Shown here: piece after piece, positions 1 through 64,000 of the stretch
Position numbering within the stretch: the stretch's first letter is position 1
How the letters are laid out: every line of letters starts with the position of its first letter
Virus record (IMG/VR): IMGVR_UViG_3300049793_000366
Location: 372,001 to 436,000 of that record
Length of the DNA stretch: 64,000 bases
Direction: 5' to 3' (one strand)
Program-made: the position numbers and the translations under genes
Notes under the pieces: model-generated
Database searches by the model: none
Seen by the model: the letters and a program-made list of their open reading frames with translations, nothing else
What the model was told of the DNA's origin: nothing

Positions 1-1578
1 CACAATCGGTGTTTCAGCTTTGAATACCATTTTGTGTTCAAATAATTCTGGCCAATATTTATATAAGAAATTAACTAATAGAGCTACGATTGAATAACCA
101 TCATAATCCTGGTCACAATAGAATAAAATTCTACCATACCTTAGCGTACCTGGTATAACCTTCTGTCCTAATTTTAATCCCAACGCACCCATTAAGTTTA
201 CAACTTCATTATTAGCAACAAGCTTAACGTTAGTCATCTCTGTTGCGTTTACGAATTTACCGCGTAAAGAAAAGGCACCTTGGTATTGTGGGTCTCTGTA
301 TTTTCTAAATGCTGATGATGCTGAATCACCCTCGAATAAAGCTAAACTACATTTCCATCTATCTTTAGCTTTAGCATCAATTAACTTATCTACTTTTATT
401 TTAGATAAATTTTTATTAAGTTCTCTTGCCAATTTATTATCATCAGCCGCTTTCTTTTGTTGAATCCAATCTAAAATTAAATCTACAATTTCGGATTTTA
501 AAATATCCTTAATCATTTTATCAGTAACTTCGAATTGATATCCGAAATCTTTTATCTCTGTGATTAATTTCTCTTTAGTCTGTGAAGAGAATGCCGGGTT
601 GACAACCGTAGCATTTAAGAAAATAAATAAATGGTTCTTCAATTCAGATGGCTTAACATCAACTTTATGTTTCTTCTGAAAGTATTCTCTTAGCTTGGTT
701 AATATTTGGTTTAAAACATAATCAGTATGTGTACCACCGTCATATGTATCAGTAGAGTTAACAAAACTTATTTGTCTGAATCCATCATCAGATGGAGCAA
801 CCGCTAAAGACCATGATTTATCTTTTGTTGTTTCAAAGAAATACTTTGGTGTGTAATACTTAACGTAATCCTCAAATGTTTTAATCTGAATTAATTTATC
901 ATTGAAATATACTTTTATACTTGGATTACAACCAGCGATATCAAGTACACGCTTATGCAACAAACGCATATGTGATTCATCTATACCATTCATACCGAAT
1001 TTTTCATAATCAGGTGTGTATGATATTTGTGTGAAATTCTTAGTTGCCTTTTTAACCTTAGGTTGAGTCCTGTCTCTCATATTATTAGAGAACGCCTGAC
1101 TGTACTGGTTCTCACCATCACAGGTATCAATGATGAATTGTTTAGAATAGATATTAGTTAATGTAGAACCTACACCATTTGTACCAGCACCAGTCCTAGA
1201 TTCATCATCATTAAAGTTTGAACCAGCTTTCAGATTTGAAAATATCATTTCTGGAATCCACTCTTTATGTTCTTTATGTTTTACTACTGGTATACCACCA
1301 TTATCCCAAATAACAATAGTACCATTATTTATTGATACTTTAATTGTATTCAATTTTGAACCAGAACGTTTGTGTTCATCGACTGAGTTTGTAATAATTT
1401 CGTCGAATACTTTTAAAAATCCTGGATTATAAGTAATTGTAGTTAGCTCCATTTTACTTTCCTTGTTAGGAAGGTATTTGTTAGCCGTGTGTGGCTTAAT
1501 AGACCCGATATACATTCCTGGTCTCTTCAATACGTGTTCTATATCATCTAACTTCTTAAATTTGCTCTCAATGCTCAT
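1..1578 (-). CDS. DNA topoisomerase II large (ATPase/TOPRIM) subunit, T4 gp39+60/GyrB-like; runs off the window edge, so absent from the ORF track
   Basis: Manual translation of the minus strand from ATG at 1578 gives MSIESKFKKLDDIEHVLKRPGMYIGS (GHKL start) and later LFEGDSASSAFRK...FSLRGKFVNA (TOPRIM). Confidence 0.93.
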   Translation of the reverse strand, partial: MSIESKFKKLDDIEHVLKRPGMYIGSIKPHTANKYLPNKESKMELTTITYNPGFLKVFDEIITNSVDEHKRSGSKLNTIKVSINNGTIVIWDNGGIPVVKHKEHKEWIPEMIFSNLKAGSNFNDDESRTGAGTNGVGSTLTNIYSKQFIIDTCDGENQYSQAFSNNMRDRTQPKVKKATKNFTQISYTPDYEKFGMNGIDESHMRLLHKRVLDIAGCNPSIKVYFNDKLIQIKTFEDYVKYYTPKYFFETTKDKSWSLAVAPSDDGFRQISFVNSTDTYDGGTHTDYVLNQILTKLREYFQKKHKVDVKPSELKNHLFIFLNATVVNPAFSSQTKEKLITEIKDFGYQFEVTDKMIKDILKSEIVDLILDWIQQKKAADDNKLARELNKNLSKIKVDKLIDAKAKDRWKCSLALFEGDSASSAFRKYRDPQYQGAFSLRGKFVNATEMTNVKLVANNEVVNLMGALGLKLGQKVIPGTLRYGRILFYCDQDYDGYSIVALLVNFLYKYWPELFEHKMVFKAETPIV

Positions 1579-1697
1579 ATAATTGGTGAAGTGTCTTTTT
1601 TATTATATATGCCATTACGCATTTTACCTTTCTAAACTTTTGTCGGGAAAGGGAATAAAAGTGTAAAAGTTATATTTTTAAAAAATAAAAAGTTTGA

Positions 1698-3047
1698 ATG
1701 TTAGAATCCAAGAGTATTTCACAGTTTTTAGCGGATGAGTATAAAGAGTTTTCTCTCTACACAATAGAATCGAGAGCTATTCCATCAGTAATTGATGGAT
1801 TTAAACCAACGCAAAGAAAAATCATACACGTATCAAGTGGTATATGGAAAACCGGATCTGAGAAGACCCTTAAAGTGTTTCAATTAGCCGGTAAAGTAGC
1901 CTCAGATGCATTCTATCATCACGGTAATGCTTCACTTGAGAGTTCAATAATAACAATGGCTCAGAAGTTTAAAAACAATATGCCATTATTAGAAGAAGAC
2001 GGACAGTTTGGTTCTCTTCGCGCCCCTGAGCCTGGTGCGCCACGTTATATTGGTACTAAATTAAATAAAAACTTCCGATTACTTTATAAGGATTTCGAAT
2101 TACTTAAATTCAAAGAAGAAGAGGGTGAAGTAATTGAACCAAGATATTTCTTACCAATTATTCCAACCGTTTTATTAAATGGTTCTTCTGGAATTGCGGT
2201 AGGGTTTTCATCAAACGTATTGAATAGAAATCCTAAGGACATCATCGAAGCTTGTCAAAATGTATTGAGAGATAAAAAAGTAGGTAGTATAAAACCATTT
2301 ATACCTGACTTCAAAGGAACATACATACAAGATACTGATAACCCGAAGCGTTGGATTATCAGAGGTATTTACGAAATTGTTAATACATCAACGGTTAAAA
2401 TATCAGAACTTCCACCATCAATGACATATGAAAAGTATGAAGAGATATTGGATGAATTAGTTGAGAAGAAAGCAATTGCTGGTTACGATGATAACAGTAA
2501 AGATAAAGTTGATTACACTATTAAGTTCAACAGAGAATCTTTAGCTAAATATCTTGAAGAAGATAGACTATGGAAATTACTAAGATTAGAAGAAGCAGAA
2601 ACAGAAATCTACACAACATTGGATGAGTTTGGTAAATTAAAAATATTTGACTCACCTGACCAAATAGTAAAATACTTTGTTGACTTTAGATTAATATACT
2701 ATCACAAGAGAAAGAAATTTATGTTGGATAAATTACAACATGAAGTAAATGTTTTATCGAATAGAGGTAAATTTATAAAAGCAATTTTAGATGGTAAGTT
2801 AGAAATAAAGAATAGAAAGAAGGAAGAACTTATTAATGATATTGCTAGTTTAGAATTAGCAAAGATTGATGATTCATTTGATTACCTTTTACGTATGCCA
2901 CTTTGGTCTTTAACTAAAGAGTTATTTGATAAATTAAGAGAAGACTTCAAGATAAAGAAGGAAGAAATTAATGAATTAAAGGCAACGGATCCGAAGGATA
3001 TGTACAACTTAGACCTATCTGAATTGAAGAAGAAAGTCGTAGGATAG
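1698..3047 (+). CDS. DNA topoisomerase II breakage-reunion subunit, T4 gp52/GyrA-like
   Basis: RAIPSVIDGFKPTQRK, YHHGNASL, GQFGSL...PRYI (catalytic Tyr), IPTVLLNGSSGIAVGFSS. Confidence 0.93.
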   Translation: MLESKSISQFLADEYKEFSLYTIESRAIPSVIDGFKPTQRKIIHVSSGIWKTGSEKTLKVFQLAGKVASDAFYHHGNASLESSIITMAQKFKNNMPLLEEDGQFGSLRAPEPGAPRYIGTKLNKNFRLLYKDFELLKFKEEEGEVIEPRYFLPIIPTVLLNGSSGIAVGFSSNVLNRNPKDIIEACQNVLRDKKVGSIKPFIPDFKGTYIQDTDNPKRWIIRGIYEIVNTSTVKISELPPSMTYEKYEEILDELVEKKAIAGYDDNSKDKVDYTIKFNRESLAKYLEEDRLWKLLRLEEAETEIYTTLDEFGKLKIFDSPDQIVKYFVDFRLIYYHKRKKFMLDKLQHEVNVLSNRGKFIKAILDGKLEIKNRKKEELINDIASLELAKIDDSFDYLLRMPLWSLTKELFDKLREDFKIKKEEINELKATDPKDMYNLDLSELKKKVVG

Positions 3048-3065
3048 TAAATATTTTAATATATA

Positions 3066-3097
3066 TTTGGATATTGTCCGGAAATTAATTATATTTG
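3066..3097 (+). promoter_or_regulatory. Bacteroidota-type housekeeping promoter
   Basis: TTTG at 3066-3069 and TATATTTG at 3090-3097, 20 nt apart, just before the RNA ligase ATG. Confidence 0.75.
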
Positions 3098-3102
3098 TAT
3101 AA

Positions 3103-4446
3103 ATGAAGTGGCTTAAAGAAAGAGATAAATTTAGTATGAACGAATCAGTCGTGGTAAAACACAACATACCAACATATGATGAGTGCGTTGAAATGTGCGC
3201 TCAGGAATCACCATGTTTCTATGAGACTAAGCTGGTTTTAGATGGATATAATATATCTGTCTTTAACTATCGTCTTGCTATGTATAGCGATTTCGTTAAA
3301 CCAATCGCAGATAAGCCACAAATCAAAGCATATGAAATGAGAGGATTAACTTTCGTCTTCAATGAAGATGGAACAATCTTTAATCGTTTCCTTTTACTTG
3401 AGAAGTTCTTTAACTTAAATCAAGTTCCAGAGTCTATGTATTCTATTGTTAAGAACTACAAAATAAAGTATGTTAATAACAAAGAAGATGGTTCTATTGC
3501 TTCATTTATCAAATTACCGAATGGTAAAATATACGGTAAGTCAAAGATGTCATTTGATAATGACCAAGCTGATGGTATCAACAGAGTTTACAAAACTAAT
3601 AAGCAAATCAAATCACTTGTTGATTGGTGCTTAGATAACGATATCGCGCCTATTTTTGAATATGTTGCACCACATAATAGAATAGTTCTTAGATACACAA
3701 CTGAGGACTTAATATTATTGCGTCTAAGAGACAATAAGACTGGTAGGCACATTGACTTAAAGGATCATTTAGATAAGATTGGTGAGATTAAAATCGCACC
3801 ATTTGAAGATGATTTCGATGGTCTTGACCACCTAATTGAATTAGTTGCAAAGCAAACTGATAAAGAGGGTTGTATTGTACAAGCTGTTGACGAAAATGGT
3901 CACGACTTCTTATTTAAGCTTAAAACACCATGGTATTGTGAGAGACACGGTTTATTGACTGAGGACTTATACCGTGAGCATATTATTATTGGTTATATCT
4001 TACAAGACAAAATTGATGATATTCTTGGACAAATCCCAGAAGAAGAGAAAGAGGCGCACGAAAGAATCAATAAAATCATCAAGATAGCCAAAAAAGCTAT
4101 TGCTGATAAAGAAGCTGAAATACTTGGTTTCTATCAAGTTTATTTAGATATGAATGATAGAAAAGCATTTGCATTAAAGTATCACAGACACCCGTTATTT
4201 GCTATGACTATGGCTTATGTTAAAGGTGTATATATGAAAACTCTTTCAAAAGAAGAGATTGCTGAAATGTACGAAGGTGACTTTGACCGTTTCGCTATGA
4301 TTCTTAATCAGTGCGAATCATATGAAATAGCTAAAGAATGGCTTAGAGAACAAACTAAGTGGTTGATGATGGCAAGAGATTGGCTTCAAGACAAAGACCC
4401 TACTTTATTTTTCATAGATCCTATCGAAAGTGATGAAGATAACTAA
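3103..4446 (+). CDS. RNA ligase, T4 Rnl1-like
   Basis: Motif I KEDGS, FEYVAPHNRIV, EGCIV, FKLKTPWY. Confidence 0.85.
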   Translation: MKWLKERDKFSMNESVVVKHNIPTYDECVEMCAQESPCFYETKLVLDGYNISVFNYRLAMYSDFVKPIADKPQIKAYEMRGLTFVFNEDGTIFNRFLLLEKFFNLNQVPESMYSIVKNYKIKYVNNKEDGSIASFIKLPNGKIYGKSKMSFDNDQADGINRVYKTNKQIKSLVDWCLDNDIAPIFEYVAPHNRIVLRYTTEDLILLRLRDNKTGRHIDLKDHLDKIGEIKIAPFEDDFDGLDHLIELVAKQTDKEGCIVQAVDENGHDFLFKLKTPWYCERHGLLTEDLYREHIIIGYILQDKIDDILGQIPEEEKEAHERINKIIKIAKKAIADKEAEILGFYQVYLDMNDRKAFALKYHRHPLFAMTMAYVKGVYMKTLSKEEIAEMYEGDFDRFAMILNQCESYEIAKEWLREQTKWLMMARDWLQDKDPTLFFIDPIESDEDN

Positions 4447-4473
4447 CCCTGAACTAAAGTTCAGGGTTTTTTA
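4446..4473 (+). terminator. Intrinsic terminator
   Basis: aaccctgaac-taaa-gttcagggtt followed by a T tract. Confidence 0.8.
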
Positions 4474-4513
4474 TTTTGGCTTTTTAATATATAATAAAAA
4501 GCAAATAATTCAT

Positions 4514-5680
4514 ATGTCATGTTGTGGTGGTAGTAATAGACTTCTTGGTAATAACAATAACGTAATCAAGTATTATGGCTCAGACCTAATAGCGGTTGAG
4601 GGTTCAAACACTGTTGCGAAATTGCCATTGGGATTCATCAGAATACCATATAAACAAGTATTAACAAGTCGTATCATATTAAAACCTGGTCAATCAAACT
4701 ACTTACTTAACTTTTTAGGTATGGGTGACAATGCTAATTTACTATGTCTTACTGCTAAATATGAACTTAAAGCTAAAATAGAAACAGAAAACTACGTTCA
4801 GTACAATTATTTTGATGATTTCTCAAGAATGTATGCTTTCAATACTGTTTTAACTCTTTCTGGTAACTCTACAAACAGAGTTAAACAGATATACTTACAC
4901 AATCCAAATCAAGACTATTCAGTTACGATAGAAGTTATGTGTGCTGTTATTGATGAGACTTATTCATTCTTTAACTCTACGAGTGGTCAGGATATGGCTT
5001 TCTCTGGATTAGCATATACAGACATCGTTACATGGGTTCCGGGTGAATCTATTGCGATTTTAAATAGTACAAACGCAGTTCCACCATTAGGTGGTGTGCC
5101 GATGGCATATATTCAATTACAGAATATTTCTTCTATTGAGAGAGTTGGTAAGATTTTAATTATCGATGATACATCTTTAGGTTATATCTACCTTGATTTT
5201 ACTGACGAATTTAATGCTGAACAAGCACAATCATTAATATCATGGGCTACTGAAGGTACTGATAGAGTTATTCAAGACCTTGACCCAAGAGCCGATTTAT
5301 TGGATCCTATAATTTATTTTACATCGGATATCACATTGGTTGGTGCTACTGTTGCTGGTCCTTATAACTCAGACCAAGGTGACTACTTTGACTCTGCTAC
5401 TATATCACTTGGTACATACAGTGGTGCTATCACTAAGCTTGATATCATCAACTACACAATTGATTATGTATATGATAACAGAGGTGGTCTTACTGGTAGT
5501 ACAGCAGGTGATGGTTTAATCACACTTACAGCATCAAACATTATTGTTACTGGAACTGCAAATACACCACTTACTTATATCACAGTACCAGGAACATATT
5601 CTGTTACGTTTGATATTACCGACATTGCTGCTAACACAGTTGACCTTACTAACTATGTTATATTAAATGTAACGTCTTAA
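4514..5680 (+). CDS. Probable virion structural protein (start moved to ATG 4514)
   Basis: Thr/Ser/Gly/Asp-rich beta-type sequence, preceded by the AATATATA motif, next to other virion-like genes. Confidence 0.5.
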   Translation: MSCCGGSNRLLGNNNNVIKYYGSDLIAVEGSNTVAKLPLGFIRIPYKQVLTSRIILKPGQSNYLLNFLGMGDNANLLCLTAKYELKAKIETENYVQYNYFDDFSRMYAFNTVLTLSGNSTNRVKQIYLHNPNQDYSVTIEVMCAVIDETYSFFNSTSGQDMAFSGLAYTDIVTWVPGESIAILNSTNAVPPLGGVPMAYIQLQNISSIERVGKILIIDDTSLGYIYLDFTDEFNAEQAQSLISWATEGTDRVIQDLDPRADLLDPIIYFTSDITLVGATVAGPYNSDQGDYFDSATISLGTYSGAITKLDIINYTIDYVYDNRGGLTGSTAGDGLITLTASNIIVTGTANTPLTYITVPGTYSVTFDITDIAANTVDLTNYVILNVTS

Positions 5681-5682
5681 CA

Positions 5683-6192
5683 ATGGCTAACTTTATAAGA
5701 ACAAACTTCCTTGTACAACCATCAACTGGTGATACTGCTGTTTTCTTCAAAGATAAAAACGGTAATATTGTTCATGAGATTTTTGTTAAAACTATAACAG
5801 CTATATGGCACGATGGTCCAACTGTTAAGATTAAAAAGGACTCATCATCAAAGCCAACCATATTAGATTTCTCAACGTCACAAGAAGCATCAGTAGCTCT
5901 ACAAATAGCTAATAAAGCTATTGAAGATATTAAAGCTACATTACCATCTGGTGATATAAATCAGGATATTATAGATTATATTGATTTGAGATTTTCACAA
6001 TCATCTTTTCAGTATCATCAATTAACACCAATAACAAATTGGTTGATAACACATAACTTAGATAAGTTTCCAAGCGTAACAGTAACAGATAACTCATTAT
6101 ACGAAATAGAAGGATTAGTTAGATATTTAGATTCTAACACTGTTATGGTTTTATTTAACCAGGCTGTTGAGGGTTGGGTTTATATCAATTAA
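5683..6192 (+). CDS. Probable virion protein
   Basis: C-terminal W.I.HNL..FPSV.V.D...G.V.Y.D.N...V.F pattern, typical of phage tail/virion protein termini. Confidence 0.55.
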   Translation: MANFIRTNFLVQPSTGDTAVFFKDKNGNIVHEIFVKTITAIWHDGPTVKIKKDSSSKPTILDFSTSQEASVALQIANKAIEDIKATLPSGDINQDIIDYIDLRFSQSSFQYHQLTPITNWLITHNLDKFPSVTVTDNSLYEIEGLVRYLDSNTVMVLFNQAVEGWVYIN

Positions 6193-6762
6193 TTATTTAC
6201 CAGCTAAATAAACTCTTAACTTAGCTAATAACAATTCAGTTATTAAATCACTTGGATTCAAATGGTCTCTATATTTAATATCAACCTTAACTGACTTACT
6301 GATACTTTCATTTTTAGTACCATCACCTCTCGCGATTACTTCGTGGTAGTCATTTTCAGTAAGAGGCACTAAACAATAATAAAATTGTGATGTAGTTGTT
6401 TTACAAGCAAACACGGGTCTTTCAAATTCAAATTGATATCCTTCTCTAAGAACAATACCAGCTTCTTCTTCAAGTTCTCTTTTCAAAGCTTGCTCAGGAG
6501 ATTCACCAGTTTCAATTCTACCAGCAACAACAGTTAGGAAATAGTCATTACCTTCTACTTTTTTGAAAGTAGGTATATATTCTTGTCTAACAATAATTTG
6601 ATTCTCTTCAATTAAATATGGTAAACAAGCAACAACATTAGGTTCTTCTACCACTACCCAATCCTCAAAGTTAGTTACTTTTAAAAAGTCATTCTCAAAT
6701 ATAACTGGTTCGTCAGTTGGTGACGCTGGTTTTTTCTTTATAATTTTGCTGAATTTGTCCAT
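6193..6762 (-). CDS. NUDIX hydrolase
   Basis: Nudix box GRIETGESPEQALKRELEEEAG. Confidence 0.9.
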   Translation of the reverse strand: MDKFSKIIKKKPASPTDEPVIFENDFLKVTNFEDWVVVEEPNVVACLPYLIEENQIIVRQEYIPTFKKVEGNDYFLTVVAGRIETGESPEQALKRELEEEAGIVLREGYQFEFERPVFACKTTTSQFYYCLVPLTENDYHEVIARGDGTKNESISKSVKVDIKYRDHLNPSDLITELLLAKLRVYLAGK

Positions 6763-6779
6763 AGTTTATATATTAAAAT

Positions 6780-9041
6780 TTATATGTCGAATGACGGAAG
6801 AATTAAAGTTGAGTTTGCATTATCTCCGAATATCAACGCTGATGAGTCTCTTATGATTGTTTGATTCAATACTTTGTTATGAGTATCTTCTGCTATAACA
6901 TCATTGAATAATCTAATGTTGGTCATATTAGAATCAGAACCTAACACTGACATTTCAACATTTTCCAATGCGAATTCAAACGGTGTGATATCTGCTTCAT
7001 ATGTACTAACTAATAACAACTTAGATGAACCAAGATTACCAGCATCACTTTCTATTGATACATTACGTTTGTATATGTAATGAGTTATTTTACCTTGTCT
7101 TTGGTCAAGATTTAATAGGTAGCAATACCAAACATCTTCGCTTAATTCCGTAGCGGTTGATGCAGTAGAACCAGATAAGTTATATTGCGATACAGTACCA
7201 TTGTAAGTAAAGTTAATGTTATCAGCTTCTAAATCTATTCTATAACCAACCTCATTCACATCATCATAATTATTGATGAAATTATATTTCTCATTGATAA
7301 CATAGTTATTCAATTTAAACCATAACATAAACGCTCTGTTATCACCCTTCTGTAATAAAGAATCAGCAGATGTGTATGTAACAGCAGGAGTATCATAAGT
7401 AACTGAATTCATATCATAGTTTGATTTGCTTAATACAAGAGTTGAGTTCTCAATAAGTTCTTTATTTATCTTAGCTAAAACTTTATGTCTTACAACATCT
7501 CTTGTAAGAGTTCTATATTGGTCTTTGTTAGCAACATCTTTTAAATCATTAGTTGCTTCTAATCCAAATAATTCATCAATAGTTGAATTCTTAGTAAGTT
7601 CTTTAACCTTATTAGAAATTTCAACATCAGTGATTTGAACATTCGCAAGCTGGCTCCATTTCTTAAGCATTACTTTATAGTAAATAGATGCATTATTAAA
7701 CTGTCTGAATGGTTGTGCGTGTTCAACTCTAAACATTCTACTTATTTCCGGAAAATATAAGAAGTCATCTTTGTGTGGTCTACGTTGAACACCGAAGATA
7801 CTCTTAAAGTTTTCTTTAGTAATATGTATTTCAAATGTATCGAATAATGATAAATCAAATTGATTCATTACTATCTGATTATCAGGGAAGTTATTCTGGT
7901 CAACAGAAACTTTAACTACACCATCACAAGCAACATTTAATAATTGATACTCGTGGAACGTGTGGTCAATACCATTTGAATCAGCATCAGTAGCAAAGTA
8001 CACAACATCGAATCCAAGAATACTTGTTGCTTGATTTGCTAATACGTTTAACAAATCAGTTGCTTGATTCAAAGCATATGGTTTAAATAATTGACTCTTC
8101 TGTGCATCATTCAACGGCTTTATTAAATCTGTTAAAGGCCCACAATATTTAGACACGTCTAAAAATCCACCATCAGACGGTGGTAAATCACTATCATTCG
8201 CTGTGTTTGAGAATGATGCAATTATACTCTGAGCATTATCTCTTATTCCAAATAAATTAGATTTTAAATAATCCAATGAAACATTTTGAAAGTCACCGAT
8301 GATATTGAAATCATAAATATAAACATCACTTGTTGTTTTGTTTGTAAATTGATATTCAACCTCAAAGAATCTTATTGGATTAATACGTGCGCTAATAGCA
8401 TTATCTTTATTAAGTGGTTCCCACTTCGTCCAGTTTCTTTTATTATCTTGTGTATATCTCCATTCAGTTTTAATTGAATCGTTATTTGATGATAGTAATT
8501 CTATATCATCTATTCTAAATACTTTATAAACATAAGGTGGTGAGTAAATAACAGACTGTGTTGCTGATAACTTAATAGTAGGTTCAGTTGTCTCAAGTCT
8601 TTCTATATCACCTTCGATACTATATTCTTTTATTGAAATGATTCCAGATAATGAAATACCTTTTCTAACCCATTTTATTTGAATAGCTGATGTAGCAGAA
8701 GGGTCAAGATTAGGAAAATCGCTTATATCAAAGTAATTCTTCTTATATACAATTGAAGTAGTTGCTCCTGTAACAGTTTCTTCACTTTTCTTAGTGGTAA
8801 TTTGATACCATTCAGAATAGTTCACACCGTTATCAACGGATGCTCTCCACCATCTCTCTAAATATCGATTTTCTGTCTCATTGGTGGTCATATCATACAA
8901 TTCACAGAATTTAATCACATCAGTTAGTCCACTACCGGACACTATCTGTTGTTGATTAACGAGTGAAAAATCAAGGGTAGTACTGAACTGATCCTCAATG
9001 ATTACTGTACCATTCTGGGTATTGTAGTTAATTTCTTGCAT
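6780..9041 (-). CDS. Virion protein with a central T4 gp14-like neck domain
   Basis: FDLSLFDTFEIHITKENF...PHKDDFLYFPEISRMFRVEH resembles gp14 (EGDLIYFP..LFEI..VE), with long N- and C-terminal extensions. Confidence 0.55.
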   Translation of the reverse strand: MQEINYNTQNGTVIIEDQFSTTLDFSLVNQQQIVSGSGLTDVIKFCELYDMTTNETENRYLERWWRASVDNGVNYSEWYQITTKKSEETVTGATTSIVYKKNYFDISDFPNLDPSATSAIQIKWVRKGISLSGIISIKEYSIEGDIERLETTEPTIKLSATQSVIYSPPYVYKVFRIDDIELLSSNNDSIKTEWRYTQDNKRNWTKWEPLNKDNAISARINPIRFFEVEYQFTNKTTSDVYIYDFNIIGDFQNVSLDYLKSNLFGIRDNAQSIIASFSNTANDSDLPPSDGGFLDVSKYCGPLTDLIKPLNDAQKSQLFKPYALNQATDLLNVLANQATSILGFDVVYFATDADSNGIDHTFHEYQLLNVACDGVVKVSVDQNNFPDNQIVMNQFDLSLFDTFEIHITKENFKSIFGVQRRPHKDDFLYFPEISRMFRVEHAQPFRQFNNASIYYKVMLKKWSQLANVQITDVEISNKVKELTKNSTIDELFGLEATNDLKDVANKDQYRTLTRDVVRHKVLAKINKELIENSTLVLSKSNYDMNSVTYDTPAVTYTSADSLLQKGDNRAFMLWFKLNNYVINEKYNFINNYDDVNEVGYRIDLEADNINFTYNGTVSQYNLSGSTASTATELSEDVWYCYLLNLDQRQGKITHYIYKRNVSIESDAGNLGSSKLLLVSTYEADITPFEFALENVEMSVLGSDSNMTNIRLFNDVIAEDTHNKVLNQTIIRDSSALIFGDNANSTLILPSFDI

Positions 9042-9100
9042 ATGACTTATATATTAAAATTATAGCGTTGGAATTCAGATTTAACATTTATAGATAAATG

Positions 9101-9132
9101 TTTGGTTATTGTATAGAATGTCCTTATATTTG
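9101..9132 (+). promoter_or_regulatory. Bacteroidota-type promoter
   Basis: TTTG 9101-9104, TATATTTG 9125-9132. Confidence 0.7.
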
Positions 9133-9163
9133 TGTAGGATTTATAAAAATATCCAGTTGAAAG

Positions 9164-10321
9164 ATGAACATTAAACAAACATTCCTTAAACTGACAAGTC
9201 ACACTTACCCACATGGGACTGAGAGTGCGGTGTTGCCACTACTACCTAAGGAATTGAATACGGATGAATTTGGTAATCTTTACATAGAGATTGGAACTAC
9301 AACAACAATGTTCGCTTCTCATTTAGATACAGCCACTAAGGCTGATTGCCCTGTAAAACACGTATTTGATAATAATATTATCAAAACTGATGGTACTTCT
9401 ATTCTTGGTGCTGACGATAAAGCTGGTGTAACCATCATGCTTCATATGATTGAGAAGAAAATACCTGGTTTATACTATTTTTTCTTAGGTGAAGAAGTCG
9501 GTTGTGTCGGCTCTAAAAAATTAGCAGAAAAGCTAAAAACAACAAACATTTACCCACATATCAAAAAATGTATATCATTCGATAGACGCGGTACTAAATC
9601 GGTAATTAGCTTTCAATTCGGCACTCGATGCTGTTCTGATAACTTCGCTAAAGACCTTTCTTCTAAGATAAACTCAGTTAGTACATTAAAGCTTGAACCA
9701 GACCCAACTGGTCTTTATACTGACTCAGCACAATTTATTAAAATATTTCCTGAGTGTACAAATATCTCAGTTGGTTACCAAAATGAGCATACATTCAATG
9801 AGCTTCAAGATATTGTATACCTTGAACAACTTGCTGATGCCGTTATTAAAATTGACTGGGAAAAGCTTGTTGTAGAAAGAGATCCATCTGTTACTGAATA
9901 CGACTATAACGATGATTACTACGGTACTCAGTATGGTCAATACAGGAACAATTATAAGTCTTGGAACTATGGTAATAGAAACTACAACAATAGTGGTTTC
10001 TATGGTAGTGGTAGCAAAACAAAGGAAAAACCAGTAACTAAGAAGCAACACTTCTATGATGAAAAGTGGGAACACGTTACTACCATTGAGTCTGAGCTTG
10101 GTGAGATTACTAAAATAAATCTTCACCCAGAGAGATTGAAAGCAGAGTCTAACCTAATTCAGGATTTGTTTGACATACTTGAGATTAAAGCAGAGACTTA
10201 TACATGGGATGGGCTTGAATTGGTTGTAAATTACAGAAATAATGGTAAGACTGTATTCACTCGAAAGAAGTTAATGGATTTCTTACCTGAGATAGATTAC
10301 ACAGACTTCGTTGCAAAATGA
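9164..10321 (+). CDS. M28/M20-clan metallopeptidase with Tyr/Gly/Asn-rich linker
   Basis: ASHLDT, LGADDKAG, GEEVGCVGS, SFDRRG zinc-binding motifs. Confidence 0.8.
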   Translation: MNIKQTFLKLTSHTYPHGTESAVLPLLPKELNTDEFGNLYIEIGTTTTMFASHLDTATKADCPVKHVFDNNIIKTDGTSILGADDKAGVTIMLHMIEKKIPGLYYFFLGEEVGCVGSKKLAEKLKTTNIYPHIKKCISFDRRGTKSVISFQFGTRCCSDNFAKDLSSKINSVSTLKLEPDPTGLYTDSAQFIKIFPECTNISVGYQNEHTFNELQDIVYLEQLADAVIKIDWEKLVVERDPSVTEYDYNDDYYGTQYGQYRNNYKSWNYGNRNYNNSGFYGSGSKTKEKPVTKKQHFYDEKWEHVTTIESELGEITKINLHPERLKAESNLIQDLFDILEIKAETYTWDGLELVVNYRNNGKTVFTRKKLMDFLPEIDYTDFVAK

Positions 10322-10411
10322 AATTAGTAGACTTTGAATATTACGCGATACTCACCGTAGCAGGCTGTGCCTTTCTATATTGGGTTTTCACTAAACTAAA
10401 GAAACGATAAT

Positions 10412-10906
10412 ATGAAAACAATTGCTATTTACCCAGGTTCATTTAATCCATTTCATATTGGACATTTGAATATACTTGAAAAAGCAGAAAGAATGTTTGA
10501 TGAAGTTATAGTGGCTGTTGGGCAAAACCCAACCAAACCACAAACAGAAACGTATATCTCGCTTAGTGGTGTGGTTACAATCGTGAGCGATAAACCAAGA
10601 CATGAAGTTTTATCTTCTGTTTTAAATCGTAAAGTAGAGAGCTATGTTGGTTATCTAAGTGAATACATTAAGAATAAGATTGATAAAGACACCAGAATCG
10701 TTTTGGTGCGTGGTTTACGCAATGGTGATGATTTGGACTACGAGATTAACCAATTGCGTGTAATCGAGGATTTGATGGGTAAGGATAGGCTTAATGTTGT
10801 ATTCATTGCTTGTGATAAAGAATATGAACACATATCATCTACTGTGTGCCGTCAAATGGAAGTAATTGAGAAAAATTCAAGTTTAATATATTATCCTAAA
10901 ATCTAA
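10412..10906 (+). CDS. coaD: Phosphopantetheine adenylyltransferase-like nucleotidyltransferase
   Basis: YPGSFNPFHIGH, VRGLR..DLDYE, HISST. Confidence 0.8.
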   Translation: MKTIAIYPGSFNPFHIGHLNILEKAERMFDEVIVAVGQNPTKPQTETYISLSGVVTIVSDKPRHEVLSSVLNRKVESYVGYLSEYIKNKIDKDTRIVLVRGLRNGDDLDYEINQLRVIEDLMGKDRLNVVFIACDKEYEHISSTVCRQMEVIEKNSSLIYYPKI

Positions 10907-11367
10907 TGGACTTAAAAGAAGCTAAAAAGAATGTTGCATTTTTGAGAAGGCAACTTATATCATCAATAAAAAATGATGCGTGGTCTATGTCATTCGAAAG
11001 ATATAGTAATTCATCTGACGAGAGTAAAGGTAAGCGTTTTTGGGAGAACGAGAAATTCAAAATTTGCTTTGATACATCGTATAAAGAAAGCGGTGAATAT
11101 GAAATAAAAGCACATATTAAATCTCAGAACAATAACAGACCGAGTCTAAGCACTGTTGACTGGGAGGTATTAGATATATCCAGATTCAGAATGTGGTTCC
11201 TTAGAAGATTCTACCTAATGGTTAAGGGTACAACCTTTGAAGAAGAAAAAAGAAGAAAGAATTTTGAATCACGTATAATATCGGTTGCACATGAAGCACA
11301 AGCATTTATGAATACACATAAAGGTGTTGTTCGTGATGAAAAAATAAACGACCTTTTACAAAAGTGA
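10906..11367 (+). CDS. Hypothetical protein
   Basis: Coupled ORF with C-terminal RDEKINDLL motif. Confidence 0.6.
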   Translation: MDLKEAKKNVAFLRRQLISSIKNDAWSMSFERYSNSSDESKGKRFWENEKFKICFDTSYKESGEYEIKAHIKSQNNNRPSLSTVDWEVLDISRFRMWFLRRFYLMVKGTTFEEEKRRKNFESRIISVAHEAQAFMNTHKGVVRDEKINDLLQK

Positions 11368-11555
11368 GAGTACTCTGTGTAAATCAAGTAGACATCTATA
11401 AGTTAAAACAGTTCAATTGGTATACATCTACCAAAACTGTGAATGATTTATATGATATACAAGGCATTGGTTTAGTACCGTGTAGCAAGTTCATCACAGA
11501 AGAAGAGTATACCGAAAGGAAAAGACAAGAAAAGATAGAATTGGTTCTTAGTTAA
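11364..11555 (+). CDS. Small hypothetical protein
   Basis: Overlapping start/stop; C-terminal RQEKIELVL motif. Confidence 0.5.
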   Translation: MRVLCVNQVDIYKLKQFNWYTSTKTVNDLYDIQGIGLVPCSKFITEEEYTERKRQEKIELVLS

Positions 11556-13407
11556 TTCTATAAATGAAATAATAAGTACCATCGTAGTTTATTTCATTCT
11601 CGGTACCATCATATCCTGACAACATATGCCCTCTACCATCAGTATCTATACAATCTTCGATATAGGCATCTTTGTCAATAAATTCCAATAGTTTCTTACC
11701 ACCATTTTCATCAGCAATTCTACCGTTCTTATCGAATGATATAAGTCCCATTTCTTCTAACTTATCTAAAGGATCATCTTTTATATCCTGATTAAGTTCT
11801 TCTACTTTAGAGTTGATATCATCATCGGAATATTCCCAATAGTAATCATTATCTTCATCTTCAATCTGAGATATGATTTCTTCTAATTCTTCTATCTTCG
11901 CAAGAGTTTCTTTGTATAGCTTAGTACCTTTCTTCAAAGTTTCTAACTTCTCATATAGAGTATCTTTATCTGCGGTAACAGTATCTAATTTTTCCTGGGC
12001 GCCTTCTTTCATTGACTTCTCAATTCCCCAATTATCTGGTTCTTCTGCAATATAATCATAGTCGTAACCATAATAATCAGCAACCTTATCACCATCTATA
12101 TGTTTACCAATTAACCATCTATCACCACCAATCCCAATATCATCTAATAGATTATCCAAATCTTCCTTAGCTGCTTCAGTTGCTTCATCATCATTACCAA
12201 TAGCCCATTCTTTACCATCATCACCAACACTGAATATTCTTAAACCATAGTGTGTGTGGTCTTGCTCTTCTAATACATAAACAGACTCACCCTCTTCTAA
12301 TTCACCCTGTTCGATTAAGAATTCCTTCATAGCATTTGGATATGGATCATCATCCCATTCACCATCTTCTTGACGTTCAGCCGCTCTGTGCGCCCTTATC
12401 TTTGCTTTCTCTGCTTTTAATTTAGCTTCGAATTCTGCCAATTTTCTTTCTCTTTCTGCTTTCTGAACTTCTTTCTCTTTTAATTCTTTCTTATTAAGAG
12501 GTCTGAATACCTTACTTGGTATTTTACAAGTTTTAATAAAATCTTCAAATATTTCTGGTCTGTTTTGTGAGTCTTGGCATTCTCTTACTGTACCATCCTT
12601 TTTGATAGTAACACCCACAATATGTAGAGATTCATGTTTTTCGTAATTTAAGTTCCAAGCGAAGTATTGAGCATTGTTTTCATTCTCAACATAGTTATTC
12701 CATTGTGACATACCAGTTTCGTTACTGATACACCATTTAAAACTACCTAATTTATAAGAGTCAACGTAGTCAGCGATTCTAGCAACAATAACTTTATTCT
12801 TCTCATTTTTATATACCACTTTACTATTATCAGTCTCTTCGATTTTGCTAATAAGCTTTTCAAAAGATTCTTTATCTTTCATCTTATTAACAAATAATTG
12901 CATATCCACCATTAAATCATCAAGGTCTTTAACTCTACTTAATGATGATGTAAATACTTTAACATCAGCTTCAGTGAATTCATTCATAATTCGCGATGCT
13001 AAGTCAATATATGGTTTTTGCTTATCTTTATCCAATTCAAATAATTCACGTCTGATATCACCCTTAATTTCATTTAAAAGCTTCTTGGCTTTTCTTTCAT
13101 ATTCAAGCTCTTCAACATCATCATTTAACTCATTAAAGTCACTATATTCGTGAACAGCTTTAGGTAGTTTATTTAATATATCCTTATTGACTTTTAATAG
13201 GCGTAGAAGTCTTCTAATATCATCAATTGATATATTATCTTCTACTAAGAATTTAGTGAACATACCCAATAGGTTTGGTGTACGACTCATTAAGTTCTTA
13301 AGTTCAATATATTCTGGGCTATTTGCATCATAGTTAGAGTCGATGATAATTTTCTTAGCTAACTGTGCGTTTTCGTTTATGTCTTTAAAACTGATTAAGT
13401 GCTTCAT
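11548..13407 (-). CDS. Hypothetical protein, possibly capsid-internal
   Basis: 619 aa; N-terminal MKHLISFKDINEN; AATATATA upstream; LGSFKWCI segment and acidic C-terminal half. Confidence 0.65.
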   Translation of the reverse strand: MKHLISFKDINENAQLAKKIIIDSNYDANSPEYIELKNLMSRTPNLLGMFTKFLVEDNISIDDIRRLLRLLKVNKDILNKLPKAVHEYSDFNELNDDVEELEYERKAKKLLNEIKGDIRRELFELDKDKQKPYIDLASRIMNEFTEADVKVFTSSLSRVKDLDDLMVDMQLFVNKMKDKESFEKLISKIEETDNSKVVYKNEKNKVIVARIADYVDSYKLGSFKWCISNETGMSQWNNYVENENNAQYFAWNLNYEKHESLHIVGVTIKKDGTVRECQDSQNRPEIFEDFIKTCKIPSKVFRPLNKKELKEKEVQKAERERKLAEFEAKLKAEKAKIRAHRAAERQEDGEWDDDPYPNAMKEFLIEQGELEEGESVYVLEEQDHTHYGLRIFSVGDDGKEWAIGNDDEATEAAKEDLDNLLDDIGIGGDRWLIGKHIDGDKVADYYGYDYDYIAEEPDNWGIEKSMKEGAQEKLDTVTADKDTLYEKLETLKKGTKLYKETLAKIEELEEIISQIEDEDNDYYWEYSDDDINSKVEELNQDIKDDPLDKLEEMGLISFDKNGRIADENGGKKLLEFIDKDAYIEDCIDTDGRGHMLSGYDGTENEINYDGTYYFIYRIN

Positions 13408-13448
13408 ATTCTATATATATTAATAAAACTTGGCTTAAAAACCAGAAA

Positions 13449-13480
13449 TTTGGATTATATGAATTTAATCCGTATATTTG
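13449..13480 (+). promoter_or_regulatory. Bacteroidota-type promoter for the RNase P RNA
   Basis: TTTG 13449-13452, TATATTTG 13473-13480. Confidence 0.75.
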
Positions 13481-13493
13481 TTATGTTAAATTA

Positions 13494-13692
13494 TGATAGA
13501 CCGAAGGACGCATAGCACTACGGTGAGGAAGTTCAACACACCGACCTTCATGTAGGAGACCTAATCAGTCGCTTTGACTACACGGTGAAACTCAAAACAG
13601 GTTAGCGCAAGACAGGTCGCAATGATACCGAGGTGGAGGACAATAGACAAATTATGTGATAAAACAAAAAGTTGACTACACTTGGTTTATCA
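13494..13692 (+). ncRNA. rnpB: Minimal RNase P RNA (about 200 nt)
   Basis: P1 TGATAGACCGAAG/CTTGGTTTATCA; CR-I-like GAGGAAGTTCAAC; CR-V-like ACAAAAAGTTGACTAC. These form P4 AGU[U]CAAC/GUUGACU with the bulged U. CACGGTGAAACTC and GCAAGAC also resemble conserved regions. Confidence 0.8.
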
Positions 13693-13722
13693 GATTTAAC
13701 TTAACATTTAAAACAAAAAAGA

Positions 13723-14136
13723 ATGACATTAAAAGAGAAAATTGCCCAGGACTACATCGTTGCTTTTAAAGCAAGAGAGCCAAAGAAGAATACTTTAGGC
13801 TTCATTAAATCGGCTATCGATACTGCTGAGAAAAATGGTGGTAAATCAACAGATGAAGAAGTACTTGAAATCTTAATTAAGATGGAGAAAAACTTGAAAG
13901 ATGTTTTAGTGAATGAAGCTAAAGCTGGTGTATCATCTGATGCTACAAATGCTGAGATTGAAGTAATTCAATCTTATTTGCCTAAGAAATTATCAGAAGA
14001 TGAAATCAAGGCAGAAATTCAAAATGCTATCAATGGTGGTGCTAATAACATTGGTGCTATTATGGCTTTGTTTAAAGACAAACCAGTAGATAGAAAAGTA
14101 GTTTCAACTATTGCTAATTCAATGCTTGCTAAATAA
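13723..14136 (+). CDS. GatB/YqeY domain protein
   Basis: LKEKIAQDYIVAFKARE...EIEVIQSYLPKKLSEDEI...IGAIM. Confidence 0.85.
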   Translation: MTLKEKIAQDYIVAFKAREPKKNTLGFIKSAIDTAEKNGGKSTDEEVLEILIKMEKNLKDVLVNEAKAGVSSDATNAEIEVIQSYLPKKLSEDEIKAEIQNAINGGANNIGAIMALFKDKPVDRKVVSTIANSMLAK

Positions 14137-14144
14137 ATTATATC

Positions 14145-14519
14145 ATGGAGCTAACAACAGATAATGTTTCAAAGATTCTAAAAGATTCTTTATTCAAAGA
14201 TGGTGTGGACACCACTAACGCAGTAATTGTTGAGGGTGTGAGAGGTAAATTTGGATTTGACCCTACCCAATTAGAGAAAAATAAGCAACACATTGTAGAT
14301 ATGCTTTCCCAGCTACCAAATGAGTTTAAATCAACTGGTGGTGGCGGTTGGAGCTTTCTACAAGCTTGTATGCGAAGTGATGATGTACAGTGGGGAGACC
14401 ACACCAGCATTGATGAATTGATATGTTTAGGACTTGCAGTTGGTGAGGTATCTTTCTTAATGCCTCGTGATATGTGGTCTATGTTTCCTGGTGGAATGCC
14501 CTATTTTGCGATTAAATAA
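14145..14519 (+). CDS. Conserved-looking hypothetical protein
   Basis: GGGWSFLQAC...QWG...WSMFPGGMPY. Confidence 0.6.
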   Translation: MELTTDNVSKILKDSLFKDGVDTTNAVIVEGVRGKFGFDPTQLEKNKQHIVDMLSQLPNEFKSTGGGGWSFLQACMRSDDVQWGDHTSIDELICLGLAVGEVSFLMPRDMWSMFPGGMPYFAIK

Positions 14520-14847
14520 TGCTTTGGACTGATTATTGTTTATCAATATAAAATTGGTCACAGACGATAATCCAGCCCAAAAAGAGAATAAAATCTCAAG
14601 AATTAAGCAATTTTGAATAAAATAAATGTTAAATTAATCAATATGGTAATTATGTAACATTCAGTGGACGCGAGAGATAGAAAGGCTTCCAAGTATTTTT
14701 AGTCCAGTTTTAAACAACTATATGTTGAAAACTTAAAAAAATCCTTGATTATTGTAAAATTAGCCGTATCTTTACATCCAAGAATTTACAAATCGTAAAA
14801 GGAGAAGGTTGATGCCTATAAGTTTAACCAGAATTAAAAAAAAGAAA

Positions 14848-15783
14848 ATGAGTAAAGTAAAAGAGTCGCCAGATAAAAATGGCAACGGAAAACACGGTAA
14901 CGACAACGCTAACGGGCATCATAAAGCCGAAGGCCACTCGACTGCTGAAGCATCATCTTCATCATCAAAAACCGAAAAAGAAAAGTCACCCGCAAAACAA
15001 CATAGGAAAACAGAGGTGACTTCGAAGCTTAAAGAGCGTAAGCCAAGCTCTGATAAGTTAGGCAGTTTTTCCGTTAAGGATTTAGAATCCATGACACCAC
15101 AGCAAAGATGGCATCTTAGAAAACGTCTTGAAGCTCTAACGGGTAGCAAGAAGTCAACAAGCAAAGCCAAGGCTACAACCGGAAACGGTAAAAGAGGTCG
15201 CCCTGCTATCGGTGATGGTATGACACCACAACAAAGATGGCACCTGAAAAAGAAACAGGAAAAGGTAGCACTTCAAAAGAAGACAGGTCAGCCTGCTCCT
15301 AAAAGAGGTCGTCCTGCCGCTCCAATCAAAAGTGCCGCTGACTTAACACGTCAGAAAAGATGGCATCTTAAGCAGAAGCTTGAGAAATTGGAGAAAATGA
15401 AGAAAAAAGGCGCAATCTCTAAAGAAGTCAGAGCCGACATTCGCAACATCCGCGCATTACTTGACGAAAGCTACAAATCAGCTAAGACAGTAAAGGCTAA
15501 CAAAGCTAACAAAAGGATCTCTAATAAAGACCTTGCTTCAATGACACCTCAGAAACGTTGGTATCACAAGCACAAAGCTGACTTAGCTAAGACCAGAAAA
15601 ACAGGTAAGAAAACTACCAAAGTTCACAAGGTAACTGCTAAAGTTGCTTCTGGTAAGCGAATCTCAAACAGTGACTTAAAAACTGTTACTACTAAAAAAG
15701 TTAAAACAACTAAGAAACCAACAGCAAGGCTTTCCAACAAACAGTTGAAAAACATGAGCAAATTGGACAAAGTTTTATCTTAA
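14848..15783 (+). CDS. Highly basic nucleoid-like protein with AT-hook-like motifs and MTPQQRWH repeats (start moved to ATG 14848)
   Basis: Lys-rich; two KRGRPA motifs; four (M/L)T(P/R)Q(Q/K)RW(H/Y) repeats. Confidence 0.65.
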   Translation: MSKVKESPDKNGNGKHGNDNANGHHKAEGHSTAEASSSSSKTEKEKSPAKQHRKTEVTSKLKERKPSSDKLGSFSVKDLESMTPQQRWHLRKRLEALTGSKKSTSKAKATTGNGKRGRPAIGDGMTPQQRWHLKKKQEKVALQKKTGQPAPKRGRPAAPIKSAADLTRQKRWHLKQKLEKLEKMKKKGAISKEVRADIRNIRALLDESYKSAKTVKANKANKRISNKDLASMTPQKRWYHKHKADLAKTRKTGKKTTKVHKVTAKVASGKRISNSDLKTVTTKKVKTTKKPTARLSNKQLKNMSKLDKVLS

Positions 15784-15802
15784 TGGTAGAAACATCCATC
15801 AT

Positions 15803-15838
15803 AAAAAGAGCTATCATAATCATGGTAGCTCTTTTTTA
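15803..15838 (+). terminator. Intrinsic terminator
   Basis: aaaaagagctatca...tggtagctctttttt. Confidence 0.75.
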
Positions 15839-15848
15839 TTAAAACAAA

Positions 15849-15880
15849 TTTGGATATTAACGTATAATGTATTACATTTG
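15849..15880 (+). promoter_or_regulatory. Bacteroidota-type promoter
   Basis: TTTG 15849-15852, TACATTTG 15873-15880. Confidence 0.75.
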
Positions 15881-15911
15881 TATCAAACAATTATAAACAA
15901 ACAAAACAATT

Positions 15912-16103
15912 ATGAAAAACGGAGTAGTAAAATTCTTCAATGAAACTAAAGGTTTCGGCTTTATTAAAGCAGAAGATGGTCAAGAAATTTTTGTTCACGT
16001 AAGTGGATGTAAAGAAGAAATACAAGAAAACGACAATGTAGTTTTCGATGTACAAGAAGGAAAAAAAGGATTAAATGCGGTTAACGTAAAGTTAGCTGAC
16101 TAA
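15912..16103 (+). CDS. cspA: Cold-shock protein
   Basis: GVVKFFNETKGFGFI, IFVHVS, GKKGLNAVNV. Confidence 0.95.
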   Translation: MKNGVVKFFNETKGFGFIKAEDGQEIFVHVSGCKEEIQENDNVVFDVQEGKKGLNAVNVKLAD

Positions 16104-16116
16104 TATATACCTACCT

Positions 16117-16179
16117 ATGACTATTAAAAGAATTAAATTAGCTGATGATTGCCTAACCTGTCTAACTGTGACGGATTAG
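16117..16179 (+). CDS. Asp leader peptide MTIKRIKLADDCLTCLTVTD
   Basis: Short ORF after AATATATA, tandem GAT GAT codons, directly before a terminator and aspS. Confidence 0.75.
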   Translation: MTIKRIKLADDCLTCLTVTD

Positions 16180-16236
16180 TAATCTATTGACTATATAATT
16201 CGAAACCCAGTTAGACACGTTCTAACTGGGTTTTTT
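16159..16236 (+). promoter_or_regulatory. Attenuator (antiterminator/terminator) of aspS
   Basis: Terminator aaacccagttaga/tctaactgggttt + T tract (16203-16236); leader tgtctaactg (16159-16168) is the exact complement of cagttagaca (16208-16217). Confidence 0.8.
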
Positions 16237-16278
16237 ATTTGCACTAAAAATTATAAACTAAAAACAAAAACAATTATT

Positions 16279-17556
16279 ATGAAAAGAACAAACATCAATG
16301 AACTGAATGCCCATGTAGGTGAGACAGTTCTAATTAAAGGTTGGGTATCACAATTTAGAAAATTAAGTAAGATATCCTTTATTATTCTACGCGAGAGAAC
16401 AGGATATTGTCAAGTGATAGTACCAAAAGAAGTATTTTTCGAAACAATACATTCTGAATCAGTAGTAGAAATAGTTGGTACGGTTAAAGCTGAACCACAA
16501 TCTAAGTATAACGGTCTTGAGATTGTAGTAGAGAAGATAACTATTGTATCAAGCGCAGAAGTATTACCATTCCCAATCAGTAGAGAAGAAGGTGTACCAT
16601 TCAATACACTAAACACTTATCGACCATTGACACTGAGAAAAGAACAAGAGCGATGTATATTTAAAATACAGTCTGAAATTATTTGGGCATATAGAGAATA
16701 TCTTCGTTCACAAGGCTTCACTGAAATACAATCTACAAAACTATCTGCCGCTGGTTTAGAAGGTGGTTCAGAAATGTTTGAGATAAACTATTTTGGAGAG
16801 AAGATGTATCTAACACAAAGCCCGCAGTTCTATAAACAGATGATGGTTGGTGTATATGAACGAGTGTTTGAAGTTGGTAAAGTTTACAGAGCAGAAGGTT
16901 CTAATACAAACAAGCACTTAACAGAATTTGTTGGGTTTGAATTTGAAATGGGATTCATTGAATCAGTTGAAGAAGTAATGCAAATGGAAGAGAATGTACT
17001 TGAACACATATTCAATCATTTGAATGTAGTTTGTAAGTCTGAGCTATCACATTTATCAATTGAGTTGAAGTTTAATCCAATACCAAGAGTTACTTATTCA
17101 GAAGCTATTGAAATAATTAAACGTGAACATGGTATCACTTATGAGAAAGTAGGACTGAGTACCGAAGCTGAGAGATTGATTGGTGAATATATTCTGAAGA
17201 CACAAGGTTCAGAGTTTGTATTCATCACTAAATATCCATTATCAGAAAGACCATTCTATGCGATGCCATCACCAGAAGAAGGTATGTCTGAAACATTTGA
17301 ATTGCTTTATAAGGGGATGGAAATTACTTCTGGTGGTCAGCGCATTCATAACTATGAACAATTAGTTAAATCAATAGAAGCTAAGGGATTAAACCCAGAA
17401 GCATTTGAGAGCTACCTAATGGCATTTAAGTATGGTATGCCTACTCACGGAGGTATGGGTATCGGTGTAGAGCGAGTGCTTAAGCAAATGCTAAATTTGA
17501 ATACCGCAGAGGAAGCATCATTGATACCAAGAACTAAAGAGAGATACAGTCATTAA
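16279..17556 (+). CDS. aspS: Aspartyl-tRNA synthetase, short archaeal-type
   Basis: OB-fold N-terminus, QSPQFYKQ, YRAE, EITSGGQRIH, GMPTHGGMGIGVER. QSPQ favours AspRS over AsnRS. Confidence 0.88.
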   Translation: MKRTNINELNAHVGETVLIKGWVSQFRKLSKISFIILRERTGYCQVIVPKEVFFETIHSESVVEIVGTVKAEPQSKYNGLEIVVEKITIVSSAEVLPFPISREEGVPFNTLNTYRPLTLRKEQERCIFKIQSEIIWAYREYLRSQGFTEIQSTKLSAAGLEGGSEMFEINYFGEKMYLTQSPQFYKQMMVGVYERVFEVGKVYRAEGSNTNKHLTEFVGFEFEMGFIESVEEVMQMEENVLEHIFNHLNVVCKSELSHLSIELKFNPIPRVTYSEAIEIIKREHGITYEKVGLSTEAERLIGEYILKTQGSEFVFITKYPLSERPFYAMPSPEEGMSETFELLYKGMEITSGGQRIHNYEQLVKSIEAKGLNPEAFESYLMAFKYGMPTHGGMGIGVERVLKQMLNLNTAEEASLIPRTKERYSH

Positions 17557-17591
17557 TTGCAAATTAGGATTTTATTCCGTATATTTGGACA

Positions 17592-17984
17592 ATGACTGTA
17601 TCTGATTGTAATTTAATTGTACATCCTATTGGTGAGAGTTTCAGAATGTTTAAAAGAAACTCTCACCTTAATATAGATGATGTCGTGTTTTACTTAGATG
17701 GTTCACCAATTGGTGAATATCGAATGGTTGGTCCTTATAGAGTCGTAAAACATCACTCTGACTTAACAGATGCGAAAACTGGATATAAAATAACAAAGTT
17801 TGAATGTTACGATATAGAAAGAGGTGGGTTTGATTATTTAAATGTAGATAAAACATTCACTATGGGTCCAGAGATACCCAAAACTCACATTTATAAAAAA
17901 TATACATTCGCTTACAAACCATCTATTGATTTAGTAAGATGGTATAAGCTACATGAACTAACTGAGAATGGATCTGATTTATAA
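17592..17984 (+). CDS. Hypothetical protein
   Basis: Follows a TATATTTG promoter; first of a coupled gene run. Confidence 0.55.
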   Translation: MTVSDCNLIVHPIGESFRMFKRNSHLNIDDVVFYLDGSPIGEYRMVGPYRVVKHHSDLTDAKTGYKITKFECYDIERGGFDYLNVDKTFTMGPEIPKTHIYKKYTFAYKPSIDLVRWYKLHELTENGSDL

Positions 17985-18357
17985 AATAGAAGATTGGTAT
18001 ATTTATGATAATATGTTTAACCTAAAGTGTAGGTTTGTAGCTTCTATTGTACCAAAAGATTTTAGAATAACAGATTTATATCACATTATAAAATATAACG
18101 AGTCTATTGTTATTGATGATGTTAATACGAATGATTTGATATATGAACTTTTAGAAGGTACACATCAACCAAATTATAATGCTTATTCTATGAAGTGGAA
18201 TGAGACTAAGTTTGGTATTGATTTGACTAAATACAATACATTCTACATACAACCAATAGGTGAAGATGGTAAACTACAAGCTTATACATCATTCAATATT
18301 TGTAAGGTGAGTAGAGCTAAGGCTATGCGTGAGTATCAATTAAATAAATTAGTATGA
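17968..18357 (+). CDS. Hypothetical protein
   Basis: Coupled ORF; C-terminal REYQLNKLV. Confidence 0.55.
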   Translation: MDLIYKIEDWYIYDNMFNLKCRFVASIVPKDFRITDLYHIIKYNESIVIDDVNTNDLIYELLEGTHQPNYNAYSMKWNETKFGIDLTKYNTFYIQPIGEDGKLQAYTSFNICKVSRAKAMREYQLNKLV

Positions 18358-18605
18358 TATCATTGAAGGAAAATATAGATAAGGCAAAGAATCTTATCAA
18401 CGCAATTGATAGTTTGACAAATCCTGATGTGTATTTAAACACACGTACACGATATGCAAATGAGAAACAGCTTAGAAAAACTATGAAGAATTTTAGACGT
18501 TTATCTGTTGTTATTGATAAGCAAGTCAAAGAGGGTTCTCGTAATAAGTTTAAGGAATCTACTAGTCAAACACGCAGTAGAAAATTAAATACAATCTTTA
18601 AATAA
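18354..18605 (+). CDS. Hypothetical protein
   Basis: ATGA overlap with the upstream gene. Confidence 0.5.
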   Translation: MISLKENIDKAKNLINAIDSLTNPDVYLNTRTRYANEKQLRKTMKNFRRLSVVIDKQVKEGSRNKFKESTSQTRSRKLNTIFK

Positions 18606-18904
18606 TGTACGTATATAGTAAACGAACCATAGAGTATGTATTTAACGAGCGCAATGCACCAAAAGATGTTTGGTGTAATCTTAAGGGTACACTGAGACCT
18701 TTTGTAAATTTTAGTGTTCTACATAATGTTAGGTTCTACGGATATTTTGACCTGACAGAATATCAAATTACAGTTGACTACACTGAATATAATGAACGCA
18801 AATCAATTAGTGACTCAAAAGATACCTATGGTATCATTAAGACTATCACACCATGTATAAAACACATGGAGAGAGAAACTAATATAAATAACATCTTGAA
18901 ATGA
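18605..18904 (+). CDS. Hypothetical protein
   Basis: Coupled ORF; C-terminal RETNINNIL. Confidence 0.55.
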   Translation: MYVYSKRTIEYVFNERNAPKDVWCNLKGTLRPFVNFSVLHNVRFYGYFDLTEYQITVDYTEYNERKSISDSKDTYGIIKTITPCIKHMERETNINNILK

Positions 18905-19185
18905 ATATAATAAATCACACAACCACTGTATCTACGGAAGATATGCTTGATATAATATCAGACATCGATAAGAGAATTGGTGTTGAATTTTATGTTAGAA
19001 AAATAACTTCAATTGAATATGTTGAAAAGGCTGATTCGGGTATAACTACCTGGAAAAAACCAGAACATTTATTAGTTTCATATACTTGGTATAGTGATAA
19101 GATTAAAGATGGTAATGGTCACTGTGAAGTATATGAACCATTTACGAGAATAAGAGAAATAAAATTAAAGGCTATTACTCAATGA
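18901..19185 (+). CDS. Hypothetical protein
   Basis: Coupled ORF; C-terminal REIKLKAI. Confidence 0.55.
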   Translation: MNIINHTTTVSTEDMLDIISDIDKRIGVEFYVRKITSIEYVEKADSGITTWKKPEHLLVSYTWYSDKIKDGNGHCEVYEPFTRIREIKLKAITQ

Positions 19186-19517
19186 ACGTTTTATTTGTCT
19201 GTTCTGCTAATAAGCAAAGGTCAAGAACTGCTGAAGACCACTTCACATCTAAGTATAGTGATATAAAATTTCTCAGTGCTGGTACTAATATAAAAATTTG
19301 TAATCAAGAAGGAACTACACCACTCACAGAAGATTTATTAGAATGGGCTGATGTAGTTTACGTGATGGAAAACAAACATCTGAATCAAATAAAACAACAC
19401 ACTGGTTCGAAGTATAATAAGAAGATTAAGGTATTAAATATACCGGATATTTATAAGTACGGTGAAACTAAACTCATTGATATACTGGAAGATAAGATAA
19501 ATTTTGAAAATAATTGA
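19182..19517 (+). CDS. Low-molecular-weight protein tyrosine phosphatase family protein
   Basis: VLFVCSANKQRSRTAE P-loop; LNIPDIY. Confidence 0.88.
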   Translation: MNVLFVCSANKQRSRTAEDHFTSKYSDIKFLSAGTNIKICNQEGTTPLTEDLLEWADVVYVMENKHLNQIKQHTGSKYNKKIKVLNIPDIYKYGETKLIDILEDKINFENN

Positions 19518-19524
19518 AAATAAA

Positions 19525-19607
19525 TTTGCAAATTGAAAACTTTCACCTTACATTTGTATAAAATTAATAAGAAAAATAAAAAGGGAGCGAAAGCTTTATA
19601 ATATATA
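19525..19607 (+). promoter_or_regulatory. Dual promoter cassette (host-type promoter plus AATATATA)
   Basis: TTTG 19525, TACATTTG 19549-19556, AATATATA 19600-19607; near-identical copy at 47332-47414. Confidence 0.75.
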
Positions 19608-19612
19608 ACAAC

Positions 19613-19690
19613 ATGAAAACATTAATAAACATACAAGTTCAACCCGATCCGCAAGTGTCGTCTGCTGGCTGTATGTTTCATATGAGTTGA
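19613..19690 (+). CDS. Gln/Val/Pro/Asp leader peptide MKTLINIQVQPDPQVSSAGCMFHMS
   Basis: Short ORF between promoter and terminator; core QVQPDPQV. Confidence 0.75.
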   Translation: MKTLINIQVQPDPQVSSAGCMFHMS

Positions 19691-19714
19691 AAATAACTAT
19701 TTCAAATAATATCG

Positions 19715-19749
19715 AAAACCCTCAGTTAGCAATGACTGAGGGTTTTTTT
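19715..19749 (+). terminator. Attenuator terminator before the Asp/Pro tRNA-proS operon
   Basis: aaaaccctcagt/actgagggtttt + T tract; leader tgctggctg can pair with cagttagca. Confidence 0.8.
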
Positions 19750-19759
19750 ATGCCTAAAC

Positions 19760-19832
19760 GGAGCCATGGTTGAATGGTTACAATGCCACCCTGTCACGGT
19801 GAGCGATGCCGGTTCGAATCCGGTTGGTTCCG
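19760..19832 (+). tRNA. tRNA-Asp(GUC)
   Basis: Cloverleaf GGAGCCA/TGGTTCC, loop CTGTCAC, G73. Confidence 0.92.
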
Positions 19833-19910
19833 CAAAGTATCATAATCCAATCAAGAGTGTGGAGGATGAAGAGACCAATGCTTCTGTGGTTCTTATGATA
19901 CTAAAAATAC

Positions 19911-19984
19911 GACTCTGTAGCTCAGTTGGTTAGAGTGCCTGTTTGTCAAGCAGGAGGTCGCCGGTTCGAACCCGGTCATTGTCG
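19911..19984 (+). tRNA. tRNA-Asp(GUC), atypical body with two acceptor mismatches
   Basis: GACTCTG/CATTGTC, anticodon arm CCTGT-TTGTCAA-GCAGG. Confidence 0.75.
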
Positions 19985-19989
19985 CAAAA

Positions 19990-20063
19990 GGATCGTTAGT
20001 AGAGTTGGTTACAATGTCGCCCTGTCACGGCGAAGGTCACGGGTTCGAGTCCCGTACGGTCCG
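19990..20063 (+). tRNA. tRNA-Asp(GUC)
   Basis: GGATCGT/ACGGTCC, TCGCC-CTGTCAC-GGCGA. Confidence 0.92.
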
Positions 20064-20068
20064 CAAAT

Positions 20069-20139
20069 GTTTCGGTAGTTTAACTGGCTAGAATGGCCCC
20101 ATTCGGGGGTTGGTAGAGGTTCGAATCCTCTCTGAAACG
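20069..20139 (+). tRNA. tRNA-like RNA with a 5-nt anticodon loop (ATTCG); identity unassigned
   Basis: Intact acceptor GTTTCGG/CTGAAAC and T arm AGAGG-TTCGAAT-CCTCT; anticodon arm GCCCC-ATTCG-GGGGT. Confidence 0.55.
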
Positions 20140-20142
20140 CAA

Positions 20143-20393
20143 GAAAGTAGATGAGGTCATAGTGAGAGTGTACACTACTGTTATCTGGATGATAGCACTT
20201 CTGTATTAAAAAGACTCCGCTCTGAGTGGTTAGGTACCGTGTAGTATCTTCGCGTGTTCTCTGCTCGACAAAAGCAATGCCCAGTTGAAAGACTGTAAAA
20301 AAGCTGAGTCAGTGTATAAAGGGGAACGGGATATTAAAAGGTGTTAAACCTAAACTAAGTGGCTACACCGCACGGCTCAGCTCTCTACACTTC
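20143..20393 (+). ncRNA. Unidentified structured RNA, about 250 nt, between tRNAs
   Basis: Terminal pairing GAAAGTAGATGAG/CTCTCTACACTTC; GCTGAGTC/GGCTCAGC; several local hairpins; no ORF. Confidence 0.55.
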
Positions 20394-20466
20394 GGGATAT
20401 AGCGTAGTCCGGTATCGCGCCTGCTTTGGGAGCAGGAGGTCGTCAGTTCGAATCTGGCTATCCCGA
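20393..20466 (+). tRNA. tRNA-Pro(UGG)
   Basis: CGGGATA/TATCCCG, CCTGC-TTTGGGA-GCAGG. Confidence 0.92.
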
Positions 20467-20516
20467 CTGGAGCTTAGTTGTCAGTAGACTCGCGTTGGAA
20501 AGAGGAATTGTCAAAA

Positions 20517-20590
20517 CGAGATATAGCGTAGCCCGGTATCGCGCTTGCTTTGGGAGCAAGAGGCCGCAGGTTCGAATCCTGCTATCTCGA
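20517..20590 (+). tRNA. tRNA-Pro(UGG)
   Basis: CGAGATA/TATCTCG, CTTGC-TTTGGGA-GCAAG. Confidence 0.92.
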
Positions 20591-20594
20591 CAAA

Positions 20595-20813
20595 ATGAAA
20601 GTAGTTTGTGTAAATAATGGAAAAGAAACTAGAAGCGTCAATAATGACGTTACGGTTAATGATGTGTATGATGTTATATATGAACACACATCAGATTATT
20701 ACTTAACTAATGATAATAAAAAGAGACTCATGTACCCCAAAGATATGTTTATTACTTTGGATGAATTTAAAAAAGAAATTAGAAATAAAAAATTATTAAA
20801 TATAGGGTTATGA
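20595..20813 (+). CDS. Small hypothetical protein (true start ATG 20595; the ORF-track start lies in tRNA-Pro)
   Basis: MKVVCVNN...RNKKLLNIGL. Confidence 0.55.
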   Translation: MKVVCVNNGKETRSVNNDVTVNDVYDVIYEHTSDYYLTNDNKKRLMYPKDMFITLDEFKKEIRNKKLLNIGL

Positions 20814-21916
20814 GATTATCAGAAACAAAAATTTATAATATGTCAAGAGTTGGGAAAGATATTCTCTCAACATCTGAGTTGCTTGAGAAAGCAGGCTACA
20901 TTAAACAAGTTCAATCAGGATTATTTGTTCAGATGAATTTAATGAAACGTGTAGTGAACAACATTGAACGAATTGTAAAAGAAGAACTTGAAAAAATAAG
21001 TTGCTTAGAGATTGGATTAAACCAATTACAGAGCGCAGAAATTTGGAAACAAACAGGAAGATACGAAACATACGGATCTGAAATGTTTAAGTTGAAAGAC
21101 CGTTCAGATAAAGAAATGGTATTCACTGGTACGAATGAAGAGCTTGTAACCTTAGTGGCTAAGAATTATGTGAAGTCATATAGAGATTTATCTTTTACAT
21201 TCTATCAGATAAATAATAAGTTCCGTGATGAGATTAGATGCAACACTGGATTGATTAGATGTAAAGAGTTCTCAATGATGGATGCGTATTCATTTCACGA
21301 ATCAAAAGAACACTTACAAGCTTACTATGATAAGATGAGAGAATGTTACGTTAGAATCTTTGACAGACTTGGTTTGAAATACAGAATAGAATCTACTGAC
21401 TCAGGTGAGATTGGTGGTTCAGTATCAGAAGAGTTTGTAGTAACAACAAGTGATGGTGAAATAGAAGTTGGTCACATCTTCCAATTAGATACAAAGTATT
21501 CATCTAAGATGGAAGCAAGATTTGATGATAGAGAAGGTAAGAGTCAAGACATTGTTATGGGTTGTTACGGAATAGGTATCACTCGATTAGCACAAGTGTT
21601 AGCTGATGTTGGTAGAAGTGGTAACAACTTTAACTTTAGTGATGAAGTATCTGCTTATAAGTATGGTGTTGTAATCGCGAATGTTAATGACGAGAAACAA
21701 AAAGAAATTGGAGAAAAGATATACAAAAATTTGGTAGCTCAAGGATTATCCGTATATTTGGATGACCGAAACATAAGAATAGGTGAAAAGCTAAATGAAA
21801 TAGATGCTCTCGGTATTGCGAATAAAATATTAGTAGGTAAAAACATTGAAGAAAATATTTACGAAAAGAAAAAACTTTCCAGTGAGAATTGGATAAAAGA
21901 AGAAATAACATTATAA
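20810..21916 (+). CDS. proS: Prolyl-tRNA synthetase lacking the INS editing domain
   Basis: FRDEIR..GLIRCKEF.MMDAYSF; GEIGGSVSEEF joins IEVGHIFQL almost directly; MGCYGIGITR; C-terminal anticodon-binding domain. Confidence 0.92.
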   Translation: MRLSETKIYNMSRVGKDILSTSELLEKAGYIKQVQSGLFVQMNLMKRVVNNIERIVKEELEKISCLEIGLNQLQSAEIWKQTGRYETYGSEMFKLKDRSDKEMVFTGTNEELVTLVAKNYVKSYRDLSFTFYQINNKFRDEIRCNTGLIRCKEFSMMDAYSFHESKEHLQAYYDKMRECYVRIFDRLGLKYRIESTDSGEIGGSVSEEFVVTTSDGEIEVGHIFQLDTKYSSKMEARFDDREGKSQDIVMGCYGIGITRLAQVLADVGRSGNNFNFSDEVSAYKYGVVIANVNDEKQKEIGEKIYKNLVAQGLSVYLDDRNIRIGEKLNEIDALGIANKILVGKNIEENIYEKKKLSSENWIKEEITL

Positions 21917-21927
21917 TATATACAGCT

Positions 21928-21999
21928 ATGAACAATTTAGTACAACAAGTCCAGCAACAACAAATCAATCTGATGATTGACTGGACTCGTATTGGCTAA
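21928..21999 (+). CDS. Gln leader peptide MNNLVQQVQQQQINLMIDWTRIG
   Basis: Six Gln codons (5 CAA, 1 CAG) ahead of a terminator, four tRNA-Gln genes and glnS. Confidence 0.88.
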   Translation: MNNLVQQVQQQQINLMIDWTRIG

Positions 22000-22022
22000 A
22001 ATGTAATTAGTTCCAAATTTCG

Positions 22023-22057
22023 AAAACCCGTTAATCTGTGTGATTAACGGGTTTTTT
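22023..22057 (+). terminator. Attenuator terminator of the Gln operon
   Basis: aaaacccgttaatc/gattaacgggtttt + T tract; leader gattgac pairs with gttaatc. Confidence 0.85.
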
Positions 22058-22070
22058 GTTTGCCTAAAAT

Positions 22071-22151
22071 TGTCTGGTGGTGAAATGGCAGCCACATCCG
22101 CCTTTGAAGCGGATGCCGAAAGGCGTGTAGGTTCGACCCCTACCCAGACAG
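22071..22151 (+). tRNA. tRNA-Gln(UUG) with a long variable arm (type II body)
   Basis: TGTCTGG/CCAGACA, G73, TCCGC-CTTTGAA-GCGGA, variable arm GCC-GAAA-GGC. Confidence 0.8.
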
Positions 22152-22157
22152 CAACAT

Positions 22158-22230
22158 TGCGGAATCGTCTAACGGTTAGGATAACACCCTCTGAAGGTGT
22201 CTGGTGTGGGTTCGAATCCTACTTCCGCAA
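22158..22230 (+). tRNA. tRNA-Gln(CUG)
   Basis: TGCGGAA/TTCCGCA, ACACC-CTCTGAA-GGTGT. Confidence 0.88.
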
Positions 22231-22235
22231 CAAAT

Positions 22236-22309
22236 TGTTCTATGGTGTAACTGGTTAACACGTCCGACTTTGACTCGGAAGACTCTAGGTTCGAATCCTA
22301 GTAGAACAG
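22236..22309 (+). tRNA. tRNA-Gln(UUG)
   Basis: TGTTCTA/TAGAACA, TCCGA-CTTTGAC-TCGGA. Confidence 0.9.
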
Positions 22310-22318
22310 CTAAAATAT

Positions 22319-22389
22319 TCCTCTTTGGTCTAATGGTATGACGTTGGGTTTTGGTCCCAAAGGTGGTGGTTCGATTCCATCAAGAGGGA
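22319..22389 (+). tRNA. tRNA-Gln(UUG)
   Basis: TCCTCTT/AAGAGGG, TTGGG-TTTTGGT-CCCAA. Confidence 0.88.
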
Positions 22390-22420
22390 CAACAAATAGT
22401 AATAATTAAATACAAACAAT

Positions 22421-24040
22421 ATGAATTTCATTGAAGACAAAATAACAGAAAGGGGAATAATTGAAAGTTTTAAACTTCGTTTTCCACCAGAAAATAATGG
22501 CTTTTTACATATCGGTCATGCGAAATCTATATGCCTTAACTTTGGTTTAGCTGAAAAATATAACAGACCATGTAATTTAAGATTCGATGATACTAATCCA
22601 TCAAATGAATCAAATGAATTCACAGAGGCTATTAAGAGAGACATAGCATGGTTGGGTTATAGACCAGCTAATATTCATCACACATCAGACTACTTCGCAT
22701 TCCTATATGATTGTGCTAAGACATTAATCAGAAAAGGATTAGCATACGTTGATGATTCAACATCAGAAGAGATTGCGGCACTTAAAGGTACAACAACTTT
22801 AGCTGGTAGACCATCGCCTTATTACTCAAGAACAATCGAAGAGAATCTTGATTTGTTCGAGAGAATGAAGAACGGTGAATTCAATGAAGGTTCTAAAATA
22901 TTAAGAGCTAAGATTGACATGGCTTCTCCTAATATGATTTTGAGAGATCCTGTTTTATATCGTATCATCAACAAGACACACCACCACGTTGGTGATGCTT
23001 GGAAGATTTATCCAATGTATGACTTCGCTCACCCATTGTCTGACTTCATTGAAGGTATCACTGATTCACTTTGCACTTTAGAGTTCGAAGTACACAGACC
23101 ATTATATATGTGGGTACTTGAGAATTGTGATTTGAATGGTACATTACCAGAAGAAACAGAGTTCGCTCGTTTGAACATTGACTACACAGTTATGTCAAAG
23201 AGAAAGCTTAAGAGATTAGTTGAAGAGGGATTTGTTTCTGGTTGGGATGATCCAAGACTTCCAACAATTTCAGGTTTGAGAAGAAGAGGATATACACCAG
23301 CATCTATTAAAGATTTCTGTGATAGAATTGGTGTTACTCGTAAAGAGTCTGTTGTATCACACTTGTTACTTGAAGAGTGTTTAAGAAATGATTTAAACAA
23401 AGTAGCTAATCGTGTGATGGGTATAATGGATCCTGTTAAGTTAGTTATTACCAATTGGGATAACGGTACTGAAATGGTTGAGATTGAAAACAACCCAGAA
23501 GATGAAAGTGCTGGTAAGAGAATGGTTCCATTCAGTGGTGAAATATACATTGAACGTGAAGACTTCAGAGAAGAAGCTGATAACAAGTTTTTCCGATTGA
23601 AGCCAGGTTGTGAAGTAAGATTGAAGGGTGCTTGTGTAATCATGGCTAATGAAATTATCAAAGATTCAAATGGTAACATCATTGAAATCAGATGTACTTA
23701 TGACCCTAACAGTCGGTCAGGTATGACACTTGATAGAAAAGTTAAGGGTACTATTCACTGGGTATCAGTTGAACACGCTATTAAAGGAGAAGTTAAAGAG
23801 TACAGTAACTTATTCAATGTGGCTAATCCTGATGAGTTAGAAGACTTCGTAGAAGGATTGAACAAAGAGTCATTGATAGTTAATACGAATGCTTACTTTG
23901 AACCAGAAGCTTTGAATTGTTCAATCGATAAGCCAGTTCAAATGGTAAGAAAAGGTTACTATGTGATGGATAAAGATTCAACAACTAATTGCTTGATTTT
24001 CAATAAAACAGTTAATTTAAAAGAAGACCGTAATAAATGA
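22421..24040 (+). CDS. glnS: Glutaminyl-tRNA synthetase
   Basis: RFPPENNGFLHIGHAK, RFDDTNP, VMSKRKL, VKGTIHWVS. Confidence 0.95.
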   Translation: MNFIEDKITERGIIESFKLRFPPENNGFLHIGHAKSICLNFGLAEKYNRPCNLRFDDTNPSNESNEFTEAIKRDIAWLGYRPANIHHTSDYFAFLYDCAKTLIRKGLAYVDDSTSEEIAALKGTTTLAGRPSPYYSRTIEENLDLFERMKNGEFNEGSKILRAKIDMASPNMILRDPVLYRIINKTHHHVGDAWKIYPMYDFAHPLSDFIEGITDSLCTLEFEVHRPLYMWVLENCDLNGTLPEETEFARLNIDYTVMSKRKLKRLVEEGFVSGWDDPRLPTISGLRRRGYTPASIKDFCDRIGVTRKESVVSHLLLEECLRNDLNKVANRVMGIMDPVKLVITNWDNGTEMVEIENNPEDESAGKRMVPFSGEIYIEREDFREEADNKFFRLKPGCEVRLKGACVIMANEIIKDSNGNIIEIRCTYDPNSRSGMTLDRKVKGTIHWVSVEHAIKGEVKEYSNLFNVANPDELEDFVEGLNKESLIVNTNAYFEPEALNCSIDKPVQMVRKGYYVMDKDSTTNCLIFNKTVNLKEDRNK

Positions 24041-24543
24041 GTAATATATTAGATAAAATGTTTGATATGAATTTATCAGACTGTTTAGCAGCGTTAGTTA
24101 TCATAATAACATTCCTTACATTTATTATTAAAAAAACAAGGATAGGTTTTTTAAATTTTTGTTTATTTCTTTATAGAAAGGTTAAGTCTGTAATAGTTTT
24201 TATTCGTAGAAGTATAATATTATTTAGACTTCATAGGCTATTATCAAATTTGGATATTAATAGTGAATTTATAATTGATAAGGTTAAAATTAAAAAACAA
24301 ACACTCACAATATATAATGGTAAAAACAACATTGATATACATATTTCTAATAGTGACTTAGAAATGTTTTCTAAATATAAATTAAGTAAGTGGAAAAAAT
24401 CACTTCCACTTAGTATTTCACTATATATAGTAGATGGTATATTATTTAGAAATGAAGATGTATCTAAATTTACCAGAGAACATAGGCTATCTAAATATTT
24501 ACATGATTATATAAATGGAATAAAAACACCAAGTATTAATTAG
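24037..24543 (+). CDS. Hypothetical protein with N-terminal hydrophobic segment
   Basis: ATGA overlap with glnS. Confidence 0.5.
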   Translation: MSNILDKMFDMNLSDCLAALVIIITFLTFIIKKTRIGFLNFCLFLYRKVKSVIVFIRRSIILFRLHRLLSNLDINSEFIIDKVKIKKQTLTIYNGKNNIDIHISNSDLEMFSKYKLSKWKKSLPLSISLYIVDGILFRNEDVSKFTREHRLSKYLHDYINGIKTPSIN

Positions 24544-24544
24544 A

Positions 24545-24601
24545 ATGAAACACATTAACTCAAATAACGTAGTCGTAGTCAACAGGAATCCCGTCTGTTA
24601 G
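24545..24601 (+). CDS. Val leader peptide MKHINSNNVVVVNRNPVC
   Basis: Four consecutive Val codons (GTA GTC GTA GTC) ahead of a terminator and valS. Confidence 0.88.
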   Translation: MKHINSNNVVVVNRNPVC

Positions 24602-24623
24602 GCTACGCTATATCTATTATACT

Positions 24624-24655
24624 AACCCATCAGACAATCTCTGATGGGTTTTTTT
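24624..24655 (+). terminator. Attenuator terminator of valS
   Basis: aacccatcag/ctgatgggtt + T tract; leader gtctg pairs with cagac. Confidence 0.82.
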
Positions 24656-24694
24656 ATACCAAAAAATTACTAAAAAATTAAAACTAAAAATATT

Positions 24695-26224
24695 ATGAAA
24701 ACGAAATACACACCCGAAATTGAAAATGAAATCAACCAAGAATGGTTAGAAAATAAAACATACAAATCAACACCTGATGAGAGAGAAGCATTCACTATCA
24801 TCATGCCACCACCAAACATCACTGGTATACTTCACCTTGGACACATCTTGAATAACACAATACAAGATATTTTCATTAGAAGAAAGAAACAACTTGGTTA
24901 CAACACTTGTTGGATTCCTGGTATCGACCATGCTTCAATCGCAACAGAAGCTAAAATCATTCACTGGTTGAAAGAACAGAACATCGAGAAGAATGATCTG
25001 ACTAAAGAACAATTTCTTGAGTATGCTTGGCAATGGAAAGATAAATATGGTAACATAATCATCGACCAACTTAAACGATGTGGCTTTGCTTGTGATTGGG
25101 ATAGACTTACATTCACAATGGATAAACATCACTCTGATAGAATCTATGAAATGTATGACAGACTTAAAGCTGGCAACATCATATATCGCGGTACTAAAAC
25201 AATGGCTTATGACCCATTAGCTAAAACATACTTATCAGACTCGGAAACGTTTGAGAAGAATGGTAAACTATTCTCTGAGAGAACAGGCGCTAAGATTGAA
25301 ATGAAAGACACTGAGCAGATATTTATCGATATGAATAAGATTGCTCAACCCGCACTTGATAGTATCGGAGAACGCATTAAAATGATTCCTGATACAGCAT
25401 TCCCATCTTATAAGAATTGGTTTGATAACTTACAAGATTGGTGTATCTCAAGACAGTTAACATGGGGTCACTCTATACCAGATGATGAAGGAACTTTTGA
25501 TACTTGGTTCTCTTCTTGGTTATGTGCTATCACAGCATTTAAATCACAAGAAGAAATAGATTACTATATGCCATCAGACTTCATCATTACTGGTCAAGAC
25601 ATCGCTTTCTTTTGGATTGCTAAGATGATAATGGCGAATGATTACTGGGATAAATCTATACCGTTTCATAACATCTACTTCACTGGTATTATGAGAGATA
25701 AAGACGGTAAGAAGTTTGCGAAGCAGTTTAATAATTCACCAGACATTATGAATTTGATGGAAGAGCATGGCGCTGACTCATTGCGATTCTCAACTATCAT
25801 TAACCATCACGCTGGTATGGATTCTAAATGGACTATGGATCAATTGTTACAGGGTAAAAGATTCTGTAATAAGATTTGGAATATCAACAAGCTAATGTCT
25901 TCGTGGCAACCATCTGATATAGAAATGTCAGACAAACAAAGAGAATCATTGAATACTTGGAAGATGCAGTTTGCTTCTGCTAAGAATAGCTACAAGCAAC
26001 TATTTGATGATGAGCTTAGATTCTCAGAAGCTTTGATATTAACCTACAATCTTATTTGGGAAGACTTTTCATCTGGGTTACTTGAAGCCATAAAGCCTGA
26101 ACAGGGCATTTGGCCAAATTTAAACCGTGAGCTGTATGATTGTTTAATGAGTGATTTCAGAGAATTGATGCTAATGTTGGAGCCATTTATGCCATTCATA
26201 AGCAATTATATGTTGAATAAGTAA
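24695..26224 (+). CDS. valS: Valyl-tRNA synthetase, 509 aa, CP1 editing domain deleted
   Basis: PPPNITGILHLGH, PGIDHASIAT, DWCISRQLTWGH, FDTWFSS; KMSKS equivalent is KFAKQ. Confidence 0.9.
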   Translation: MKTKYTPEIENEINQEWLENKTYKSTPDEREAFTIIMPPPNITGILHLGHILNNTIQDIFIRRKKQLGYNTCWIPGIDHASIATEAKIIHWLKEQNIEKNDLTKEQFLEYAWQWKDKYGNIIIDQLKRCGFACDWDRLTFTMDKHHSDRIYEMYDRLKAGNIIYRGTKTMAYDPLAKTYLSDSETFEKNGKLFSERTGAKIEMKDTEQIFIDMNKIAQPALDSIGERIKMIPDTAFPSYKNWFDNLQDWCISRQLTWGHSIPDDEGTFDTWFSSWLCAITAFKSQEEIDYYMPSDFIITGQDIAFFWIAKMIMANDYWDKSIPFHNIYFTGIMRDKDGKKFAKQFNNSPDIMNLMEEHGADSLRFSTIINHHAGMDSKWTMDQLLQGKRFCNKIWNINKLMSSWQPSDIEMSDKQRESLNTWKMQFASAKNSYKQLFDDELRFSEALILTYNLIWEDFSSGLLEAIKPEQGIWPNLNRELYDCLMSDFRELMLMLEPFMPFISNYMLNK

Positions 26225-26234
26225 TATATAGAGT

Positions 26235-26615
26235 ATGAAACATCTTAAGAAGTTTAACGAGAATATATTCTCTGATAGAGGCGAATACATAAGAGCTACA
26301 TTAACTGAGCTTGTAGATGATATTGATGCTGAATTAACTTACTCTGATAAGGGTAGTGATGAGTATTATAAGGTTACTTATAAGATACCAACTGATGGGA
26401 TAAACTTCACAGGTAGTATGCTTGTTCCAGATATAAACAAGATTATTGAGTTTAATAATCTAAACAATAGAATAGCTATTGCTTTTAAGAAAGCATTATT
26501 GAAATTAAATGCTGATAATATTTTAGGGTTATTTGATATTACTCATCATCATACACATTATGAATATGATTTATGTGCTTATGTTAAAGTAAAAGAAGAA
26601 AATGAAGTATCTTAG
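26235..26615 (+). CDS. Hypothetical protein, MKHLKKFNE N-terminus
   Basis: AATATATA upstream. Confidence 0.6.
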   Translation: MKHLKKFNENIFSDRGEYIRATLTELVDDIDAELTYSDKGSDEYYKVTYKIPTDGINFTGSMLVPDINKIIEFNNLNNRIAIAFKKALLKLNADNILGLFDITHHHTHYEYDLCAYVKVKEENEVS

Positions 26616-27471
26616 ATTATACGAAGCATCACATAGAGACGCTAAATTACAAGAGCTTATAAGTGCTTTTGAGTATAACCGTAATTGGGAACCAGTAAGT
26701 GGTGCCGAATATCCAGATACCGTAAAAGCATTCGTTCATAAGTTAAATAGTAATTTCATAGTAAAGGTTTTATTCAGAAAGAGTAGTCAGGATTTAACAA
26801 CGGTGAATTGTTATTTATATGATGTGAAGGATGATTCTATGTCGTACTTGGATAATGTTGAAGACCCACATATCACAGCAAATAGATATCTAAGAGGTAT
26901 TGGTAATTCATATGGTAGAGAATCTTATAATCCTCTTGAAATACCAGATTGGTGCGTCAAGATAGCTGAGAAGCAAATGGAATACTATAAAGTATTAAAT
27001 AAGTTTCCATCAGAAGAAGAGATGAATAGCTTCATTGAAGAGCTTATTGATTTTAGATTTGCTAAACCATTAAATGAGTTTGATTTGATTGACTTGAAGT
27101 TTGGTTATATTGATTATAGTTTTCCTAAAGATATATGGGATGATAATGTTTATTATCACAAAGACAATAAATCAACAAGAGAGCCGCTTTATGTCGCTTA
27201 TTTGGAATCAAGTACAGCCGCGTATGATATCTATGTGAAATACAGAGATGAGTTTAAATCTGGTAAAGACTATTGTGATAAAGTGAAGCAGTGCTTAACT
27301 GAATGCTTTGAAATTGCTAAGAAGAAAATATCTGCTATTTATGGGTTTGAAGCCAATATATTTACATCAACTGATTTTGATGAGCATAATCTTGAACAGC
27401 TACAAAGATTAATGGATAGTGGTGAGTATGGTAGAAATTACAGAATAATTATTACATTCAAATTAAAATAA
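26602..27471 (+). CDS. Hypothetical protein, MKYLRLYEA N-terminus
   Basis: 289 aa coupled ORF. Confidence 0.6.
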   Translation: MKYLRLYEASHRDAKLQELISAFEYNRNWEPVSGAEYPDTVKAFVHKLNSNFIVKVLFRKSSQDLTTVNCYLYDVKDDSMSYLDNVEDPHITANRYLRGIGNSYGRESYNPLEIPDWCVKIAEKQMEYYKVLNKFPSEEEMNSFIEELIDFRFAKPLNEFDLIDLKFGYIDYSFPKDIWDDNVYYHKDNKSTREPLYVAYLESSTAAYDIYVKYRDEFKSGKDYCDKVKQCLTECFEIAKKKISAIYGFEANIFTSTDFDEHNLEQLQRLMDSGEYGRNYRIIITFKLK

Positions 27472-27499
27472 AAAGAGCGAGATAATTCTCGCTCTTTTA
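27471..27499. terminator. Bidirectional intrinsic terminator
   Basis: aaaaagagcgaga-taat-tctcgctctttt between convergent genes. Confidence 0.8.
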
Positions 27500-27877
27500 C
27501 TATCTTGGAAAACCAATTCCTCTATTACCAGTTGATATTTTAAAATTACCTGGTTTGAATAGTTCTAAGATATACTTCTGACACAATTCGGTATCAAAAG
27601 GTTTACAGGAGAACACGTCAATGAAAGTCCAACCCTTATCTTCAAATGAATGTACAGAAATATGGCTCTCTGCGATGATAACTATACCAGTTATCCCTTT
27701 GTCTTCTGGAACTAACCCAGCATACGGAAACACATAAGGTTGTGTGATTGGTGTCATACCAATCATCTCAGGCATCTCTTTTAGAAATTTAAAGTGCAAA
27801 TCATAGTTTGCTAAGACTTCCTTAGGGCAATCCCATAGGTCAATCATAATGTGAGGTCCAAATACTTCTTCGTTCAT
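27500..27877 (-). CDS. speD: S-adenosylmethionine decarboxylase proenzyme
   Basis: GPHIMIDLWDC; IIAESHISVH (E-S autocleavage site); IDVFSCKPFD. Confidence 0.9.
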   Translation of the reverse strand: MNEEVFGPHIMIDLWDCPKEVLANYDLHFKFLKEMPEMIGMTPITQPYVFPYAGLVPEDKGITGIVIIAESHISVHSFEDKGWTFIDVFSCKPFDTELCQKYILELFKPGNFKISTGNRGIGFPR

Positions 27878-27947
27878 TATTTTGATTATTTTTGAGATTA
27901 TATATAAAATAAGGTACTCGGTATTGAAAATTAATATATACTTTTAT

Positions 27948-28367
27948 ATGAAGTATTTAATTCTATTCGAAGCATATGTCAGTACGACAGTAAATCCGGT
28001 TACTAAGCTATTAAGAAGCTATAATAACTGGACTGTTAAATGGAATCATAATACAACATATAACCACGATATCTTAGCCAGGATTCAAAAGAGAACTGGT
28101 CTCAGCATTGATGAGATAAATGAGAAGCTTAAGAAAGTAATCGACAGGATTGAAGTATTGGTATATTCCGGACATATTAAGGAAGATGGTGATTATGCGT
28201 TCAAAATGAAGAATTCTGACTTTACCTTCCTAATTAACATCGATACTTATGATACAGCTAACTCACTGTATATCAGAACTATACTGGATAAAGGGATGAA
28301 GATTTACTCGACAGAGGGTGAATTTACCCTGTTTGAAGGAAAAAAGTACGAAAATATCGAATTTTAA
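27948..28367 (+). CDS. Hypothetical protein, MKYLILFEA N-terminus (start moved to 27948)
   Basis: AATATATA just upstream of ATG 27948. Confidence 0.6.
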   Translation: MKYLILFEAYVSTTVNPVTKLLRSYNNWTVKWNHNTTYNHDILARIQKRTGLSIDEINEKLKKVIDRIEVLVYSGHIKEDGDYAFKMKNSDFTFLINIDTYDTANSLYIRTILDKGMKIYSTEGEFTLFEGKKYENIEF

Positions 28368-28428
28368 CATAATTTTCGGACGAAATTATTTGCAAATCCG
28401 GATCATTTGCCTTATATTTGTATTATAA

Positions 28429-28671
28429 ATGACAGATATGACAAACACAACTAACATAAAGAAAAAGTTCACTCAAGTATTATTTCAAAATGATGCTAAC
28501 GTTTGGATGATAGATCCAGTTATGTTAGAGAAAATCACTAATAGATTTCCTGAGTTAAATTCTGCTGAAAATCAGAAGTTTCTTAATGAGTTTGTTGATT
28601 TCTTAAACTTAAGTCAAATCAATGAAGATTTCGAAAAGACTTTCGAAATTTTTGAAACTATCTACGGTTAG
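28429..28671 (+). CDS. Hypothetical protein
   Basis: Preceded by TTTG/TATATTTG promoter. Confidence 0.5.
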   Translation: MTDMTNTTNIKKKFTQVLFQNDANVWMIDPVMLEKITNRFPELNSAENQKFLNEFVDFLNLSQINEDFEKTFEIFETIYG

Positions 28672-29501
28672 TCTTCAAGAACTACCTTCGTATCAAAGTC
28701 AACTATAATTTCAAATCCCGGAACTTTGTGGGAGTATTCACCCTCTGGTTTCACGATAGCATAACCAAAGTGGTTTAGTTTCTTACAAAGCTTTTCAATT
28801 AGTTGATTTACTTCCTCAGCCATTGGTCTATCACTTACAACAGATATAACATCACGTAGACTAAGTTTACCATCTTGAATTGCTTTCTTTACTTCTCTTT
28901 TATCATCAATGGTGAACATTTTTCTAACAACTAATTCATCTTTGTCGTGTGACTTACCAGCCATAACAATTAGATGGTCAAAGTGACGTTCAGCGTGTAT
29001 TATCTTACGAGATAAGCTGATATGAACATCATGTTCCATTAGTTCATTTAATAGATAATTGTACTCATCAATTGTAATTGGATATTGAAGTGCTATCTTA
29101 GAATTAAGAGCATCCACACCAAGAAAAGATTCGTGTAATTTACTTGCGTCATAGATAATGAAATTGTCTTCGTTTCTATGTGCTTTATATTTATGACCAT
29201 CAATGCCTAATCCAAGTAAGAACTCAGATGCTTTGCTATCACCACCTAATTTAGTAGATAGTAATCTATATGTAGTCGAAAACTTATTTGAATGTAATTC
29301 TGGTTCAATCTTAGACAATAAAGAATTTGATGGTTTCTCATCCCAATCTTCAAGCTTTAAATGTGATAACAATGTTGAATCGTGTACCCATTTATTTAAA
29401 CCAGATGTATAGTACTTAGCCAACTCAGTATTTGATTTAAGATGTAAACCCCAACCATAAGTATTATGTGTAAATTCTTCGAATAGTCTTAAGTGTTTCA
29501 T
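28668..29501 (-). CDS. Putative ADP-ribosyltransferase-like (ART-PolyVal-type) protein, MKHLRLFEE N-terminus
   Basis: YGWGLHL...AKYY and ASEFLLGLGIDGHKY...NFIIYD resemble ART-PolyVal-type motifs (recalled, not searched). Confidence 0.5.
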   Translation of the reverse strand: MKHLRLFEEFTHNTYGWGLHLKSNTELAKYYTSGLNKWVHDSTLLSHLKLEDWDEKPSNSLLSKIEPELHSNKFSTTYRLLSTKLGGDSKASEFLLGLGIDGHKYKAHRNEDNFIIYDASKLHESFLGVDALNSKIALQYPITIDEYNYLLNELMEHDVHISLSRKIIHAERHFDHLIVMAGKSHDKDELVVRKMFTIDDKREVKKAIQDGKLSLRDVISVVSDRPMAEEVNQLIEKLCKKLNHFGYAIVKPEGEYSHKVPGFEIIVDFDTKVVLED

Positions 29502-30052
29502 TCCCAAATAAAATATGTTTTCTTATCATCTTGTTCTTCAATATAACCATCTGGTTTAAATTGTTCATCAGGCATATTGTATGTATATAACGCAGTTGAA
29601 TATGTAGCTTTCAATCCAGGATAAGACATAGACATCTTAGTTTTCTCATGTGTCTTCTCGAATATTAATTTTGATGTGTCTACCACATCTAATCCCAATT
29701 CTTCTTCTAAACATCTAATTGCTGATTGTTCTGATGTTTCACCAGCAATACATTTCTCACCACATCTTTTAGTACCTCTTCTTCTAACTCTACCATCATT
29801 AAATTCTTGTCTATCTTCAACCAATCGCTTACCGTTATTCTCAACGGCTACTGCTACAACACTAACAAATCTAATTAATTCACCATCTATTTCTTTAAGT
29901 ACGGTTTCTTTATCATCAATTTCTTTTTGTAGATGTTTAATATTTTTAGCGGATCCTTTACCCCACTCAGATAATGGAATACCAAAACTTAAAAGCTTTT
30001 CTTCAAGCGATTGTTCTTGGTTGAAATTCTCATAAATCTTTAAATATCTCAT
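29498..30052 (-). CDS. NUDIX-like protein, MRYLKIYEN N-terminus
   Basis: Degenerate Nudix box GEKCIAGETSEQSAIRCLEEELG. Confidence 0.7.
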   Translation of the reverse strand: MRYLKIYENFNQEQSLEEKLLSFGIPLSEWGKGSAKNIKHLQKEIDDKETVLKEIDGELIRFVSVVAVAVENNGKRLVEDRQEFNDGRVRRRGTKRCGEKCIAGETSEQSAIRCLEEELGLDVVDTSKLIFEKTHEKTKMSMSYPGLKATYSTALYTYNMPDEQFKPDGYIEEQDDKKTYFIWE

Positions 30053-30630
30053 CTGTGTACTTTATATTTTTCGGTATCAGTGTTTAAAACTTTATCAAGT
30101 GTTAAAGCACCATTGCTTTGATAAGTATCAAACATGAGTTTTATTACATCAAGTGGTACACCGTGTGTATTTCTTTGAGCTAGTTCTTCTGGACTTAATC
30201 CTGATGTACCAACATCTTCGAAATGTATATTTTCATCAGCATAACCTATTGATAAGGCATAGAGAATATATTCTCTAGGGTCAGAGACTCTTATATTTGT
30301 GTTATCAATAATTACTGGTGAAATACCAGCATTCATCGATTCTTTAGCATTTTCTAAATTCTTCTTGTGAAAATTTGATAATTGACTGAAATCATTCTCA
30401 GCTTTCATTTTATCAAAAAAATCTCTATAATTACCAGTTTCATCAATTAATGAATCGGTAGAGTGAATAACACCATTCTCAATAAGTGATTTAGCTCTGG
30501 TTGATTTACCAGAACCAGGTAACCCACGCATGATTATTAATACATCATTTGGTCTTGTTACGGGTACACCCAAAGCATTATTCGGTACTTCAATGTTTTC
30601 GAAATTTTCATAAAGCTTTATATACTTCAT
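30049..30630 (-). CDS. P-loop kinase of the polynucleotide kinase/AAA_33 type, MKYIKLYEN N-terminus
   Basis: LIIMRGLPGSGKST, VIIDNTN, RNTHGVP. Confidence 0.85.
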   Translation of the reverse strand: MKYIKLYENFENIEVPNNALGVPVTRPNDVLIIMRGLPGSGKSTRAKSLIENGVIHSTDSLIDETGNYRDFFDKMKAENDFSQLSNFHKKNLENAKESMNAGISPVIIDNTNIRVSDPREYILYALSIGYADENIHFEDVGTSGLSPEELAQRNTHGVPLDVIKLMFDTYQSNGALTLDKVLNTDTEKYKVHR

Positions 30631-30631
30631 A

Positions 30632-31108
30632 TTAGATATAGAATGTTCTTGATGAAAGTTTTAATTGAGCAGGCGTTAAATTCATCTCACCTAACATACC
30701 AACGAAATTTGGTTGATAGCTACCCAATATTCTAAGAATTGTAAGGAAATTGTTTACTGATTTTCTATCAGCAAATTTATTATAATCTCTCCAAGAAATA
30801 GTACCATCTTGTGCTATTGTTGCACAAACTCTATGAGCATTATTAGGCTCAGAGTGGAAATTACAAACAATTGAATATGCTGTCTTTTCTCTTAATATAT
30901 CCAATGATTTAAATGTAGCATCGCTGAATGTTCTAACTTCACCAACAAGTATATTAAATTTATACTCATCTATCTTTTTGCGTTCCATTTCAGCACCGTG
31001 TTCACGTACTTTTTTGGCTCTCTCCTTCTGCCCTAAATCTTGAAATTTATTAGCTGCTGATGTGTAAGTATCATAGTCCAATTCTTCAAATTTTTTAAGA
31101 TGTTTCAT
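30632..31108 (-). CDS. Hypothetical protein, MKHLKKFEE N-terminus
   Basis: First gene of a three-to-four gene minus-strand run after AATATATA. Confidence 0.6.
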   Translation of the reverse strand: MKHLKKFEELDYDTYTSAANKFQDLGQKERAKKVREHGAEMERKKIDEYKFNILVGEVRTFSDATFKSLDILREKTAYSIVCNFHSEPNNAHRVCATIAQDGTISWRDYNKFADRKSVNNFLTILRILGSYQPNFVGMLGEMNLTPAQLKLSSRTFYI

Positions 31109-31158
31109 TTAATCAAGTGGTATTTTTTAATATATATTAAAAACACAATCTCAATATA

Positions 31159-31617
31159 ATGAAGCGTATCTGGAGATTTGACTTTAAGGTAAACACAGAA
31201 AAGCTCAATCGTGCATATGAGCAGATTACAAACGACGATAAGGATTATTTAGCAACAGCTAGTATCTATGGTTCGTTTGATATTGAGTTGAAGAATAAAT
31301 GCCAATCCTTCCTAATTGCCGCGATAAGTGACATCGAAATCTACAAAGAGATGTTCAATAAATACAAAATAAAGTGTAAAATCGCTGATATTACACCAGA
31401 TTGTATAGATGGTAAGTTAGACATAGAAATGGATATCATTGATTTTATGGGTGTCAGAAACGATTTGAGTGACTATTTCATAGAGCAAGTTGAGATAATT
31501 GTCTATGAGAACTTAACTATGGATAGGGTATTGGATAAGATATCTATGTCCGGAATAAAGTCTCTTGGTAGAATTGAGCGTAAATTTATGGACGACCTGA
31601 GCCATACTATCGAATAA
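31159..31617 (+). CDS. Hypothetical protein with C-terminal DUF6576-like helix pair
   Basis: LTMDRVLDKISMSGIKSLGRIERKFMDDLS. Confidence 0.55.
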   Translation: MKRIWRFDFKVNTEKLNRAYEQITNDDKDYLATASIYGSFDIELKNKCQSFLIAAISDIEIYKEMFNKYKIKCKIADITPDCIDGKLDIEMDIIDFMGVRNDLSDYFIEQVEIIVYENLTMDRVLDKISMSGIKSLGRIERKFMDDLSHTIE

Positions 31618-31665
31618 GTTCAAACTTTACTTGTTTTTTACGAATAATATCCTTACTTTTGTACT

Positions 31666-32091
31666 ATGTGGTTATATTTAGACGATAAGCGTAAGGATCC
31701 TACCGTTTCTCATAATGATGAGAGAGGTCTTGGTTTACCAATTGGTAAGTCCAGAGAGTGGATTATTGCCCGAAATTATCAAGAATTCGTTGATTTACTA
31801 ACCGCTAACTTCGAAATAATCGAGTTTATAAGCTTTGACCACGATATTTCATCTTATGATATTGATGAAAATGAATTGACTGGTAAGGATGCCGCAGACT
31901 TTCTAATCAATATGTGCTTGGATAACAACAGAACATTACCAGATTGGTTTGTTCATTCTGATAACACTGGTGGTAACAAAAATATTAGACAGCTACTTGC
32001 TAATTATATGTTCAGAGTTGAGGGAAGAGTTGATAGAATGATACTAGATGCTTACGGATTTTACAAAGATAAATTTTATTATAGACCATGA
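31666..32091 (+). CDS. Receiver-fold protein of the predicted cyclic-phosphate-processing type
   Basis: LYLDDKR, ISFDHDI, TGKDAADFL, VHSDN. Confidence 0.7.
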   Translation: MWLYLDDKRKDPTVSHNDERGLGLPIGKSREWIIARNYQEFVDLLTANFEIIEFISFDHDISSYDIDENELTGKDAADFLINMCLDNNRTLPDWFVHSDNTGGNKNIRQLLANYMFRVEGRVDRMILDAYGFYKDKFYYRP

Positions 32092-32759
32092 ACTATCACG
32101 CATTAACAGTACAAAGAGGTAAAGGATTCGGTAAGTCTGTATTGGGATTCCCAACAGCTAATGCTACTGCTTATATTGGAAACAATGTATCAAATGATTT
32201 AGTTGGTGCATGGGTGGTTATTGTTTCTGTTCATGGTCTTAACGGTGAATTTAAAGGATTCGCTGGTGTTTCTAAAACAGGTTCTAGTAAAAGTACCAAT
32301 CTGGTATTTGAGACGCATATATTAGACTTCTCTGCTGATTTATATGATAAGAAAATAAATATCACACTTATTAAAAAAATAAGGGATGCTATCACTTTTA
32401 AATCACTTGAAGAGTCGAAAGAACAAATTAAAAAAGACTTTGAGGTTGCTTCTAATTGGGATTTAAAAAGAACTTGTGATAACTGTAAATTCTTCGTTAA
32501 AAAAGACTATGGGTACTCAAACTATACTGTTGAGGGTACTGATGGTTATTGCTCAGTAAAGAAGCATCCAATTGATTCATTTGAGGTTAGTAGTGGTCAT
32601 ATGCAAGAGTATGAACAAGCTAAAGAATGCTCATACTTTTATGAAGGTGAATGTTGGAGTTGTGATGTTGATGGTGATGAACCTTATCCAACAGACGAGT
32701 GGATTAAATCAGAATTACGAGATTTTACGATTAAATATATTACCGATGATAAAATATAG
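32088..32759 (+). CDS. Riboflavin kinase domain with a Cys-rich C-terminal extension
   Basis: RGKGFGKSVLGFPTAN, FETHILDFSADLYDKKI, F.SLEE.KEQI..D. Confidence 0.8.
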   Translation: MNYHALTVQRGKGFGKSVLGFPTANATAYIGNNVSNDLVGAWVVIVSVHGLNGEFKGFAGVSKTGSSKSTNLVFETHILDFSADLYDKKINITLIKKIRDAITFKSLEESKEQIKKDFEVASNWDLKRTCDNCKFFVKKDYGYSNYTVEGTDGYCSVKKHPIDSFEVSSGHMQEYEQAKECSYFYEGECWSCDVDGDEPYPTDEWIKSELRDFTIKYITDDKI

Positions 32760-33078
32760 ATTATCCGAATATGGAAAACATACCGACTTCACCGAACTAA
32801 GCGAAGCTGTTAAACACTGTGAGAGTAAAAACATTACTGATGGTGAGCATGGTCGTCTTTGGTTAATGGTTAAGAATAGAGGCGCTGGCTATGAGTGGTT
32901 AAAAGCAAACAGAGAATTATACATAGATAAATATATGATTCTTTCATATACACGTAGAGGAAATATCTATATCTGGGATGAAGATTCTAATAACTGGTAC
33001 GAGTCTGAAATGTACTGGGAACTGTGTAGAAGAATGGGTGAGATATTGACTGAAGTAGCAAACAATATAGAAATATGA
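32746..33078 (+). CDS. Hypothetical protein (start moved to 32746)
   Basis: In-frame ATG overlapping the upstream stop. Confidence 0.5.
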   Translation: MIKYRLSEYGKHTDFTELSEAVKHCESKNITDGEHGRLWLMVKNRGAGYEWLKANRELYIDKYMILSYTRRGNIYIWDEDSNNWYESEMYWELCRRMGEILTEVANNIEI

Positions 33079-33644
33079 ATCCATATTTAATATTAGATAA
33101 TTTTCTTTCTAAAGAAAAATGTGACGAGTTAGTTAACCTATCTGAGTCTATCGGATATAGTGAAGCTGATTTATCATTACCGGGTGGTCCAAAGATGATT
33201 AAGAATTATAGAAACAATTCTCGCGTCTTATATCGTAGTGAAGAATTACGAAAAGAATTAGAATATATGATTCTACCATTCGCACCAAAAACACTCACCT
33301 TCATAAAAGAAGGTGGTATATTAGAATATAAAGAATTTCTCAAATTATCTGGCAATTTCAGATTTTATAAATATCAACCAGGTGAAGAATTCAAAATGCA
33401 CAGAGACGGCAATAACCTTGAAGAAGGTGGTGTTTCGTTAGTGACAATACTTCTGTATTTAAATGATGCTGAGTTGGGTGGTGAGACAAATCTGTGTGAT
33501 AATTTTCTATTGGAAGAACCAATATTAGTCAAGCCCGAAACTGGTAAGCTACTTATGTTTGAGCATACCGTTATGCACTCAGGTCTGAAATTAGAAGCTG
33601 GTGTTAAATACATTCTTAGAACAGATTTAATATACAATGCTTGA
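33075..33644 (+). CDS. 2OG-Fe(II) oxygenase, prolyl-4-hydroxylase-like
   Basis: FRFYKY, HRD, LYLND..GGET, HSG, KYILR. Confidence 0.88.
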   Translation: MNPYLILDNFLSKEKCDELVNLSESIGYSEADLSLPGGPKMIKNYRNNSRVLYRSEELRKELEYMILPFAPKTLTFIKEGGILEYKEFLKLSGNFRFYKYQPGEEFKMHRDGNNLEEGGVSLVTILLYLNDAELGGETNLCDNFLLEEPILVKPETGKLLMFEHTVMHSGLKLEAGVKYILRTDLIYNA

Positions 33645-34116
33645 TAAGATACACAACATAATTATCTACGCTCATTTCGCGTGTAATCATTTTAGAAATA
33701 AAAGTTTAGGGTTTGTAACGAAAGATATTGACTTCAATAAACTATTAGAACACGAACACGAGTATCTACAAGAGAAGGTAGATAAATATCTCAGTAAAGA
33801 AATTTCGGTAACTGAGTTAAATCACAATGAAATTGTTATAATGTGGTTTAACAAACCAAGTGTTAATTCATTGGGTGCATTGATTGAATATTTTATGCCA
33901 CTCATTGATAAAATAAAAACAACAACTAATTTACTACCCAAAACCGAACTGATAGATAGTAGTGGTAGCCTAACGGGTATCACCGACCAATTTTTCACAG
34001 TACATGGTGCCGACTACTCAGTTATACGCGAAATAGAATCTTATATGCACTCTTATAGCGAAGAAGTTTGGGAAGAAGTCATAAGAGATTCTAAAATTCA
34101 AAACATTATACAGTAA
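33637..34116 (+). CDS. Hypothetical protein
   Basis: C-terminal RDSKIQNII. Confidence 0.55.
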   Translation: MLDKIHNIIIYAHFACNHFRNKSLGFVTKDIDFNKLLEHEHEYLQEKVDKYLSKEISVTELNHNEIVIMWFNKPSVNSLGALIEYFMPLIDKIKTTTNLLPKTELIDSSGSLTGITDQFFTVHGADYSVIREIESYMHSYSEEVWEEVIRDSKIQNIIQ

Positions 34117-34132
34117 TACGCATACAATAGGT

Positions 34133-34603
34133 ATGAAATCTGATTTATTGAAAACAATAGATGAAACATACCTGTTAACATATTTTGGTAGCAGAGTTTT
34201 AGTCGCTACATTCTGTGGTCTTGTAATAGGCTGGGAGCGTGAGTTAAAGAGTAAAATAGCAGGCATTAGAACAAATGTACTTGTTTGTGTTGGTGCTTGT
34301 TTAATGACCAGTATGTCCTTTCTGGTAGCTGATTACTACACAGACTTAGATCCAATGAGAGTAGTTGGTCAAATCGTCACTGGTGTTGGTTTTCTTGGCG
34401 CTGGTGTAATCTTCAAATCAAATGATAACAAAGTCACTGGTGTAACGACTGCCGCCTTTATATGGGTAATGTGTGCGCTTGGGATATTATCTGGTTGTGG
34501 GTTTGTTTTACTACCAATAATATTAACAGTGGGTTTATTAGTGATATCGTTTATCTTCAAGCATCTTGAAGACAGAATTGATAAGTATAAGAAAGAAAAC
34601 TAA
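34133..34603 (+). CDS. MgtC/SapB family membrane protein
   Basis: GLVIGWERE...AGIRTN.LV, QIVTGVGFLGAGVI, G.TTAA.IW. Confidence 0.9.
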   Translation: MKSDLLKTIDETYLLTYFGSRVLVATFCGLVIGWERELKSKIAGIRTNVLVCVGACLMTSMSFLVADYYTDLDPMRVVGQIVTGVGFLGAGVIFKSNDNKVTGVTTAAFIWVMCALGILSGCGFVLLPIILTVGLLVISFIFKHLEDRIDKYKKEN

Positions 34604-34624
34604 TATATAACTAAAATTAGTAAC

Positions 34625-34825
34625 ATGAATATGAAATGTGAAAGATGTTTTGTCCCAGGTAATGTATCAAAGATGTCAATCTTCAATACACAAATGATTT
34701 GCCCTGAGTGTCAAAAGAAAGAAGAAGCTCATCCAGAATATAACACAGCGAAGGAAGCTGAGTTAAATGCTGTTCAAAATGGTGACTATAATTTCCCAGG
34801 CATAGGTTTACCAAGTGATTTATAA
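34625..34825 (+). CDS. Small Cys-pair (zinc-finger-like) protein
   Basis: CERC...ICPEC. Confidence 0.6.
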   Translation: MNMKCERCFVPGNVSKMSIFNTQMICPECQKKEEAHPEYNTAKEAELNAVQNGDYNFPGIGLPSDL

Positions 34826-34836
34826 AAAACTATATT

Positions 34837-35094
34837 ATGAAATTTACAACTGTTACATTCGATGGTGATGAAGAAAGTGTTATGGCTCTCTATATAGATG
34901 GTGAACTACACGATTACGGTGATTGGTACCATGATAAGATAAATGTGAAGATATCCTCATTTATAGATGGTGTACGGTTCTCAATGGTTGATGTCGATGA
35001 AGAAAAGATTGAGTGTAAGAATAAAGAACTAATAACACAAACTACTGAGTTAGGTTATAGTCCACCAATGAAATTAAGCGATATTACCGATTAG
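34837..35094 (+). CDS. Hypothetical protein
   Basis: 85 aa acidic ORF. Confidence 0.5.
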   Translation: MKFTTVTFDGDEESVMALYIDGELHDYGDWYHDKINVKISSFIDGVRFSMVDVDEEKIECKNKELITQTTELGYSPPMKLSDITD

Positions 35095-35169
35095 TGAGGA
35101 TTTAATTTAAACTTTAATAGTCTGATATAGAGTAAATTAAGAGAAAATTTGAAAATAATTGAAAATAAA

Positions 35170-35252
35170 TTTGGAAATTGAAAACTTTTAACCTTATCTT
35201 TGTATAAATAATAATCAAATACTCAAAAGAGAGAAAACAATTTTAATATATA
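35170..35252 (+). promoter_or_regulatory. Dual promoter cassette
   Basis: TTTG 35170, TATCTTTG 35195-35202, AATATATA 35245-35252. Confidence 0.75.
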
Positions 35253-35256
35253 AGTC

Positions 35257-35361
35257 ATGTTAGTTATCAGTTCACATAAACATTTTAGTAAATCTAATAA
35301 GTGGTTTAGCCACTCTGGTTCGTGCTATGGCGTTTGTGTAAACTCTACTACAATGATGTAA
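35257..35361 (+). CDS. His/Lys/Phe/Trp/Ser leader peptide MLVISSHKHFSKSNKWFSHSGSCYGVCVNSTTMM
   Basis: Core HKHFSKSNKWFSHS ahead of a terminator and the His/Lys/Trp/Phe/Ser tRNA array. Confidence 0.8.
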   Translation: MLVISSHKHFSKSNKWFSHSGSCYGVCVNSTTMM

Positions 35362-35383
35362 AGAATTTAAATCACAATACTCG

Positions 35384-35416
35384 AAGCTCGAACCGTAAAA
35401 AGTTCGAGCTTTTTTT
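35384..35416 (+). terminator. Attenuator terminator
   Basis: aagctcgaac/gttcgagctt + T tract; leader tggttcgtgct pairs with agctcgaaccg. Confidence 0.82.
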
Positions 35417-35441
35417 GTGCCTAAATTTTAAAAATTTATAT

Positions 35442-35514
35442 GGTGATTATCGTCCAATGGTTAGGACATACGTTTGTGAAGCGTAGGATATGGGTTCGAG
35501 TCCCATTAGTCACA
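35442..35514 (+). tRNA. tRNA-His(GUG)
   Basis: G-1, GTGATTA/TAGTCAC, TACGT-TTGTGAA-GCGTA; A73 rather than C73. Confidence 0.85.
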
Positions 35515-35527
35515 CAAGAAATAAAAT

Positions 35528-35615
35528 GCATCTGTATCCGTAGTTGGCCGAACGGTCCTGACTCTTAATCAGATGAACGAAAGTTCCACCACAGGTTCGA
35601 ATCCTGTCAGATGCA
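35528..35615 (+). tRNA. tRNA-Lys(CUU) with a long variable arm (type II body)
   Basis: GCATCTG/CAGATGC, CTGA-CTCTTAA-TCAG, variable arm GAAC-GAAA-GTTC. Confidence 0.78.
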
Positions 35616-35619
35616 CAAA

Positions 35620-35690
35620 GGGGGTTTAGCTCAATGGGAGCAGACGTATTATTAATATACGTAAGGAGAAGTTCGAATCTTAAGCCTCCG
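35620..35690 (+). pseudogene. Degenerate tRNA-like element
   Basis: Acceptor GGGGGTT/AGCCTCC and D arm present; T stem only 3 bp; extended anticodon arm with loop TATTAAT. Confidence 0.45.
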
Positions 35691-35697
35691 CAATATT

Positions 35698-35771
35698 TGA
35701 GGGGTAGCTCAGTGGTAAGAGCGCCGGGACGGAAAACCCGGAGGTCGTTGGTTCGAATCTAACCCCCTCTA
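35698..35771 (+). tRNA. Initiator-like tRNA body with an 8-nt anticodon loop ACGGAAAA
   Basis: U1-U72 mismatch, GAGGGG/CCCCTC, CCGGG/CCCGG stem, AGGTC variable loop. Confidence 0.6.
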
Positions 35772-35779
35772 CAAAGAAT

Positions 35780-35851
35780 ACATCTGTGGTGTAACTGGCA
35801 ACATGACGGTCTCCAAAACCGTTGTTATAGGTTCGAATCCTATCAGATGTG
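35780..35851 (+). tRNA. tRNA-Trp(CCA)
   Basis: ACATCTG/CAGATGT, ACGGT-CTCCAAA-ACCGT. Confidence 0.92.
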
Positions 35852-35856
35852 CAAAT

Positions 35857-35929
<73 letters not shown>

Positions 35930-35934
35930 CAAAT

Positions 35935-36007
35935 GGTGATTGTAGCTCAGTGGTAGAGCGTTGGTTTGTGGAACCAAATGTCGCGGGTTCGATACCCGTC
36001 TTTCACC
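35935..36007 (+). tRNA. tRNA-His(GUG)
   Basis: G-1:C73, TTGGT-TTGTGGA-ACCAA; two U-U mismatches in the acceptor. Confidence 0.82.
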
Positions 36008-36014
36008 CAAATAT

Positions 36015-36087
36015 GGAGCCTAAGCTAACTAGGTAGAAGCGCAAGACTGAAAATCTTGAGGATCCGGTTCGATACCGGAAGGCTCCA
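36015..36087 (+). tRNA. tRNA-Phe(GAA)
   Basis: GGAGCCT/AGGCTCC, CAAGA-CTGAAAA-TCTTG. Confidence 0.9.
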
Positions 36088-36131
36088 CAATATTTCGAAT
36101 CTTTTTTAGATGTTTCGAACTTAATATATAA

Positions 36132-36698
36132 ATGAAACGCATTTTATATATGAAAGAGGAAATATTAAAACTAAGGAGCGAAGGCAAAACATTCAATGAG
36201 ATTAAAACAATATTGAACTGTTCAAAATCTACAATATCATATTATTGTAGTGATGGACAAAAAGAAAAAACTATAAAAAGAACAAAAAAAAGAAGAGAAA
36301 ATTTAATACTTAGTAAACTTGAAAAATTCAAAAGCAGAAAAATAAAAAATACTAAAGAATCTGTTAGAAAATTTCAAAAAAGAGATAATGATATAAAGAA
36401 GAGAGGTAAAGTAAATAACAATTTAAATACTACATTTAGCTGGACTGACGTTATTGAAAAATTTGGTGAAAATACTAATTGTTATTTATCTGGTGAGAAA
36501 ATAAATTTATATGAAAAAGGTTATAGCTTTGACCATATAATACCAGTAAGCTTGGGTGGAGATAATAGCTTAGATAACCTTGGTGTATCAAACGAAAAGG
36601 TTAATAGAATGAAAACTGATATGATACCAGATGAATTTATAAACTGGTGTAGAAAAATATTAGAATTCAATGGATATAAAGTTGAAAAATTCAATTAA
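36132..36698 (+). mobile_element. Free-standing HNH homing endonuclease with N-terminal HTH
   Basis: CYLSGE...SFDHIIPVSLGGDNSLDNL...N.MK; inserted in a tRNA array. Confidence 0.82.
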
Positions 36699-36699
36699 A

Positions 36700-36738
36700 A
36701 TGAAAACAATGAAAACTGAAATAAAACGAAAACGATAG
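36700..36738 (+). CDS. Lys-rich mini-ORF MKTMKTEIKRKR
   Basis: ATG..TAG directly abutting a hairpin before tRNA-Lys. Confidence 0.5.
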   Translation: MKTMKTEIKRKR

Positions 36739-36767
36739 TTCCGTAGTTGAATGCTACGGACGAATAT

Positions 36768-36840
36768 AATTCCGTAGCTCAATTGGTGGAGCGTCTGACT
36801 TTTAATCAGAAGGTTGTGGGTTCAAGTCCCATCGGGATTA
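36768..36840 (+). tRNA. tRNA-Lys(UUU)
   Basis: AATTCCG/CGGGATT, TCTGA-CTTTTAA-TCAGA. Confidence 0.9.
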
Positions 36841-36870
36841 CAAAAAAATAAAATATTAAAAATAAAAACG

Positions 36871-36903
36871 ATGAAAACTATAAAACGAAAATATAAACGG
36901 TAA
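36871..36903 (+). CDS. Lys-rich mini-ORF MKTIKRKYKR
   Basis: ATG..TAA directly abutting a hairpin before tRNA-Lys. Confidence 0.5.
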   Translation: MKTIKRKYKR

Positions 36904-36937
36904 GACGTGGTTCGCCTTGAGCTACGTCACCGAAAAT

Positions 36938-37012
36938 GACTCTGTAGCTTAATGGCGAAGCACTCGGCTTTTAACCGAGGGATTGTGGGTTCGAGTCCCA
37001 CCAGGGTCACCA
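36938..37012 (+). tRNA. tRNA-Lys(UUU), CCA encoded
   Basis: GACTCTG/CAGGGTC, CTCGG-CTTTTAA-CCGAG. Confidence 0.92.
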
Positions 37013-37014
37013 AA

Positions 37015-37098
37015 GCGTCTGTCGCTCAGTGGCCGAGAGCATCAGTCTTTTAAACTGAAGGAGCAATCCCATCGTTGGTTCGAATCCAACCAGACGCA
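37015..37098 (+). tRNA. tRNA-Lys(UUU) with a long variable arm (type II body)
   Basis: GCGTCTG/CAGACGC, TCAGT-CTTTTAA-ACTGA, variable arm GGA-GCAA-TCC. Confidence 0.8.
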
Positions 37099-37121
37099 CT
37101 AAACTAAAAAAGAAAGTGCAA

Positions 37122-38324
37122 ATGGAAACAGTAAATTGTAGAATACTAAACAGAAGACTTCACGGAAAGTCTGCGTTCTTAGATGTGTTAGCGAATGGTC
37201 AACATTTACAAACATATCTTAACATAAATGAAGTTGAGAACTTCACTGAGTTGACAGAATTACCAATAGGTTCTTTCATTAGAATTAACGGGGAATACTT
37301 CACAACCAGAACTGGTCACTACACGTTGAGAATAGATAATGCTCATGTATTATTTATACCTAACAGAATACTACCAGTAGTTCAAGACGATGGTGAGAAT
37401 AGATTCAATGAAGTAACAAACGTTGAATCTATTAGAAGAAGAAGATACCTTCAAACGATATTGAATGCTGAGGAAAGGCAAACATTCGTTACAAGGTCAA
37501 GAGTTATAAATACAATAAGGAATTTCTTTATACAAAGAGATTACTTAGAAGTAGAAACTCCAATCTTACAACCAGTTTACGGTGGTGCTGAAGCTACACC
37601 ATTCGTAACAAGATTCGAATCACTTGATTCAGACTTCTATCTAAGGATAGCACCTGAATTATATTTGAGAAGAATGATAATTGGTGGGTATGATAGGGTG
37701 TTTGAGATTGGTAGAAACTTTAGAAATGAAGGACTATCTAACAGACATAACCCGGAGTTTACTTTCATTGAGGTGTATACCGCATTTGAAAATTATAACT
37801 TTAGTATGGATGTAGTAACTGAATTGTTTACAGAAATATTCAATCAGTTCGGTGAAGTTGAGTATCAGGGTAACAGAATTAATTTCTCTAACATAGAGAG
37901 AAGAAGTTACACTGAGTTAGTAGCTCAACACTGTAATGTTGATACCACAACATTAACAGATAATGAATTGGTAGCGTTGTTTGAAAATGAAGTTGAAGGT
38001 AATTTAATTAACCCAACTATTGTATATGATTACCCAGCTAGTGTAAGTCCTTTAGCGCAAGTTAGAGAAGATAACCCAAGCATAGCTGAACGTTTTGAAA
38101 TATATGTTGGTGGAATGGAAATTGGAAATGCATACTCTGAGTTGAACGATGTGAATAGACACATCGAGAACATTGGAACAGAAGATGCAGACTTCGTAGA
38201 GGCACTCGAATATGGAATGCCACCTACAACAGGAATAGGACTCGGTATAGATAGAATTGTAATGATTCTTACAAACCGAGCAATAAGAGACGTTATATTC
38301 TTCCCAGCGATGAGAAGAGCATAA
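37122..38324 (+). CDS. lysS: Lysyl-tRNA synthetase class II, shortened
   Basis: YGGAEATPF, YLRIAPELYL, FRNEG..RHNPEF, RFEIYVGGMEIGNAYSELND, YGMPPTTGIGLGIDR. Confidence 0.93.
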   Translation: METVNCRILNRRLHGKSAFLDVLANGQHLQTYLNINEVENFTELTELPIGSFIRINGEYFTTRTGHYTLRIDNAHVLFIPNRILPVVQDDGENRFNEVTNVESIRRRRYLQTILNAEERQTFVTRSRVINTIRNFFIQRDYLEVETPILQPVYGGAEATPFVTRFESLDSDFYLRIAPELYLRRMIIGGYDRVFEIGRNFRNEGLSNRHNPEFTFIEVYTAFENYNFSMDVVTELFTEIFNQFGEVEYQGNRINFSNIERRSYTELVAQHCNVDTTTLTDNELVALFENEVEGNLINPTIVYDYPASVSPLAQVREDNPSIAERFEIYVGGMEIGNAYSELNDVNRHIENIGTEDADFVEALEYGMPPTTGIGLGIDRIVMILTNRAIRDVIFFPAMRRA

Positions 38325-38331
38325 CAAAGAT

Positions 38332-38413
38332 ACATTCGCTCATTGGCGTGACCAGCCGGCTCCAACCCGGTAATGCGTAAGCGTGGTTGAGGGTTCGAAT
38401 CCCTACGAGTGTA
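38332..38413 (+). tRNA. tRNA-Trp(CCA)-like with long variable arm and reduced D arm
   Basis: ACATTCG/CGAGTGT, GCCGG-CTCCAAC-CCGGT, variable arm ATGC-GTAA-GCGT. Confidence 0.6.
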
Positions 38414-38493
38414 CAAAACCCGGAAACACAGGTTCGAATCCTGGGGCTTCATTGAAAGATGCGGCATAGTATAGTGGTAGTGCGCCGGGACTT
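38414..38493 (+). other. tRNA 3' half followed by a tRNA 5' half (permuted-tRNA-like)
   Basis: AAAACCCGG-AAAC-ACAGG-TTCGAAT-CCTG first, then TA-GTAT-AGTGGTA-GTGC-G-CCGGG-ACTT. Confidence 0.4.
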
Positions 38494-38578
38494 GGAAGAT
38501 TGGCAGAGTGGTTTATCGTCTTTGTTTGCTAAACAAATGGGTGTAACAGCCCCACAGGTTCGAATCCTGTATCTTCCG
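38494..38578 (+). tRNA. tRNA-Ser(GCU)
   Basis: GGAAGAT/ATCTTCC, G73, TTTGT-TTGCTAA-ACAAA, long variable arm. Confidence 0.9.
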
Positions 38579-38642
38579 CAAGCAATCAGTGTGGTAACGT
38601 ACTGATATAATTTTTATATATACTATAAAATGTATTATAAAA

Positions 38643-39383
38643 ATGGAATGTAATGTGTGTAGTAAATCTTTTAAAACCGAAAGTGGTTTTAAGAGCCATA
38701 CTAAGAAGTCATGTGATAAACATATAAATAAATGTAGAAATAAAAATTGCCCAAAGTGTGGTTTTAAGATAGCAAATAAAATAGAAAGTCACATAAACAT
38801 ATGTGATGGGTCTGGACCAAGAAGATTAAAAAAAAGAAGAGAAGGTGGGCATCAGTGGGCGAAGGGTAAAACATATGAAGAGCTTTTTGGAAAAGAGAAA
38901 GCACAAGAACGTATAGAAGAGCTTAAATTAAATTATAAAGAAAACCCAATCATTATAGATGATGATGTGGAACAAGAGAGAAGGAATAAGATAAGAATAA
39001 AGATAATTGAACGCTATGCTAATGGTTGGGAATCTACTGCTGGTCGATGTAAGAAGATTTCATATTTTAGTAATGTAGCAGGTAACATTAAAGTAGATGG
39101 TACTTGGGAATTATCAGTAGCAAAATACTTAGATAGCTTAGGTGTAAATTGGATTAGAAATAAAAAACGATTTAAATATTTCAACTCTATTAAAAATAGA
39201 ACATCAACTTATTGTCCTGATTTTTATGTAGAAGAATGGGGTTGTTTTATAGAAGTGAAGGGATATAAAACAGAACTCGATGATATAAAATGGGCAAACT
39301 TTAAAGACAAATTGGAAATTTGGGATAAAGATAAGTTAACGAGTTTAGGAATAGATATAAGATATAAAAAGAAAAGAGTATGA
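38643..39383 (+). mobile_element. Putative homing endonuclease, PD-(D/E)xK type with zinc-finger N-terminus
   Basis: YCPDFYV..WGCFIEVKGY; KGKTYEELFG repeat-like segment. Confidence 0.72.
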
Positions 39384-40102
39384 AAAAGTATTTAATAGGA
39401 ATTCAACCAACAGGAAAGATACATATTGGTAATTATCTTGGTTGCTTGAAGAAAGGGCTTGAGTTACAAGAGAAAGGTAACGATGTAACTTTTCTTATAG
39501 CTAACTATCATTCACTAACGACTGATAGCTATACTGATGAAACTGAGAAGGAATTGGTAAGACTTGGTTGTAAAAATGTGAAAAGACAAACACCTGAGTA
39601 CACTGAATTGTTTTTCAAACTATGTTGTAATATGAACTTAGGTACTCTTACTAAGATGCCTCAGTACAAAGACAAGAAAGAAACAGCTAAGTATGACATG
39701 GGTATATTACTATATCCAGTTCTTATGACGGCAGATATTATGATGAATGATCCTGACGTTGTAATTGTTGGTAAAGACCAAGTACCACATTTAGAATTGT
39801 GTAATGATATTTCTAAAAGAGTAGGTGGTAGAGAATATGCTTATGAGTTTGGTGATGTAGATAAGATTATGTCACTATCAGATCCAACTAAGAAGATGTC
39901 AAAATCTTTGGGTGATAATCATGTGATGTATGTATTCGATGATGATTACGAAAAGAAAATGAAGAAAGCCAATGCTAATGAAGATGGCTTAAATAATCTT
40001 AGAAAAATAGCTACGTGCCTTGATTTACCAGTAGATTCATACATAATGAACATTGATTTGAAAATGGCAATTGCTGATAAAATGAAAAAATTATTTAATT
40101 AA
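39380..40102 (+). CDS. trpS: Tryptophanyl-tRNA synthetase, 240 aa
   Basis: GIQPTGKIHIGNYLG, YPVLMTADI, VGKDQVPHLE, KMSKS. Confidence 0.92.
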   Translation: MKKYLIGIQPTGKIHIGNYLGCLKKGLELQEKGNDVTFLIANYHSLTTDSYTDETEKELVRLGCKNVKRQTPEYTELFFKLCCNMNLGTLTKMPQYKDKKETAKYDMGILLYPVLMTADIMMNDPDVVIVGKDQVPHLELCNDISKRVGGREYAYEFGDVDKIMSLSDPTKKMSKSLGDNHVMYVFDDDYEKKMKKANANEDGLNNLRKIATCLDLPVDSYIMNIDLKMAIADKMKKLFN

Positions 40103-40145
40103 TTTGCATAATAGACAAAACATAACTATATTTGCTTAATATATA
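40103..40145 (+). promoter_or_regulatory. Dual promoter
   Basis: TTTG 40103, TATATTTG 40127-40134, AATATATA 40138-40145. Confidence 0.75.
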
Positions 40146-40150
40146 ACAAT

Positions 40151-40219
40151 ATGAAAACAACAATGACAATAACAATTTCTCGCTCGCGTTCATCGCGTTC
40201 ACTACCTCTGGTGGTCTGA
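40151..40219 (+). CDS. Ser/Arg leader peptide MKTTMTITISRSRSSRSLPLVV
   Basis: SRSRSSRS core; all Ser codons TCN, all Arg codons CGY. Confidence 0.85.
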   Translation: MKTTMTITISRSRSSRSLPLVV

Positions 40220-40246
40220 GATTGTATTGTCTAATAAATAATACTT

Positions 40247-40278
40247 AACCCTTGGACTTCACTGTTCAAGGGTTTTTT
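40247..40278 (+). terminator. Attenuator terminator
   Basis: aacccttgga/ttcaagggtt + T tract; leader-end ggtctgag pairs with cttggact. Confidence 0.8.
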
Positions 40279-40292
40279 GTTATGTGTAAATT

Positions 40293-40379
40293 GGAAGAGT
40301 AAAGCGTAATTGGTATCGCCCCAGTCTTGAAAACTGGTATCGGGAAACTGGTGTGCAGGTTCGAGTCCTGTCTCTTCCG
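40293..40379 (+). tRNA. tRNA-Ser(UGA)
   Basis: GGAAGAG/CTCTTCC, CCAGT-CTTGAAA-ACTGG, long variable arm. Confidence 0.92.
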
Positions 40380-40384
40380 CAAAT

Positions 40385-40456
40385 GGTCGCATCGTCCAAC
40401 GGATAGGATAACATCTTGCGAAGGTGTTGATGAAGGTTCGAATCCTTCTGCGACTA
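40385..40456 (+). tRNA. tRNA-Arg(GCG)
   Basis: GGTCGCA/TGCGACT, ACATC-TTGCGAA-GGTGT. Confidence 0.85.
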
Positions 40457-40462
40457 CAATAA

Positions 40463-40552
40463 GAGTGGGTGACTGAGATAGGTTTAAGGTGACCGGGCAT
40501 GAAACCCCGGTGTCCCGTGAAGGGACCGTAGGTTCGAATCCTACTCCACTTT
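40463..40552 (+). tRNA. Ser-like type II tRNA with an 8-nt anticodon loop CATGAAAC
   Basis: GAGTGGG/TCCACTT, ACCGGG/CCCGGT stem, variable arm GTCCC-GTGAA-GGGAC. Confidence 0.6.
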
Positions 40553-40561
40553 TATTAATTA

Positions 40562-40646
40562 GGAAGTTTGGTAGAGTGGCCGATTGCGGTAGTCTTGAAA
40601 ACTACTGAGGGTAATACCTCCGAGAGTTCGAATCTCTCAGCTTCCT
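40562..40646 (+). tRNA. tRNA-Ser(UGA)
   Basis: GGAAGTT/AGCTTCC, GTAGT-CTTGAAA-ACTAC; U73. Confidence 0.88.
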
Positions 40647-40651
40647 CAAAT

Positions 40652-40725
40652 GCACACGTAGCTCAACTGGATAGAGTATCTGACTACGAATCAGAAGGTT
40701 GTAGGTTCGAATCCTACCGAGTGTA
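40652..40725 (+). tRNA. tRNA-Arg(ACG)
   Basis: TCTGA-CTACGAA-TCAGA. Confidence 0.9.
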
Positions 40726-40730
40726 CTAAT

Positions 40731-40807
40731 GCCTTAGTAATGGCCACCGCTTCGAACGGTGAGACGCATAACGGATGAAAATGCAGGTTCGAATCCTGTC
40801 TAAGGCT
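40731..40807 (+). tRNA. D-armless tRNA-Arg(UCG)-like RNA with long variable region
   Basis: Perfect GCCTTAG/CTAAGGC, only TA-ATGGC before CACCG-CTTCGAA-CGGTG, canonical T arm. Confidence 0.6.
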
Positions 40808-40812
40808 CAACT

Positions 40813-40898
40813 GGAAAGGTACCCAAGTGGACTAAGGGGACTGCTTGGAAAGCAGTTAGGATGTAACAGTCGCAAGAGTTCGAATCTCTTTCTTTCCG
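40813..40898 (+). tRNA. tRNA-Ser(GGA)
   Basis: GGAAAGG/TCTTTCC, ACTGC-TTGGAAA-GCAGT, long variable arm. Confidence 0.9.
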
Positions 40899-41010
40899 CA
40901 CTGGGCGCAAGCGGGTTCAAACACCGCCTTTGGAGATAGCTACCAATGAAGCATTTGTGGTGATGCGGCTCAATTTATTTATTATTTAAAATTTATCCGT
41001 ATATTTAACT

Positions 41011-42282
41011 ATGCTACAACTAAACTACATTCGAGAAAATAAAGACGAAGTTATTAAACGTCTTGCTATTAAAAATTTAATAGATGCTGATGTCACAATC
41101 AATACACTTATTGATAAAGACAATGAGCGAAAAAGAATTAAGAAGGAAGGTGATGATACCAGAGGTGAACTTAATGCAATCACTGATACTATTCGTGATT
41201 TAGTAAAAGCTGGTAGGAAAGATGAAATAGCAAATGAGAAAGAGAAGACCACTAAGCTTAAACTAAAATTAGAAATGCTTGATGAAGCATTTAAGTTAAT
41301 AGATAGTGATATCTATGAAACACTAATTCGCCTACCAAACATTGCACACGAAAGTGTACCGAAAGGAAAAACACCAGAGGATAATGATATTATTTATGAG
41401 TATGGTGAAAAGCCAACTCTATACGATGGTGCTAAACCACATTGGGATTTAACTACAAAGTATAATCTGATTGACTTCGAATTAGGTGTTAAGATAGCTG
41501 GTGCTGGATTCCCTGTTTATAAAGACAAAGGAGCAAAATTACAAAGAGCTTTGATAAATTATTTTCTTGATAAAGCAACAGAGAATGGTTACATCGAAGT
41601 ACAACCACCAATTGTAGTAAATGAACAAAGTGGTTTTGGTACTGGTCAACTACCAGACAAAGAAGGTCAGATGTATCACATTGGTGAAGATAAGTTATAT
41701 TTAATACCAACTGCTGAAGTTCCTATTACAAATATCTATCGCGATGTTATATTAAACGAAGATGAATTACCAATTAAGAATTGTGGTTATACACCATGTT
41801 TCAGAAGAGAAGCGGGTAGTTATGGTAAAGATGTAAGAGGGTTAAATCGTTTACATCAATTTGATAAAGTAGAAATTGTACAAGTAGTTAAGCCAGAAAA
41901 TAGCTATCTTGCACTAGAAGAAATGCGCGAGTATGTAGCTCAGTTATTGAGAGAATTAGAACTACCATTTAGAACATTGAAATTATGTGGTGGTGACATG
42001 AGCTTCGCGAGTGCATTGACATATGATATGGAAGTATGGAGTGCGGCACAAGAAAAATGGTTAGAAGTAAGTAGTGTGAGTAACTTTGAAACATTTCAAA
42101 CAAATAGATTGAAGTGTAGATATAGAACAACAGATGGTAATAAATTACCACATACGTTAAATGGTAGTGCGTTAGCCTTACCAAGAATCGTAGCCGCTAT
42201 ACTTGAGAATAACCAAACAGAAGCGGGTATAAAAGTACCCAAAGTGCTAATACCATATACCAGATTTGAACTTATAAACTAA
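41011..42282 (+). CDS. serS: Seryl-tRNA synthetase, Bacteroidota-like
   Basis: GTGQLPDKEGQMY, LIPTAEVP, CFRREAGS, HQFDKVE, EVSSVSN, HTLNGSALALPR. Confidence 0.96.
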   Translation: MLQLNYIRENKDEVIKRLAIKNLIDADVTINTLIDKDNERKRIKKEGDDTRGELNAITDTIRDLVKAGRKDEIANEKEKTTKLKLKLEMLDEAFKLIDSDIYETLIRLPNIAHESVPKGKTPEDNDIIYEYGEKPTLYDGAKPHWDLTTKYNLIDFELGVKIAGAGFPVYKDKGAKLQRALINYFLDKATENGYIEVQPPIVVNEQSGFGTGQLPDKEGQMYHIGEDKLYLIPTAEVPITNIYRDVILNEDELPIKNCGYTPCFRREAGSYGKDVRGLNRLHQFDKVEIVQVVKPENSYLALEEMREYVAQLLRELELPFRTLKLCGGDMSFASALTYDMEVWSAAQEKWLEVSSVSNFETFQTNRLKCRYRTTDGNKLPHTLNGSALALPRIVAAILENNQTEAGIKVPKVLIPYTRFELIN

Positions 42283-42308
42283 GGTATAAACTTTGTATTA
42301 TTTTTAAA

Positions 42309-42770
42309 ATGGATATAGTAACTGATAATCTTTTACTGGTTGATGATAGTGAATCAGACCAAGAGCTAATAAGAAGGGCTTTTGAAACGCTGGAAATTTC
42401 AAATGAACTTATCATAATAGGTAATGCTCCTGATGCGCTAAAATATCTAAGAAGAACAAGTGTTCAACCAATGTTAATAATATGTGACATGGATATGCCA
42501 GGTATGTCTGGTTTAGACTTAAAGAGAGAAATACACAATGACTTAGAATTAAGAAAGAAGTGTATACCATTTATATTTATAACTGGTGGTGAGTCAGAAG
42601 AAACTATTAATAATGCCTTCTTTGAGTACTGTGTTCAGGGATATTTTCCAAAGTGTAATAATTTCGAAGACACTGTTAAAATGTTAGAGCTTATTATAAA
42701 TTATTGGTCAGCCTGTAGATTCCCACATAATACTTTCAATTTGATTAAGAGGGGAAAACAACATAGGTAG
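42309..42770 (+). CDS. Stand-alone response regulator receiver
   Basis: LLVDDSE, IICDMDMPGMSG (phospho-Asp), FIT, conserved Lys in YFPK. Confidence 0.88.
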   Translation: MDIVTDNLLLVDDSESDQELIRRAFETLEISNELIIIGNAPDALKYLRRTSVQPMLIICDMDMPGMSGLDLKREIHNDLELRKKCIPFIFITGGESEETINNAFFEYCVQGYFPKCNNFEDTVKMLELIINYWSACRFPHNTFNLIKRGKQHR

Positions 42771-42787
42771 TTTTATATATAACCTAT

Positions 42788-43015
42788 ATGAAAACATTTA
42801 CAGATAAGCTAAACGAATCTATATCACTACCAGAGAAAAATGGTTGGTATTGGGTATTAATAAATGGGTATGAACAACCAACACCTTGTTGGTATTCACA
42901 TGATGAAGATGGTGGTTACTTTCTTCCTGGTGGAATGGGTGACTCAAGTAGTATGGGCTTATTTGTTGATGATATAGCTAAAGTTGGTCCAGAGATAATC
43001 GTACCTGAATTTTAA
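42788..43015 (+). CDS. Small hypothetical protein, MKTFTDKLNES N-terminus
   Basis: TATATA upstream. Confidence 0.55.
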   Translation: MKTFTDKLNESISLPEKNGWYWVLINGYEQPTPCWYSHDEDGGYFLPGGMGDSSSMGLFVDDIAKVGPEIIVPEF

Positions 43016-43019
43016 ACTA

Positions 43020-43051
43020 TTTGCAAATTAGAAATATAATCCGTATCATTG
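43020..43051 (+). promoter_or_regulatory. Bacteroidota-type promoter
   Basis: TTTG 43020-43023, TATCATTG 43044-43051. Confidence 0.6.
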
Positions 43052-43055
43052 CACT

Positions 43056-43124
43056 ATGAAAACATTAAACATCAATACTCATTTTCACTTTCACTTCGAA
43101 AACCTCGAACTGGGAGTCCATTGA
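43056..43124 (+). CDS. His/Phe leader peptide MKTLNINTHFHFHFENLELGVH
   Basis: HFHFHF directly before a terminator, hisS and pheS. Confidence 0.9.
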   Translation: MKTLNINTHFHFHFENLELGVH

Positions 43125-43151
43125 TATTGATATAACTATATAATCATTATG

Positions 43152-43179
43152 AAGCCCAGACGAGAATCTGGGCTTTTTT
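43152..43179 (+). terminator. Attenuator terminator of hisS-pheS
   Basis: aagcccaga/tctgggctt + T tract; leader ctcgaactggg pairs with cccagacgag. Confidence 0.85.
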
Positions 43180-43216
43180 ATTTGCAAAAATTTAAACAAA
43201 ATAAAACAAAGAAATC

Positions 43217-43852
43217 ATGGAAATTAAATTAGAATCAACTTACAAAGGAACAAGAATACTATTCGCTGAAACTGCGAAAACAAAAAGAACAATCATTAAC
43301 AAGATGATTGAAATACTTGAATCATATGGCTATCAAGAAATGATGATACCAATTATTCAAAAGCAAGATACTTTTAAATCTAAAGTAGGTGCTGAAAACC
43401 AAAAGATGATGTACACCTTCAAAGATATGGGTGACAGAGATTTGTGTTTAGCACCAGAGTATACCGCGGTTATTCAACAACTTGCTAAAGAAAAGTTTAA
43501 ATTCAACAAAGATGTTAAGCTATTTTATGTAGCTGAGTGTTTCAGAGGTGAGAACACACAAGCTGGTCGATTTAGACAGTTCACTCAATTTGGTGTTGAG
43601 GTGATAAACCCAAGAGAAGACTACTCTGATGAAATGTTAGAGATAGCAAAAAAGTTAATTGAAATATGTACTGATAACTATGAAGTGAATACTGACGCGA
43701 CCAGAGGCTTAGACTACTATAAAGGTGGTAAGGGCTTCGAGATTGGTTGCCCAGAGTTGGGATCCTCTAAGCAAGTATGTGGTGGTGGTTCTTATGAAGG
43801 TGGTATCGGATTCGCTATCGGTGTTGACCGAATACTAATACTTAAAAAATAA
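43217..43852 (+). CDS. hisS: Histidyl-tRNA synthetase, catalytic domain only (211 aa)
   Basis: LCLAPEYT, FRGENTQAGRFRQFTQFGVE, RGLDYY, GGGSY, GFAIGVDR, then stop. Confidence 0.88.
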   Translation: MEIKLESTYKGTRILFAETAKTKRTIINKMIEILESYGYQEMMIPIIQKQDTFKSKVGAENQKMMYTFKDMGDRDLCLAPEYTAVIQQLAKEKFKFNKDVKLFYVAECFRGENTQAGRFRQFTQFGVEVINPREDYSDEMLEIAKKLIEICTDNYEVNTDATRGLDYYKGGKGFEIGCPELGSSKQVCGGGSYEGGIGFAIGVDRILILKK

Positions 43853-43860
43853 AACAGTTT

Positions 43861-44961
43861 ATGAAATATTTAAATAAAGAAGAAATAGAAAAAACTCTTT
43901 CTCTTAAAGACTTAACAGAAGATACACATCACGCCATCGGTATGATGGTAAGTGAAATAAAAAATGCTTTAGAATCCAAATATGGATTAGAAGCTAATGA
44001 AATAAGAACATCACCTATTGTTGATGTTAAAGATAACTATGATAGATTGTATTATCCACAAGACACGATTACCAAATCAAGTAGGTATACTCGTTGGATT
44101 GATGATAATACAATTCTACGTACACAAATGACTGCTTGTATACCAAATGCTTTGAGTAAGTTAAATACAAATGATTCTCTCATGTTGTGTCCTGGTATGG
44201 TATATCGTCGTGATGTTGTAGATAAAACTCACGTTGGTGAACCGCATCAAATGGATGTATGGCGAGTAACAAAAGACAAAGTGTATAACAGGCAGGATCT
44301 ACTTGAATTGGTAGAAACTATTATAAATGTTGTATTACCTGGTGTTCAGTGGCGCTATAATGAAACTTCGCACTACTACACCAAAGATGGTATTGAAGTA
44401 GAAGTTTATGTAAATGATAACTGGTTAGAGATTCTTGAGTGTGGTTTAGCTCTACCTGAGCTTTTAAGCGACTCTGGGTTAAATCCTGATACTTGGTCAG
44501 GCTTAGCGTTAGGAATTGGCTTAGATAGAGCTGTAATGCTTAGAAAGGGTATAGCTGATATTCGGATATTAAGAAGTGATAATCCGAAAATATCTAAGCA
44601 AATGTCCACATTATTAAATTATATTTCCGTATCTTCACAACCACAAATAAAAAGAGACTTATCGATTGCGGTTGATAGTGATGTTAATAATGAAGATTTG
44701 GGTGATATTATACGAAATTTGATGGGTGATGAAGTAAAAATCATCGAACAAGTGGTTATTATATCTGAAACCAAATATGAAGATTTATTAGAACACGTAA
44801 GAGAAAGACTTGGTATGACTGACAATATGAAAAATATACTACTTAGAGTTATAATATGCCCTCTCGATAAAGCTATGACTAAGACTGAAGCTAATGAGAT
44901 TTATACTCATTTATATAGTAAATTACATCAGGGAAATATTGGGTACACAATTAATATATAG
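43861..44961 (+). CDS. pheS: Monomeric phenylalanyl-tRNA synthetase (alpha catalytic domain fused to anticodon-binding FDX-ACB domain)
   Basis: LRTQMT, YRRDVVDKTH...HQMD, WLEILECG, ALGIGLDRAVML..GIADIR; C-terminal RDLSIAV. Confidence 0.88.
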   Translation: MKYLNKEEIEKTLSLKDLTEDTHHAIGMMVSEIKNALESKYGLEANEIRTSPIVDVKDNYDRLYYPQDTITKSSRYTRWIDDNTILRTQMTACIPNALSKLNTNDSLMLCPGMVYRRDVVDKTHVGEPHQMDVWRVTKDKVYNRQDLLELVETIINVVLPGVQWRYNETSHYYTKDGIEVEVYVNDNWLEILECGLALPELLSDSGLNPDTWSGLALGIGLDRAVMLRKGIADIRILRSDNPKISKQMSTLLNYISVSSQPQIKRDLSIAVDSDVNNEDLGDIIRNLMGDEVKIIEQVVIISETKYEDLLEHVRERLGMTDNMKNILLRVIICPLDKAMTKTEANEIYTHLYSKLHQGNIGYTINI

Positions 44962-44964
44962 TAA

Positions 44965-45828
44965 ATGAAACATCTTAAGAAATTTGAAGCACATCAGAGA
45001 AAGTATGATACAATACAAGGTAAAGACATCGCTGAATGTTTTTATGAATTTATAGAAGATTTCGGTGGTTCAATAGACACAAGAAGGAGTGATCCTTTCG
45101 GTGATACTGGTTACTTCGATAACGCATCTATATATGGTGCTAAAAATTGTCAAATAGATATTAATAAAACATGGTTTGCTAACACCTACTGCTATCATTT
45201 TTCATATAGAAATTCTGGTAGTAGTTATAGAGGTGATTTACCTAATGGCTATTATAAAAATTTTGATGGTGTTAATGGTGAATATAAAACAGCTCTTGAG
45301 AAAGGTACAAAAAGAGCAATGTCACTACTTGATATCGATGCATCAAGAGTACATATCGGTTCATTCTCAGCACATGGTGGACAGTTAGATATAATGTTCT
45401 TCCCAAATGAAAGCAATCCATCATTCAAAGAATACAAAGATGTTGAATTATACGGATGTAATGCTATTGTTGAGTTAGATAAGCTGGGATATTATTTACA
45501 GTGTAATCTTATTAGACACAATAATATGTTCCAGGTTTATAATTTAAATCATCAGATACAATCTATGCCATGTATCATTGGTTATATTGATTGTTATTAT
45601 GCTTACTTCAATTCACTGTTTGCTTTTGATGATGAAGAGAAATTAGCAAGTAAGAAACCATTTGAGAAATGGATGATGAAATTATGGGAAGATGTTTGTA
45701 AGAAGGTTGGTATTACTAAGAATTTTCAAAGGATATTTAAACACTACAAAATAACAACGCCACAATTTATGCGTTATATAGCAGACCATCAAGATACATT
45801 TGATGCTAAACAATTTTCAGGCAAATAA
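44965..45828 (+). CDS. Hypothetical protein, MKHLKKFEA N-terminus
   Basis: AATATATA upstream. Confidence 0.6.
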   Translation: MKHLKKFEAHQRKYDTIQGKDIAECFYEFIEDFGGSIDTRRSDPFGDTGYFDNASIYGAKNCQIDINKTWFANTYCYHFSYRNSGSSYRGDLPNGYYKNFDGVNGEYKTALEKGTKRAMSLLDIDASRVHIGSFSAHGGQLDIMFFPNESNPSFKEYKDVELYGCNAIVELDKLGYYLQCNLIRHNNMFQVYNLNHQIQSMPCIIGYIDCYYAYFNSLFAFDDEEKLASKKPFEKWMMKLWEDVCKKVGITKNFQRIFKHYKITTPQFMRYIADHQDTFDAKQFSGK

Positions 45829-46201
45829 ACTTAATAGTTACTTTACTGTTTTGAATTGTTGTTTTGAAATATTTTAGTAATTCAGTTAGCGAAACACCTA
45901 TTTCGGATGGCTTACCAGATAAATCTGGGTAATGTATATAAACTGTATCAGATGAATCCTTTTCAAAGGCTAATGCATTACCATTCCACTTAACCACATT
46001 TAGTCCATGTCCACACGCTAATACTTTTTTAATAGATGATTCAATTTCAGCTATAACATCAGAATCAATTGTTAGTTCACCTTCATAGAATAATCTACCT
46101 TCTTCTTCCCAGAATGAAAATCCGATATCAACTAGATTCTGAATCGATGATTCGATATCAGTATTACTTTCAAACTTTTCAAACTTCTTTAAATATTTCA
46201 T
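45806..46201 (-). CDS. Hypothetical protein, MKYLKKFEK N-terminus
   Basis: 131 aa. Confidence 0.6.
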   Translation of the reverse strand: MKYLKKFEKFESNTDIESSIQNLVDIGFSFWEEEGRLFYEGELTIDSDVIAEIESSIKKVLACGHGLNVVKWNGNALAFEKDSSDTVYIHYPDLSGKPSEIGVSLTELLKYFKTTIQNSKVTIKFICLKIV

Positions 46202-46207
46202 TAAATA

Positions 46208-47221
46208 TTATGTGTAAAATTCTATTTCAACTACAGTATCTACTAATAATGAATCTTGTGTATTTCCTGTCATTGCTGAACCAGTGTAAATCTCAGCAAC
46301 ACCATCATTTCTAAAATTCAAATGAAAGGATTGGTCCGGATGATTTGAATTTGGTGTAATTCTATAAACTATTTTAGTATATGGAAACCCCAACGATGAA
46401 AAATCACATTTATAATATCCTTGTGAATCTCTAGACCAGTTAAAATTACCAGCATTATTTGAAACATCAGTTTTGCTAGGATTACCAGTACCAGATTGGC
46501 TTATTAATACTCTATACCATTTTGTTGGTAGACCAAAGTCTGATGCTGTTGGTATAACAGGTGGAGTTGGTGCAGTACTCATCGTAGAACCATCAGGGAA
46601 ATGTATTAAACCATCACCAGTAAATATTATAGGAGTTCTATAATAAGAAAATGAACCACCACTACCACTTTGCCAAGAAGTGAATGCTATTTTATAATAT
46701 TTATCGTTAGTTGTATCGTGCATTATAAGAACCTCACCAGGTAGTGATAAGAAATCACCAATTTCATTCAATACTGTGTTTCTTAATGTATCATATGTTC
46801 TACTTTTAGCAGTAGAGAAATCATCACCTTCACTACTATATGCCCATTCAGTATTTGTTGGATATGGGTCAGTGCCACTAGCACTACTTTCGAATAATGG
46901 ATTATATAAAAACCCACTATTATTTCTTGTAATTTGAACATCGGTATCAATTATATCAACTATCGTATTACCTGAACCTGCGGTGTGATTAAATGAAATC
47001 GTAGAACCCATAGAGAAAAACGATAGATTTAGTGAGCTGAATGTTGGACTAGTTGGTAGTTCAGGTATTTCCGGTGACACAATAGTTAATACACCTAAGT
47101 AATCCATTTTTTTAAAAAGCCCATCTGCGATATCAATTCCTATTATATAAGATCCTGATTCTGGATATTGTTCAGATGTTATTGTAGAAAAATTTAATGG
47201 TCCTGTTATGATTTTTGACAT
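46208..47221 (-). CDS. Probable virion/fibre-associated protein
   Basis: Ser/Thr/Gly/Pro-rich; AATATATA upstream. Confidence 0.5.
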   Translation of the reverse strand: MSKIITGPLNFSTITSEQYPESGSYIIGIDIADGLFKKMDYLGVLTIVSPEIPELPTSPTFSSLNLSFFSMGSTISFNHTAGSGNTIVDIIDTDVQITRNNSGFLYNPLFESSASGTDPYPTNTEWAYSSEGDDFSTAKSRTYDTLRNTVLNEIGDFLSLPGEVLIMHDTTNDKYYKIAFTSWQSGSGGSFSYYRTPIIFTGDGLIHFPDGSTMSTAPTPPVIPTASDFGLPTKWYRVLISQSGTGNPSKTDVSNNAGNFNWSRDSQGYYKCDFSSLGFPYTKIVYRITPNSNHPDQSFHLNFRNDGVAEIYTGSAMTGNTQDSLLVDTVVEIEFYT

Positions 47222-47331
47222 ACGTTTTTAGTTTTTTATTATTATTCTATATATTAAAATGATAAATAATAATTTTAATAGTCTGAAAGGTAGGTAGTTA
47301 CTGCGTTTTTGAAAAATATTTTAATATTATA

Positions 47332-47414
47332 CTTGCAAATCGAAAACTTTCACCTTACATTTGTATAAAATTAATCAGAAATAGAAAAAGGGAGCATTAG
47401 CTTCTTAATATATA
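47332..47414 (+). promoter_or_regulatory. Dual promoter cassette
   Basis: TACATTTG 47356-47363, AATATATA 47407-47414; near copy of 19525-19607. Confidence 0.75.
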
Positions 47415-47436
47415 AAAAAGATAAAAAACTAAAACA

Positions 47437-47532
47437 ATGAACACTTTAATCTACATAGGGTATATAGCGGAAGGCGGTTATGAAGCGGGGAGCTTCGTGA
47501 ATGGCTTGGTTTTACCTATGCGTAAAGTGTGA
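47437..47532 (+). CDS. Tyr/Ile/Gly/Ala/Glu leader peptide MNTLIYIGYIAEGGYEAGSFVNGLVLPMRKV
   Basis: Core YIGYIAEGGYEAG with two ATA codons. Confidence 0.85.
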   Translation: MNTLIYIGYIAEGGYEAGSFVNGLVLPMRKV

Positions 47533-47558
47533 TGATATAAACATACTTAACAAATTCG

Positions 47559-47590
47559 AAACCCAGTCATTCAAATGACTGGGTTTTTTT
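47559..47590 (+). terminator. Attenuator terminator
   Basis: aaacccagtcatt/aatgactgggttt + T tract; leader tgaatggcttggttt (47498-47512) pairs with aaacccagtcattca. Confidence 0.85.
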
Positions 47591-47600
47591 ATGCCTTAAT

Positions 47601-47673
47601 GGTCCTATCGGCAAGTTGGTTAAGCCGCCACCCTTTCAAGGTGGAGTCACGGGTTCAAGTCCCGTTGGGACTA
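47601..47673 (+). tRNA. tRNA-Glu(UUC)
   Basis: CCACC-CTTTCAA-GGTGG. Confidence 0.92.
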
Positions 47674-47688
47674 CAAAAGATAATAGAT

Positions 47689-47762
47689 GGTCCGTTCGTC
47701 TATGCGGTCTAGGACATCGCCCTTTCACGGCGAGAACACGGGTTCGAATCCCGTACGGATCA
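47689..47762 (+). tRNA. tRNA-Glu(UUC)
   Basis: TCGCC-CTTTCAC-GGCGA. Confidence 0.92.
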
Positions 47763-47830
47763 CGAAGCAATTAAGCGCGGGAGGTTGCGCCTCCGATGAT
47801 AGAGATATCAGGGTTTTCTACCGCGTATAT

Positions 47831-47902
47831 GTTCTTATCGACTAAGGGTTAGGTCACCATCCTCTCAAGATGGAGATACGGGTTCGAATCCCGTTGAGAA
47901 TA
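47831..47902 (+). tRNA. tRNA-Glu(CUC)
   Basis: CCATC-CTCTCAA-GATGG. Confidence 0.88.
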
Positions 47903-47907
47903 CAAAT

Positions 47908-47989
47908 GGGTCAGTCGTCTAGCGGCAATGGCTGGAGACTGTAAATCTCCTCTCTTCGGAGTTCGTAGGTTCGAGTCCTACCTGGCCCA
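47908..47989 (+). tRNA. tRNA-Tyr(GUA)
   Basis: GGAGA-CTGTAAA-TCTCC, variable arm. Confidence 0.92.
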
Positions 47990-48001
47990 CACGAATAAAA
48001 T

Positions 48002-48083
48002 GGATCGTTAGCAAAGCGGCAAAGTCGGGAGACTGTAAATCTCCTCCCTTCGGGGTTCGTAGGTTCGAGTCCTACACGGTCCA
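48002..48083 (+). tRNA. tRNA-Tyr(GUA)
   Basis: GGAGA-CTGTAAA-TCTCC, variable arm. Confidence 0.9.
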
Positions 48084-48088
48084 CAAAA

Positions 48089-48170
48089 GCGAGTATAGTA
48101 TAATGGATGCTATGCTGGATTATACCGCACTTCCAATGCGGTGATGAGAGTTCGATTCTCTCTACTCGCT
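48089..48170 (+). tRNA. tRNA-Gly(UCC) with a 12-nt D-loop insertion
   Basis: GCGAGTA/TACTCGC, U73, CCGCA-CTTCCAA-TGCGG; extra TGCTATGCTGGA. Confidence 0.75.
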
Positions 48171-48403
48171 CTAAAAAATAAAATTAAAATGAACAATTGA
48201 ATTAATTGAATAGGTTAGCTGATATACAAAGTGTTAATTGTATTCTCAGTAATGTATGCCTTACAAAACAAAAACATGAAATGTCGTATCTACGAAGATG
48301 ATTATGAAACATCGGTATATGACTTCAACAACAACATACGAAGAAGAAGTATGTTGACAAACATAACAAACTATTACTCAAACGTAGATGAGTAATAGTA
48401 GAT

Positions 48404-48476
48404 GCGAAAGTAGCTCAGTTGGTAGAGCGTAACCTTGCCAAGGTTAAGGTCGCGGGTTCGAGACCCGTCTTTCGCT
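48404..48476 (+). tRNA. tRNA-Gly(GCC)
   Basis: GCGAAAG/CTTTCGC, TAACC-TTGCCAA-GGTTA. Confidence 0.93.
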
Positions 48477-48572
48477 CAAATGCCGAGTTGAAAGGGAACG
48501 CACAGTCGGCGGACTGCCCCTCGGCTCCAACTTGATGGAAAACAATAAACCCGTCCAACCAGACGTAAAATC

Positions 48573-48645
48573 GCGAAAGTAGCTCAACTGGTAGAGCGAT
48601 AGCCTTCCAAGCTATAGGTTGCGGGTTCGAAACCCGTCTTTCGCT
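48573..48645 (+). tRNA. tRNA-Gly(UCC)
   Basis: GCGAAAG/CTTTCGC, ATAGC-CTTCCAA-GCTAT. Confidence 0.93.
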
Positions 48646-48766
48646 CACTGAAAGGTATAAAGGTTGCAAACTTTATATTGAGTAGTAGCGTTGCTGACCG
48701 CTTAATAAAGAATGGCAATTGTTTCAATAACGTTTATGAAATAATTGTTTAGTTCAGCGAACATTT

Positions 48767-48859
48767 GCGAAGATAACAGCACTGGCACGTTCAGCCAGCC
48801 CACGTAAAAATATGCTGTATTGGATAGTGGTGAGTATGGTTCGAATCCTACTCTTCGCA
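48767..48859 (+). ncRNA. tRNA-like RNA with intact acceptor and T arm but remodelled core
   Basis: GCGAAGA/TCTTCGC, T arm GTA[T]GG-TTCGAAT-CCTAC; ACAGC/GCTGT encloses CTGGC-ACGTTCA-GCCAG. Confidence 0.5.
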
Positions 48860-48870
48860 CAAAATAAAAT

Positions 48871-48943
48871 GCTGGTGTAGCTCAATGGTCAGAGCAGGAC
48901 GCTTATATCGTCAAGGTTGTGGGTTCGAGTCCCGCCATCAGTA
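48871..48943 (+). tRNA. tRNA-Ile(UAU)
   Basis: GCTGGTG/CATCAGT, GACG-CTTATAT-CGTC. Confidence 0.85.
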
Positions 48944-48964
48944 CAAAAAATAAAAAAGAATTAA

Positions 48965-49153
48965 ATGAGTTCTAATACATTAACATCACACCACGGTGAA
49001 AGTAATGCTTCACGAGCGGATAAAATGTCTGGTTGGATTTCTCGCTATAAAAAAGAAACTAAAGCAAGAGGTAAAATGAGCATAGCGAAGAAATTGGCGG
49101 CCAGAAAAAGAAGAATGTTTTTAAAGAATCCTAAATTTTGGGATAAGATATAA
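48965..49153 (+). CDS. Small basic hypothetical protein inside the tRNA array
   Basis: 62 aa, Lys/Arg-rich, A-rich translation initiation region. Confidence 0.5.
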   Translation: MSSNTLTSHHGESNASRADKMSGWISRYKKETKARGKMSIAKKLAARKRRMFLKNPKFWDKI

Positions 49154-49161
49154 AACGACAA

Positions 49162-49235
49162 GGGGAATTAGCTCAGTTGGCTAGAGCGTCTGTCTTGCAC
49201 ACAGAAGGCCATCGGTTCGAATCCGATATTCTCCA
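49162..49235 (+). tRNA. tRNA-Ala(UGC)
   Basis: G3-U70, TCTGT-CTTGCAC-ACAGA. Confidence 0.93.
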
Positions 49236-49239
49236 CAAT

Positions 49240-49313
49240 GGGCGATTGGTGAAACTGGCTATCACACCTGATTTGCACTCAGGAATTACGGACTCGGATT
49301 CCGTATCTGTCCA
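49240..49313 (+). tRNA. tRNA-Ala(UGC), degenerate
   Basis: CCTGA-TTTGCAC-TCAGG; bulged acceptor; atypical T loop CTCGGAT. Confidence 0.55.
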
Positions 49314-49367
49314 CAGTTCAATATGTAAACACTCCACTTTTATATATACTATAAAAGGTAATATAAA

Positions 49368-50144
49368 ATGGATTGCAAAAACATAGAATGTGAAAATAAA
49401 GTAATTGATAATAGAAAATACTGCTCATTAAAATGTAGGAATGTTTATGTCAATAAGTATTTAAGAAATTATAATAAACTAGCAACTACTTTAAAGGTAA
49501 AAGGTAATAAGAGAAAAGAAGAATATAATCATAATCCTAAAAAATGTAAAAACTGTGATTCTATTATTACTTTTGAAAAAAGAAGAAATGAATATTGTGG
49601 GCATTCATGTCATGCAACAAAGAGTAATAGTGAGAGAGAATTTAATTGGGGTGATAAAATAAGTAGTGGTATAAGAGAGTACTTAGTTAGCAATGGTAAA
49701 CCATATAAAGCTGAATATACATTAAGCTGTAAGTATTGTAGTAATGTTTTTATAAACAAGCGAAAGGAAATTAAATATTGCTCAATTGAATGTAGAAAAA
49801 GTAAAAGAAGAGAAAATATGAATGAGCTTCAAAAGTATAAACAAAATGCATCGTTTAAGTTTAATTTAAAAACCTACTCTGATGAATTTGATTTTACTTT
49901 GATAGAAAAATACGGATGGTACTCACCATCAAATAAATCTAATAATTTGGATGGCGTGAGTAGAGACCACATGATTTCAATTGTAGAAGGATTCGAAATG
50001 GGAGTTGATCCAAGTATAATTGCTCATCCAGCCAATTGTAGGCTTATGAGACACAGTGAGAATATCGGTAAAAATAAAACCTCATCTATTACATTAGATG
50101 AATTGCTTGAAAGAATTAAAATGTTTAACGAAAAATACAATTAA
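49368..50144 (+). mobile_element. Putative homing endonuclease with zinc-finger repeats and an HNH-like C-terminus
   Basis: Three C..C...(K/E)YC...C repeats; SRDHMISI..G...HPANC. Confidence 0.7.
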
Positions 50145-50145
50145 A

Positions 50146-50898
50146 ATGGAAAATAGTTTATATAGTATAAATAGTTTGGTATTCTGGACTGAAAAGGAAT
50201 TACGAATACGTAGATTTATAGAGCAAACTTTCTGTGAAGAAATTAAAACAATTCTTCTTAAAGAAAATCAAGCTTGGAAATTTACACAAATCGAAGCACC
50301 GTGTCTAATACCACACGAGTTAGTTAATCAGAATTATACAAAAGAAGATATCTTCTTTATTGAGAAGACATCAGCGGATGAACCACAGATGGTTTTGAAG
50401 CCAGAGACAACACCGAGTTCATATGTGTATGCTCAGTATCTTTTGAATAATCATATGGTACAACCACCATTTGTTATCTGGCAAACCTCAAAGTCATTCA
50501 GACGAGAGCAAGACCAAGTAATAAAGAATATGAGGTTGAAAGAGTTTTATCAACAAGAGTTTCAATGTATCTATACAAAAGAAACACTTAATGATTATCA
50601 AGAAAAAGTATTGGAACCAATAAGGAAAATGTTTCAAGACTTGATAGCTCTACCAACAAGAATAGTAGAAAGTGATAGACTTCCTTCATATAGTATGAGA
50701 ACTATGGACATAGAAGTTTATAATGAAGATAAATGGATGGAAGTTTGTTCAATATCAAAGAGAACAGATTTTCCTGACAAAGCAAAATTCACTGTTAAGA
50801 ATAACGTAGTAGAAAAAGAACTTATCGTACTTGAAATAGCAATCGGTGTTGATAGATGTCTTTACAACTATGTTAAGAGAACAGAATTAGAAAAATAA
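50146..50898 (+). CDS. glyS: Glycyl-tRNA synthetase, dimeric (eukaryote/archaeal) type, catalytic core only (start moved to 50146)
   Basis: LKPETT, WQTSKSFRRE...RLKEFYQQEFQ, WMEVCSIS.RTDF, EIAIGVDR, then stop. Confidence 0.8.
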   Translation: MENSLYSINSLVFWTEKELRIRRFIEQTFCEEIKTILLKENQAWKFTQIEAPCLIPHELVNQNYTKEDIFFIEKTSADEPQMVLKPETTPSSYVYAQYLLNNHMVQPPFVIWQTSKSFRREQDQVIKNMRLKEFYQQEFQCIYTKETLNDYQEKVLEPIRKMFQDLIALPTRIVESDRLPSYSMRTMDIEVYNEDKWMEVCSISKRTDFPDKAKFTVKNNVVEKELIVLEIAIGVDRCLYNYVKRTELEK

Positions 50899-50937
50899 AA
50901 ATACAGAAAAAAGGAGGACCCAGGCTGTGGACGCAAT

Positions 50938-51768
50938 TTAATAATAAACGAATACGAATCTTTTTGTAAGAGTAGAGGAATACACTTTCAATTAGACGAT
51001 AAAGTTAACCCTTATGACGAAACAACTTTATTTTGTCCTGCTGGAATGCAGCAGTTCAAATCTAAGTTTAAGGGTGATGAGATTGGAACATTAAGTAATG
51101 TACAATCTTGTATTAGACTTAATGATATTGATGAGATTGGTGATGGAACTCACCTCTTATATTTTAATATGATTGGTCTATTTTCGTTTAGAGAGCTTAC
51201 AGTTAAACAATCAATTGATTTTTGGCTTGAGTTTTTAAACAGACTGGGACTTAAACCAGATTACATCACGATTCATCCCGATAAAATGGATGAATGGTCA
51301 ATCTTCTATAAAGAGTATGATGTAGAGATTAAACCTGATACTGAATGTATTTGGAGTGATGGTGAGATTGGTGGTTACTGTACTGAATTCTACATAGACG
51401 GTGTTGAGATTGGTAACATAGTTAATCCTCTCGGTACTTGTATAGATGTTGGATTTGGATTAGAACGATTACAGATGTTCACTGAACAAAGAACACACGA
51501 CAACAAGGATAGTATTTTAATAGAAACAATTAACAAAATAATTCAAAGTGGATATGAACCATCAAATATTAAACAAGGGTATGTATTACGTAAGTTATTG
51601 AGGCAGTTATATAAGAACGGTGGCTCAATGGAGCATACCTTCTATGAACAAGAGGTCAAGAGACAACAAAAGATTCTTGAACGATACAATAAACTTAAAG
51701 ATAAACATAAAGATAAACCCAAAGACTGGTGGTGGGAAACAATGGGCATTGACTTAGATTTACTTTAG
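50938..51768 (+). CDS. alaS: Alanyl-tRNA synthetase, aminoacylation domain only; no in-frame ATG at the expected N-terminus
   Basis: Upstream of track ATG 51046 the frame continues LIINEYESFCKSRGIH...PYDETTLFCPAG, matching the AlaRS start. Also QSCIR, IDVGFGLER, GYVLRKLLR. Confidence 0.85.
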   Translation, partial: LIINEYESFCKSRGIHFQLDDKVNPYDETTLFCPAGMQQFKSKFKGDEIGTLSNVQSCIRLNDIDEIGDGTHLLYFNMIGLFSFRELTVKQSIDFWLEFLNRLGLKPDYITIHPDKMDEWSIFYKEYDVEIKPDTECIWSDGEIGGYCTEFYIDGVEIGNIVNPLGTCIDVGFGLERLQMFTEQRTHDNKDSILIETINKIIQSGYEPSNIKQGYVLRKLLRQLYKNGGSMEHTFYEQEVKRQQKILERYNKLKDKHKDKPKDWWWETMGIDLDLL

Positions 51769-51805
51769 GTGGTAAATCACACATGGAGATTCTAATATAT
51801 AGGAT

Positions 51806-52426
51806 ATGTGTAAAGTTAAAATAGACCTTAATTCTAAAAGTTTTTGTTATTATTTAGGATTTTTGTGGGCAGATGGGTATATCTCAAAAGATAAGCACTA
51901 TAAAATTTATCTAACTCTTAAAGAGGAAGATGGTAGAGCTATTGAGAAGTATATAAAATCAGTTGGTGATATTAAAATGAAGTATAAAAAGTCAACTGGT
52001 CAAATATCGCATTATATAGGTGATAAGGAATTACACTCATTTTTGAAAAGCAATGGATATTATACTAAATCAACTGATAGTCCATCAACTTTACTAAATA
52101 TTATACCAGATAATATGAAGCCATATTTCTTCTTAGGGTTAATAGATGGTGATGGTGGATTCTACTTCTACAAAAAGGGATATTTAAGAAATTTTACAGT
52201 AACATCATCAGAACACCAAGATTGGTCTCATATGATTAAGCTGTCTGAATATTTGGATATTAATAAGTATGATATTATCAAGAGAAATACTGGAAAGGGA
52301 ATGAACTCTGTTTATAGAATAAACAACAAAAAGGACATAGAAAAAATACACAACTATATTTATAGTGATATTAATTTTATACCTTTGACTAGAAAATATT
52401 TAATTAGTACTGAAATCATTAAATGA
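51806..52426 (+). mobile_element. LAGLIDADG homing endonuclease
   Basis: YYLGFLWADG and FFLGLIDGDG. Confidence 0.85.
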
Positions 52427-52432
52427 TAAATT

Positions 52433-53512
52433 ATGAAATTTGAAAAATTCCCACATACATTTACACTAACCAACGATAGAAAGTTACGTGTGAAATTCGG
52501 TATAGATCCTACATCAGATAAACTGCACTTAGGACATTTAATTCCTTTACAGCTCGTGAAAGAGTTCAAAGATGATGGTCACCAAATAGATATCATCTTA
52601 GGAACTTTCACGGCTCAAATGGGAGACCCGTCTGGTAAAGATACCATGCGACCTATACTAACACCAGAACAAACAAAAGCCAATGCTGAGTCAATCATTT
52701 CACAGTTGAGTAGAATATTAGGCGAAGGATTTAACATACACTTTAATCACACATGGTTTGAGTCTATGTCAATGCCACAAATGATGTCTATCATTTCTAA
52801 ATTCTCTGTTGGTAATTTACTAAGTCGAGATTCATTTCAGAATAGAATGGAAAATAATAACCCAATTGGTATGCACGAACTAATCGTACCTATCTTACAG
52901 GGATTTGATTCAGTTCAATTAAATTCTGATGTAGAGATTGGTGGCTCTGACCAACTATTCAATTTCAAAGTGAGTAGACAAATGCAAGAAGTATCTGGTC
53001 AAGCACCTGAGAATTGTTTTCTTATGCCAATTATAAATGGTACTGATGGTCGTAAGATGTCTAAGTCATTCAATAATTGTATATTCATAAACGATTCACC
53101 AGAAGATGTTTTTGGTAAAGCTATGTCTATATCAGATTCAACTATGTTTGAATGGTTGCCATTATTCTTTGAGACTATTGAGAAGCAACATCCGTTGAAG
53201 TTAAAAAAGATGTTAGCATTTAAGATAACAGAACTTATTTGGGGTAGTGAATCAGCAGAGAAGGGTAGAGAACACTTCGAATCTGTTATACAAGGTGATT
53301 CAATTCCGGATGATATTACAGAGATAAACAATAAGTTAATACTAGAAGTAGTACAAACTATGCGTAAGTCTTCTCGTTCTGAGGCACGTAGATTACTATT
53401 AGCAAATGCGGTTAAGGTAAATGGTCAAGTTGTTAATAGTGAAGAAACACAATTGAACACTGGTGATATTGTTAAAGTTGGTAAGAGAGATTTTGCTAAG
53501 ATTGCTTCGTAA
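52433..53512 (+). CDS. tyrS: Tyrosyl-tRNA synthetase
   Basis: GIDPTSDKLHLGH, LQGFDS, EIGGSDQLFN, KMSKS, C-terminal S4-like domain. Confidence 0.94.
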   Translation: MKFEKFPHTFTLTNDRKLRVKFGIDPTSDKLHLGHLIPLQLVKEFKDDGHQIDIILGTFTAQMGDPSGKDTMRPILTPEQTKANAESIISQLSRILGEGFNIHFNHTWFESMSMPQMMSIISKFSVGNLLSRDSFQNRMENNNPIGMHELIVPILQGFDSVQLNSDVEIGGSDQLFNFKVSRQMQEVSGQAPENCFLMPIINGTDGRKMSKSFNNCIFINDSPEDVFGKAMSISDSTMFEWLPLFFETIEKQHPLKLKKMLAFKITELIWGSESAEKGREHFESVIQGDSIPDDITEINNKLILEVVQTMRKSSRSEARRLLLANAVKVNGQVVNSEETQLNTGDIVKVGKRDFAKIAS

Positions 53513-53897
53513 AGTTTGACACTTGTTGTTTATATCTCTCCTTAAGTTTGTTTAATCTTGGTAGAAATATAGACTTACCTTCATCTGTAAGATACTTATC
53601 GAGTCTTGGTTCTATGTATATTAAACTCTCACGAATATAGTTTAGTAATTTACTTATTACTTCCGGATTTCTTACTTGTGATAGGTTATTACTAATATAA
53701 TCCGAATATTTCTGACCAAATATCTTAGGGCTTCTGAATTCTTTTAGAATATTACTAAGTTCTGTGCTTGAATCTGATGAGTTACCATATGATGCTAACT
53801 TACTTATATTCAATGTTATAAAGAACCCAAAGTCTGATAGGAAGTCTTCCCAATCACTTATTTTATTGTTTTCATTGAAGCTCTTAATAAATCTCAT
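53496..53897 (-). CDS. Hypothetical protein, MRFIKSFNEN N-terminus
   Basis: AATATATA upstream on the minus strand. Confidence 0.6.
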   Translation of the reverse strand: MRFIKSFNENNKISDWEDFLSDFGFFITLNISKLASYGNSSDSSTELSNILKEFRSPKIFGQKYSDYISNNLSQVRNPEVISKLLNYIRESLIYIEPRLDKYLTDEGKSIFLPRLNKLKERYKQQVSNFTKQS

Positions 53898-53963
53898 TAG
53901 TTATATATTAAAATATTTGGATAGAAGCAGAAAAATCCATATATTTGGACGAAATTAACCCGG

Positions 53964-54392
53964 ATGTATCAGATAACTAAAAGTAGTAATTCAGGCTCAA
54001 CAAAGGTGGTAGATAGAATCTATTTTGAGATATCTTCATCAAAGACGCTGGCATCGTACATTCGGTTAAAAGAAGACCTGAGGATGCAGGATGAAGACTT
54101 TCTACTGGTGTACGGTGAATCATTGAAGCGCATACAGTTTAGTAGAGATTATTTAACCAAGAGGAAAGAAGAATGTGGGTCACTAACGTGTACATATTGT
54201 CAGGCTGAGAATTTAGTGATAGAGTACGAGGGAATGAGAGTGTCTAATAAAATTAAAGCTACGATAGACCATGTTTTAGCTTTATCGAAGGGTGGTGATA
54301 TGTATGATTTGAAGAATATAGTTGTTGCTTGTGGTAAGTGCAATAGTAAGAAATCAGATAAATCAGTGGAGGAATTTTTATGTATTGGATAA
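53964..54392 (+). CDS. HNH endonuclease
   Basis: CTYC...TIDHVLALSKGG...ACGKCNSKK. Confidence 0.85.
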   Translation: MYQITKSSNSGSTKVVDRIYFEISSSKTLASYIRLKEDLRMQDEDFLLVYGESLKRIQFSRDYLTKRKEECGSLTCTYCQAENLVIEYEGMRVSNKIKATIDHVLALSKGGDMYDLKNIVVACGKCNSKKSDKSVEEFLCIG

Positions 54393-54700
54393 ATTCAAAT
54401 AACGGAGATTATGTAAGTCTTGATAGAGTACCACAAGGTACACCACAGACATATACGCTTCATTTGATTGATAGAACGTGTGATGGTGTCAGGTTACTTT
54501 ATGAGAAGCATACATTGAATGAAAAGGAGTTTAAACTATTGAAAGGATTCTTACCAATTAAAGCTAAGAAGTTTCACAATAGAGATACCACTAAGTATAA
54601 AACCTTTGGTAAAGGTGGTGTTATAACTGACTCTAAAAGAACAGATGTACCGAATATGCGTGATATAAGAAATGAAATTTTAGATGGACTATTGAAATAA
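54380..54700 (+). CDS. Hypothetical protein
   Basis: C-terminal RNEILDGLL. Confidence 0.55.
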   Translation: MYWINSNNGDYVSLDRVPQGTPQTYTLHLIDRTCDGVRLLYEKHTLNEKEFKLLKGFLPIKAKKFHNRDTTKYKTFGKGGVITDSKRTDVPNMRDIRNEILDGLLK

Positions 54701-55353
54701 TGTTTAGAAAGTATTATCATATAAAAATCAATCTTCAACTTGACAAGCTGAAAGAAATTGGTATTGAATACACTAAGCAAGAGCTTGATGGAAATTTAGC
54801 ACCTGATAAATTATTTGAATTGTATATTACTTTCTTTCCACGCGGTGACGATAGAATATTAGCCAATGAGGAATTACGCGATAAAGGAGTGTTTAAGATA
54901 GAGAAAACATTCTCGACATCAAACTCAGCTTTGAGAAGTGTTGGAAATGTTTACACACCATATTGTATGCTTGAGGATATAATGCTTAAGACATTAGAGC
55001 GTTTAAAGTTTTTAATTGATGCTGGTATGTTAAGCTATACAACGAGTGATGAACCATTGTATCTATGTTCTATTTCATTATCGAATAAGATAACTGGTTC
55101 TAAATTAGAATTAGTTAAATTCATTAAAGATGCTACTGGTCTTGGTTTAAAAGAATCAAAAGATATAGTTGATGCCGCAATAGATATAGAAACAAAAACG
55201 AATAAGAGTGTGATTAATTTTAATTTAACTGAGAGTGAGATTGTAAACTTCAATCAAGTAGTTATTGATAGGAATGTTTCACCACTTAATTTTCATTTTG
55301 ATGGTCACTTAGTTTTAAGAAATAACAAATTAGAAAAATTATTAAATGATTAA
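54700..55353 (+). CDS. Protein containing a ribosomal protein bL12 C-terminal-like domain
   Basis: KLELVKFIKDATGLGLKESKDIVD. Confidence 0.7.
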   Translation: MFRKYYHIKINLQLDKLKEIGIEYTKQELDGNLAPDKLFELYITFFPRGDDRILANEELRDKGVFKIEKTFSTSNSALRSVGNVYTPYCMLEDIMLKTLERLKFLIDAGMLSYTTSDEPLYLCSISLSNKITGSKLELVKFIKDATGLGLKESKDIVDAAIDIETKTNKSVINFNLTESEIVNFNQVVIDRNVSPLNFHFDGHLVLRNNKLEKLLND

Positions 55354-55726
55354 TTCCTGCGAAGAAATAAAACTTGAAGTAGTTAACACTAACCGCTATC
55401 GTGATGGTGGAACTGTCGGTATTGACGTGATGATGGTTGATAGAGAAGTATCTGGTGATTTAATGATATCACCAGATTACCGAGTGCTATTCATTTCAGA
55501 ACGAATTGAGTTCAGATTACCTTACTCATTTAGTAAAGGTAGAGAAGAAGGTGTTTATATAAACTATCAAGGAAGACAACAACCTGGTAGGTTTTATAAT
55601 GTAACCATACTTAGACTATTGTTACAAGCAGTTACCGAAATGTCTGATGTTCATATCAGAGACTTATTTATGAACGAGATTAAAAAGGAATTAAGAGAGC
55701 AAGGAATAAACGAATTAACAAAGTGA
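55346..55726 (+). CDS. Hypothetical protein
   Basis: C-terminal REQGINEL. Confidence 0.55.
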   Translation: MINSCEEIKLEVVNTNRYRDGGTVGIDVMMVDREVSGDLMISPDYRVLFISERIEFRLPYSFSKGREEGVYINYQGRQQPGRFYNVTILRLLLQAVTEMSDVHIRDLFMNEIKKELREQGINELTK

Positions 55727-56328
55727 TAGACTACAACGACATATTAAAAAGAGCTGGGTTATCAGACAATGATGTGATAAGTGCATATCAGTATGGATCT
55801 CGTGTATATGGAAATTTCACAAACGCATCTGATTGGGATTTTATATTCATTGTTAAGAATAAAGTGAATGAACAATTTTCTGATAACAAGATTAATATAA
55901 ACTTTTTTGATGAAGTTGGTCACAAGACACGTATTCTAAACCATGAGATATCAGCATTAGAAACATTATACCTTGATGATGAATTCATATTGAAGGAATC
56001 GTATAAAGTACCGTTTAAACTTGATTTAAGTATGCTTAGACACTCTTTATCAAGTAAGTCTTCTAACTCATGGGTTAAAGCAAAGAAGAAGCTTACAATC
56101 AAAGAGGACTATGATTTAGATGTTGGACGTAAATCATTGTGGCACTCTATAAGAATTATAGACTTTGGTATTCAGATAGCAACAACTGGTAAGATTTATA
56201 ACTACGGTTCTTGTAACTCAATGTACAGAGATATAATTCAATCTTATGATTGGACTACTCTATTCGAAAGATATAAAGATGATTACAATAAGATATTAAC
56301 TGAATTTAGAAAGGTAGCACCGAAATGA
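55723..56328 (+). CDS. Pol-beta superfamily nucleotidyltransferase
   Basis: YGSRVYG...SDWDF. Confidence 0.8.
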   Translation: MIDYNDILKRAGLSDNDVISAYQYGSRVYGNFTNASDWDFIFIVKNKVNEQFSDNKININFFDEVGHKTRILNHEISALETLYLDDEFILKESYKVPFKLDLSMLRHSLSSKSSNSWVKAKKKLTIKEDYDLDVGRKSLWHSIRIIDFGIQIATTGKIYNYGSCNSMYRDIIQSYDWTTLFERYKDDYNKILTEFRKVAPK

Positions 56329-56705
56329 TGGACTTACGATTGTTTCAAAATATAATCTATTCAGTATTCAGAGGTAAAGAGTTGAGTATCTATCCTATAA
56401 ATCCAAATACGAATAAGGGAGCCGCTGCTATTGATAGACACAGCCTTAAGGGTGAGACACCAATACCATTTCAACTTGCTAGGTTATTAATAGATAGAAA
56501 TATAATGATTGAAGAGTCTGGTAACTTTGAAACACGCGAGAGACATTTTGTTTTAGATATGGATGTATTCAAAGAGAAGTCTATTGAATTACATAGCTTC
56601 ATGTCAACATTTGGTGATTGGTCGCATTTTGAACCATTAGTTACAATATATCGTGATAATAAAATTAATAAAATATTAGATGGAGGAAAAAAAACTAACA
56701 TATAA
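56325..56705 (+). CDS. Hypothetical protein
   Basis: C-terminal RDNKINKIL. Confidence 0.55.
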   Translation: MMDLRLFQNIIYSVFRGKELSIYPINPNTNKGAAAIDRHSLKGETPIPFQLARLLIDRNIMIEESGNFETRERHFVLDMDVFKEKSIELHSFMSTFGDWSHFEPLVTIYRDNKINKILDGGKKTNI

Positions 56706-56958
56706 AGATTTTGACATAGGACAATATGTTGTGTGTGTTTCTATTTTCGAAAAAGAGAAACCACATATGGATTTTTGGGAACAACACCTGACTGTTGGTA
56801 AGTCATATAGGATTGAAGACCTTGAGTGGCGATTTGGTGATAAGATTTGTGTGAAGTCTGACAATGGTAAGACATCTATGTTCGTACCAATTGAGTTGTT
56901 TGATGATAAACAAGTATTGCGAGATTTGAAAATCGACAAAATAATAAATGAAGAATAA
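56680..56958 (+). CDS. Hypothetical protein
   Basis: C-terminal RDLKIDKII. Confidence 0.55.
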   Translation: MEEKKLTYKDFDIGQYVVCVSIFEKEKPHMDFWEQHLTVGKSYRIEDLEWRFGDKICVKSDNGKTSMFVPIELFDDKQVLRDLKIDKIINEE

Positions 56959-57280
56959 AAGAGACATACGCAAGAATTTTAAAATATCCGTTCTTAAGAG
57001 AGACAGGTATACTTGTCGCGTATGTGATACTGTGTACAAAGTAGGTGAAGCAGATGATATGCTTGATGCACATCATATCACAGATAGGAATGAAATGCCT
57101 AATGGTGGTTATGTAGTTGAGAATGGTATATCAGTATGTAAGAAAGACTGTCATTTTAAAGTAGAGAAGTTTCACATCTTTGAAGGTAAAGATTGGGAAC
57201 CAGGTTTACATCCTACTGACTTATATAAAATGATTGGTTCATCAAAAGAGAAAGCAATATTAGCCAGTGAGAAGTTATGA
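56948..57280 (+). CDS. HNH endonuclease
   Basis: VLKRDRYTCRVC...LDAHHI...N.ISVC..CH. Confidence 0.8.
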   Translation: MKNKRDIRKNFKISVLKRDRYTCRVCDTVYKVGEADDMLDAHHITDRNEMPNGGYVVENGISVCKKDCHFKVEKFHIFEGKDWEPGLHPTDLYKMIGSSKEKAILASEKL

Positions 57281-57624
57281 GTTATATAGATCCAAATAGT
57301 AAAAGTAGTGAGATACAACCCACATCGATGGTTTATGTGAGTATTAACCCAATGAGTGGTGGTAAGCACATGAAATATGAATCAACAATCGTGATGAAGC
57401 TTGGTGGTATTGATAATGCTACCAACCTAAGTGAAATGGTTGATGAATACATATCAGTTTGTGAAATACAAAATGGGTTCTATGAAGACTATCATCGCAA
57501 TAGTTTAAGTGAACTACATAAAGCTTATGTTGCTAATAGCACAAGCAGAGCAATCGCACTAGAGAAGATGCGAGTTTTTTTAAAGGAACAAATAAGAAGA
57601 GAACAACTAAGAAAAATATTATGA
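57277..57624 (+). CDS. Hypothetical protein
   Basis: C-terminal RREQLRKIL. Confidence 0.55.
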   Translation: MSYIDPNSKSSEIQPTSMVYVSINPMSGGKHMKYESTIVMKLGGIDNATNLSEMVDEYISVCEIQNGFYEDYHRNSLSELHKAYVANSTSRAIALEKMRVFLKEQIRREQLRKIL

Positions 57625-58328
57625 AAACATTAAATAACTGGAGAGTAGCTCCTGATTATCCAAGAATACCACATCTATCTAAAGACATTTCAAATATGTC
57701 GAATGATGATATTGTGTTAGATACTGCTACATTTCCATTCACAGCAGACTATCAAGAAAAAGTAGATGGTGCCAACTTAGGTATCTCTTGGAACAATGAT
57801 GGTCCCGTTGTACGAAATAGAAACTTCGTATTGAATAAAGGCTATACTAAAACCAAAACACCATCTAAAAGACAATTCGTTAATACATGGCAGTGGATTC
57901 ACAAACACGAAGATGATATCAAAGAAGTCATTGATAGATGGATGGCACCACTGACAATCTATGGTGAGTGGATGTGGGCTAAACATTCGATAGAATATAA
58001 TAAGCTACCAGACTTATTCTTAGCTTATGATATTTGGTCTCCATTAGATAATAAATTCGTATCTGTTAGTAAGATGGAAGAATTGCTTGATGGTACAAAC
58101 ATTAGGTATATCCCATCAATCAGAAAAGAGTTTAAAACTATTAGCGATGTTAAGCAAACATCAGAGTTGAAGTCTAAATATACGGATGATTATGCAGAGG
58201 GTATAGTAATCAAAATTTGCTCAGAAAGATGGGTTGAGAAAACATACAAGGTTGTCAATCAGTTCTACAACAGAAGAGACGATTTCAATGATGTAGATAT
58301 TATCCGGAATAAGGTGCTTGATATTTAA
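57621..58328 (+). CDS. Second ATP-dependent RNA ligase (Rnl2/Rnl3-like nucleotidyltransferase domain)
   Basis: YPRIPHL, QEKVDGANLGI, YGEW, AYDI, EGIVIK, YKVV. Confidence 0.82.
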   Translation: MKTLNNWRVAPDYPRIPHLSKDISNMSNDDIVLDTATFPFTADYQEKVDGANLGISWNNDGPVVRNRNFVLNKGYTKTKTPSKRQFVNTWQWIHKHEDDIKEVIDRWMAPLTIYGEWMWAKHSIEYNKLPDLFLAYDIWSPLDNKFVSVSKMEELLDGTNIRYIPSIRKEFKTISDVKQTSELKSKYTDDYAEGIVIKICSERWVEKTYKVVNQFYNRRDDFNDVDIIRNKVLDI

Positions 58329-58384
58329 TACAACTATTTGCTTTTTTGATATAAAATTAAAAAATAGTATTATATCAAATCAGC

Positions 58385-58909
58385 ATGAGAAAGCAGAAAC
58401 AGCAACTACATAGACTCAACAATCAAATCACACACGAAACAGTGAGAGTGATATCTGATGAGAATGGACAGAGGTTATCAACTGTAATGTCAATAAATGA
58501 GGCACTGCAATTAGCAGATAGTCTTGCTGTTGATTTAGTAGAGGTAACACCTAATGCTAACCCACCTATTTGTAGAGTTGTGGAGTATGGTAAATTCCTT
58601 TATGAGTTAAAGAAAAAGGAAAAAGAAAACTCTAAGAAATCTCAACAACAAGAAGTTAAAGAGTTAAGACTAACCCCTCACACTGATGAACATGACTTCG
58701 AGTTTAAGCTAAAACACGCAGAGGCTTGGCTTAAGAAAGGAGATAAAGTAAAAGCTACTGTCTTCTTCAAAGGAAGAGAAATAGTTTACCAGGATCAAGG
58801 TAGAGTACTTTTGCTTAAATTAGCTGATACATTAAAGGATATTTCAAAGGCTGAGAGTTTACCTATTCTGATGGGTAAACGAATGTCGATAACGATATCA
58901 CCTAAATAA
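58385..58909 (+). CDS. infC: Translation initiation factor IF-3
   Basis: DLVEVTPNANPPICRVVEYGKFLYE, KELRL, GDKVK, GRE. Confidence 0.95.
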   Translation: MRKQKQQLHRLNNQITHETVRVISDENGQRLSTVMSINEALQLADSLAVDLVEVTPNANPPICRVVEYGKFLYELKKKEKENSKKSQQQEVKELRLTPHTDEHDFEFKLKHAEAWLKKGDKVKATVFFKGREIVYQDQGRVLLLKLADTLKDISKAESLPILMGKRMSITISPK

Positions 58910-58978
58910 ATATTATTATGAACACATTATATACACCGCGCCCAGTAGTCTTTTAAGTTAAAAATAACTTAAACTACT

Positions 58979-59272
58979 ATGAATAATAAGATTTACAACT
59001 TCACTCCAAAACAGCGGAAGAAAGATTTACGTTTCTATAAATTAAGTCTCTATGATGAATCACCACTTCAATTTCTATTAGAAGATGAAGAATGGTGTCA
59101 TATATCCAAGTGGTATAGCTGGACTAGTCATGCTCCTGCTTGGTACAGAAGACAAAAGAATAAAAAACTAAAAGCTAAAGCTAAACAGGCTTTGTATAAA
59201 CAATTAACGTATGGTATAGATGATATTAACTATCCGTTATTCACTAAAAATGCTGGCTATGATTGGTGGTAA
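58979..59272 (+). CDS. Hypothetical basic protein
   Basis: 97 aa. Confidence 0.5.
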   Translation: MNNKIYNFTPKQRKKDLRFYKLSLYDESPLQFLLEDEEWCHISKWYSWTSHAPAWYRRQKNKKLKAKAKQALYKQLTYGIDDINYPLFTKNAGYDWW

Positions 59273-59301
59273 AAAATATTTTAAAAAAAATTAAAAATAA
59301 A

Positions 59302-59332
59302 TTTGCAATATCAAAAAATGTCCATATTTTTG
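59302..59332 (+). promoter_or_regulatory. Bacteroidota-type promoter of the HU/ncRNA operon
   Basis: TTTG 59302-59305, TATTTTTG 59325-59332. Confidence 0.65.
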
Positions 59333-59414
59333 TGACATAAATAAGAAGAATAAATTTTAACAAAAAATATTTAGTTAGAATGTAAACTTTTTAAAACATC
59401 AACATTATAACATC

Positions 59415-59441
59415 TCACTTCGGTGAAAACGTTCTTTAAAA
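59415..59441 (+). promoter_or_regulatory. Putative boxB-boxA antitermination element
   Basis: Hairpin TCAC-TTCG-GTGA followed by GTTCTTTAAAA. Confidence 0.5.
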
Positions 59442-59476
59442 TATTTCATTTTTGTTTTTTAAATACTGAGCTAAAT

Positions 59477-59549
59477 GGCGCTGTCGTCTACTGGAAGGAC
59501 GCTACTTTGTTCAAAGTGGAAACATACGGTTCGAATCCTATCGGCGCTA
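59477..59549 (+). tRNA. Glu-like tRNA-like RNA with extended anticodon arm and bulged T stem
   Basis: GGCGCTG/CGGCGCT; CTACTTT-GTTC-AAAGTGG; ATA[C]GG/CCTAT. Confidence 0.55.
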
Positions 59550-59665
59550 CAAATGTTAAAAGTTAGAAAAATATTTAAACTTCTCTAAACTTTTAAAAAC
59601 TCAAAGATTATAACATATAACTTTGTACAACATAACAAGCAAAGTAAATAAAAAACAAAAGAAAA

Positions 59666-59938
59666 ATGAATAAAGCTGAATTAATTGATGTTATTGCGAA
59701 AGAAGCAAACTTAACAAAAACATCCGCTACACAAGCGTTAGACGCAACTCTTGCTGCTATCACTAGCTCTTTGAGCAATGGCGACAAGGTAACACTTGTA
59801 GGTTTTGGTACATTTTCAGTTTCTAAGAGAGCAGCCCGCAAAGGTCGCAATCCAAAAACTGGTGAAGTAATCCAAATCTCTGCAAAGAATGTTGCAAAGT
59901 TCAAAGCTGGTTCTGAGTTATCTTCTTCAGTGAAGTAA
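59666..59938 (+). CDS. hup: HU family DNA-binding protein
   Basis: [34 protein letters not shown]. Confidence 0.96.
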
Positions 59939-59986
59939 TTTAAAATCACGCGAGAGTTGATTCCAAAAGAGTAAACTCTCGTACAT

Positions 59987-60060
59987 GGCGCAATCGTCTA
60001 CCGGAAGGACGCTACCCCATTTCAGGGTAGAAACGTATGGTTCGAATCCTGCTTGCGCTA
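59987..60060 (+). tRNA. Glu-like tRNA-like RNA with 6-bp anticodon stem and bulged T stem
   Basis: GGCGCAA/TTGCGCT; CTACCC-CATTTCA-GGGTAG; GTA[T]GG/CCTGC. Confidence 0.6.
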
Positions 60061-60069
60061 CAATGTGCC

Positions 60070-60460
60070 AATCTCGGTTGGCTTCTCAGTGAGGTGAACA
60101 CTGTGCTATATATGAGAAGTTGTTGTCAACTTTTATAACTAAAAAACACATTGCGTTCATTTTAATACGGCAAATTTTCACTGGTTAAAAACCGAGCGTA
60201 AATGTCTTGTAACGTAAGAGCTTAATAAATTGGGTGGAAGATACGCCGCCAAGTATTGAGTTAAACACATTAAGTTGTGTGAGTCGATGCGAACAAAAAG
60301 GTCCAGTAGTTAGACTGCCTTTAAGGTTTATGATTCATAATAGAATTATATTCTTTACTGAAAATGAATACACAACTAGGCCTGTGGTTGAGGAAGTTGA
60401 ACATCGATTAGATGTGAGAGTCTCCGAAATGTATTCAACAGTTCAAAAAGCTCTTACTTA
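60070..60460 (+). ncRNA. Unidentified structured RNA, about 400 nt
   Basis: Long-range pairs CTCGGTT/AACCGAG, GTAAGAGCTT/AAGCTCTTAC, GAATAC/GTATTC, GCTTCTCA/TGAGAAGT, plus many hairpins. Confidence 0.55.
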
Positions 60461-60490
60461 GCTTGTTTATAAGTAAAATTATTATAAGTT

Positions 60491-60500
60491 CGTTCTTTGA
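60491..60500 (+). promoter_or_regulatory. Putative boxA
   Basis: CGTTCTTTGA just before the large ncRNA. Confidence 0.45.
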
Positions 60501-60518
60501 TTTAAAAATTTAAAAATA

Positions 60519-61272
60519 TTGGGCAGTATAGTGTCCTACACAAATCTTCGGGTTTGTGTGAAAATAAAGCTGGTAACAGTCTATAAAGCAAACGTAGAGT
60601 TTGCGACTTCTTCACGGGAGTTTAACTATAAAATACTTAGTATGTCTTTGATGGACGAATGTTCAATGAGATATCATCATCCAACTATGGTGATTGCGTC
60701 AGAAATGATTACAAGAAAGGTAGGGTATTATGTGCGAAATGTCCAAACATTAGTGCGTGTGCTATCTGATTAAGTTATACAACGTATAGTTTATATTCGC
60801 AAGGGTATTTATTATACATGGGCGACTGAAGCAGACGTGAGCTGGAAACTCACAGAAGGGCGTTTAGTATTTTGTTCTCAAAAGGAACGAAGCTATACCA
60901 CACAGGCGTCCTTCATACAAATAGTTGTTATCTAACATGATTTTGAAATATCAAAAAAGCAAAATCTGTGTGGCGCTGGAGTCGAAAGGTCTCTAATTCC
61001 ATCCGTTGCGAAACGAAGATGGAGTCTAATATCCCGCAAGGATATGGATTTAGCTAAGAAAAATCTAGTGGGCGCAACCCTTAGTCAGTTCGCAAGACTG
61101 AATAGACAGAGTAGCAGTTGAGTAGACAAACTGGTCAAACAGTTCTAGCGATACGAGTGATTACCGTAAGGAATCGAGACTGACAGAATACTTATCGCAA
61201 GGTGAGTGGATAATGAGAGAACCAATAATGCTCAGAAAGATTTGTCGACCAAAGCTATAATCTCAAGCTTTT
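60519..61272 (+). ncRNA. Large ornate ncRNA, GOLLD-like (about 750 nt)
   Basis: Five CGCAA-loop hairpins, UUCG/GCGA/GAAA loops, long-range helices (GAAGGGCG/CGTCCTTC, CACACAG/CTGTGTG); tRNA-flanked phage context; family call is from memory. Confidence 0.6.
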
Positions 61273-61276
61273 TTAC

Positions 61277-61350
61277 GGCGTGTTCGTCTATCGGAAGGAC
61301 GCTACCCCATTTCAGGGTAGAAACGTATGGTTCGAATCCTGCACACGCTA
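61277..61350 (+). tRNA. Glu-like tRNA-like RNA, near copy of 59987-60060
   Basis: Identical from GGAAGGAC through the T arm; acceptor GGCGTGT/ACACGCT co-varies. Confidence 0.6.
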
Positions 61351-61368
61351 CTGAGTAAAATAAAATAT

Positions 61369-61481
61369 GGCGAGTTCTTCTAGCGGACTAAGCTGAACAA
61401 CGCACTTCTACTGTGTTATTCGCTTAAAGGATGCCGTTCTTTTCAGAATGGAGACAGCAGGTTCGAATCCTCTACTCGCTA
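61369..61481 (+). tRNA. tRNA-like RNA of the same family with a hairpin inserted in the D loop
   Basis: GGCGAGT/ACTCGCT; CCGTTCT-TTTC-AGAATGG; AG[C]AGG/CCTCT; about 35-nt D-loop insert. Confidence 0.5.
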
Positions 61482-61530
61482 CAAACAGTAATGCCAAGTT
61501 TTCCAGACTCTTTTATTGTTTACCATGAAG

Positions 61531-61562
61531 AAGCCGATGTGATTTATCATATCGGTTTTTTT
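61531..61562 (+). terminator. Intrinsic terminator ending the ncRNA operon
   Basis: aagccgatgtga-tt-tatcatatcggtt + T tract. Confidence 0.75.
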
Positions 61563-61563
61563 A

Positions 61564-61595
61564 TTTGGTCATGTCCGGAATTATGATTATATTTG
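61564..61595 (+). promoter_or_regulatory. Bacteroidota-type promoter
   Basis: TTTG 61564-61567, TATATTTG 61588-61595. Confidence 0.72.
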
Positions 61596-61635
61596 TAACT
61601 GAATAATTTTTTTCACTTAAAACCAAAAAACAAAC

Positions 61636-63402
61636 ATGAAAGTATTTGCAATTATCTTATCACTAATCCTTGGTTGGTTATGTTATTATTTCGGAATGCC
61701 AACATTATCATTCGGCTTCATTGGATGGCCATCAACATTAATGGTAATGTCTATTCCACTTATTCTACTTGATGTAGAAGAACGAGAAGGTATGTTTAAA
61801 ACAGGAGTGGGTATAGCAGTCTTTGGTTTGTTTTTCTTAACCATTGTACCGATGCTTACAAGTTGGTCACTATTTCGCTCTGACGCATATAAATCATTAC
61901 TTGGTACAGTAAACGAAAAGAGTATAAACTCCACAATTGAACCTATCAATCCTGAGAATATTGTAATAATTGATGAACAAACAGCACATCGATTAGCTGA
62001 TAAATGCTTAAATGAATATCCGGATGCTCGTGCTATTGGTTCAGAAGTTGAACTTGGTTCACTTACACTACAAAAAGTTGGTGATAAGATGTACTATGTT
62101 GCTCCGCTATTACACCGCTCATTCTTTAAGTGGTCTTCTAACTCACAGGGTACACCAGGTTATGTTATGATTAACACAACGAATGACAAAGATGTTAAGT
62201 TTGTACAAGAAGTAAATGGTAAAAAACTACGCATTAAATATCAAGAGGGTGCCTGCTTTGGTGATAATATAGAACGACACATTTATACATCTGGTTATAA
62301 AACAAAAGGAGTATCAGATTATTCTTTTGAAGTTGATGATAATGGTACACCTTATTACATCGCCACTATATATGAGAAACAAGTTGGATATGCTGGTGAA
62401 GATGCTACTGGTGTTATAACGGTTGATGTTGCCTCTGGTGAGATTACAGAATACTCAGTAAAAGAAACACCTACATGGATTGATAGAATTTACCCAGTTG
62501 ACTTTATTAAGACACAGGTTGATGATTGGGGTTATTTCTCACATGGTTGGTTAAATCCATCTGACAAAGATAGGTTAGAGTCAACTGATGGTATATCGTT
62601 AGTATATGGTAATGATGGTCAGTGCTACTTCTATTGTGGTTTAACATCTGTTGGTAAGGATCAATCATCTATTGGATTTTTAATGATAAACTCTCGAACT
62701 AAGGAAGTTAATTACTATCATCAAGGTGGTGCTACCGAACAAGCCGCTATGGCATCTGCTGAGGGTAAAGTACAAGAGAAAGGTTATGCCGCAAGTCACC
62801 CAAGACCATATAACATTGATGGTATATGGACATATGTTATGGCTCTGAAAGATAAAGAGGGATTAATCAAAATGGTTGCTCTGGTATCAGTTAAGAATTA
62901 TGATATCGTTGGTGTTGGTCAAGACATAAAAGACGCTATACGTCAATACAAATCAGCTTTAAACTCAAGTGGTAACGTCACTACATTTGAAGGTAAGAAG
63001 TCAGACTTTGAAGTAACTGGTAAGATAACCCGATTCTCTGTTGATAATCGAAGTGGTAACTCTTATTACTATTTTATGATTGATACTATTAAAACTAAAA
63101 TATTCGTAGCAACATCCAATATATCTGATGAAGTAGTTTTAACACAGCTTAATGATATAGCAACTGTAACGTTTGCTGATGCTAATTCATATCTTATTGA
63201 TGTAAGAACCTTTGATAATAAGGGACTGAGCTTATCTAAGAGCGAAAGTCAGAATAAAGTTGAAAAATATTTTAAAACAGTTAACGATTCAATTAGTATA
63301 AAGCAAGACGCAAATGATGCAAATGCTTTATGGGACACATTGAGTGAATCTAAAAAAGCTGAAATTTTGAAATCATATCAAAAGACAAACACTAAAAAGT
63401 AA
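61636..63402 (+). CDS. Membrane-anchored hypothetical protein
   Basis: N-terminal hydrophobic helices followed by a large soluble domain. Confidence 0.7.
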   Translation: MKVFAIILSLILGWLCYYFGMPTLSFGFIGWPSTLMVMSIPLILLDVEEREGMFKTGVGIAVFGLFFLTIVPMLTSWSLFRSDAYKSLLGTVNEKSINSTIEPINPENIVIIDEQTAHRLADKCLNEYPDARAIGSEVELGSLTLQKVGDKMYYVAPLLHRSFFKWSSNSQGTPGYVMINTTNDKDVKFVQEVNGKKLRIKYQEGACFGDNIERHIYTSGYKTKGVSDYSFEVDDNGTPYYIATIYEKQVGYAGEDATGVITVDVASGEITEYSVKETPTWIDRIYPVDFIKTQVDDWGYFSHGWLNPSDKDRLESTDGISLVYGNDGQCYFYCGLTSVGKDQSSIGFLMINSRTKEVNYYHQGGATEQAAMASAEGKVQEKGYAASHPRPYNIDGIWTYVMALKDKEGLIKMVALVSVKNYDIVGVGQDIKDAIRQYKSALNSSGNVTTFEGKKSDFEVTGKITRFSVDNRSGNSYYYFMIDTIKTKIFVATSNISDEVVLTQLNDIATVTFADANSYLIDVRTFDNKGLSLSKSESQNKVEKYFKTVNDSISIKQDANDANALWDTLSESKKAEILKSYQKTNTKK

Positions 63403-63408
63403 TATATA

Positions 63409-63915
63409 ATGGGTGATATGCCACAACATCTTGAAATTGAACGTAAGTTTTTGGTTAAAGACTTACCGAATAGAAAACCGTCATGTATAGTACAAATTGA
63501 CCAATACTATTGGAAAAATCCAAAGGGTGTCTGGGAGCGTGTGAGAACATGGCACACTAACACTGGTGAGAGACGATGGATTCACACCGTTAAAAAATAT
63601 CTCAGCAAGGGAGTCAACATCGAAGACGAGAAAGACATCACCGAATCAGAATATAAAAGCTTTATTAAGAAGTGTTCAAGTGTTGGTCAGAGTGGTAAAT
63701 TTATCTCAAAGACAAGACATATATACATTGATGCGAACAAGATGAAGTGGGAGATAGATGTGTTCAATACTGGTGCTAAGATTATTATGGCAGAGGTTGA
63801 ATTACCTAAGAAAAGCTTTAGACTTAAGATACCAAAGTTTGTAAAGGAGATAGTATTATTAGAAGTGACTGAACTAAAGAAGTTCAGCAATCGCAACTTA
63901 GCAAACGAAATATAA
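63409..63915 (+). CDS. CYTH (triphosphate tunnel) domain protein
   Basis: EIERKFLV, ERVR, KTRH, WEIDVF, AEVEL. Confidence 0.88.
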   Translation: MGDMPQHLEIERKFLVKDLPNRKPSCIVQIDQYYWKNPKGVWERVRTWHTNTGERRWIHTVKKYLSKGVNIEDEKDITESEYKSFIKKCSSVGQSGKFISKTRHIYIDANKMKWEIDVFNTGAKIIMAEVELPKKSFRLKIPKFVKEIVLLEVTELKKFSNRNLANEI

Positions 63916-64000
63916 ATGCGCTTTAAAATTATATGCAATGACAAGGAGTTCGAACACGAAGTCTCTGTTAAAAATATTACTTACTTTGGTAAACCAGGTA

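What the first reader, a model, noticed from the sequence alone, without database searches (positions are those of the whole stretch)
20143..20393. Unassigned 250-nt structured RNA embedded in the Asp/Pro tRNA array
It fills the space between two tRNA genes exactly and has paired termini, an internal 8-bp GCTGAGTC/GGCTCAGC helix, several hairpins and a possible pseudoknot (GTTCTCT with GGGGAAC). It would be co-induced by the Asp/Pro attenuator.
Basis: seen in the sequence. Interest (0 to 1): 0.6.

Follow-up and report, generated by a model that had tools for sequence, protein, structure and literature searches.

The report
New structured RNA in phage tRNA array
A 252-base stretch between two tRNA genes of a half-megabase phage is a conserved, folded, non-coding RNA matching no Rfam family; it is probably cut out of the tRNA precursor as a free RNA, and its function is unknown.

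Summary
Window 20141-20392 (+) fills the gap between an odd tRNA-like gene (20069-20140) and tRNA-Pro (20393-20467) exactly. It has no ORF in any frame and is 43% G+C, against about 30% in coding DNA and 20% in intergenic DNA.

No Rfam 15 family matches it, even at E<=10. Two related huge phages carry it in the same slot (L013, L015), and contigs of two more sequencing runs (X6, X8) hold its 3' core.

The three full copies fold on their own into one architecture:
- a closing stem (P1);
- a hypervariable hairpin (P2), rebuilt by compensatory changes and almost deleted in X6;
- a long conserved rod (P3-P8) tipped by a GNRA loop (GAAA/GUAA).

The GUUCUCU/GGGGAAC pairing shows two compensatory changes, but it is nested, not a pseudoknot. 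All five X6/X8 substitutions at paired positions keep the pair.

Three more distant huge-phage genomes searched whole (two rated complete) and six further ProRS or LMWPc neighbourhoods lack the element.

Best reading: a new, lineage-restricted RNA family, co-transcribed with the tRNAs and released by tRNA processing. It resembles the tRNA-island RNAs GOLLD and ROOL in setting only. Expression is untested.

The parts
20141..20392 (+). The element: a 252-nt conserved structured non-coding RNA, a candidate new family
   Evidence: Lies exactly between two tRNA genes. No ORF. 43% G+C against about 30% coding and 20% intergenic. No Rfam hit at E<=10. Homologs at L013:3074-3328 and L015:3656-3908. 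Consensus fold with covariation.
20147..20155 (+). P1 5' strand (closing stem). Pairs with 20381-20388.
   Evidence: GUAGA/UCUAC plus GAG/CUC, kept in all three copies. L015 makes a continuous 7-bp GUAGAGA/UCUCUAC. The X8 change C20388U gives a G-U pair.
20161..20221 (+). P2: conserved 4-bp base (20161-20164 with 20218-20221) carrying a hypervariable hairpin (20166-20217)
   Evidence: The sequence is almost randomised between the three copies, yet each folds into a long hairpin. 11 pairs in helices 2-4 have changes on both sides. In run X6, 20167-20214 is replaced by 12 nt.
20222..20238 (+). P3/P4 5' strands. CUGAGU (20222-20227) pairs with GCUCAG 20375-20380. UAGGU and ACC pair with 20348-20352 and 20340-20342.
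   Evidence: Invariant 20-nt block in all three copies. Predicted in each copy's own MFE fold. No covariation, so these helices rest on thermodynamics alone.
20242..20249 (+). P5 5' strand. Pairs with 20329-20336.
   Evidence: U-A to G-C compensatory change in L015, and G-U to G-C in L013 and L015. The X6/X8 changes A20333G and U20334C keep pairing. There is one G.G mismatch in L013.
20255..20269 (+). Pairs with 20308-20313 and 20321-20328 (GGGGAAC).
   Evidence: Two compensatory C-G to U-A changes plus one U-G to C-G in L015. 100% of cells are paired. X8's C20259U gives U-G.
20273..20305 (+). P7 (20273-20275 with 20303-20305) and the terminal hairpin P8 (20282-20286 with 20291-20295), with a GNRA tetraloop at 20287-20290
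   Evidence: The loop is GAAA in the window and GUAA in L013, L015 and X8. The closing U-G becomes C-G in L015. The flanking A-rich internal loops are invariant.
20359..20371 (+). P9 side hairpin (GUGG / CCGC, loop CUACA)
   Evidence: Predicted in the window and L013 folds; L015's own fold lacks it. X6's U20360C turns U-G into C-G. L015 has one G.A mismatch.
20069..20140 (+). Upstream flank: a tRNA-like gene with a non-canonical anticodon loop. Its 3' processing would define the element's 5' end.
   Evidence: Rfam tRNA 46 bits. ARAGORN calls it Glu(ttc) here but '???' with a 2-nt or 4-nt anticodon in L013 and L015. By my reading of A3 the loop is 5, 6 or 8 nt, while the acceptor stem shows compensatory changes.
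20393..20467 (+). Downstream flank: tRNA-Pro(UGG). RNase P cleavage at its 5' end would define the element's 3' end.
   Evidence: tRNA-Pro follows the element in all three full copies and in the X6 and X8 contigs.
19613..19751 (+). Upstream leader ORF (19613-19690) and terminator hairpin (19715-19751), heading the transcription unit that would contain the element
   Evidence: Conserved in five huge phages, with compensatory changes in the terminator stem. Weak sub-threshold resemblance to amino-acid operon leaders. No promoter-like site between it and the second tRNA-Pro, and no terminator-like site as far as the ProRS stop.
20810..21916 (+). Short phage-type prolyl-tRNA synthetase gene downstream on the same strand
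   Evidence: PF00587 and PF03129. Used as the anchor to find homologous loci.

Best explanation
Window 20141-20392 encodes a stable structured non-coding RNA of a previously undescribed family. It is confined to a narrow clade of huge phages, probably phages of Flavobacteriia.

Biogenesis (inferred): it is transcribed on the + strand as part of the polycistronic Asp/Pro tRNA precursor that starts behind the conserved leader peptide and terminator. 3' processing of the upstream tRNA-like unit sets its 5' end. Host RNase P cleavage at the 5' end of tRNA-Pro sets its 3' end. This leaves a roughly 250-nt molecule whose ends are locked in the closing stem P1.

Shape: the RNA folds into a long rod (P3-P8) capped by a GNRA tetraloop, with invariant A-rich internal loops, one dispensable variable hairpin (P2) and a small side hairpin (P9).

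Function (inferred): I take it to act in trans as a free RNA, most likely as a protein- or RNA-binding scaffold within the phage's translation and tRNA programme. This is the same setting as the tRNA-island RNAs GOLLD and ROOL.

Shown: conservation, strand, architecture and absence of coding potential. Inferred: transcription, the processing steps and trans action.
For: - Exact fit between two tRNA genes, with variable A/U-rich linkers of 4-6 nt outside a conserved closing stem.
- No ORF in six frames, and substitutions are not three-periodic.
- G+C of 42-45% stands out from 30% coding and 20% intergenic DNA, as it does for the tRNAs.
- Homologs sit in the same slot in L013 (87% identity) and L015 (about 80%). 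Neutral sequence, such as the distal part of P2, is randomised between them, so the 5' 26 nt and the 3' 175 nt are under selection.
- Consensus fold: 94% of cells are paired against 35-45% in slid controls, 14 pairs change on both sides, and 0 of 500 shuffles reach the observed covariation.
- Each copy's own MFE fold gives the same architecture.
- Independent data not used to build the model: at 11 variant sites reported for the X6 and X8 contigs, 5 of 5 at paired positions keep pairing and 6 lie in unpaired positions. X6 trims the variable hairpin to 12 nt.
- About ten G-U pairs exist only on the + strand, and the minus strand folds no better than shuffles.
- No promoter-like site from the leader terminator to the second tRNA-Pro, and no terminator-like site as far as ProRS.
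- The tRNA genes lack encoded CCA. The phage encodes a CCA-adding-type nucleotidyltransferase and no RNase P RNA.
- The same phage carries a GOLLD RNA next to a tRNA. GOLLD and ROOL are described as lying near phage tRNA islands (bioRxiv 10.1101/2024.12.08.627333).
Against: - There is no expression evidence. All 24 runs listed as holding the DNA are DNA runs.
- Only three full sequences are available, so covariation has little statistical power. P3, P4 and P7 are invariant and rest on energy alone.
- The single-sequence z-score is only -1.25.
- One G.G mismatch (P5, L013), one G.A mismatch (P9, L015) and one A.C mismatch (P1, L015, rescued by a register shift) occur.
- Three relatives searched whole (two rated complete) and six further ProRS or LMWPc neighbourhoods lack the element. 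It is therefore dispensable for this phage group.
- Trans action and any partner are pure inference.
Confidence: 0.55

Rival explanations
1. Cis-acting leader. The structure is not a free RNA but a folded 5' leader of tRNA-Pro and the ProRS message. It would tune RNase P processing, transcript stability or expression of the downstream tRNA-Pro/ProRS unit.
For: It always lies immediately upstream of tRNA-Pro, only 4-6 nt from the RNase P site. In L015, tRNA-Pro is followed after 18 nt by the ProRS start, so the element, tRNA-Pro and ProRS form one unit. No terminator-like site lies between them.
Against: - Relatives with the same tRNA-Pro/ProRS arrangement do without it (L016, L017, L035, L037).
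- The closing stem makes it a self-contained domain.
- The linker to tRNA-Pro varies in length and sequence.
Confidence: 0.2
2. A highly diverged member of a known RNA class that Rfam models cannot recognise. Candidates are T-box, tmRNA, RNase P RNA, 6S, SRP RNA, Y RNA, a group I intron or a self-cleaving ribozyme.
For: The context is rich in aaRS genes, where T-boxes would be expected. The invariant block GAGUGGUUAGGUACCGUG loosely recalls the T-box core (GGUGGUACCGCG, recalled from memory) and contains UGGU, which could pair with an ACCA 3' end.
Against: - cmscan against all 4227 Rfam families with lax filters on 331 nt returns nothing but the flanking tRNA, in both the window and L015.
- No terminator/antiterminator or SD-sequestering hairpin follows; a tRNA gene follows directly.
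- The would-be Stem I (P2) is hypervariable and nearly deleted in X6.
- The phage has a normal tmRNA elsewhere.
- The phage has no Ro60/TROVE and no RtcB.
Confidence: 0.07
3. Decayed tRNA genes or a neutral spacer: the remains of about three tRNA genes, or filler DNA, with no function of its own.
For: 252 nt is roughly three tRNA lengths. These phages carry many aberrant or undetected tRNA-like units, for example L004:3845-3925, the window 48647-48870 spacer and the odd tRNA next door.
Against: - There is no tRNA-model hit at E<=10 inside the element and no T-loop motif.
- Block conservation is strong while the distal part of P2 is randomised.
- Compensatory changes and pairing-preserving variants support a non-tRNA long-range architecture.
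Confidence: 0.05
4. A DNA-level or selfish element: a small non-autonomous mobile insertion with inverted ends, or a protein-binding DNA site, that entered the array in one lineage.
For: It is lineage-restricted in an otherwise conserved array. The terminal sequences are complementary. Homing endonuclease genes (HNH in L013, LAGLIDADG in L035) have invaded the same array.
Against: - It is single-copy in the 508-kb genome.
- No target-site duplication or endonuclease gene travels with it.
- About ten G-U pairs work only in + strand RNA, and the minus strand does not fold.
- Selection acts on long-range RNA helices.
Confidence: 0.05

Closest known systems
GOLLD RNA (Rfam RF02032) and ROOL RNA
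   Same: Phage-encoded, ORF-free, elaborately folded RNAs of unknown function that lie in or beside tRNA islands (bioRxiv 10.1101/2024.12.08.627333). A bona fide GOLLD (232 bits) sits next to a tRNA in this same window at 60855-61269.
   Different: The element is three times smaller or more (252 nt, against GOLLD members that often exceed 800 nt). It has no sequence or structure match to either model. It is predicted to be a simple rod with two side hairpins rather than multi-pseudoknotted. It is known from only about five phage variants. Oligomerisation is untested.
Phage T4 stable RNAs 'species 1 and 2' (rnaC, rnaD) of the T4 tRNA cluster (from my own knowledge; not verified in a paper read here)
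   Same: Small non-tRNA RNAs encoded within a phage tRNA gene cluster, made from the same precursor by the tRNA-processing machinery, with function still unknown.
   Different: The T4 species are about 120-140 nt and confined to T4-like phages. No model of them was available to compare, so any relationship is untested.
MALAT1/mascRNA and MEN-beta: tRNA-like 3'-end processing
   Same: An adjacent tRNA-shaped unit recruits RNase P to define the end of a non-coding RNA. The odd tRNA-like unit in L015 even gives a weak sub-threshold mascRNA-model hit (17.6 bits).
   Different: That system is eukaryotic and unrelated in sequence. Here both ends would be set by tRNA units. This is an analogy of mechanism only.
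T-box riboswitch (RF00230)
   Same: A structured RNA of about 200-250 nt upstream of an aminoacyl-tRNA synthetase gene. An invariant block contains UGGU and an ACCG-like core.
   Different: There is no model match, no conserved Stem I, and no terminator or sequestrator. A tRNA gene lies between the element and ProRS.

Membership tests
Any Rfam 15 family (4227 models, including tmRNA, RNase P, 6S, SRP, T-box, group I/II introns, self-cleaving ribozymes, GOLLD, ROOL, HEARO, raiA, YrlA) | A covariance-model match at or near the family's gathering score | tested here: not met
   There is no match inside 20141-20392 at gathering thresholds. There is none at E<=10 with lax filters on 1.2 kb, on 331 nt, or on the L015 homolog.
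T-box riboswitch | A conserved Stem I with specifier loop and distal T-loop platform | tested here: not met
   The only 5' hairpin (P2) is hypervariable in sequence and length, and is cut to 12 nt in run X6.
T-box riboswitch | Mutually exclusive terminator/antiterminator (or SD sequestrator) directly upstream of the regulated ORF | tested here: not met
   No terminator-like site lies in or after the element. The 3' end is the closing stem, followed 4 nt later by a tRNA gene.
tRNA / tRNA pseudogene cluster | Cloverleaf with T-loop, detectable by the tRNA covariance model or ARAGORN | tested here: not met
   ARAGORN and RF00005 find nothing within 20141-20392, even at E<=10.
tmRNA | A tRNA-like domain formed by the 5' and 3' ends, plus a tag-peptide reading frame | tested here: not met
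   ARAGORN finds the phage's tmRNA elsewhere (genome 59956-60348, minus strand) and none here. There is no ORF.
Y RNA / YrlA (Ro60-associated) | Co-occurrence with a Ro60 (TROVE) gene, and a Ro-binding terminal stem with a tRNA-like module | tested here: not met
   There is no TROVE domain in the 508-kb record, while the controls are positive. The YrlA model gives only 16 bits, on the neighbouring tRNAs.
Small protein-coding gene | An open reading frame conserved among homologs | tested here: not met
   Stops occur in all six frames. Indels and non-periodic substitutions separate the homologs.
Phage tRNA-island-associated structured ncRNA (descriptive kind: GOLLD, ROOL, T4 species 1/2) | Phage-encoded, ORF-free, lies inside or beside a tRNA array on the same strand | tested here: met
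Phage tRNA-island-associated structured ncRNA (descriptive kind) | Secondary structure conserved through compensatory change | tested here: met
   Only three full sequences plus two partial variant lists are available, so power is limited.
Phage tRNA-island-associated structured ncRNA (descriptive kind) | Accumulates as a discrete RNA during infection | not testable with these tools
   No RNA run holds this DNA. The contigs laid are from DNA runs.

The most novel reading that the evidence does not exclude
The element, possibly together with the conserved non-decoding tRNA-like unit in front of it, is a new functional RNA class. It could be a ribozyme, a self-assembling RNA, or a specific decoy or scaffold for a host tRNA- or translation-directed factor such as an anticodon nuclease or another defence protein. 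Huge phages would deploy it from their tRNA arrays to control host translation or to escape tRNA-targeting immunity.
Probability: 0.15. Interest if true: 0.75.

Novelty: new variant of a known kind. Interest (0 to 1): 0.5.

Why it matters
Huge phages carry large tRNA arrays and aminoacyl-tRNA synthetase genes. The RNAs known to sit in such arrays (GOLLD, ROOL, the T4 stable RNAs) remain without a function.

A third, much smaller and simpler RNA in the same setting would be easier to study. This one has a clear closing stem, a dispensable hairpin, a GNRA-capped rod and invariant A-rich loops. At 250 nt it suits probing, pull-downs and cryo-EM.

Its presence or absence among very close relatives offers a natural comparison. 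It also shows that 'spacers' in phage tRNA arrays should not be taken as filler. This array holds two conserved non-tRNA RNAs and a non-decoding tRNA-like unit.

Tried and rejected
- BLAST of the element against the three first relatives (G001, G002, LR745206.1) gave only chance words.
- Exact-block scans gave no homolog. I used five different conserved or window-specific blocks across viral contigs, metagenome contigs and genome contigs. The five matches (L018-L022) share only the 18- or 19-mer and are chance.
- The ProRS profile found only the same two huge-phage records in viral contigs.
- Covariance model R1 found nothing beyond the three source sequences. It was run over four whole phage records and 19+4 loci.
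- I tried to fetch the X6 and X8 contigs through neighbouring proteins and failed. The LMWPc contig L034 ends before the array. L023 starts after the element. P0348 lies on a contig of the same length as the X8 contig (2797 nt), but it is an unrelated tRNA-rich contig.
The records behind L013, L015 and L017 are not held.
- The spacers of similar size in L017 and L002 are unrelated: a small ORF, or an undetected tRNA. The 92-nt spacer in LR745206.1 is another tRNA-like unit.
- I considered and dropped Ro60/Y RNA, RtcB-linked RNA and a phage RNase P RNA, as well as T-box, tmRNA, tRNA remnants and a small peptide gene (see the membership tests).
- I looked for a GAAA/11-nt receptor pair and for a loop-loop pseudoknot (UGUAG with CUACA). 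Neither is conserved in L013 or L015, by inspection.

Full report
**Where the window lies**

The window is bases 372001-436000 of a 507,910-bp IMG/VR virus record. The record carries 61 tRNA genes and a tmRNA. Within the window, 39 tRNA genes lie in several same-strand arrays, interleaved with aminoacyl-tRNA synthetase genes and a GOLLD RNA.

Around the finding the order is:
- a class IIb synthetase (16279-17556);
- small genes;
- a low-molecular-weight phosphatase (19182-19517);
- a short leader ORF and terminator (19613-19751);
- tRNA-Asp x3;
- an odd tRNA-like unit (20069-20140);
- the element;
- tRNA-Pro x2;
- a 72-aa ORF;
- ProRS (20810-21916);
- tRNA-Gln x4;
- GlnRS.

**Checking the observation**

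The unassigned stretch is 20141-20392, 252 nt, and it is bounded exactly by the two tRNA genes. All six frames contain stops. G+C is 42-45%, against about 30% in neighbouring genes and about 20% in true intergenic DNA. That makes it tRNA-like in composition.

Rfam 15 gives nothing inside it at gathering score. It also gives nothing at E<=10, whether 1.2 kb or only 331 nt are searched.

The + strand folds to -68 kcal/mol, but the z-score is only -1.25. The minus strand gives z = +0.48. Folding energy alone is therefore not convincing, and the case had to be made comparatively.

**Finding homologs**

BLAST against the first three related huge phages found nothing. Laying contigs of public runs on the region gave the first lead. 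A soil run (X6) and an aquatic run (X8) hold relatives in which 20215/20217-20392 is conserved. X6 replaces 20167-20214 by 12 nt. X8 replaces 20069-20216 by 146 unlike letters.

I then used ProRS as an anchor and fetched the neighbourhoods of its closest relatives. Two carry the element in the same slot, between an odd tRNA-like unit and tRNA-Pro(UGG):
- L013:3074-3328 (ProRS 96% identical, element 87%);
- L015:3656-3908, on a 709-kb contig (ProRS 85%, element about 80%).

The element is absent from:
- the next relative, L016 (ProRS 82%);
- L017, L035-L038 and L039;
- the whole records G001, G002 (both rated complete) and LR745206.1.

This was tested both by BLAST and by a covariance model built from the three copies.

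Exact scans with five sequence blocks over the viral, metagenome and genome collections returned only chance hits. The RNA is therefore real but restricted to a narrow lineage.

**Structure**

The alignment shows three zones:
- a conserved 5' segment of 26 nt;
- a segment of about 50 nt that is essentially randomised between copies;
- a 175-nt 3' core that is 88-95% identical.

RNAalifold and each copy's own minimum-energy fold give the same architecture:

| Helix | Position (window) | Notes |
|---|---|---|
| P1 | 20147-20155 with 20381-20388 | closes the molecule |
| P2 | base 20161-20164 with 20218-20221 | carries the variable hairpin |
| P3-P8 | 20222-20380 | a long rod |
| P8 loop | 20287-20290 | GNRA tetraloop: GAAA here, GUAA in L013, L015 and X8 |
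| P9 | 20359-20371 | small side hairpin |

Pair counts are as follows:
- 94% of cells are standard pairs, against 35-45% when partners are slid by 1-3 columns.
- 14 pairs have changes on both sides.
- No shuffle of 500 reaches the observed covariation score.

The changes concentrate in P2, which is rebuilt from different sequence in each phage. They also occur in P5 (U-A to G-C) and in P6 (two C-G to U-A, one U-G to C-G). P3, P4 and P7 never vary, so they rest on energy alone.

An independent check uses the X6 and X8 variants, which played no part in building the model. Of the 11 variant sites listed for the core, five lie at paired positions, and all five keep a standard pair (C119U, A193G, U194C, U220C, C248U in element numbering). 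The other six fall in loops or linkers. The table omits some variants, so this list is incomplete.

About ten G-U pairs fix the functional strand as +, the strand of the tRNAs.

The GTTCTCT/GGGGAAC pairing is the best-supported helix (P6), but it is nested, not a pseudoknot. The 8-bp GCTGAGTC/GGCTCAGC helix competes with P3 for the same 3' strand. It is 4.4-12.4 kcal/mol worse in every copy and is interrupted by a G-to-U change in L015. I do not see a conserved switch.

**How it most likely works**

No promoter-like site lies between the conserved leader terminator (19715-19751) and the second tRNA-Pro. No terminator-like site lies between it and the ProRS stop.

The leader ORF and its terminator are conserved in five huge phages, including ones that lack the element. 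The terminator stem shows compensatory changes, and the peptides are rich in Pro, Gln and Asp codons. This is inference.

None of the tRNA genes in this array encodes CCA. The phage has a CCA-adding-type nucleotidyltransferase and no RNase P RNA of its own. From established tRNA biology, two cuts would follow. Endonucleolytic 3' processing of the upstream tRNA-like unit would free the 5' end. Host RNase P cleavage at tRNA-Pro +1 would free the 3' end. The result is a 252-nt RNA whose ends are protected by P1.

The linkers outside P1 vary in length and sequence, as expected for a self-contained domain punctuated by tRNAs.

I cannot assign a function. The invariant A-rich internal loops, the GNRA cap and the dispensable P2 point to a molecule that is recognised in trans by a protein or another RNA, rather than to a cis switch. 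The cis-leader alternative for tRNA-Pro/ProRS remains open at about 0.2.

**Comparison with known systems**

In setting, the element works like the phage tRNA-island RNAs GOLLD and ROOL, and like the T4 tRNA-cluster stable RNAs (the latter from my own knowledge). In end formation it resembles the MALAT1/mascRNA arrangement. It is a member of none of these.

It fails the tests for the following:
- T-box;
- tRNA or tRNA remnant;
- tmRNA;
- Y RNA;
- small protein gene;
- every Rfam model.

No Ro60, RtcB or RNase P RNA is encoded by the phage. A 2023 survey of more than 10,000 candidate viral structured RNAs (PMC10690425) could not be checked for this motif. Its few homologs make inclusion there unlikely.

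**Verdict**

This is a genuine, selected, + strand structured RNA of a new family in a known kind of location. It is narrowly distributed and untested for expression, and its function is unknown.

Confidence:
- that it is a real structured RNA: about 0.85;
- in the full biogenesis-plus-trans-action account: 0.55.

Interest is moderate (0.5). Candidate structured RNAs are many and the support here is shallow. But the tRNA-array setting in a GOLLD-bearing huge phage, the clean architecture and the neighbouring non-decoding tRNA-like unit make it a tractable lead.

Noticed in passing
window 60855-61269 (+), with tRNA at 61277-61350 and tRNA-Lys at 59987-60061: A full-length match to GOLLD RNA (RF02032, 232 bits, E=1.4e-64) lies directly upstream of a tRNA. 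The 794 nt between tRNA-Lys and the match may be GOLLD's variable 5' region.
   Followed up: no
window 19834-19910 (+): The 77-nt spacer between the first two tRNA-Asp genes is almost invariant in the three phages. It folds into a 10-bp-stem hairpin (z = -2.37), and L013 and L015 show a G-C to A-U compensatory change at its base. It is a second unassigned small RNA in the same array.
   Followed up: partly
window 19613-19751 (+); L013:2369-2610, L015:3045-3275, L004:3040-3278, L016:1000-1240: A leader ORF plus an intrinsic terminator is conserved in five huge phages. The peptides are rich in Pro, Gln and Asp codons (for example QPDP here and PQPQDQDP in LR745206.1), the amino acids of the tRNAs and synthetases downstream. 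The terminator stem shows compensatory changes. It looks like a classical attenuator heading a phage tRNA/aaRS operon. There are sub-threshold Rfam hits to His, Phe and PyrR leaders.
   Followed up: partly
window 20069-20140 (+); L013:3001-3073; L015:3580-3655: A tRNA-shaped unit has conserved D and T arms and compensatory acceptor-stem changes. Its anticodon loop has a different length in each phage (5, 6 or 8 nt by my reading). It is probably non-decoding. LR745206.1 has a comparable odd tRNA at L004:3770-3843.
   Followed up: partly
window 13723-26224 (+): A translation island holds YqeY, a class IIb synthetase (D/K/N type), ProRS, GlnRS and a class I (I/L/M/V type) synthetase. ProRS and GlnRS are each preceded by arrays of their cognate tRNAs.
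   Followed up: partly
window 19182-19517 (+): The low-molecular-weight phosphatase gene has homologs of 67-72% identity in named Flavobacteriaceae (Autumnicola, Gillisia, Algibacter, Lacinutrix, Formosa, Winogradskyella). This hints at a Flavobacteriia host.
   Followed up: no
window 35698-35772 (+); genome 121630-121702; genome 59956-60348 (-): The record has a tRNA with a 4-nt anticodon (ggaa), a CUA-anticodon (amber-reading) tRNA that ARAGORN calls Pyl, and a tmRNA with tag AKSKTTATQVEELEIA.
   Followed up: no
window 48172-48403, 48647-48870, 48945-49161 (+): Three other spacers of about 220 nt lie in the Glu/Tyr/Gly/Ile/Ala array. Two hold small ORFs (39-54 aa and 62 aa, the latter basic) and fold well (z about -3.2 to -3.4). 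The third ends in a tRNA-like T arm that ARAGORN misses.
   Followed up: partly
L013:3458-4033; L035:9547-9993: Homing-endonuclease genes (HNH in L013, LAGLIDADG in L035) are inserted between the Pro/Asp tRNA array and ProRS in relatives. The window has a 72-aa DUF6501-like ORF and an extra tRNA-Pro there instead.
   Followed up: no
whole record (G000): IMG/VR classes the 507,910-bp record as a provirus. But the identical ProRS and phosphatase proteins are on record from a 711,805-bp contig, so the virus record may be a trimmed part of a larger phage contig.
   Followed up: no

What the first reader, a model, noticed from the sequence alone, without database searches (positions are those of the whole stretch)
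21928..24040. Gln attenuator heading four tRNA-Gln genes and glnS
Six Gln codons (5 CAA, 1 CAG) mirror three UUG and one CUG tRNA-Gln. The 1:2 helix agtccag/ctggact covers the Gln run; gattgac/gttaatc is the 2:3 antiterminator; 22023-22057 is the terminator. It is a textbook architecture, but here it gates a tRNA array.
Basis: partly seen in the sequence, partly recalled or inferred. Interest (0 to 1): 0.8.

Follow-up and report, generated by a model that had tools for sequence, protein, structure and literature searches.

The report
Codon-matched attenuators gating phage tRNA arrays
A huge phage puts a tiny glutamine-rich test gene and a stop signal in front of its glutamine tRNA genes and glutaminyl-tRNA synthetase. 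It is one of at least eight such codon-matched switches in this window, so the phage probably makes each tRNA set only when that tRNA runs short.

Summary
A 23-codon ORF (21928-21999) with six Gln codons is followed by a 15-bp hairpin plus T6 (22022-22057). Fourteen nt later come four tRNA-Gln genes and then glnS. The proposed 1:2, 2:3 and 3:4 helices all exist.

The attenuator reading is supported by comparison:
- 21 distinct versions of this Gln leader sit before tRNA-Gln arrays in related huge phages (Mahaphage-like, Bacteroidetes hosts).
- Phage glnS loci without tRNA-Gln lack the leader, and about 55 bacterial-type glnS loci lack it too.
- The outer 1:2 helix covaries. The antiterminator beats shuffles in 18 of 21 versions, although the window's own copy is the weakest.

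The bigger result is that this is one of at least eight modules in the window. Each has a mini-ORF whose codons name the downstream tRNAs or synthetase: SRSRSSRS before Ser/Arg tRNAs, IYIGYIAEGGYEAG before Glu/Tyr/Gly/Ile/Ala, HFHFHF before HisRS plus a PheRS-like gene, VVVV before ValRS. The true leader-to-target pairing is the single best of 40,320 permutations, in this window and again in a relative (1 of 5,040 in a second relative).

The mechanism is classical. Using it on tRNA arrays, and as a genome-wide amino-acid "barcode", appears undescribed. The claim that the CAA/CAG ratio mirrors the tRNA anticodons is not supported. There is no experimental evidence.

The parts
21914..21922 (+). 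TAATATATA box 5 nt upstream of the leader ATG. It overlaps the proS stop codon. Likely a gene-start signal: a promoter -10-like element or a translation-initiation element.
   Evidence: 22 copies in the window against 3.2 expected. Most lie 0-7 nt upstream of start codons of real genes and of five of the eight leaders.
21928..21999 (+). Gln leader ORF of 23 codons with core QQVQQQQ. Gln codons at 21943-48 and 21952-63.
   Evidence: Homologous Gln-run mini-ORFs in 21 phage loci.
21948..21987 (+). Protector (1:2) structure. Outer helix 21948-54 with 21981-87; inner helix 21965-70 with 21975-80. The Gln codons lie in the internal loop.
   Evidence: MFE structures. This region is -19.9 kcal/mol, z -3.6. 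The outer helix covaries in relatives.
21974..21985 (+). Region 2, the upstream strand of the antiterminator. It pairs with 22026-22037 in the terminator's 5' arm.
   Evidence: Best duplex -9.9 kcal/mol. It is the MFE structure (-13.2) when a ribosome is placed on Gln codons 2-6.
22022..22057 (+). Intrinsic terminator: 15-bp stem, 5-nt loop, T6. It ends 14 nt before the first tRNA.
   Evidence: -19.9 kcal/mol. There is no room for a promoter between it and the tRNA.
22071..22390 (+). Four tRNA-Gln genes (UUG, CUG, UUG, UUG). The first is 82 nt and has a long variable arm.
   Evidence: ARAGORN and Rfam.
22421..24040 (+). glnS, glutaminyl-tRNA synthetase. No terminator lies between it and the tRNAs.
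   Evidence: Pfam PF00749, PF03950, PF20974; terminator scan.
16117..16234 (+). Sister module: leader with three Asp codons plus terminator, before AspRS (16279-17556).
19613..19747 (+). Sister module: leader core QVQPDPQV plus terminator, before tRNA-Asp x3, Glu, Pro x2 and proS.
   Evidence: The homologous core NPQPQ..DQDP occurs in 8 phages.
24545..24650 (+). Sister module: leader core VVVV plus terminator, before ValRS (24695-26224). It lies in series downstream of glnS.
35257..35412 (+). Sister module: leader core HKHFSKSNKWFSH plus terminator, before the tRNA His/Lys/Trp/Phe array.
   Evidence: Homologues in LR745206 and LR756502.
40151..40274 (+). Sister module: leader core SRSRSSRS, all UCN and CGN codons, plus terminator. 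It precedes a tRNA Ser/Arg/Ser/Ser/Arg/Ser array and SerRS.
43056..43176 (+). Sister module: leader core HFHFHF plus terminator, before a HisRS fragment and a PheS-related ligase.
   Evidence: In LR745206 the PheS-related gene stands alone and its leader core is FNFFF.
47437..47587 (+). Sister module: leader core IYIGYIAEGGYEAG plus terminator, before the tRNA Glu/Tyr/Gly/Ile/Ala array (47601-49312).
   Evidence: Relatives have this split into two arrays, each with its own matching leader.

Best explanation
This is a ribosome-mediated (leader-peptide) transcription attenuator. It makes expression of the phage's four tRNA-Gln genes and glnS depend on how fast ribosomes can read Gln codons, that is, on the supply of Gln-tRNA(Gln) in the infected cell.

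Shown by sequence and comparison:
- a short ORF with a Gln-codon run;
- a protector hairpin (1:2) that holds the Gln codons in its internal loop and sequesters region 2;
- an intrinsic terminator (3:4) placed 14 nt before the first tRNA;
- a region 2 that can instead pair with the terminator's 5' arm.

Inferred steps:
- When Gln-tRNA is plentiful, the ribosome runs over region 2 to the stop codon or leaves. The 1:2 structure or the ribosome then keeps region 2 busy, the terminator forms, and a roughly 130-nt RNA is released.
- When Gln-tRNA is scarce, the ribosome stalls on 21943-21963 and covers the 5' strands of the protector. Region 2 pairs with 22026-37, the terminator cannot nucleate, and RNA polymerase reads into the tRNA array and glnS.

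The module is one member of a phage-wide family in which each leader's codons spell the identities of the tRNAs or synthetase behind it. Together these would give demand-driven, amino-acid-by-amino-acid control of the phage's own translation kit. Modules lie in series on one strand: Pro/Asp leader, then Gln leader, then Val leader. Upstream leaders also carry codons for downstream modules, which suggests nested gating (a post hoc observation).
For: Anatomy in the window:
- All parts are present.
- The leader folds at z -6.0.
- Constraint folding gives protector plus terminator without a ribosome, the antiterminator as MFE with a ribosome on Gln codons 2-6, and a free terminator arm with the ribosome at the stop.

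Conservation:
- 21 distinct Gln leaders occur in viral and metagenome contigs, each directly before a tRNA-Gln array.
- Four phage glnS loci without tRNA-Gln (L012, L029, L037, L039) lack the leader, and about 55 bacterial-type glnS loci lack it.
- A pattern scan of 185,579 species genomes gave only chance hits.

Structure:
- The antiterminator has median z -3.5 and p<0.05 in 18 of 21 versions.
- Unrelated sequences keep the same pairing logic: L009 GGUUCCGG with CCUGGAAC, L023 AGUAGCU with AGCUGCU.
- The protector is conserved with compensatory changes.
- In most relatives the stop codon lies inside region 2.

Family-level evidence:
- Eight modules in the window. The true leader-to-target pairing is the unique best of 40,320 permutations, 56 cognate residues against a mean of 19.
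- The same holds in LR745206.1 (1 of 40,320) and LR756502.1 (1 of 5,040).
- Leaders track array content across phages: one merged array with one merged leader here, two arrays with two leaders in the relatives. The core is HFHFHF with HisRS plus PheRS-like, and FNFFF with PheRS-like alone.
- Identities guessed from the leader before the family scan were right: IIII to IleRS, NNRN to AsnRS, LLL to LeuRS, DD to AspRS. The window's VVVV leader likewise matches ValRS.
- Arg codons in the Ser/Arg leader are all CGN, matching tRNA-Arg GCG and ACG, although CGN is only 25% of Arg codons in the genome.
- 21 of 22 modules have a significant antiterminator. Own-versus-other terminator pairing is beaten or matched by only 10 of 40,320 permutations.
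Against: - There is no transcript, ribosome or genetic data for any of these phages.
- The window's own antiterminator is weak: -9.9 to -13.2 against -19.9 kcal/mol for the terminator. It is not significant alone (p 0.08-0.15) and is not specific against other modules' terminator arms (rank 4 of 8).
- A 1-nt frame difference makes the window's ORF end 12 nt past region 2 (stop 21997-99). A ribosome at the stop would cover only the last few nt of region 2. The model then relies on refolding of 1:2.
- Translation of the mini-ORF is inferred from its context. There is no Shine-Dalgarno sequence, which is expected for Bacteroidetes-type systems.
- It is unknown which RNA polymerase reads this region, and whether it obeys intrinsic terminators and is coupled to ribosomes.
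- Imperfect cases: tRNA-Glu in the Asp/Glu/Pro array has no Glu codon in its leader. A HisRS leader in LR745206 has a single His codon. The three tRNA-Lys after the HNH gene have only hairpins without a T-run.
Confidence: 0.8

Rival explanations
1. The hairpin at 22022-22057 is just the terminator of the upstream proS operon, the small ORF is fortuitous, and the tRNA-Gln array has its own promoter.
For: The hairpin lies about 105 nt after the proS stop. Ordinary gene-end terminators of the same style exist in the window at 4445-4468 and 15803-15836.
Against: - Only 14 nt separate the T-run from the first tRNA here, and 4-7 nt in most relatives, which leaves no room for a promoter.
- In relatives the same leader plus terminator follows tRNA genes, not proS.
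- The Gln run is conserved in 21 versions and is absent where tRNA-Gln is absent.
- The permutation tests on codon matching argue strongly against chance.
Confidence: 0.04
2. The Gln mini-ORF is a real sensor but does not act through the 2:3 antiterminator. Ribosome stalling might instead alter Rho access, RNase processing of the leader-tRNA precursor, or polymerase pausing.
For: The window's 2:3 helix is weak and non-specific. The precursor must be processed by RNase P/E just after the terminator. A conserved GTATTGTCTAAA element after the ORF has no assigned role.
Against: - Antiterminator complementarity is significant in 18 of 21 Gln leaders and 21 of 22 modules of all types.
- It is maintained with unrelated sequences.
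- Region 2 always lies in or at the end of the ORF, as the classical model needs.
Confidence: 0.1
3. The mini-ORFs encode functional micropeptides, or the terminated leader RNAs act as trans-acting small RNAs. On this view their position before tRNAs is secondary.
For: Attenuator-derived sRNAs and leader peptides with trans functions are known in Sinorhizobium (rnTrpL and peTrpL; PMC6614838 and PMC7298713, listed).
Against: Peptide sequences are conserved only in the cognate-codon run and in the nucleotides that form helices. Their composition changes with the downstream genes. A trans role would add to attenuation rather than replace it.
Confidence: 0.03

Closest known systems
Leader-peptide attenuators of amino-acid biosynthetic operons (trpL, hisL, pheL, leuL, thrL, ilvL of enterobacteria; textbook knowledge)
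   Same: Short ORF with a run of regulatory codons, 1:2 / 2:3 / 3:4 alternative hairpins, an intrinsic terminator, and readout of charged-tRNA supply by ribosome speed. Multi-amino-acid leaders also have precedent: thr senses Thr plus Ile, and ilv senses Ile, Leu and Val.
   Different: - The targets are tRNA genes and aminoacyl-tRNA synthetases, not biosynthetic enzymes.
- The host is a phage genome.
- Leaders encode up to five or more amino-acid identities matched one-to-one to a tRNA array.
- Many modules occur per genome, arranged in series.
- There is no sequence relation to these families: Rfam Trp_leader scores 18 bits against a threshold of 41.
Leader-peptide attenuators of synthetase genes: E. 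coli pheST (pheM leader; own knowledge) and the His leader before hisS paralogues in bacilli (PMC2965389)
   Same: A synthetase gene is placed behind a cognate-codon leader ORF and a terminator. The window's AspRS, ValRS and HisRS/PheRS-like modules are of this type.
   Different: Here the first regulated genes are tRNAs and glnS comes after them. I found no described Gln leader and no described case upstream of tRNA genes in seven literature searches.
T-box riboswitches
   Same: They control synthetase genes by sensing tRNA charging and switch between terminator and antiterminator.
   Different: T-boxes bind uncharged tRNA directly through a specifier codon and the T-box sequence, without translation. 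There is no T-box match here, and an ORF is present.
tRNA arrays and synthetases of huge phages (Al-Shayeb et al. 2020, PMC7162821)
   Same: Same clade (relatives LR745206.1 and LR756502.1, 634 and 642 kb, Mahaphage, predicted Bacteroidetes hosts) and the same gene content.
   Different: That paper lists the tRNAs and synthetases but says nothing about their regulation. The words attenuat* and leader do not occur in its main text.

Membership tests
Ribosome-mediated (leader-peptide) transcription attenuator | Short translatable ORF enriched in codons of the regulatory amino acid | tested here: met
   6 Gln in 22 codons against a 2.8% background, P = 2e-5. It carries the same TAATATATA start context as real genes.
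Ribosome-mediated (leader-peptide) transcription attenuator | Intrinsic terminator between the leader ORF and the first regulated gene, with no intervening promoter | tested here: met
   15-bp stem plus T6 at 22022-22057, 14 nt before tRNA-Gln.
Ribosome-mediated (leader-peptide) transcription attenuator | Antiterminator that uses the terminator's 5' arm and excludes the terminator | tested here: inconclusive
   Present in the window (-9.9 kcal/mol; MFE of the stalled state) but not significant on its own (p 0.08-0.15). At family level it is met: 18 of 21 Gln leaders and 21 of 22 modules.
Ribosome-mediated (leader-peptide) transcription attenuator | Regulatory codons placed so that a stalled ribosome masks region 1 but leaves region 2 free. 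A ribosome finishing the ORF, or a free region 1, neutralises region 2. | tested here: met
   Constraint folding. The last Gln codon ends 10 nt before region 2. In most relatives the stop codon lies inside region 2.
Ribosome-mediated (leader-peptide) transcription attenuator | Regulated genes functionally tied to the sensed amino acid | tested here: met
   Four tRNA-Gln genes and GlnRS. The same match holds in 8 of 8 window modules by permutation test.
Ribosome-mediated (leader-peptide) transcription attenuator | Read-through increases when the cognate charged tRNA is limiting | not testable with these tools
   Needs in vitro transcription-translation or infected-cell RNA.
Rfam leader families (Trp_leader, His_leader, Leu_leader, Thr_leader and others) | Covariance-model score at or above the gathering threshold | tested here: not met
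   No hit at the gathering threshold in the window. The best hit is Trp_leader at 18.3 bits against 41.
T-box riboswitch | Stem I with specifier loop and the conserved T-box sequence (RF00230 match) | tested here: not met
   No T-box hit at the gathering threshold or at E-value up to 10.

The most novel reading that the evidence does not exclude
Huge Bacteroidetes phages run their whole imported translation kit through a network of amino-acid-barcoded attenuators. Each tRNA array and synthetase gene would be transcribed only when ribosomes stall on the very codons that array decodes. Modules are nested in series, so upstream leaders also carry downstream identities. This would be a codon-resolved, demand-driven tRNA supply circuit. 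It could also serve as an inducible answer to host tRNA depletion, whether from codon-usage mismatch, host shut-off or tRNA-cleaving defence nucleases. As a by-product, leader composition predicts the specificity of unassigned synthetase-like genes, for example Phe for the 'PheS-related mystery ligase SrmL'.
Probability: 0.55. Interest if true: 0.92.

Novelty: new variant of a known kind. Interest (0 to 1): 0.85.

Why it matters
- tRNA genes are normally regarded as growth-rate or constitutively controlled. Phage tRNA arrays are discussed only in terms of which tRNAs they carry.
- A sensor that reads the shortage of a specific charged tRNA and answers by making that tRNA and its synthetase would be a new regulatory logic for tRNA genes.
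- It would also be a new layer in how giant phages take over translation.
- It yields testable predictions for uncultured phages from sequence alone: which codons limit translation, which arrays are co-regulated, and what an unknown ligase charges.
- It offers compact, orthogonal, amino-acid-specific switches for synthetic biology.
- It gives a simple rule (leader composition equals downstream tRNA identities) for annotating such elements in metagenomes.

Tried and rejected
- Rfam at gathering and permissive thresholds gave no leader or T-box family.
- The codon/anticodon 'mirror' (CAA:CAG against UUG:CUG) was tested across 21 loci and rejected.
- The search for related loci with SerRS and LysRS returned only the window's own contig. 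tblastn of SerRS found no close relative in the phage collection. The Ser/Arg and His/Lys modules were therefore compared through LR745206 and LR756502 regions located by tRNA similarity.
- The MAFFT alignment A1 puts variable-length terminator stems out of register. I therefore did not run alignment-based pair counting. I used per-sequence duplex and fold tests against dinucleotide shuffles, plus a cross-module permutation.
- The exact-pattern scan of 185,579 species genomes gave 24 hits, all chance, with no tRNA or terminator nearby. Two of eight viral-contig hits were also chance.
- The Lys-rich mini-ORFs at 36700-36738 and 36871-36903 before tRNA-Lys genes are followed by hairpins without a T-run. 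I did not count them as modules.
- Seven literature searches and two papers read gave no prior description. The library lacks most subscription journals, so absence is not proof.
Full report
**What the window is.** The 64-kb window is part of a 507,910-bp viral contig, IMGVR_UViG_3300049793_000366 (100% match). Its closest GenBank relatives are the 634-kb and 642-kb uncultured phages LR745206.1 and LR756502.1. Al-Shayeb et al. 2020 placed these in the 'Mahaphage' clade with predicted Bacteroidetes hosts (PMC7162821). The window carries 39 tRNA genes in arrays. It also carries synthetase genes for Asp, Pro, Gln, Val, Lys, Ser, a HisRS fragment and a PheS-related ligase.

**Checking the observation.**
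- The ORF runs from 21928 to 21999 (23 codons) and has Gln codons CAA CAA (21943-48) and CAG CAA CAA CAA (21952-63).
- AGTCCAG (21948-54) pairs with CTGGACT (21981-87). GATTGAC (21975-81) can pair with GTTAATC (22030-36).
- A 15-bp hairpin at 22022-22056 runs into T6 at 22052-57.
- The tool's own terminator scan missed this hairpin because the A-run/T-run pairing consumes the T tail. My scan with explicit rules finds it.
- Fourteen nt later the four tRNA-Gln genes begin, followed by glnS with no terminator in between.
The Gln codons sit in the internal loop between the two helices.
- The leader folds far better than shuffles (-45.2 kcal/mol, z -6.0).
- Gln enrichment has P = 2e-5 against the window's proteome. 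Gln-dense stretches occur at only five places in all six frames.

**Conservation of the Gln module.**
- Using GlnRS as a handle in viral and metagenome contigs, plus a DNA pattern, I collected 21 distinct versions. Each has a Gln-run mini-ORF (4-7 Gln), a hairpin with T-run, and then a tRNA-Gln array, usually 4-7 nt later.
- Every phage-type glnS locus with a tRNA-Gln array and enough upstream sequence has the leader.
- Four phage-type loci without tRNA-Gln (L012, L029, L037, L039) lack it. About 55 bacterial-type glnS loci (54-60% identity) have neither tRNA-Gln nor a leader.
- In several phages another gene separates the array from glnS. The leader is therefore tied to the tRNA array rather than to glnS.
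- A scan of 185,579 species genomes for the leader's core pattern gave only chance hits.

**Structure in the family.**
- The protector is conserved as an outer helix, then an unpaired Gln run, then an inner hairpin.
- The outer helix shows compensatory change: AGTCCAG/CTGGACT in the window, ATACCA/TGGTAT in most relatives, ATTCCA/TGGAAT in L013.
- Region 2 (…GATTGA…TGG…) is complementary both to region 1 and to the terminator's 5' arm (…ACC…TCAATC…).
- The best duplex between the post-Gln segment and the 5' arm has median z -3.5 against dinucleotide shuffles, with p<0.05 in 18 of 21 versions.
- Divergent leaders use quite different sequences for the same pairing (L009, L023, L024, L034).
- In most versions the stop codon TGA lies inside region 2, so a ribosome that finishes the ORF sits on the antiterminator strand.
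- The window differs by a 1-nt frame change that moves the stop 12 nt beyond region 2. Its antiterminator is the weakest of the set (p 0.08-0.15).
- Constraint folding of the window's leader still gives the three textbook states:
  - With no ribosome, the protector forms and then the terminator.
  - With a ribosome on any of Gln codons 2-6, the antiterminator (-13.2 kcal/mol) is the MFE of the nascent RNA.
  - With a ribosome at the stop, the inner hairpin holds region 2 and the terminator arm is free.

**The wider finding.** The Gln element is one of a family. Of the 11 plus-strand hairpin/T-run terminators in the window, eight are preceded by a mini-ORF and followed within about 60 nt by a tRNA array or a synthetase gene. 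The leader cores and their targets are:

| Leader core | Downstream target |
|---|---|
| three Asp codons (..ADD...D) | AspRS |
| QVQPDPQV | tRNA-Asp x3, Glu, Pro x2, ProRS (then the Gln and Val modules) |
| QQVQQQQ | tRNA-Gln x4, GlnRS |
| VVVV | ValRS |
| HKHFSKSNKWFSH | tRNA His, Lys, Trp, Phe |
| SRSRSSRS | tRNA Ser, Arg, Ser, Ser, Arg, Ser, then SerRS |
| HFHFHF | HisRS fragment plus PheS-related ligase |
| IYIGYIAEGGYEAG | tRNA Glu, Tyr, Gly, Ile, Ala |

- Counting leader residues that belong to the downstream identities, the true assignment is the single best of all 40,320 permutations, 56 against a mean of 19.
- The same test on modules found in LR745206.1 and LR756502.1 gives 1 of 40,320 and 1 of 5,040.
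- At codon level, the three Arg codons of the Ser/Arg leader are all CGN, matching tRNA-Arg(GCG) and tRNA-Arg(ACG). CGN is 25% of Arg codons in the window's genes.

**Leaders track content across phages.**
- The relatives have separate Glu/Tyr and Ile/Gly/Ala arrays, each with its own leader (cores SYESYYEE and ISIAVIGNGAGAI). The window has one merged array and one merged leader.
- The PheS-related gene stands alone in LR745206.1 behind an FNFFF leader. In the window it follows a HisRS fragment behind HFHFHF.
- For the synthetase genes of the relatives I guessed the specificity from the leader before running the family scan, and the guesses were right: IIII to IleRS, NNRN to AsnRS, NNNVNILLL to LeuRS, DD…D to AspRS twice.
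- One case is weak: a HisRS-fragment leader in LR745206 with a single His codon.
- Across 22 modules of all types, 21 show a better-than-shuffle antiterminator whose upstream strand lies within or at the end of the ORF.
- In the window, own-leader/own-terminator pairing is matched by only 10 of 40,320 permutations.

**Mechanism and its limits.** The best explanation is classical ribosome-mediated attenuation applied to tRNA arrays and synthetase genes. It reads charged-tRNA supply codon by codon.
- The tRNAs cannot have their own promoters, because the gaps after the terminators are 4-31 nt. Their expression must therefore depend on terminator read-through.
- Modules are chained on one strand without intervening terminators (proS, then Gln leader; glnS and ORF168, then Val leader).
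- The first leader of the chain contains Gln and Val codons as well as Pro and Asp. Its homologues in eight phages share the core NPQPQ..DQDP, and two of them have a tRNA-Gln inside the Pro/Asp array. This suggests nested gating but is a post hoc reading.
- What is inferred rather than shown: that the mini-ORFs are translated, which polymerase transcribes them, that transcription and translation are coupled, and the actual response to tRNA limitation.
- The signal could be amino-acid starvation, tRNA shortage or tRNA cleavage. The sequence cannot tell these apart.

**Comparison with what is known.**
- The architecture is that of trp/his/phe/thr/ilv leaders, and multivalent leaders are known for thr and ilv.
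- Synthetase genes behind leader peptides are known: pheST in E. coli, and a His leader before hisS paralogues in bacilli (PMC2965389).
- The element matches no Rfam family and is not a T-box.
- I found no description of leader-peptide attenuators in front of tRNA genes, of a Gln leader, or of such elements in phages. This rests on seven full-text searches and on the paper describing these phages. The library is incomplete, so this is absence of evidence.
- I therefore class it as a new variant of a known kind. The mechanism is known. The targets are new, and so is the systematic amino-acid barcode.

**Verdict.** The finding is considerably broader than reported. Confidence in the attenuator mechanism is about 0.8, and interest is 0.85.

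Noticed in passing
window 60855-61269 (+), and 61277-61350: Full-length GOLLD RNA (RF02032, 232 bits, E 1e-64), followed directly by a tRNA-like element (RF00005, 39.9 bits) and then a hairpin/T-run terminator at 61529-61560.
   Followed up: no
window, 22 sites (e.g. 6767-6775 minus strand, 26222-26230, 44952-44960, 51793-51801): TAATATATA occurs 22 times against 3.2 expected. Most copies lie 0-7 nt upstream of start codons of long ORFs and of five of the eight leaders, including inside tight operon junctions. It could be a phage promoter giving near-leaderless mRNAs, or a translation-start element. A Bacteroidetes-type TAnnTTTG motif and an AAAGGGAG motif lie further upstream of several leaders (read by eye, not tested).
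   Followed up: partly
window 22071-22152; also L001 3001-3082, L002 2944-3028, L006 3823-3905: One tRNA-Gln(UUG) per array is 82-90 nt long with a long variable arm (class II-like shape), which is unusual for tRNA-Gln. It is conserved in several related phages.
   Followed up: partly
window 35698-35772: tRNA with an 8-nt anticodon loop (ARAGORN 'Ser|Phe, GGAA') inside the His/Lys/Trp/Phe array; Rfam tRNA score 53.6 bits. It may be a four-base decoder or an expanded-loop Phe tRNA. tRNAs with irregular anticodon loops (ARAGORN '???': gtag in L001, gt in L006, ttga in L026) also occur in relatives.
   Followed up: no
window 36132-36698, 36700-36761, 36871-36930: An HNH endonuclease ORF with an HTH domain sits inside the tRNA region and splits the Lys tRNAs from the His/Lys/Trp/Phe array; relatives have one continuous array. 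After it, two Lys/Arg-rich mini-ORFs are each followed by a hairpin without a T-run before tRNA-Lys genes. Their meaning is unclear.
   Followed up: partly
window 43217-43852, 43861-44961, 24695-26224, 20810-21916, 37116-38324: The phage synthetases are minimised. HisRS is only a 211-aa N-terminal fragment, the same length as in LR745206. ValRS is 509 aa, ProRS 368 aa and LysRS 402 aa, all well short of their family models. The gene matching NCBIfam 'PheS-related mystery ligase SrmL' sits behind Phe-rich leaders, which suggests it handles phenylalanine.
   Followed up: partly
window 20141-20392: A 253-nt spacer between tRNA-Glu and tRNA-Pro folds strongly (-68 kcal/mol) and has no ORF, tRNA or Rfam call. 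In L002 the equivalent stretch looks like decayed tRNA copies.
   Followed up: no
A1 columns 67-79 (window 21989-22001); L001 about 2740-2752 and other Gln leaders: A conserved GTATTGTCTAAA element lies between the leader stop and the terminator (GTATTGGCTAAA in the window). A similar TATTGTC recurs at the junction of T-run and tRNA. No role has been assigned; it might be a processing signal.
   Followed up: no

What the first reader, a model, noticed from the sequence alone, without database searches (positions are those of the whole stretch)
24545..24655. Val attenuator for an editing-deficient ValRS
GTA GTC GTA GTC run; 1:2 helix cgtagtc-aacag/ctgtt-ggctacg; terminator 24624-24655. No tRNA-Val lies in this window, so this module would sense host or distal phage tRNA-Val charging.
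Basis: partly seen in the sequence, partly recalled or inferred. Interest (0 to 1): 0.68.

Follow-up and report, generated by a model that had tools for sequence, protein, structure and literature searches.

The report
Valine attenuator controlling phage ValRS
A tiny valine-rich reading frame with switchable RNA hairpins lies just before a giant phage's own valyl-tRNA synthetase gene and most likely turns it on only when charged valine tRNA runs short; it is one of at least five amino-acid-matched switches in this phage, and I found no report of such regulation for virus-encoded synthetases.

Summary
An 18-codon ORF (24545-24601, MKHINSNNVVVVNRNPVC*) carries GTA GTC GTA GTC. These codons form the 5' arm of a 17-bp hairpin (24569-24611). 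A canonical intrinsic terminator (24624-24650, T-tract to 24655) lies 40 nt before a 509-aa ValRS that lacks the CP1 editing domain.

GUCUG (24593-24597), next to the leader stop codon, pairs with CAGAC in the terminator's 5' arm. Folding with a ribosome footprint gives the classical logic: a stall at Val gives the antiterminator, and a ribosome at the stop gives the terminator.

Nine further Val leaders of the same architecture precede short ValRS genes in other huge-phage contigs, including the published LR745206. They show synonymous Val-codon changes and rebuilt stems. Eighty Bacteroidota valS loci have none.

The same genome carries cognate leaders before IleRS (IIII), LeuRS (LLLL), a tRNA-Gln array plus GlnRS (QQ.QQQQ) and a HisRS-like gene (HFHFH).

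Three tRNA-Val genes exist about 51 kb before the window.

Verdict: a genuine ribosome-mediated transcription attenuator. The mechanism is classical, but the viral synthetase-network context appears undescribed. There is no expression data.

The parts
24037..24543 (+). Upstream ORF of 168 aa with no Pfam hit. Its TAG stop (24541-24543) lies 1 nt before the leader ATG. No promoter-like element separates it from the leader, so in this copy the leader is probably transcribed with the GlnRS operon and translated by coupling or re-initiation.
   Evidence: In L003 the leader starts at a GTG that overlaps the upstream TGA.
24545..24601 (+). Leader peptide ORF: 18 codons plus TAG, MKHINSNNVVVVNRNPVC*.
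   Evidence: The homologous peptides in nine other loci are listed in the full report.
24569..24580 (+). Regulatory codons GTA GTC GTA GTC (Val x4), with a fifth Val codon GTC at 24593-24595. GTC is the rarest Val codon of the genome (4% of Val codons).
   Evidence: Homologues show synonymous variation while always keeping Val.
24569..24611 (+). The 1:2 hairpin: 17 bp, two bulges, 7-nt loop, about -18 kcal/mol. Its 5' arm is the Val codons. Its 3' arm contains the stop codon and region 2. It acts as the anti-antiterminator.
24593..24602 (+). Region 2 core (GUCUGUUAGG), overlapping the last two sense codons and the TAG stop. GUCUG pairs with CAGAC at 24631-24635 to form the antiterminator.
   Evidence: duplex -9.2 kcal/mol, shuffle p = 0.02. 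It is masked when a ribosome sits on the stop codon.
24624..24650 (+). Intrinsic terminator stem-loop (regions 3 and 4): 11 bp, loop CAAUC, -15.9 kcal/mol.
24649..24655 (+). T7 tract of the terminator.
24656..24694 (+). A-rich 5' UTR of valS. It has no TAnnTTTG motif, and one search lists no sigma-70-like hexamer pair lying wholly between the terminator and the ATG. valS therefore depends on read-through.
24695..26224 (+). ValRS of 509 aa. The HIGH motif is HLGH and the KMSKS motif is KFAKQ. The protein lacks the CP1 editing domain and the C-terminal ~170 residues.
   Evidence: aligned to T. thermophilus ValRS 1GAX as 8-196/11-201, 195-262/345-413 and 261-505/446-689.
21928..22057 (+). Sister module in the same operon. 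The Gln leader MNNLVQQVQQQQINLMIDWTRIG* spans 21928-21999 and its terminator spans 22025-22051 plus a T-run. It is followed by four tRNA-Gln genes (22071-22390) and GlnRS (22421-24040).
   Evidence: It is conserved in LR745206, LR756502 and 6 of 8 IMG/VR GlnRS loci.
43056..43852 (+). Sister module. The His leader MKTLNINTHFHFHFENLELGVH* spans 43056-43124, its terminator spans 43152-43173, and the HisRS-like 211-aa gene spans 43217-43852.

Best explanation
This is a ribosome-mediated (leader-peptide) transcription attenuator that controls the phage's own valS.

Proposed mechanism:
- RNA polymerase arrives from the tRNA-Gln/GlnRS operon and transcribes the leader.
- A ribosome translates the 18-codon ORF.
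- When Val-tRNA(Val) is plentiful, the ribosome runs to the TAG stop. There it covers region 2 (GUCUGUUAGG). The terminator hairpin (24624-24650 plus U7) forms and transcription stops 40 nt before valS.
- With no ribosome at all, the 1:2 hairpin locks region 2 away and the result is the same.
- When charged tRNA(Val) is scarce, the ribosome stalls on GUA GUC GUA GUC. This melts the 1:2 hairpin but leaves region 2 free. Region 2 pairs with the 5' arm of the terminator before the 3' arm is made, and polymerase reads through into valS.

The result is a feedback loop: poor valine charging leads to more phage ValRS.

Shown here: the sequence elements, their mutually exclusive pairings, their geometry, their conservation, and the cognate pattern across five synthetases.

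Inferred: that the leader is translated, that transcription and translation are coupled in the (probably Bacteroidota) host, and that termination actually responds to charging.
For: 1. All four regions exist at the right spacing. A footprint of -15 to +12 nt around the A site was applied. A stall on Val gives the antiterminator in the nascent RNA. A ribosome on the stop gives only the terminator.

2. Ten loci carry the same architecture in front of short, CP1-less ValRS genes.
- Type-1 ValRS, 49-94% identical to the window protein: window, L003, L004, L006, L010.
- A different, PRK13208-type ValRS only ~26% identical: L156 in published LR745206, L196, L201, L204, L205.
- The Val run is kept through synonymous changes: GTA GTC GTA GTC; GTA GTC GTT GTC; GTG GTG GTC; GTA GTG GTC GTT; GTC GTA GTC; GTG GTT GTC.
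- The 1:2, 2:3 and 3:4 stems are rebuilt from different sequences.

3. Region 2 to region 3 complementarity beats shuffles in every copy (p = 0.02 to 0.0005). Fisher's combined p is 7e-14 over nine leaders, with the near-duplicate L003 left out.

4. Region 2 always overlaps or abuts the leader stop codon.

5. The same genome has cognate leader-plus-terminator modules before other synthetases.
- ileS: IIII (ileS match 695 bits, above the cut-off).
- leuS: LLLL.
- four tRNA-Gln genes plus glnS: QQ.QQQQ.
- a hisS-like gene: HFHFH.
Sources. The Ile and Gln modules recur in other huge phages.

6. Negative controls.
- None of 80 Bacteroidota valS upstream regions has such a leader.
- None of 46 distant viral ValRS-like loci has one.
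- Thirteen pattern hits elsewhere precede unrelated genes or no long ORF, never a ValRS.

7. No promoter-like motif lies between the terminator and valS.

8. Three of the five leader Val codons are GTC, which makes up 4% of genomic Val codons. Rare regulatory codons are a known way of sharpening attenuators (own knowledge of the E. coli leu leader).
Against: - No expression data exist. No RNA run holds this DNA.
- In the window copy the antiterminator is weak: a 5-bp core and -9.2 kcal/mol. It ranks only 21st of 147 when the same score is computed for every terminator in the genome.
- The leader has no Shine-Dalgarno sequence and, in this copy, no promoter of its own.
- Transcription-translation coupling has not been shown for the presumed host phylum.
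- The module is dispensable. L007, L008 (a tRNA-Val/Ala array sits upstream instead), L009, L200, L202 and L203 have short ValRS genes without it.
- The shuffle p-values treat related sequences as independent.
- Column-wise covariation could not be computed because the leaders are too divergent to align.
Confidence: 0.85

Rival explanations
1. An ordinary operon-end terminator for the GlnRS/ORF168 transcript, with a chance short ORF and an unrelated hairpin. valS would then be transcribed from its own promoter.
For: The terminator is canonical and lies just after a gene. The TAnnTTTG promoter motif is not statistically enriched, so promoters are hard to exclude.
Against: - The Val-run ORF, hairpin and terminator recur before ValRS in nine other loci, several with their own promoter-like TAnnTTTG upstream of the leader rather than of valS.
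- Four other synthetases in the same genome have leaders rich in their own amino acid.
- No promoter-like sequence lies between the terminator and valS.
Confidence: 0.02
2. A real attenuator whose signal is not Val-tRNA charging. It might sense general translation capacity, or ValRS or another protein might bind the 1:2 hairpin (autoregulation in the manner of E. coli thrS).
For: The large 1:2 hairpin is conserved and could be a protein site. Any slowing of the leading ribosome would favour read-through (inference).
Against: - The only feature shared by all ten leaders, apart from the architecture, is the Val run itself, kept through synonymous changes.
- The sister modules swap in exactly the cognate amino acid.
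- The hairpin loop (GAAUCCC/AAUCCCG) holds no Val anticodon, and loop sequences differ between homologues.
Confidence: 0.07
3. A T-box-like or other direct RNA sensor of uncharged tRNA or of valine, with the ORF irrelevant.
For: T-boxes are the usual synthetase attenuators in Firmicutes (Naville and Gautheret 2010, PMC2965389).
Against: - No Rfam family matches the element, even at E <= 5.
- The element is about 110 nt, too small for a T-box.
- No specifier or T-box sequence is conserved.
- The three-base periodicity of GTN GTN GTN is what is conserved.
Confidence: 0.02
4. A timing switch through stop-codon suppression. The phage's tRNA(CUA) would read the leader's TAG, and the ribosome would run on to TAA 24623-24625 at the foot of the terminator. 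That would block the terminator and turn valS on once the suppressor is expressed. This could act on top of valine sensing.
For: - A tRNA with anticodon CUA lies at genome 121630-121702.
- Four of the ten Val leaders end in TAG.
- The next in-frame stop in the window is TAA 24623-24625.
Against: - ORF statistics give no sign of TAG recoding.
- The other Val leaders end in TAA or TGA, and the Ile, Leu and Gln leaders end in TAA.
- This idea does not explain the Val run.
Confidence: 0.04

Closest known systems
E. coli pheST attenuator (pheM leader peptide)
   Same: [quoted passage not shown] It gives tRNA-charging-dependent feedback on synthetase synthesis (Fayat 1983, Springer 1985 and Mechulam 1987, as cited in PMC4082710).
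   Different: - It is chromosomal and proteobacterial, and senses Phe rather than Val.
- It is a single case in its genome.
- The element here is viral, is probably expressed in Bacteroidota, and is one of at least five cognate modules.
- One of those modules (Gln) controls a tRNA array as well as the enzyme.
E. coli ilvGMEDA and ilvBN leaders; trp, his and leu leaders (classical four-region attenuators)
   Same: They share the four-region logic: regulatory codons in region 1, the stop codon placed so that a terminating ribosome blocks region 2, a 2:3 antiterminator and a 3:4 terminator. The ilv leaders also use Val codons, and the leu leader uses rare codons (own knowledge; modelling in PMC1183508, listed).
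   Different: Those leaders control amino-acid biosynthesis operons, so they sense supply in order to make more amino acid. Here the output is the charging enzyme. No sequence similarity was found, and no Rfam leader family matches.
Predicted His leader before hisS paralogue/hisZ in bacilli (Naville and Gautheret 2010)
   Same: It is a cognate leader peptide in front of a synthetase-family gene, found by terminator-centred comparative genomics (PMC2965389). This phage also has a His leader before a HisRS-like fragment.
   Different: That case is bacterial, limited to a single amino acid, and sits in a phylum where T-boxes dominate.
T-box riboswitches
   Same: They perform the same physiological task: raising synthetase transcription when the cognate tRNA is uncharged, through a terminator/antiterminator choice.
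   Different: T-boxes bind tRNA directly and need no translation. No T-box match is present here, and the sensor is a translated ORF.
Bacteroid-trp motif (RF01692)
   Same: It is a candidate cis-regulatory leader in Bacteroidetes (PMC2864571). From my own knowledge it is read as a Trp leader-peptide attenuator, which would show that the presumed host phylum can use this mechanism.
   Different: It is a host biosynthetic operon with a different amino acid. It was not detected in the window.

Membership tests
Ribosome-mediated (leader-peptide) transcription attenuator | A short ORF with tandem regulatory codons cognate to the controlled gene. | tested here: met
   The 18-codon ORF has four consecutive Val codons plus a fifth, in front of valS. 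The pattern is conserved in nine other loci.
Ribosome-mediated (leader-peptide) transcription attenuator | An intrinsic terminator between the leader ORF and the structural gene, with no promoter after it. | tested here: met
   An 11-bp GC-rich stem plus T7 at 24624-24655 lies 40 nt before the ATG. No TAnnTTTG motif, and no sigma-70-like hexamer pair lying wholly within 24656-24694, was found. The absence of a promoter rests on motif scans only.
Ribosome-mediated (leader-peptide) transcription attenuator | An antiterminator (2:3) that is mutually exclusive with the terminator (3:4). | tested here: met
   GUCUG pairs with CAGAC, giving -9.2 kcal/mol and shuffle p = 0.02 in the window. Homologues reach 8-11 bp and -10.5 to -16.2 kcal/mol. 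The combined p is 7e-14. Caveat: the window copy ranks only 21st of 147 against other terminators in the genome.
Ribosome-mediated (leader-peptide) transcription attenuator | A 1:2 hairpin that contains the regulatory codons and sequesters region 2. | tested here: met
   The 17-bp hairpin at 24569-24611 has the Val codons as its 5' arm. In most homologues it is present with a different sequence.
Ribosome-mediated (leader-peptide) transcription attenuator | Geometry: a ribosome at the stop codon masks region 2, and a ribosome stalled at the regulatory codons leaves it free. | tested here: met
   Footprint-constrained folding was run for all ten Val leaders. Region 2 starts 13 nt after the last codon of the Val run and overlaps the stop codon.
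Ribosome-mediated (leader-peptide) transcription attenuator | The leader is translated, and read-through rises when the cognate charged tRNA falls. | not testable with these tools
   No RNA runs hold this DNA. A reporter assay or in vitro coupled assay is needed.
T-box riboswitch | Conserved Stem I with a specifier loop, and the T-box sequence in the antiterminator. | tested here: not met
   No Rfam match at gathering score or at E <= 5.
Valyl-tRNA synthetase (class Ia) | A Rossmann catalytic core with HIGH and KMSKS motifs, and best similarity to valS models. | tested here: met
   Pfam tRNA-synt_1 matches at 4e-87. The best NCBIfam hit is valS NF004349 at 471 bits, below its 704-bit cut-off because the protein is truncated. 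The motifs are HLGH and KFAKQ (host-type KMSKQ).
Valyl-tRNA synthetase (class Ia) | A CP1 editing domain that clears Thr-tRNA(Val). | tested here: not met
   The alignment to 1GAX skips residues 202-344, and the alignment to Bacteroidales ValRS P0038 skips residues 202-347. All nine sequences of alignment A1 (the window protein and its eight closest relatives) are 499-545 aa.

The most novel reading that the evidence does not exclude
The Val module may be one node of a phage-autonomous charging-homeostasis network. At least five leader attenuators (Val, Ile, Leu, Gln, His) each report the charging of one amino acid's tRNAs and switch on a minimal, editing-less phage synthetase only on demand. 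For Gln the phage's own tRNA array is switched on too.

The leaders mix codons that are the exact Watson-Crick partners of the phage's own isoacceptors. For Val these are GTA for anticodon UAC and GTC for GAC, and GTC is otherwise almost unused. For Ile they are ATT and ATA, for GAU and UAU. For Gln they are CAA and CAG, for UUG and CUG. The network may therefore monitor the phage's private tRNA pool rather than the host's. That would be a virus-encoded sensor of translational supply.
Probability: 0.3. Interest if true: 0.85.

Novelty: new variant of a known kind. Interest (0 to 1): 0.75.

Why it matters
Huge phages carry up to about 15 synthetases and dozens of tRNAs (Al-Shayeb 2020, PMC7162821). 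How, or whether, these genes are regulated has not been addressed in the literature I could search.

If these attenuators work as read here, a virus measures the charging state of individual amino-acid tRNA pools during infection. It would deploy its own charging enzymes amino acid by amino acid, rather than expressing them constitutively.

- This gives a testable answer to why phages carry synthetases: as on-demand back-up when host charging fails or is attacked.
- It extends leader-peptide attenuation to viruses and to valS, ileS, leuS and glnS.
- It offers compact, amino-acid-specific sensors for Bacteroidota.
- It may explain how editing-less, potentially error-prone synthetases are tolerated: they would be made only when needed.

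Tried and rejected
- **Alternative genetic code.** A tRNA(CUA) exists. Making TAG a sense codon barely lengthens ORFs (51 to 53 ORFs over 500 aa), and TAG ends 102 of 741 ORFs. The standard code was kept.
- **tRNA or known RNA family at the site.** ARAGORN and Rfam found none, at gathering score or at E <= 5.
- **Repeat or mobile element.** The 401-nt region has no second copy in the genome.
- **Host origin of the leader.** No comparable Val leader was found in 80 Bacteroidota valS loci.
- **Close relatives in IMG/VR by exact peptides.** None were found. A profile search gave 46 distant ValRS-like loci without leaders.
- **Degenerate DNA pattern for leader + T-run + ATG.** There were 0 hits in viral contigs. 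There were 14 hits in metagenome contigs, of which only the already known L006 contig is real.
- **Column-wise covariation.** The MAFFT alignment of six leaders does not keep the stems in register. I used per-sequence folding and shuffles instead, and built no covariance model.
- **Expression evidence.** Only three DNA-type runs hold the stretch and none is RNA.
- **Promoter assignment by TAnnTTTG.** The motif is not enriched in the window (77 found against 88 expected). Promoter statements are therefore only observations.
- **Asp leader before AspRS (window 16279).** A terminator with strong alternative pairing exists, but there is no convincing Asp run. It was not counted.
- **The genome search 'relatives'.** This is not available for virus records.

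Full report
**Setting.** The window is bases 372001-436000 of a 507,910-bp IMG/VR virus record with 33% G+C.
- Its nearest DNA relatives in GenBank are the 634-kb and 642-kb 'uncultured phage' genomes LR745206 and LR756502. These belong to the huge-phage set of Al-Shayeb et al. 2020, whose >634-kb members were predicted to infect Bacteroidetes (PMC7162821).
- The closest full-length relatives of the ValRS studied here come from Bacteroidales, Rikenellaceae and Flavobacteriales.
- The genome carries 62 tRNA genes and a tmRNA, and about 15 synthetase genes.
- The window alone holds 39 tRNAs. It also holds AspRS, ProRS, GlnRS, ValRS, LysRS, a TrpRS-like gene, SerRS, a HisRS-like gene, one further class IIa gene and TyrRS, all on the + strand.
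- ORF statistics show the standard genetic code.

**The observation.**
- An ATG at 24545 lies 1 nt after the TAG stop of a 168-aa ORF. It opens an 18-codon frame, MKHINSNNVVVVNRNPVC, that ends at TAG 24599-24601.
- The four consecutive Val codons GTA GTC GTA GTC lie at 24569-24580.
- RNAfold places these codons in the 5' arm of a 17-bp hairpin (24569-24611).
- An 11-bp terminator stem follows (24624-24650), with a T7 tract ending at 24655.
- The region's energy is 5.7 standard deviations below that of its shuffles.
- The next gene starts at 24695.

**The gene under control.**
- The 509-aa product has the class Ia catalytic domain and part of the anticodon-binding domain.
- Its best family match is valS, below the cut-off because it matches in three separate pieces.
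- Against T. thermophilus ValRS (1GAX) it aligns as 8-196/11-201, 195-262/345-413 and 261-505/446-689. The CP1 editing domain (about residues 202-344) and the C-terminal ~170 residues are therefore missing. A Bacteroidales ValRS shows the same gap.
- HIGH is HLGH. KMSKS is KFAKQ, against KMSKQ in Bacteroidota.
- 'Editing-deficient ValRS' is therefore a fair description.
- Eight database proteins of 499-545 aa form a family with it at 49-94% identity.

**The missing piece: the antiterminator.**
- GUCUG (24593-24597) covers the last two sense codons of the leader and abuts the stop. It is complementary to CAGAC (24631-24635) in the 5' arm of the terminator.
- I folded the nascent RNA with a ribosome footprint of -15 to +12 nt around the A site.
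- With the A site on any Val codon, the 1:2 hairpin is melted. Region 2 then pairs with region 3 (-8.2 to -8.8 kcal/mol) before the 3' arm of the terminator exists.
- With the A site on the stop codon, region 2 is buried in the ribosome and only the terminator can form.
- With no ribosome, both 1:2 and 3:4 form.
- This is the classical four-region logic.
- In this copy the 2:3 duplex is modest: -9.2 kcal/mol and p = 0.02 against shuffles. It ranks only 21st of 147 when the same score is computed for every terminator in the genome.

**Comparative evidence for the Val leader.** I fetched the contigs that encode the family members.

Four of the seven family members whose contigs came with DNA (P0004's did not) carry a leader, hairpin and terminator at the same place:
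- L003 (94% ValRS identity): ..NIVVVVNRTPVC*, starting at a GTG that overlaps the upstream TGA.
- L004 (70%): MKQILNNNVVVNARCRVW*.
- L006 (68%): MNLNNVVVVNTRCRIWY*.
- L010 (49%): MKSKYSTNMVVVASIG*.

A second lineage of short, CP1-less ValRS has the same device. This lineage is of the PRK13208 type and only ~26% identical to the window protein.
- L156 in published LR745206: MKTINLNNLVVVNVSV*.
- L196 in a complete 518,809-bp phage: ..LNVVVAHFLQVVQPDYI*.
- L201: MKFNQNIVVVNVSV*.
- L204: MNINLNIVVVSTSVRCW*.
- L205, a degenerate copy: ..LNTVIVTTRV*.

Three patterns hold across these ten leaders:
- The Val run is preserved through synonymous changes.
- The stems are rebuilt from different sequences. 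The antiterminator, for example, is UCUGGUAG/UUACCAGA in L004, AUCUGGUA/UACCAGAU in L006, and an 11-bp CUGAUAUGUUG/CGACAUAUCAA type in L156 and L201.
- Region 2 always overlaps or abuts the stop codon.

The 2:3 complementarity beats shuffles in every copy (p = 0.033 to 0.0005). Fisher's combined p is 7e-14 over nine copies, with L003 left out as a near-duplicate. Some of these sequences are related, so the number overstates independence.

Six short-ValRS loci lack the device: L007, L008, L009, L200, L202 and L203. In L008 an array of three tRNA-Val and two tRNA-Ala genes sits upstream instead.

**Controls.**
- None of 80 Bacteroidota valS upstream regions has a comparable leader.
- None of 46 more distant viral ValRS-like loci has one.
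- A degenerate DNA pattern for 'NN-VVV ... T-run ... ATGAAAA' found 14 metagenome hits. Only the known L006 contig precedes a ValRS.
- Rfam has no match to the element.

**The decisive context: a set of cognate leaders.** I scanned the whole genome for short ORFs that contain a run of one amino acid and end within 70 nt of an intrinsic terminator. The top of the list contained:
- MNFNSIIIIRKSTPWYKPIG*, 44 nt before a 742-aa ileS (695 bits, above the cut-off).
- MNTNLLLLADS*, 31 nt before a 421-aa leuS-type gene.
- MNNLVQQVQQQQINLMIDWTRIG* (window 21928-21999), before four tRNA-Gln genes and glnS.
- The Val leader.

Inspection of every synthetase upstream region added MKTLNINTHFHFHFENLELGVH* before a hisS-like 211-aa gene (window 43056-43852).

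Each of these modules shows a stall-dependent 2:3 pairing. The individual p values are 0.02-0.11 and the combined p is 0.001.

The Ile and Gln leaders recur elsewhere:
- In LR745206 and LR756502.
- In IMG/VR contigs of 344-519 kb: Ile leaders in 3 IleRS loci and Gln leaders in 6 of 8 GlnRS loci.

Four or five independent matches between the repeated amino acid and the identity of the next synthetase cannot reasonably be chance.

**Mechanism and its status.** The best reading is ribosome-mediated transcription attenuation of valS by Val-tRNA(Val) availability. This is the same principle as the E. coli pheST attenuator (references in PMC4082710).
- Shown: the elements, their exclusivity, their geometry, their conservation and the cognate pattern.
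- Inferred: translation of the leader, coupling of the leading ribosome to RNA polymerase in the host, and the physiological response.

In the window (and in L003) the leader has no promoter of its own and abuts the preceding ORF. The Val attenuator is therefore probably an internal checkpoint of a longer transcript: Gln leader, tRNA-Gln x4, GlnRS, ORF168, Val leader, ValRS. In L004 a TAnnTTTG (Bacteroidota -7 type) motif lies before the small ORF upstream of the leader. In L006, L156, L201, L204 and L205, and in the Ile and Leu modules, one lies a few nt to about 50 nt upstream of the leader ATG. That motif is not enriched overall.

**Which tRNAs are sensed.** The genome has three, with anticodons UAC, UAC and GAC, at genome 321105-321592.
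- The leader alternates GTA and GTC, the exact partners of those anticodons.
- GTC makes up only 4% of Val codons in 253 long ORFs, and the commonest codon, GTT (52%), is not used in the leader.
- This may reflect stem constraints, a rare-codon sensitising effect, or sensing of the phage's own isoacceptors. I cannot separate these possibilities.

**Novelty.** The mechanism is textbook. Cognate leaders before synthetase genes are known for pheST and predicted for a hisS paralogue in bacilli (PMC2965389). I found no report of leader-peptide attenuators in any phage, or of regulation of phage-encoded synthetases, in the searchable library. That is not proof of absence. I rate this a new variant of a known kind. 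The surprise lies in the viral context and in the multi-amino-acid network, which is also present in already published genomes.

**Limits.**
- There are no transcript or ribosome data.
- The window's own antiterminator is weak.
- Host identity is inferred.
- Covariation could only be assessed sequence by sequence.

Noticed in passing
window 60855-61269 (+), with a tRNA at 61277-61350: A full-length GOLLD RNA (RF02032, 232 bits, E = 1e-64) lies directly upstream of a tRNA gene.
   Followed up: no
window 35698-35772 (+): A tRNA-like gene with a four-base anticodon (ggaa) according to ARAGORN. Rfam scores it as a tRNA at 53.6 bits. It lies inside a His/Lys/Trp/Phe tRNA array, and its anticodon resembles that of the neighbouring tRNA-Phe (gaa) genes. 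It may be a frameshift-type or degenerate tRNA.
   Followed up: no
genome 121630-121702 and 59956-60348 (outside the window): An amber-suppressor-type tRNA (anticodon CUA) and a tmRNA (tag AKSKTTATQVEELEIA) are present. ORF statistics nevertheless show no TAG recoding. In the window, read-through of the leader's TAG would end at TAA 24623-24625, at the foot of the terminator.
   Followed up: partly
window 19760-24040, 36768-38321, 40293-42279: There are cognate tRNA-array-then-synthetase modules on one strand: tRNA-Pro x2 then ProRS; tRNA-Gln x4 then GlnRS; tRNA-Lys x3 then LysRS; a tRNA-Ser/Arg array then SerRS. In L008 a tRNA-Val/Ala array precedes the ValRS in place of a leader.
   Followed up: partly
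window 20810-21916, 24695-26224, 39380-40102, 43217-43852; genome 128103-129368: Many of the phage synthetases are minimal: ProRS 368 aa, ValRS 509 aa, LeuRS 421 aa, TrpRS-like 240 aa and HisRS-like 211 aa. They match their family models in separate pieces or only in part, which suggests loss of editing or accessory domains.
   Followed up: partly
window about 16117-16279 (genome terminator at 388204): AspRS (window 16279-17556) is preceded by a strong terminator (-16.8 kcal/mol). Its upstream alternative pairing (-14.3 kcal/mol) ranks 5th of 147. The only short ORF there, MTIKRIKLADDCLTCLTVTD*, has no clear Asp run, so it may be an attenuator of another kind.
   Followed up: partly
genome-wide, e.g. 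window 21917-21925 and genome 51609, 370880, 482271: The motif TATATACA[AG] lies 1-3 nt before the ATG of about ten genes, including the Ile and Gln leaders. Versions of it precede the Ile leader of L155 and the Val leaders of L004 and L201. It may be a phage start-site or promoter element.
   Followed up: partly
window 27471-27498: A palindromic hairpin flanked by an A-run and a T-run lies between the convergent genes 26602-27471 (+) and 27500-27877 (-). It is a likely bidirectional terminator that closes the ValRS transcription unit.
   Followed up: no
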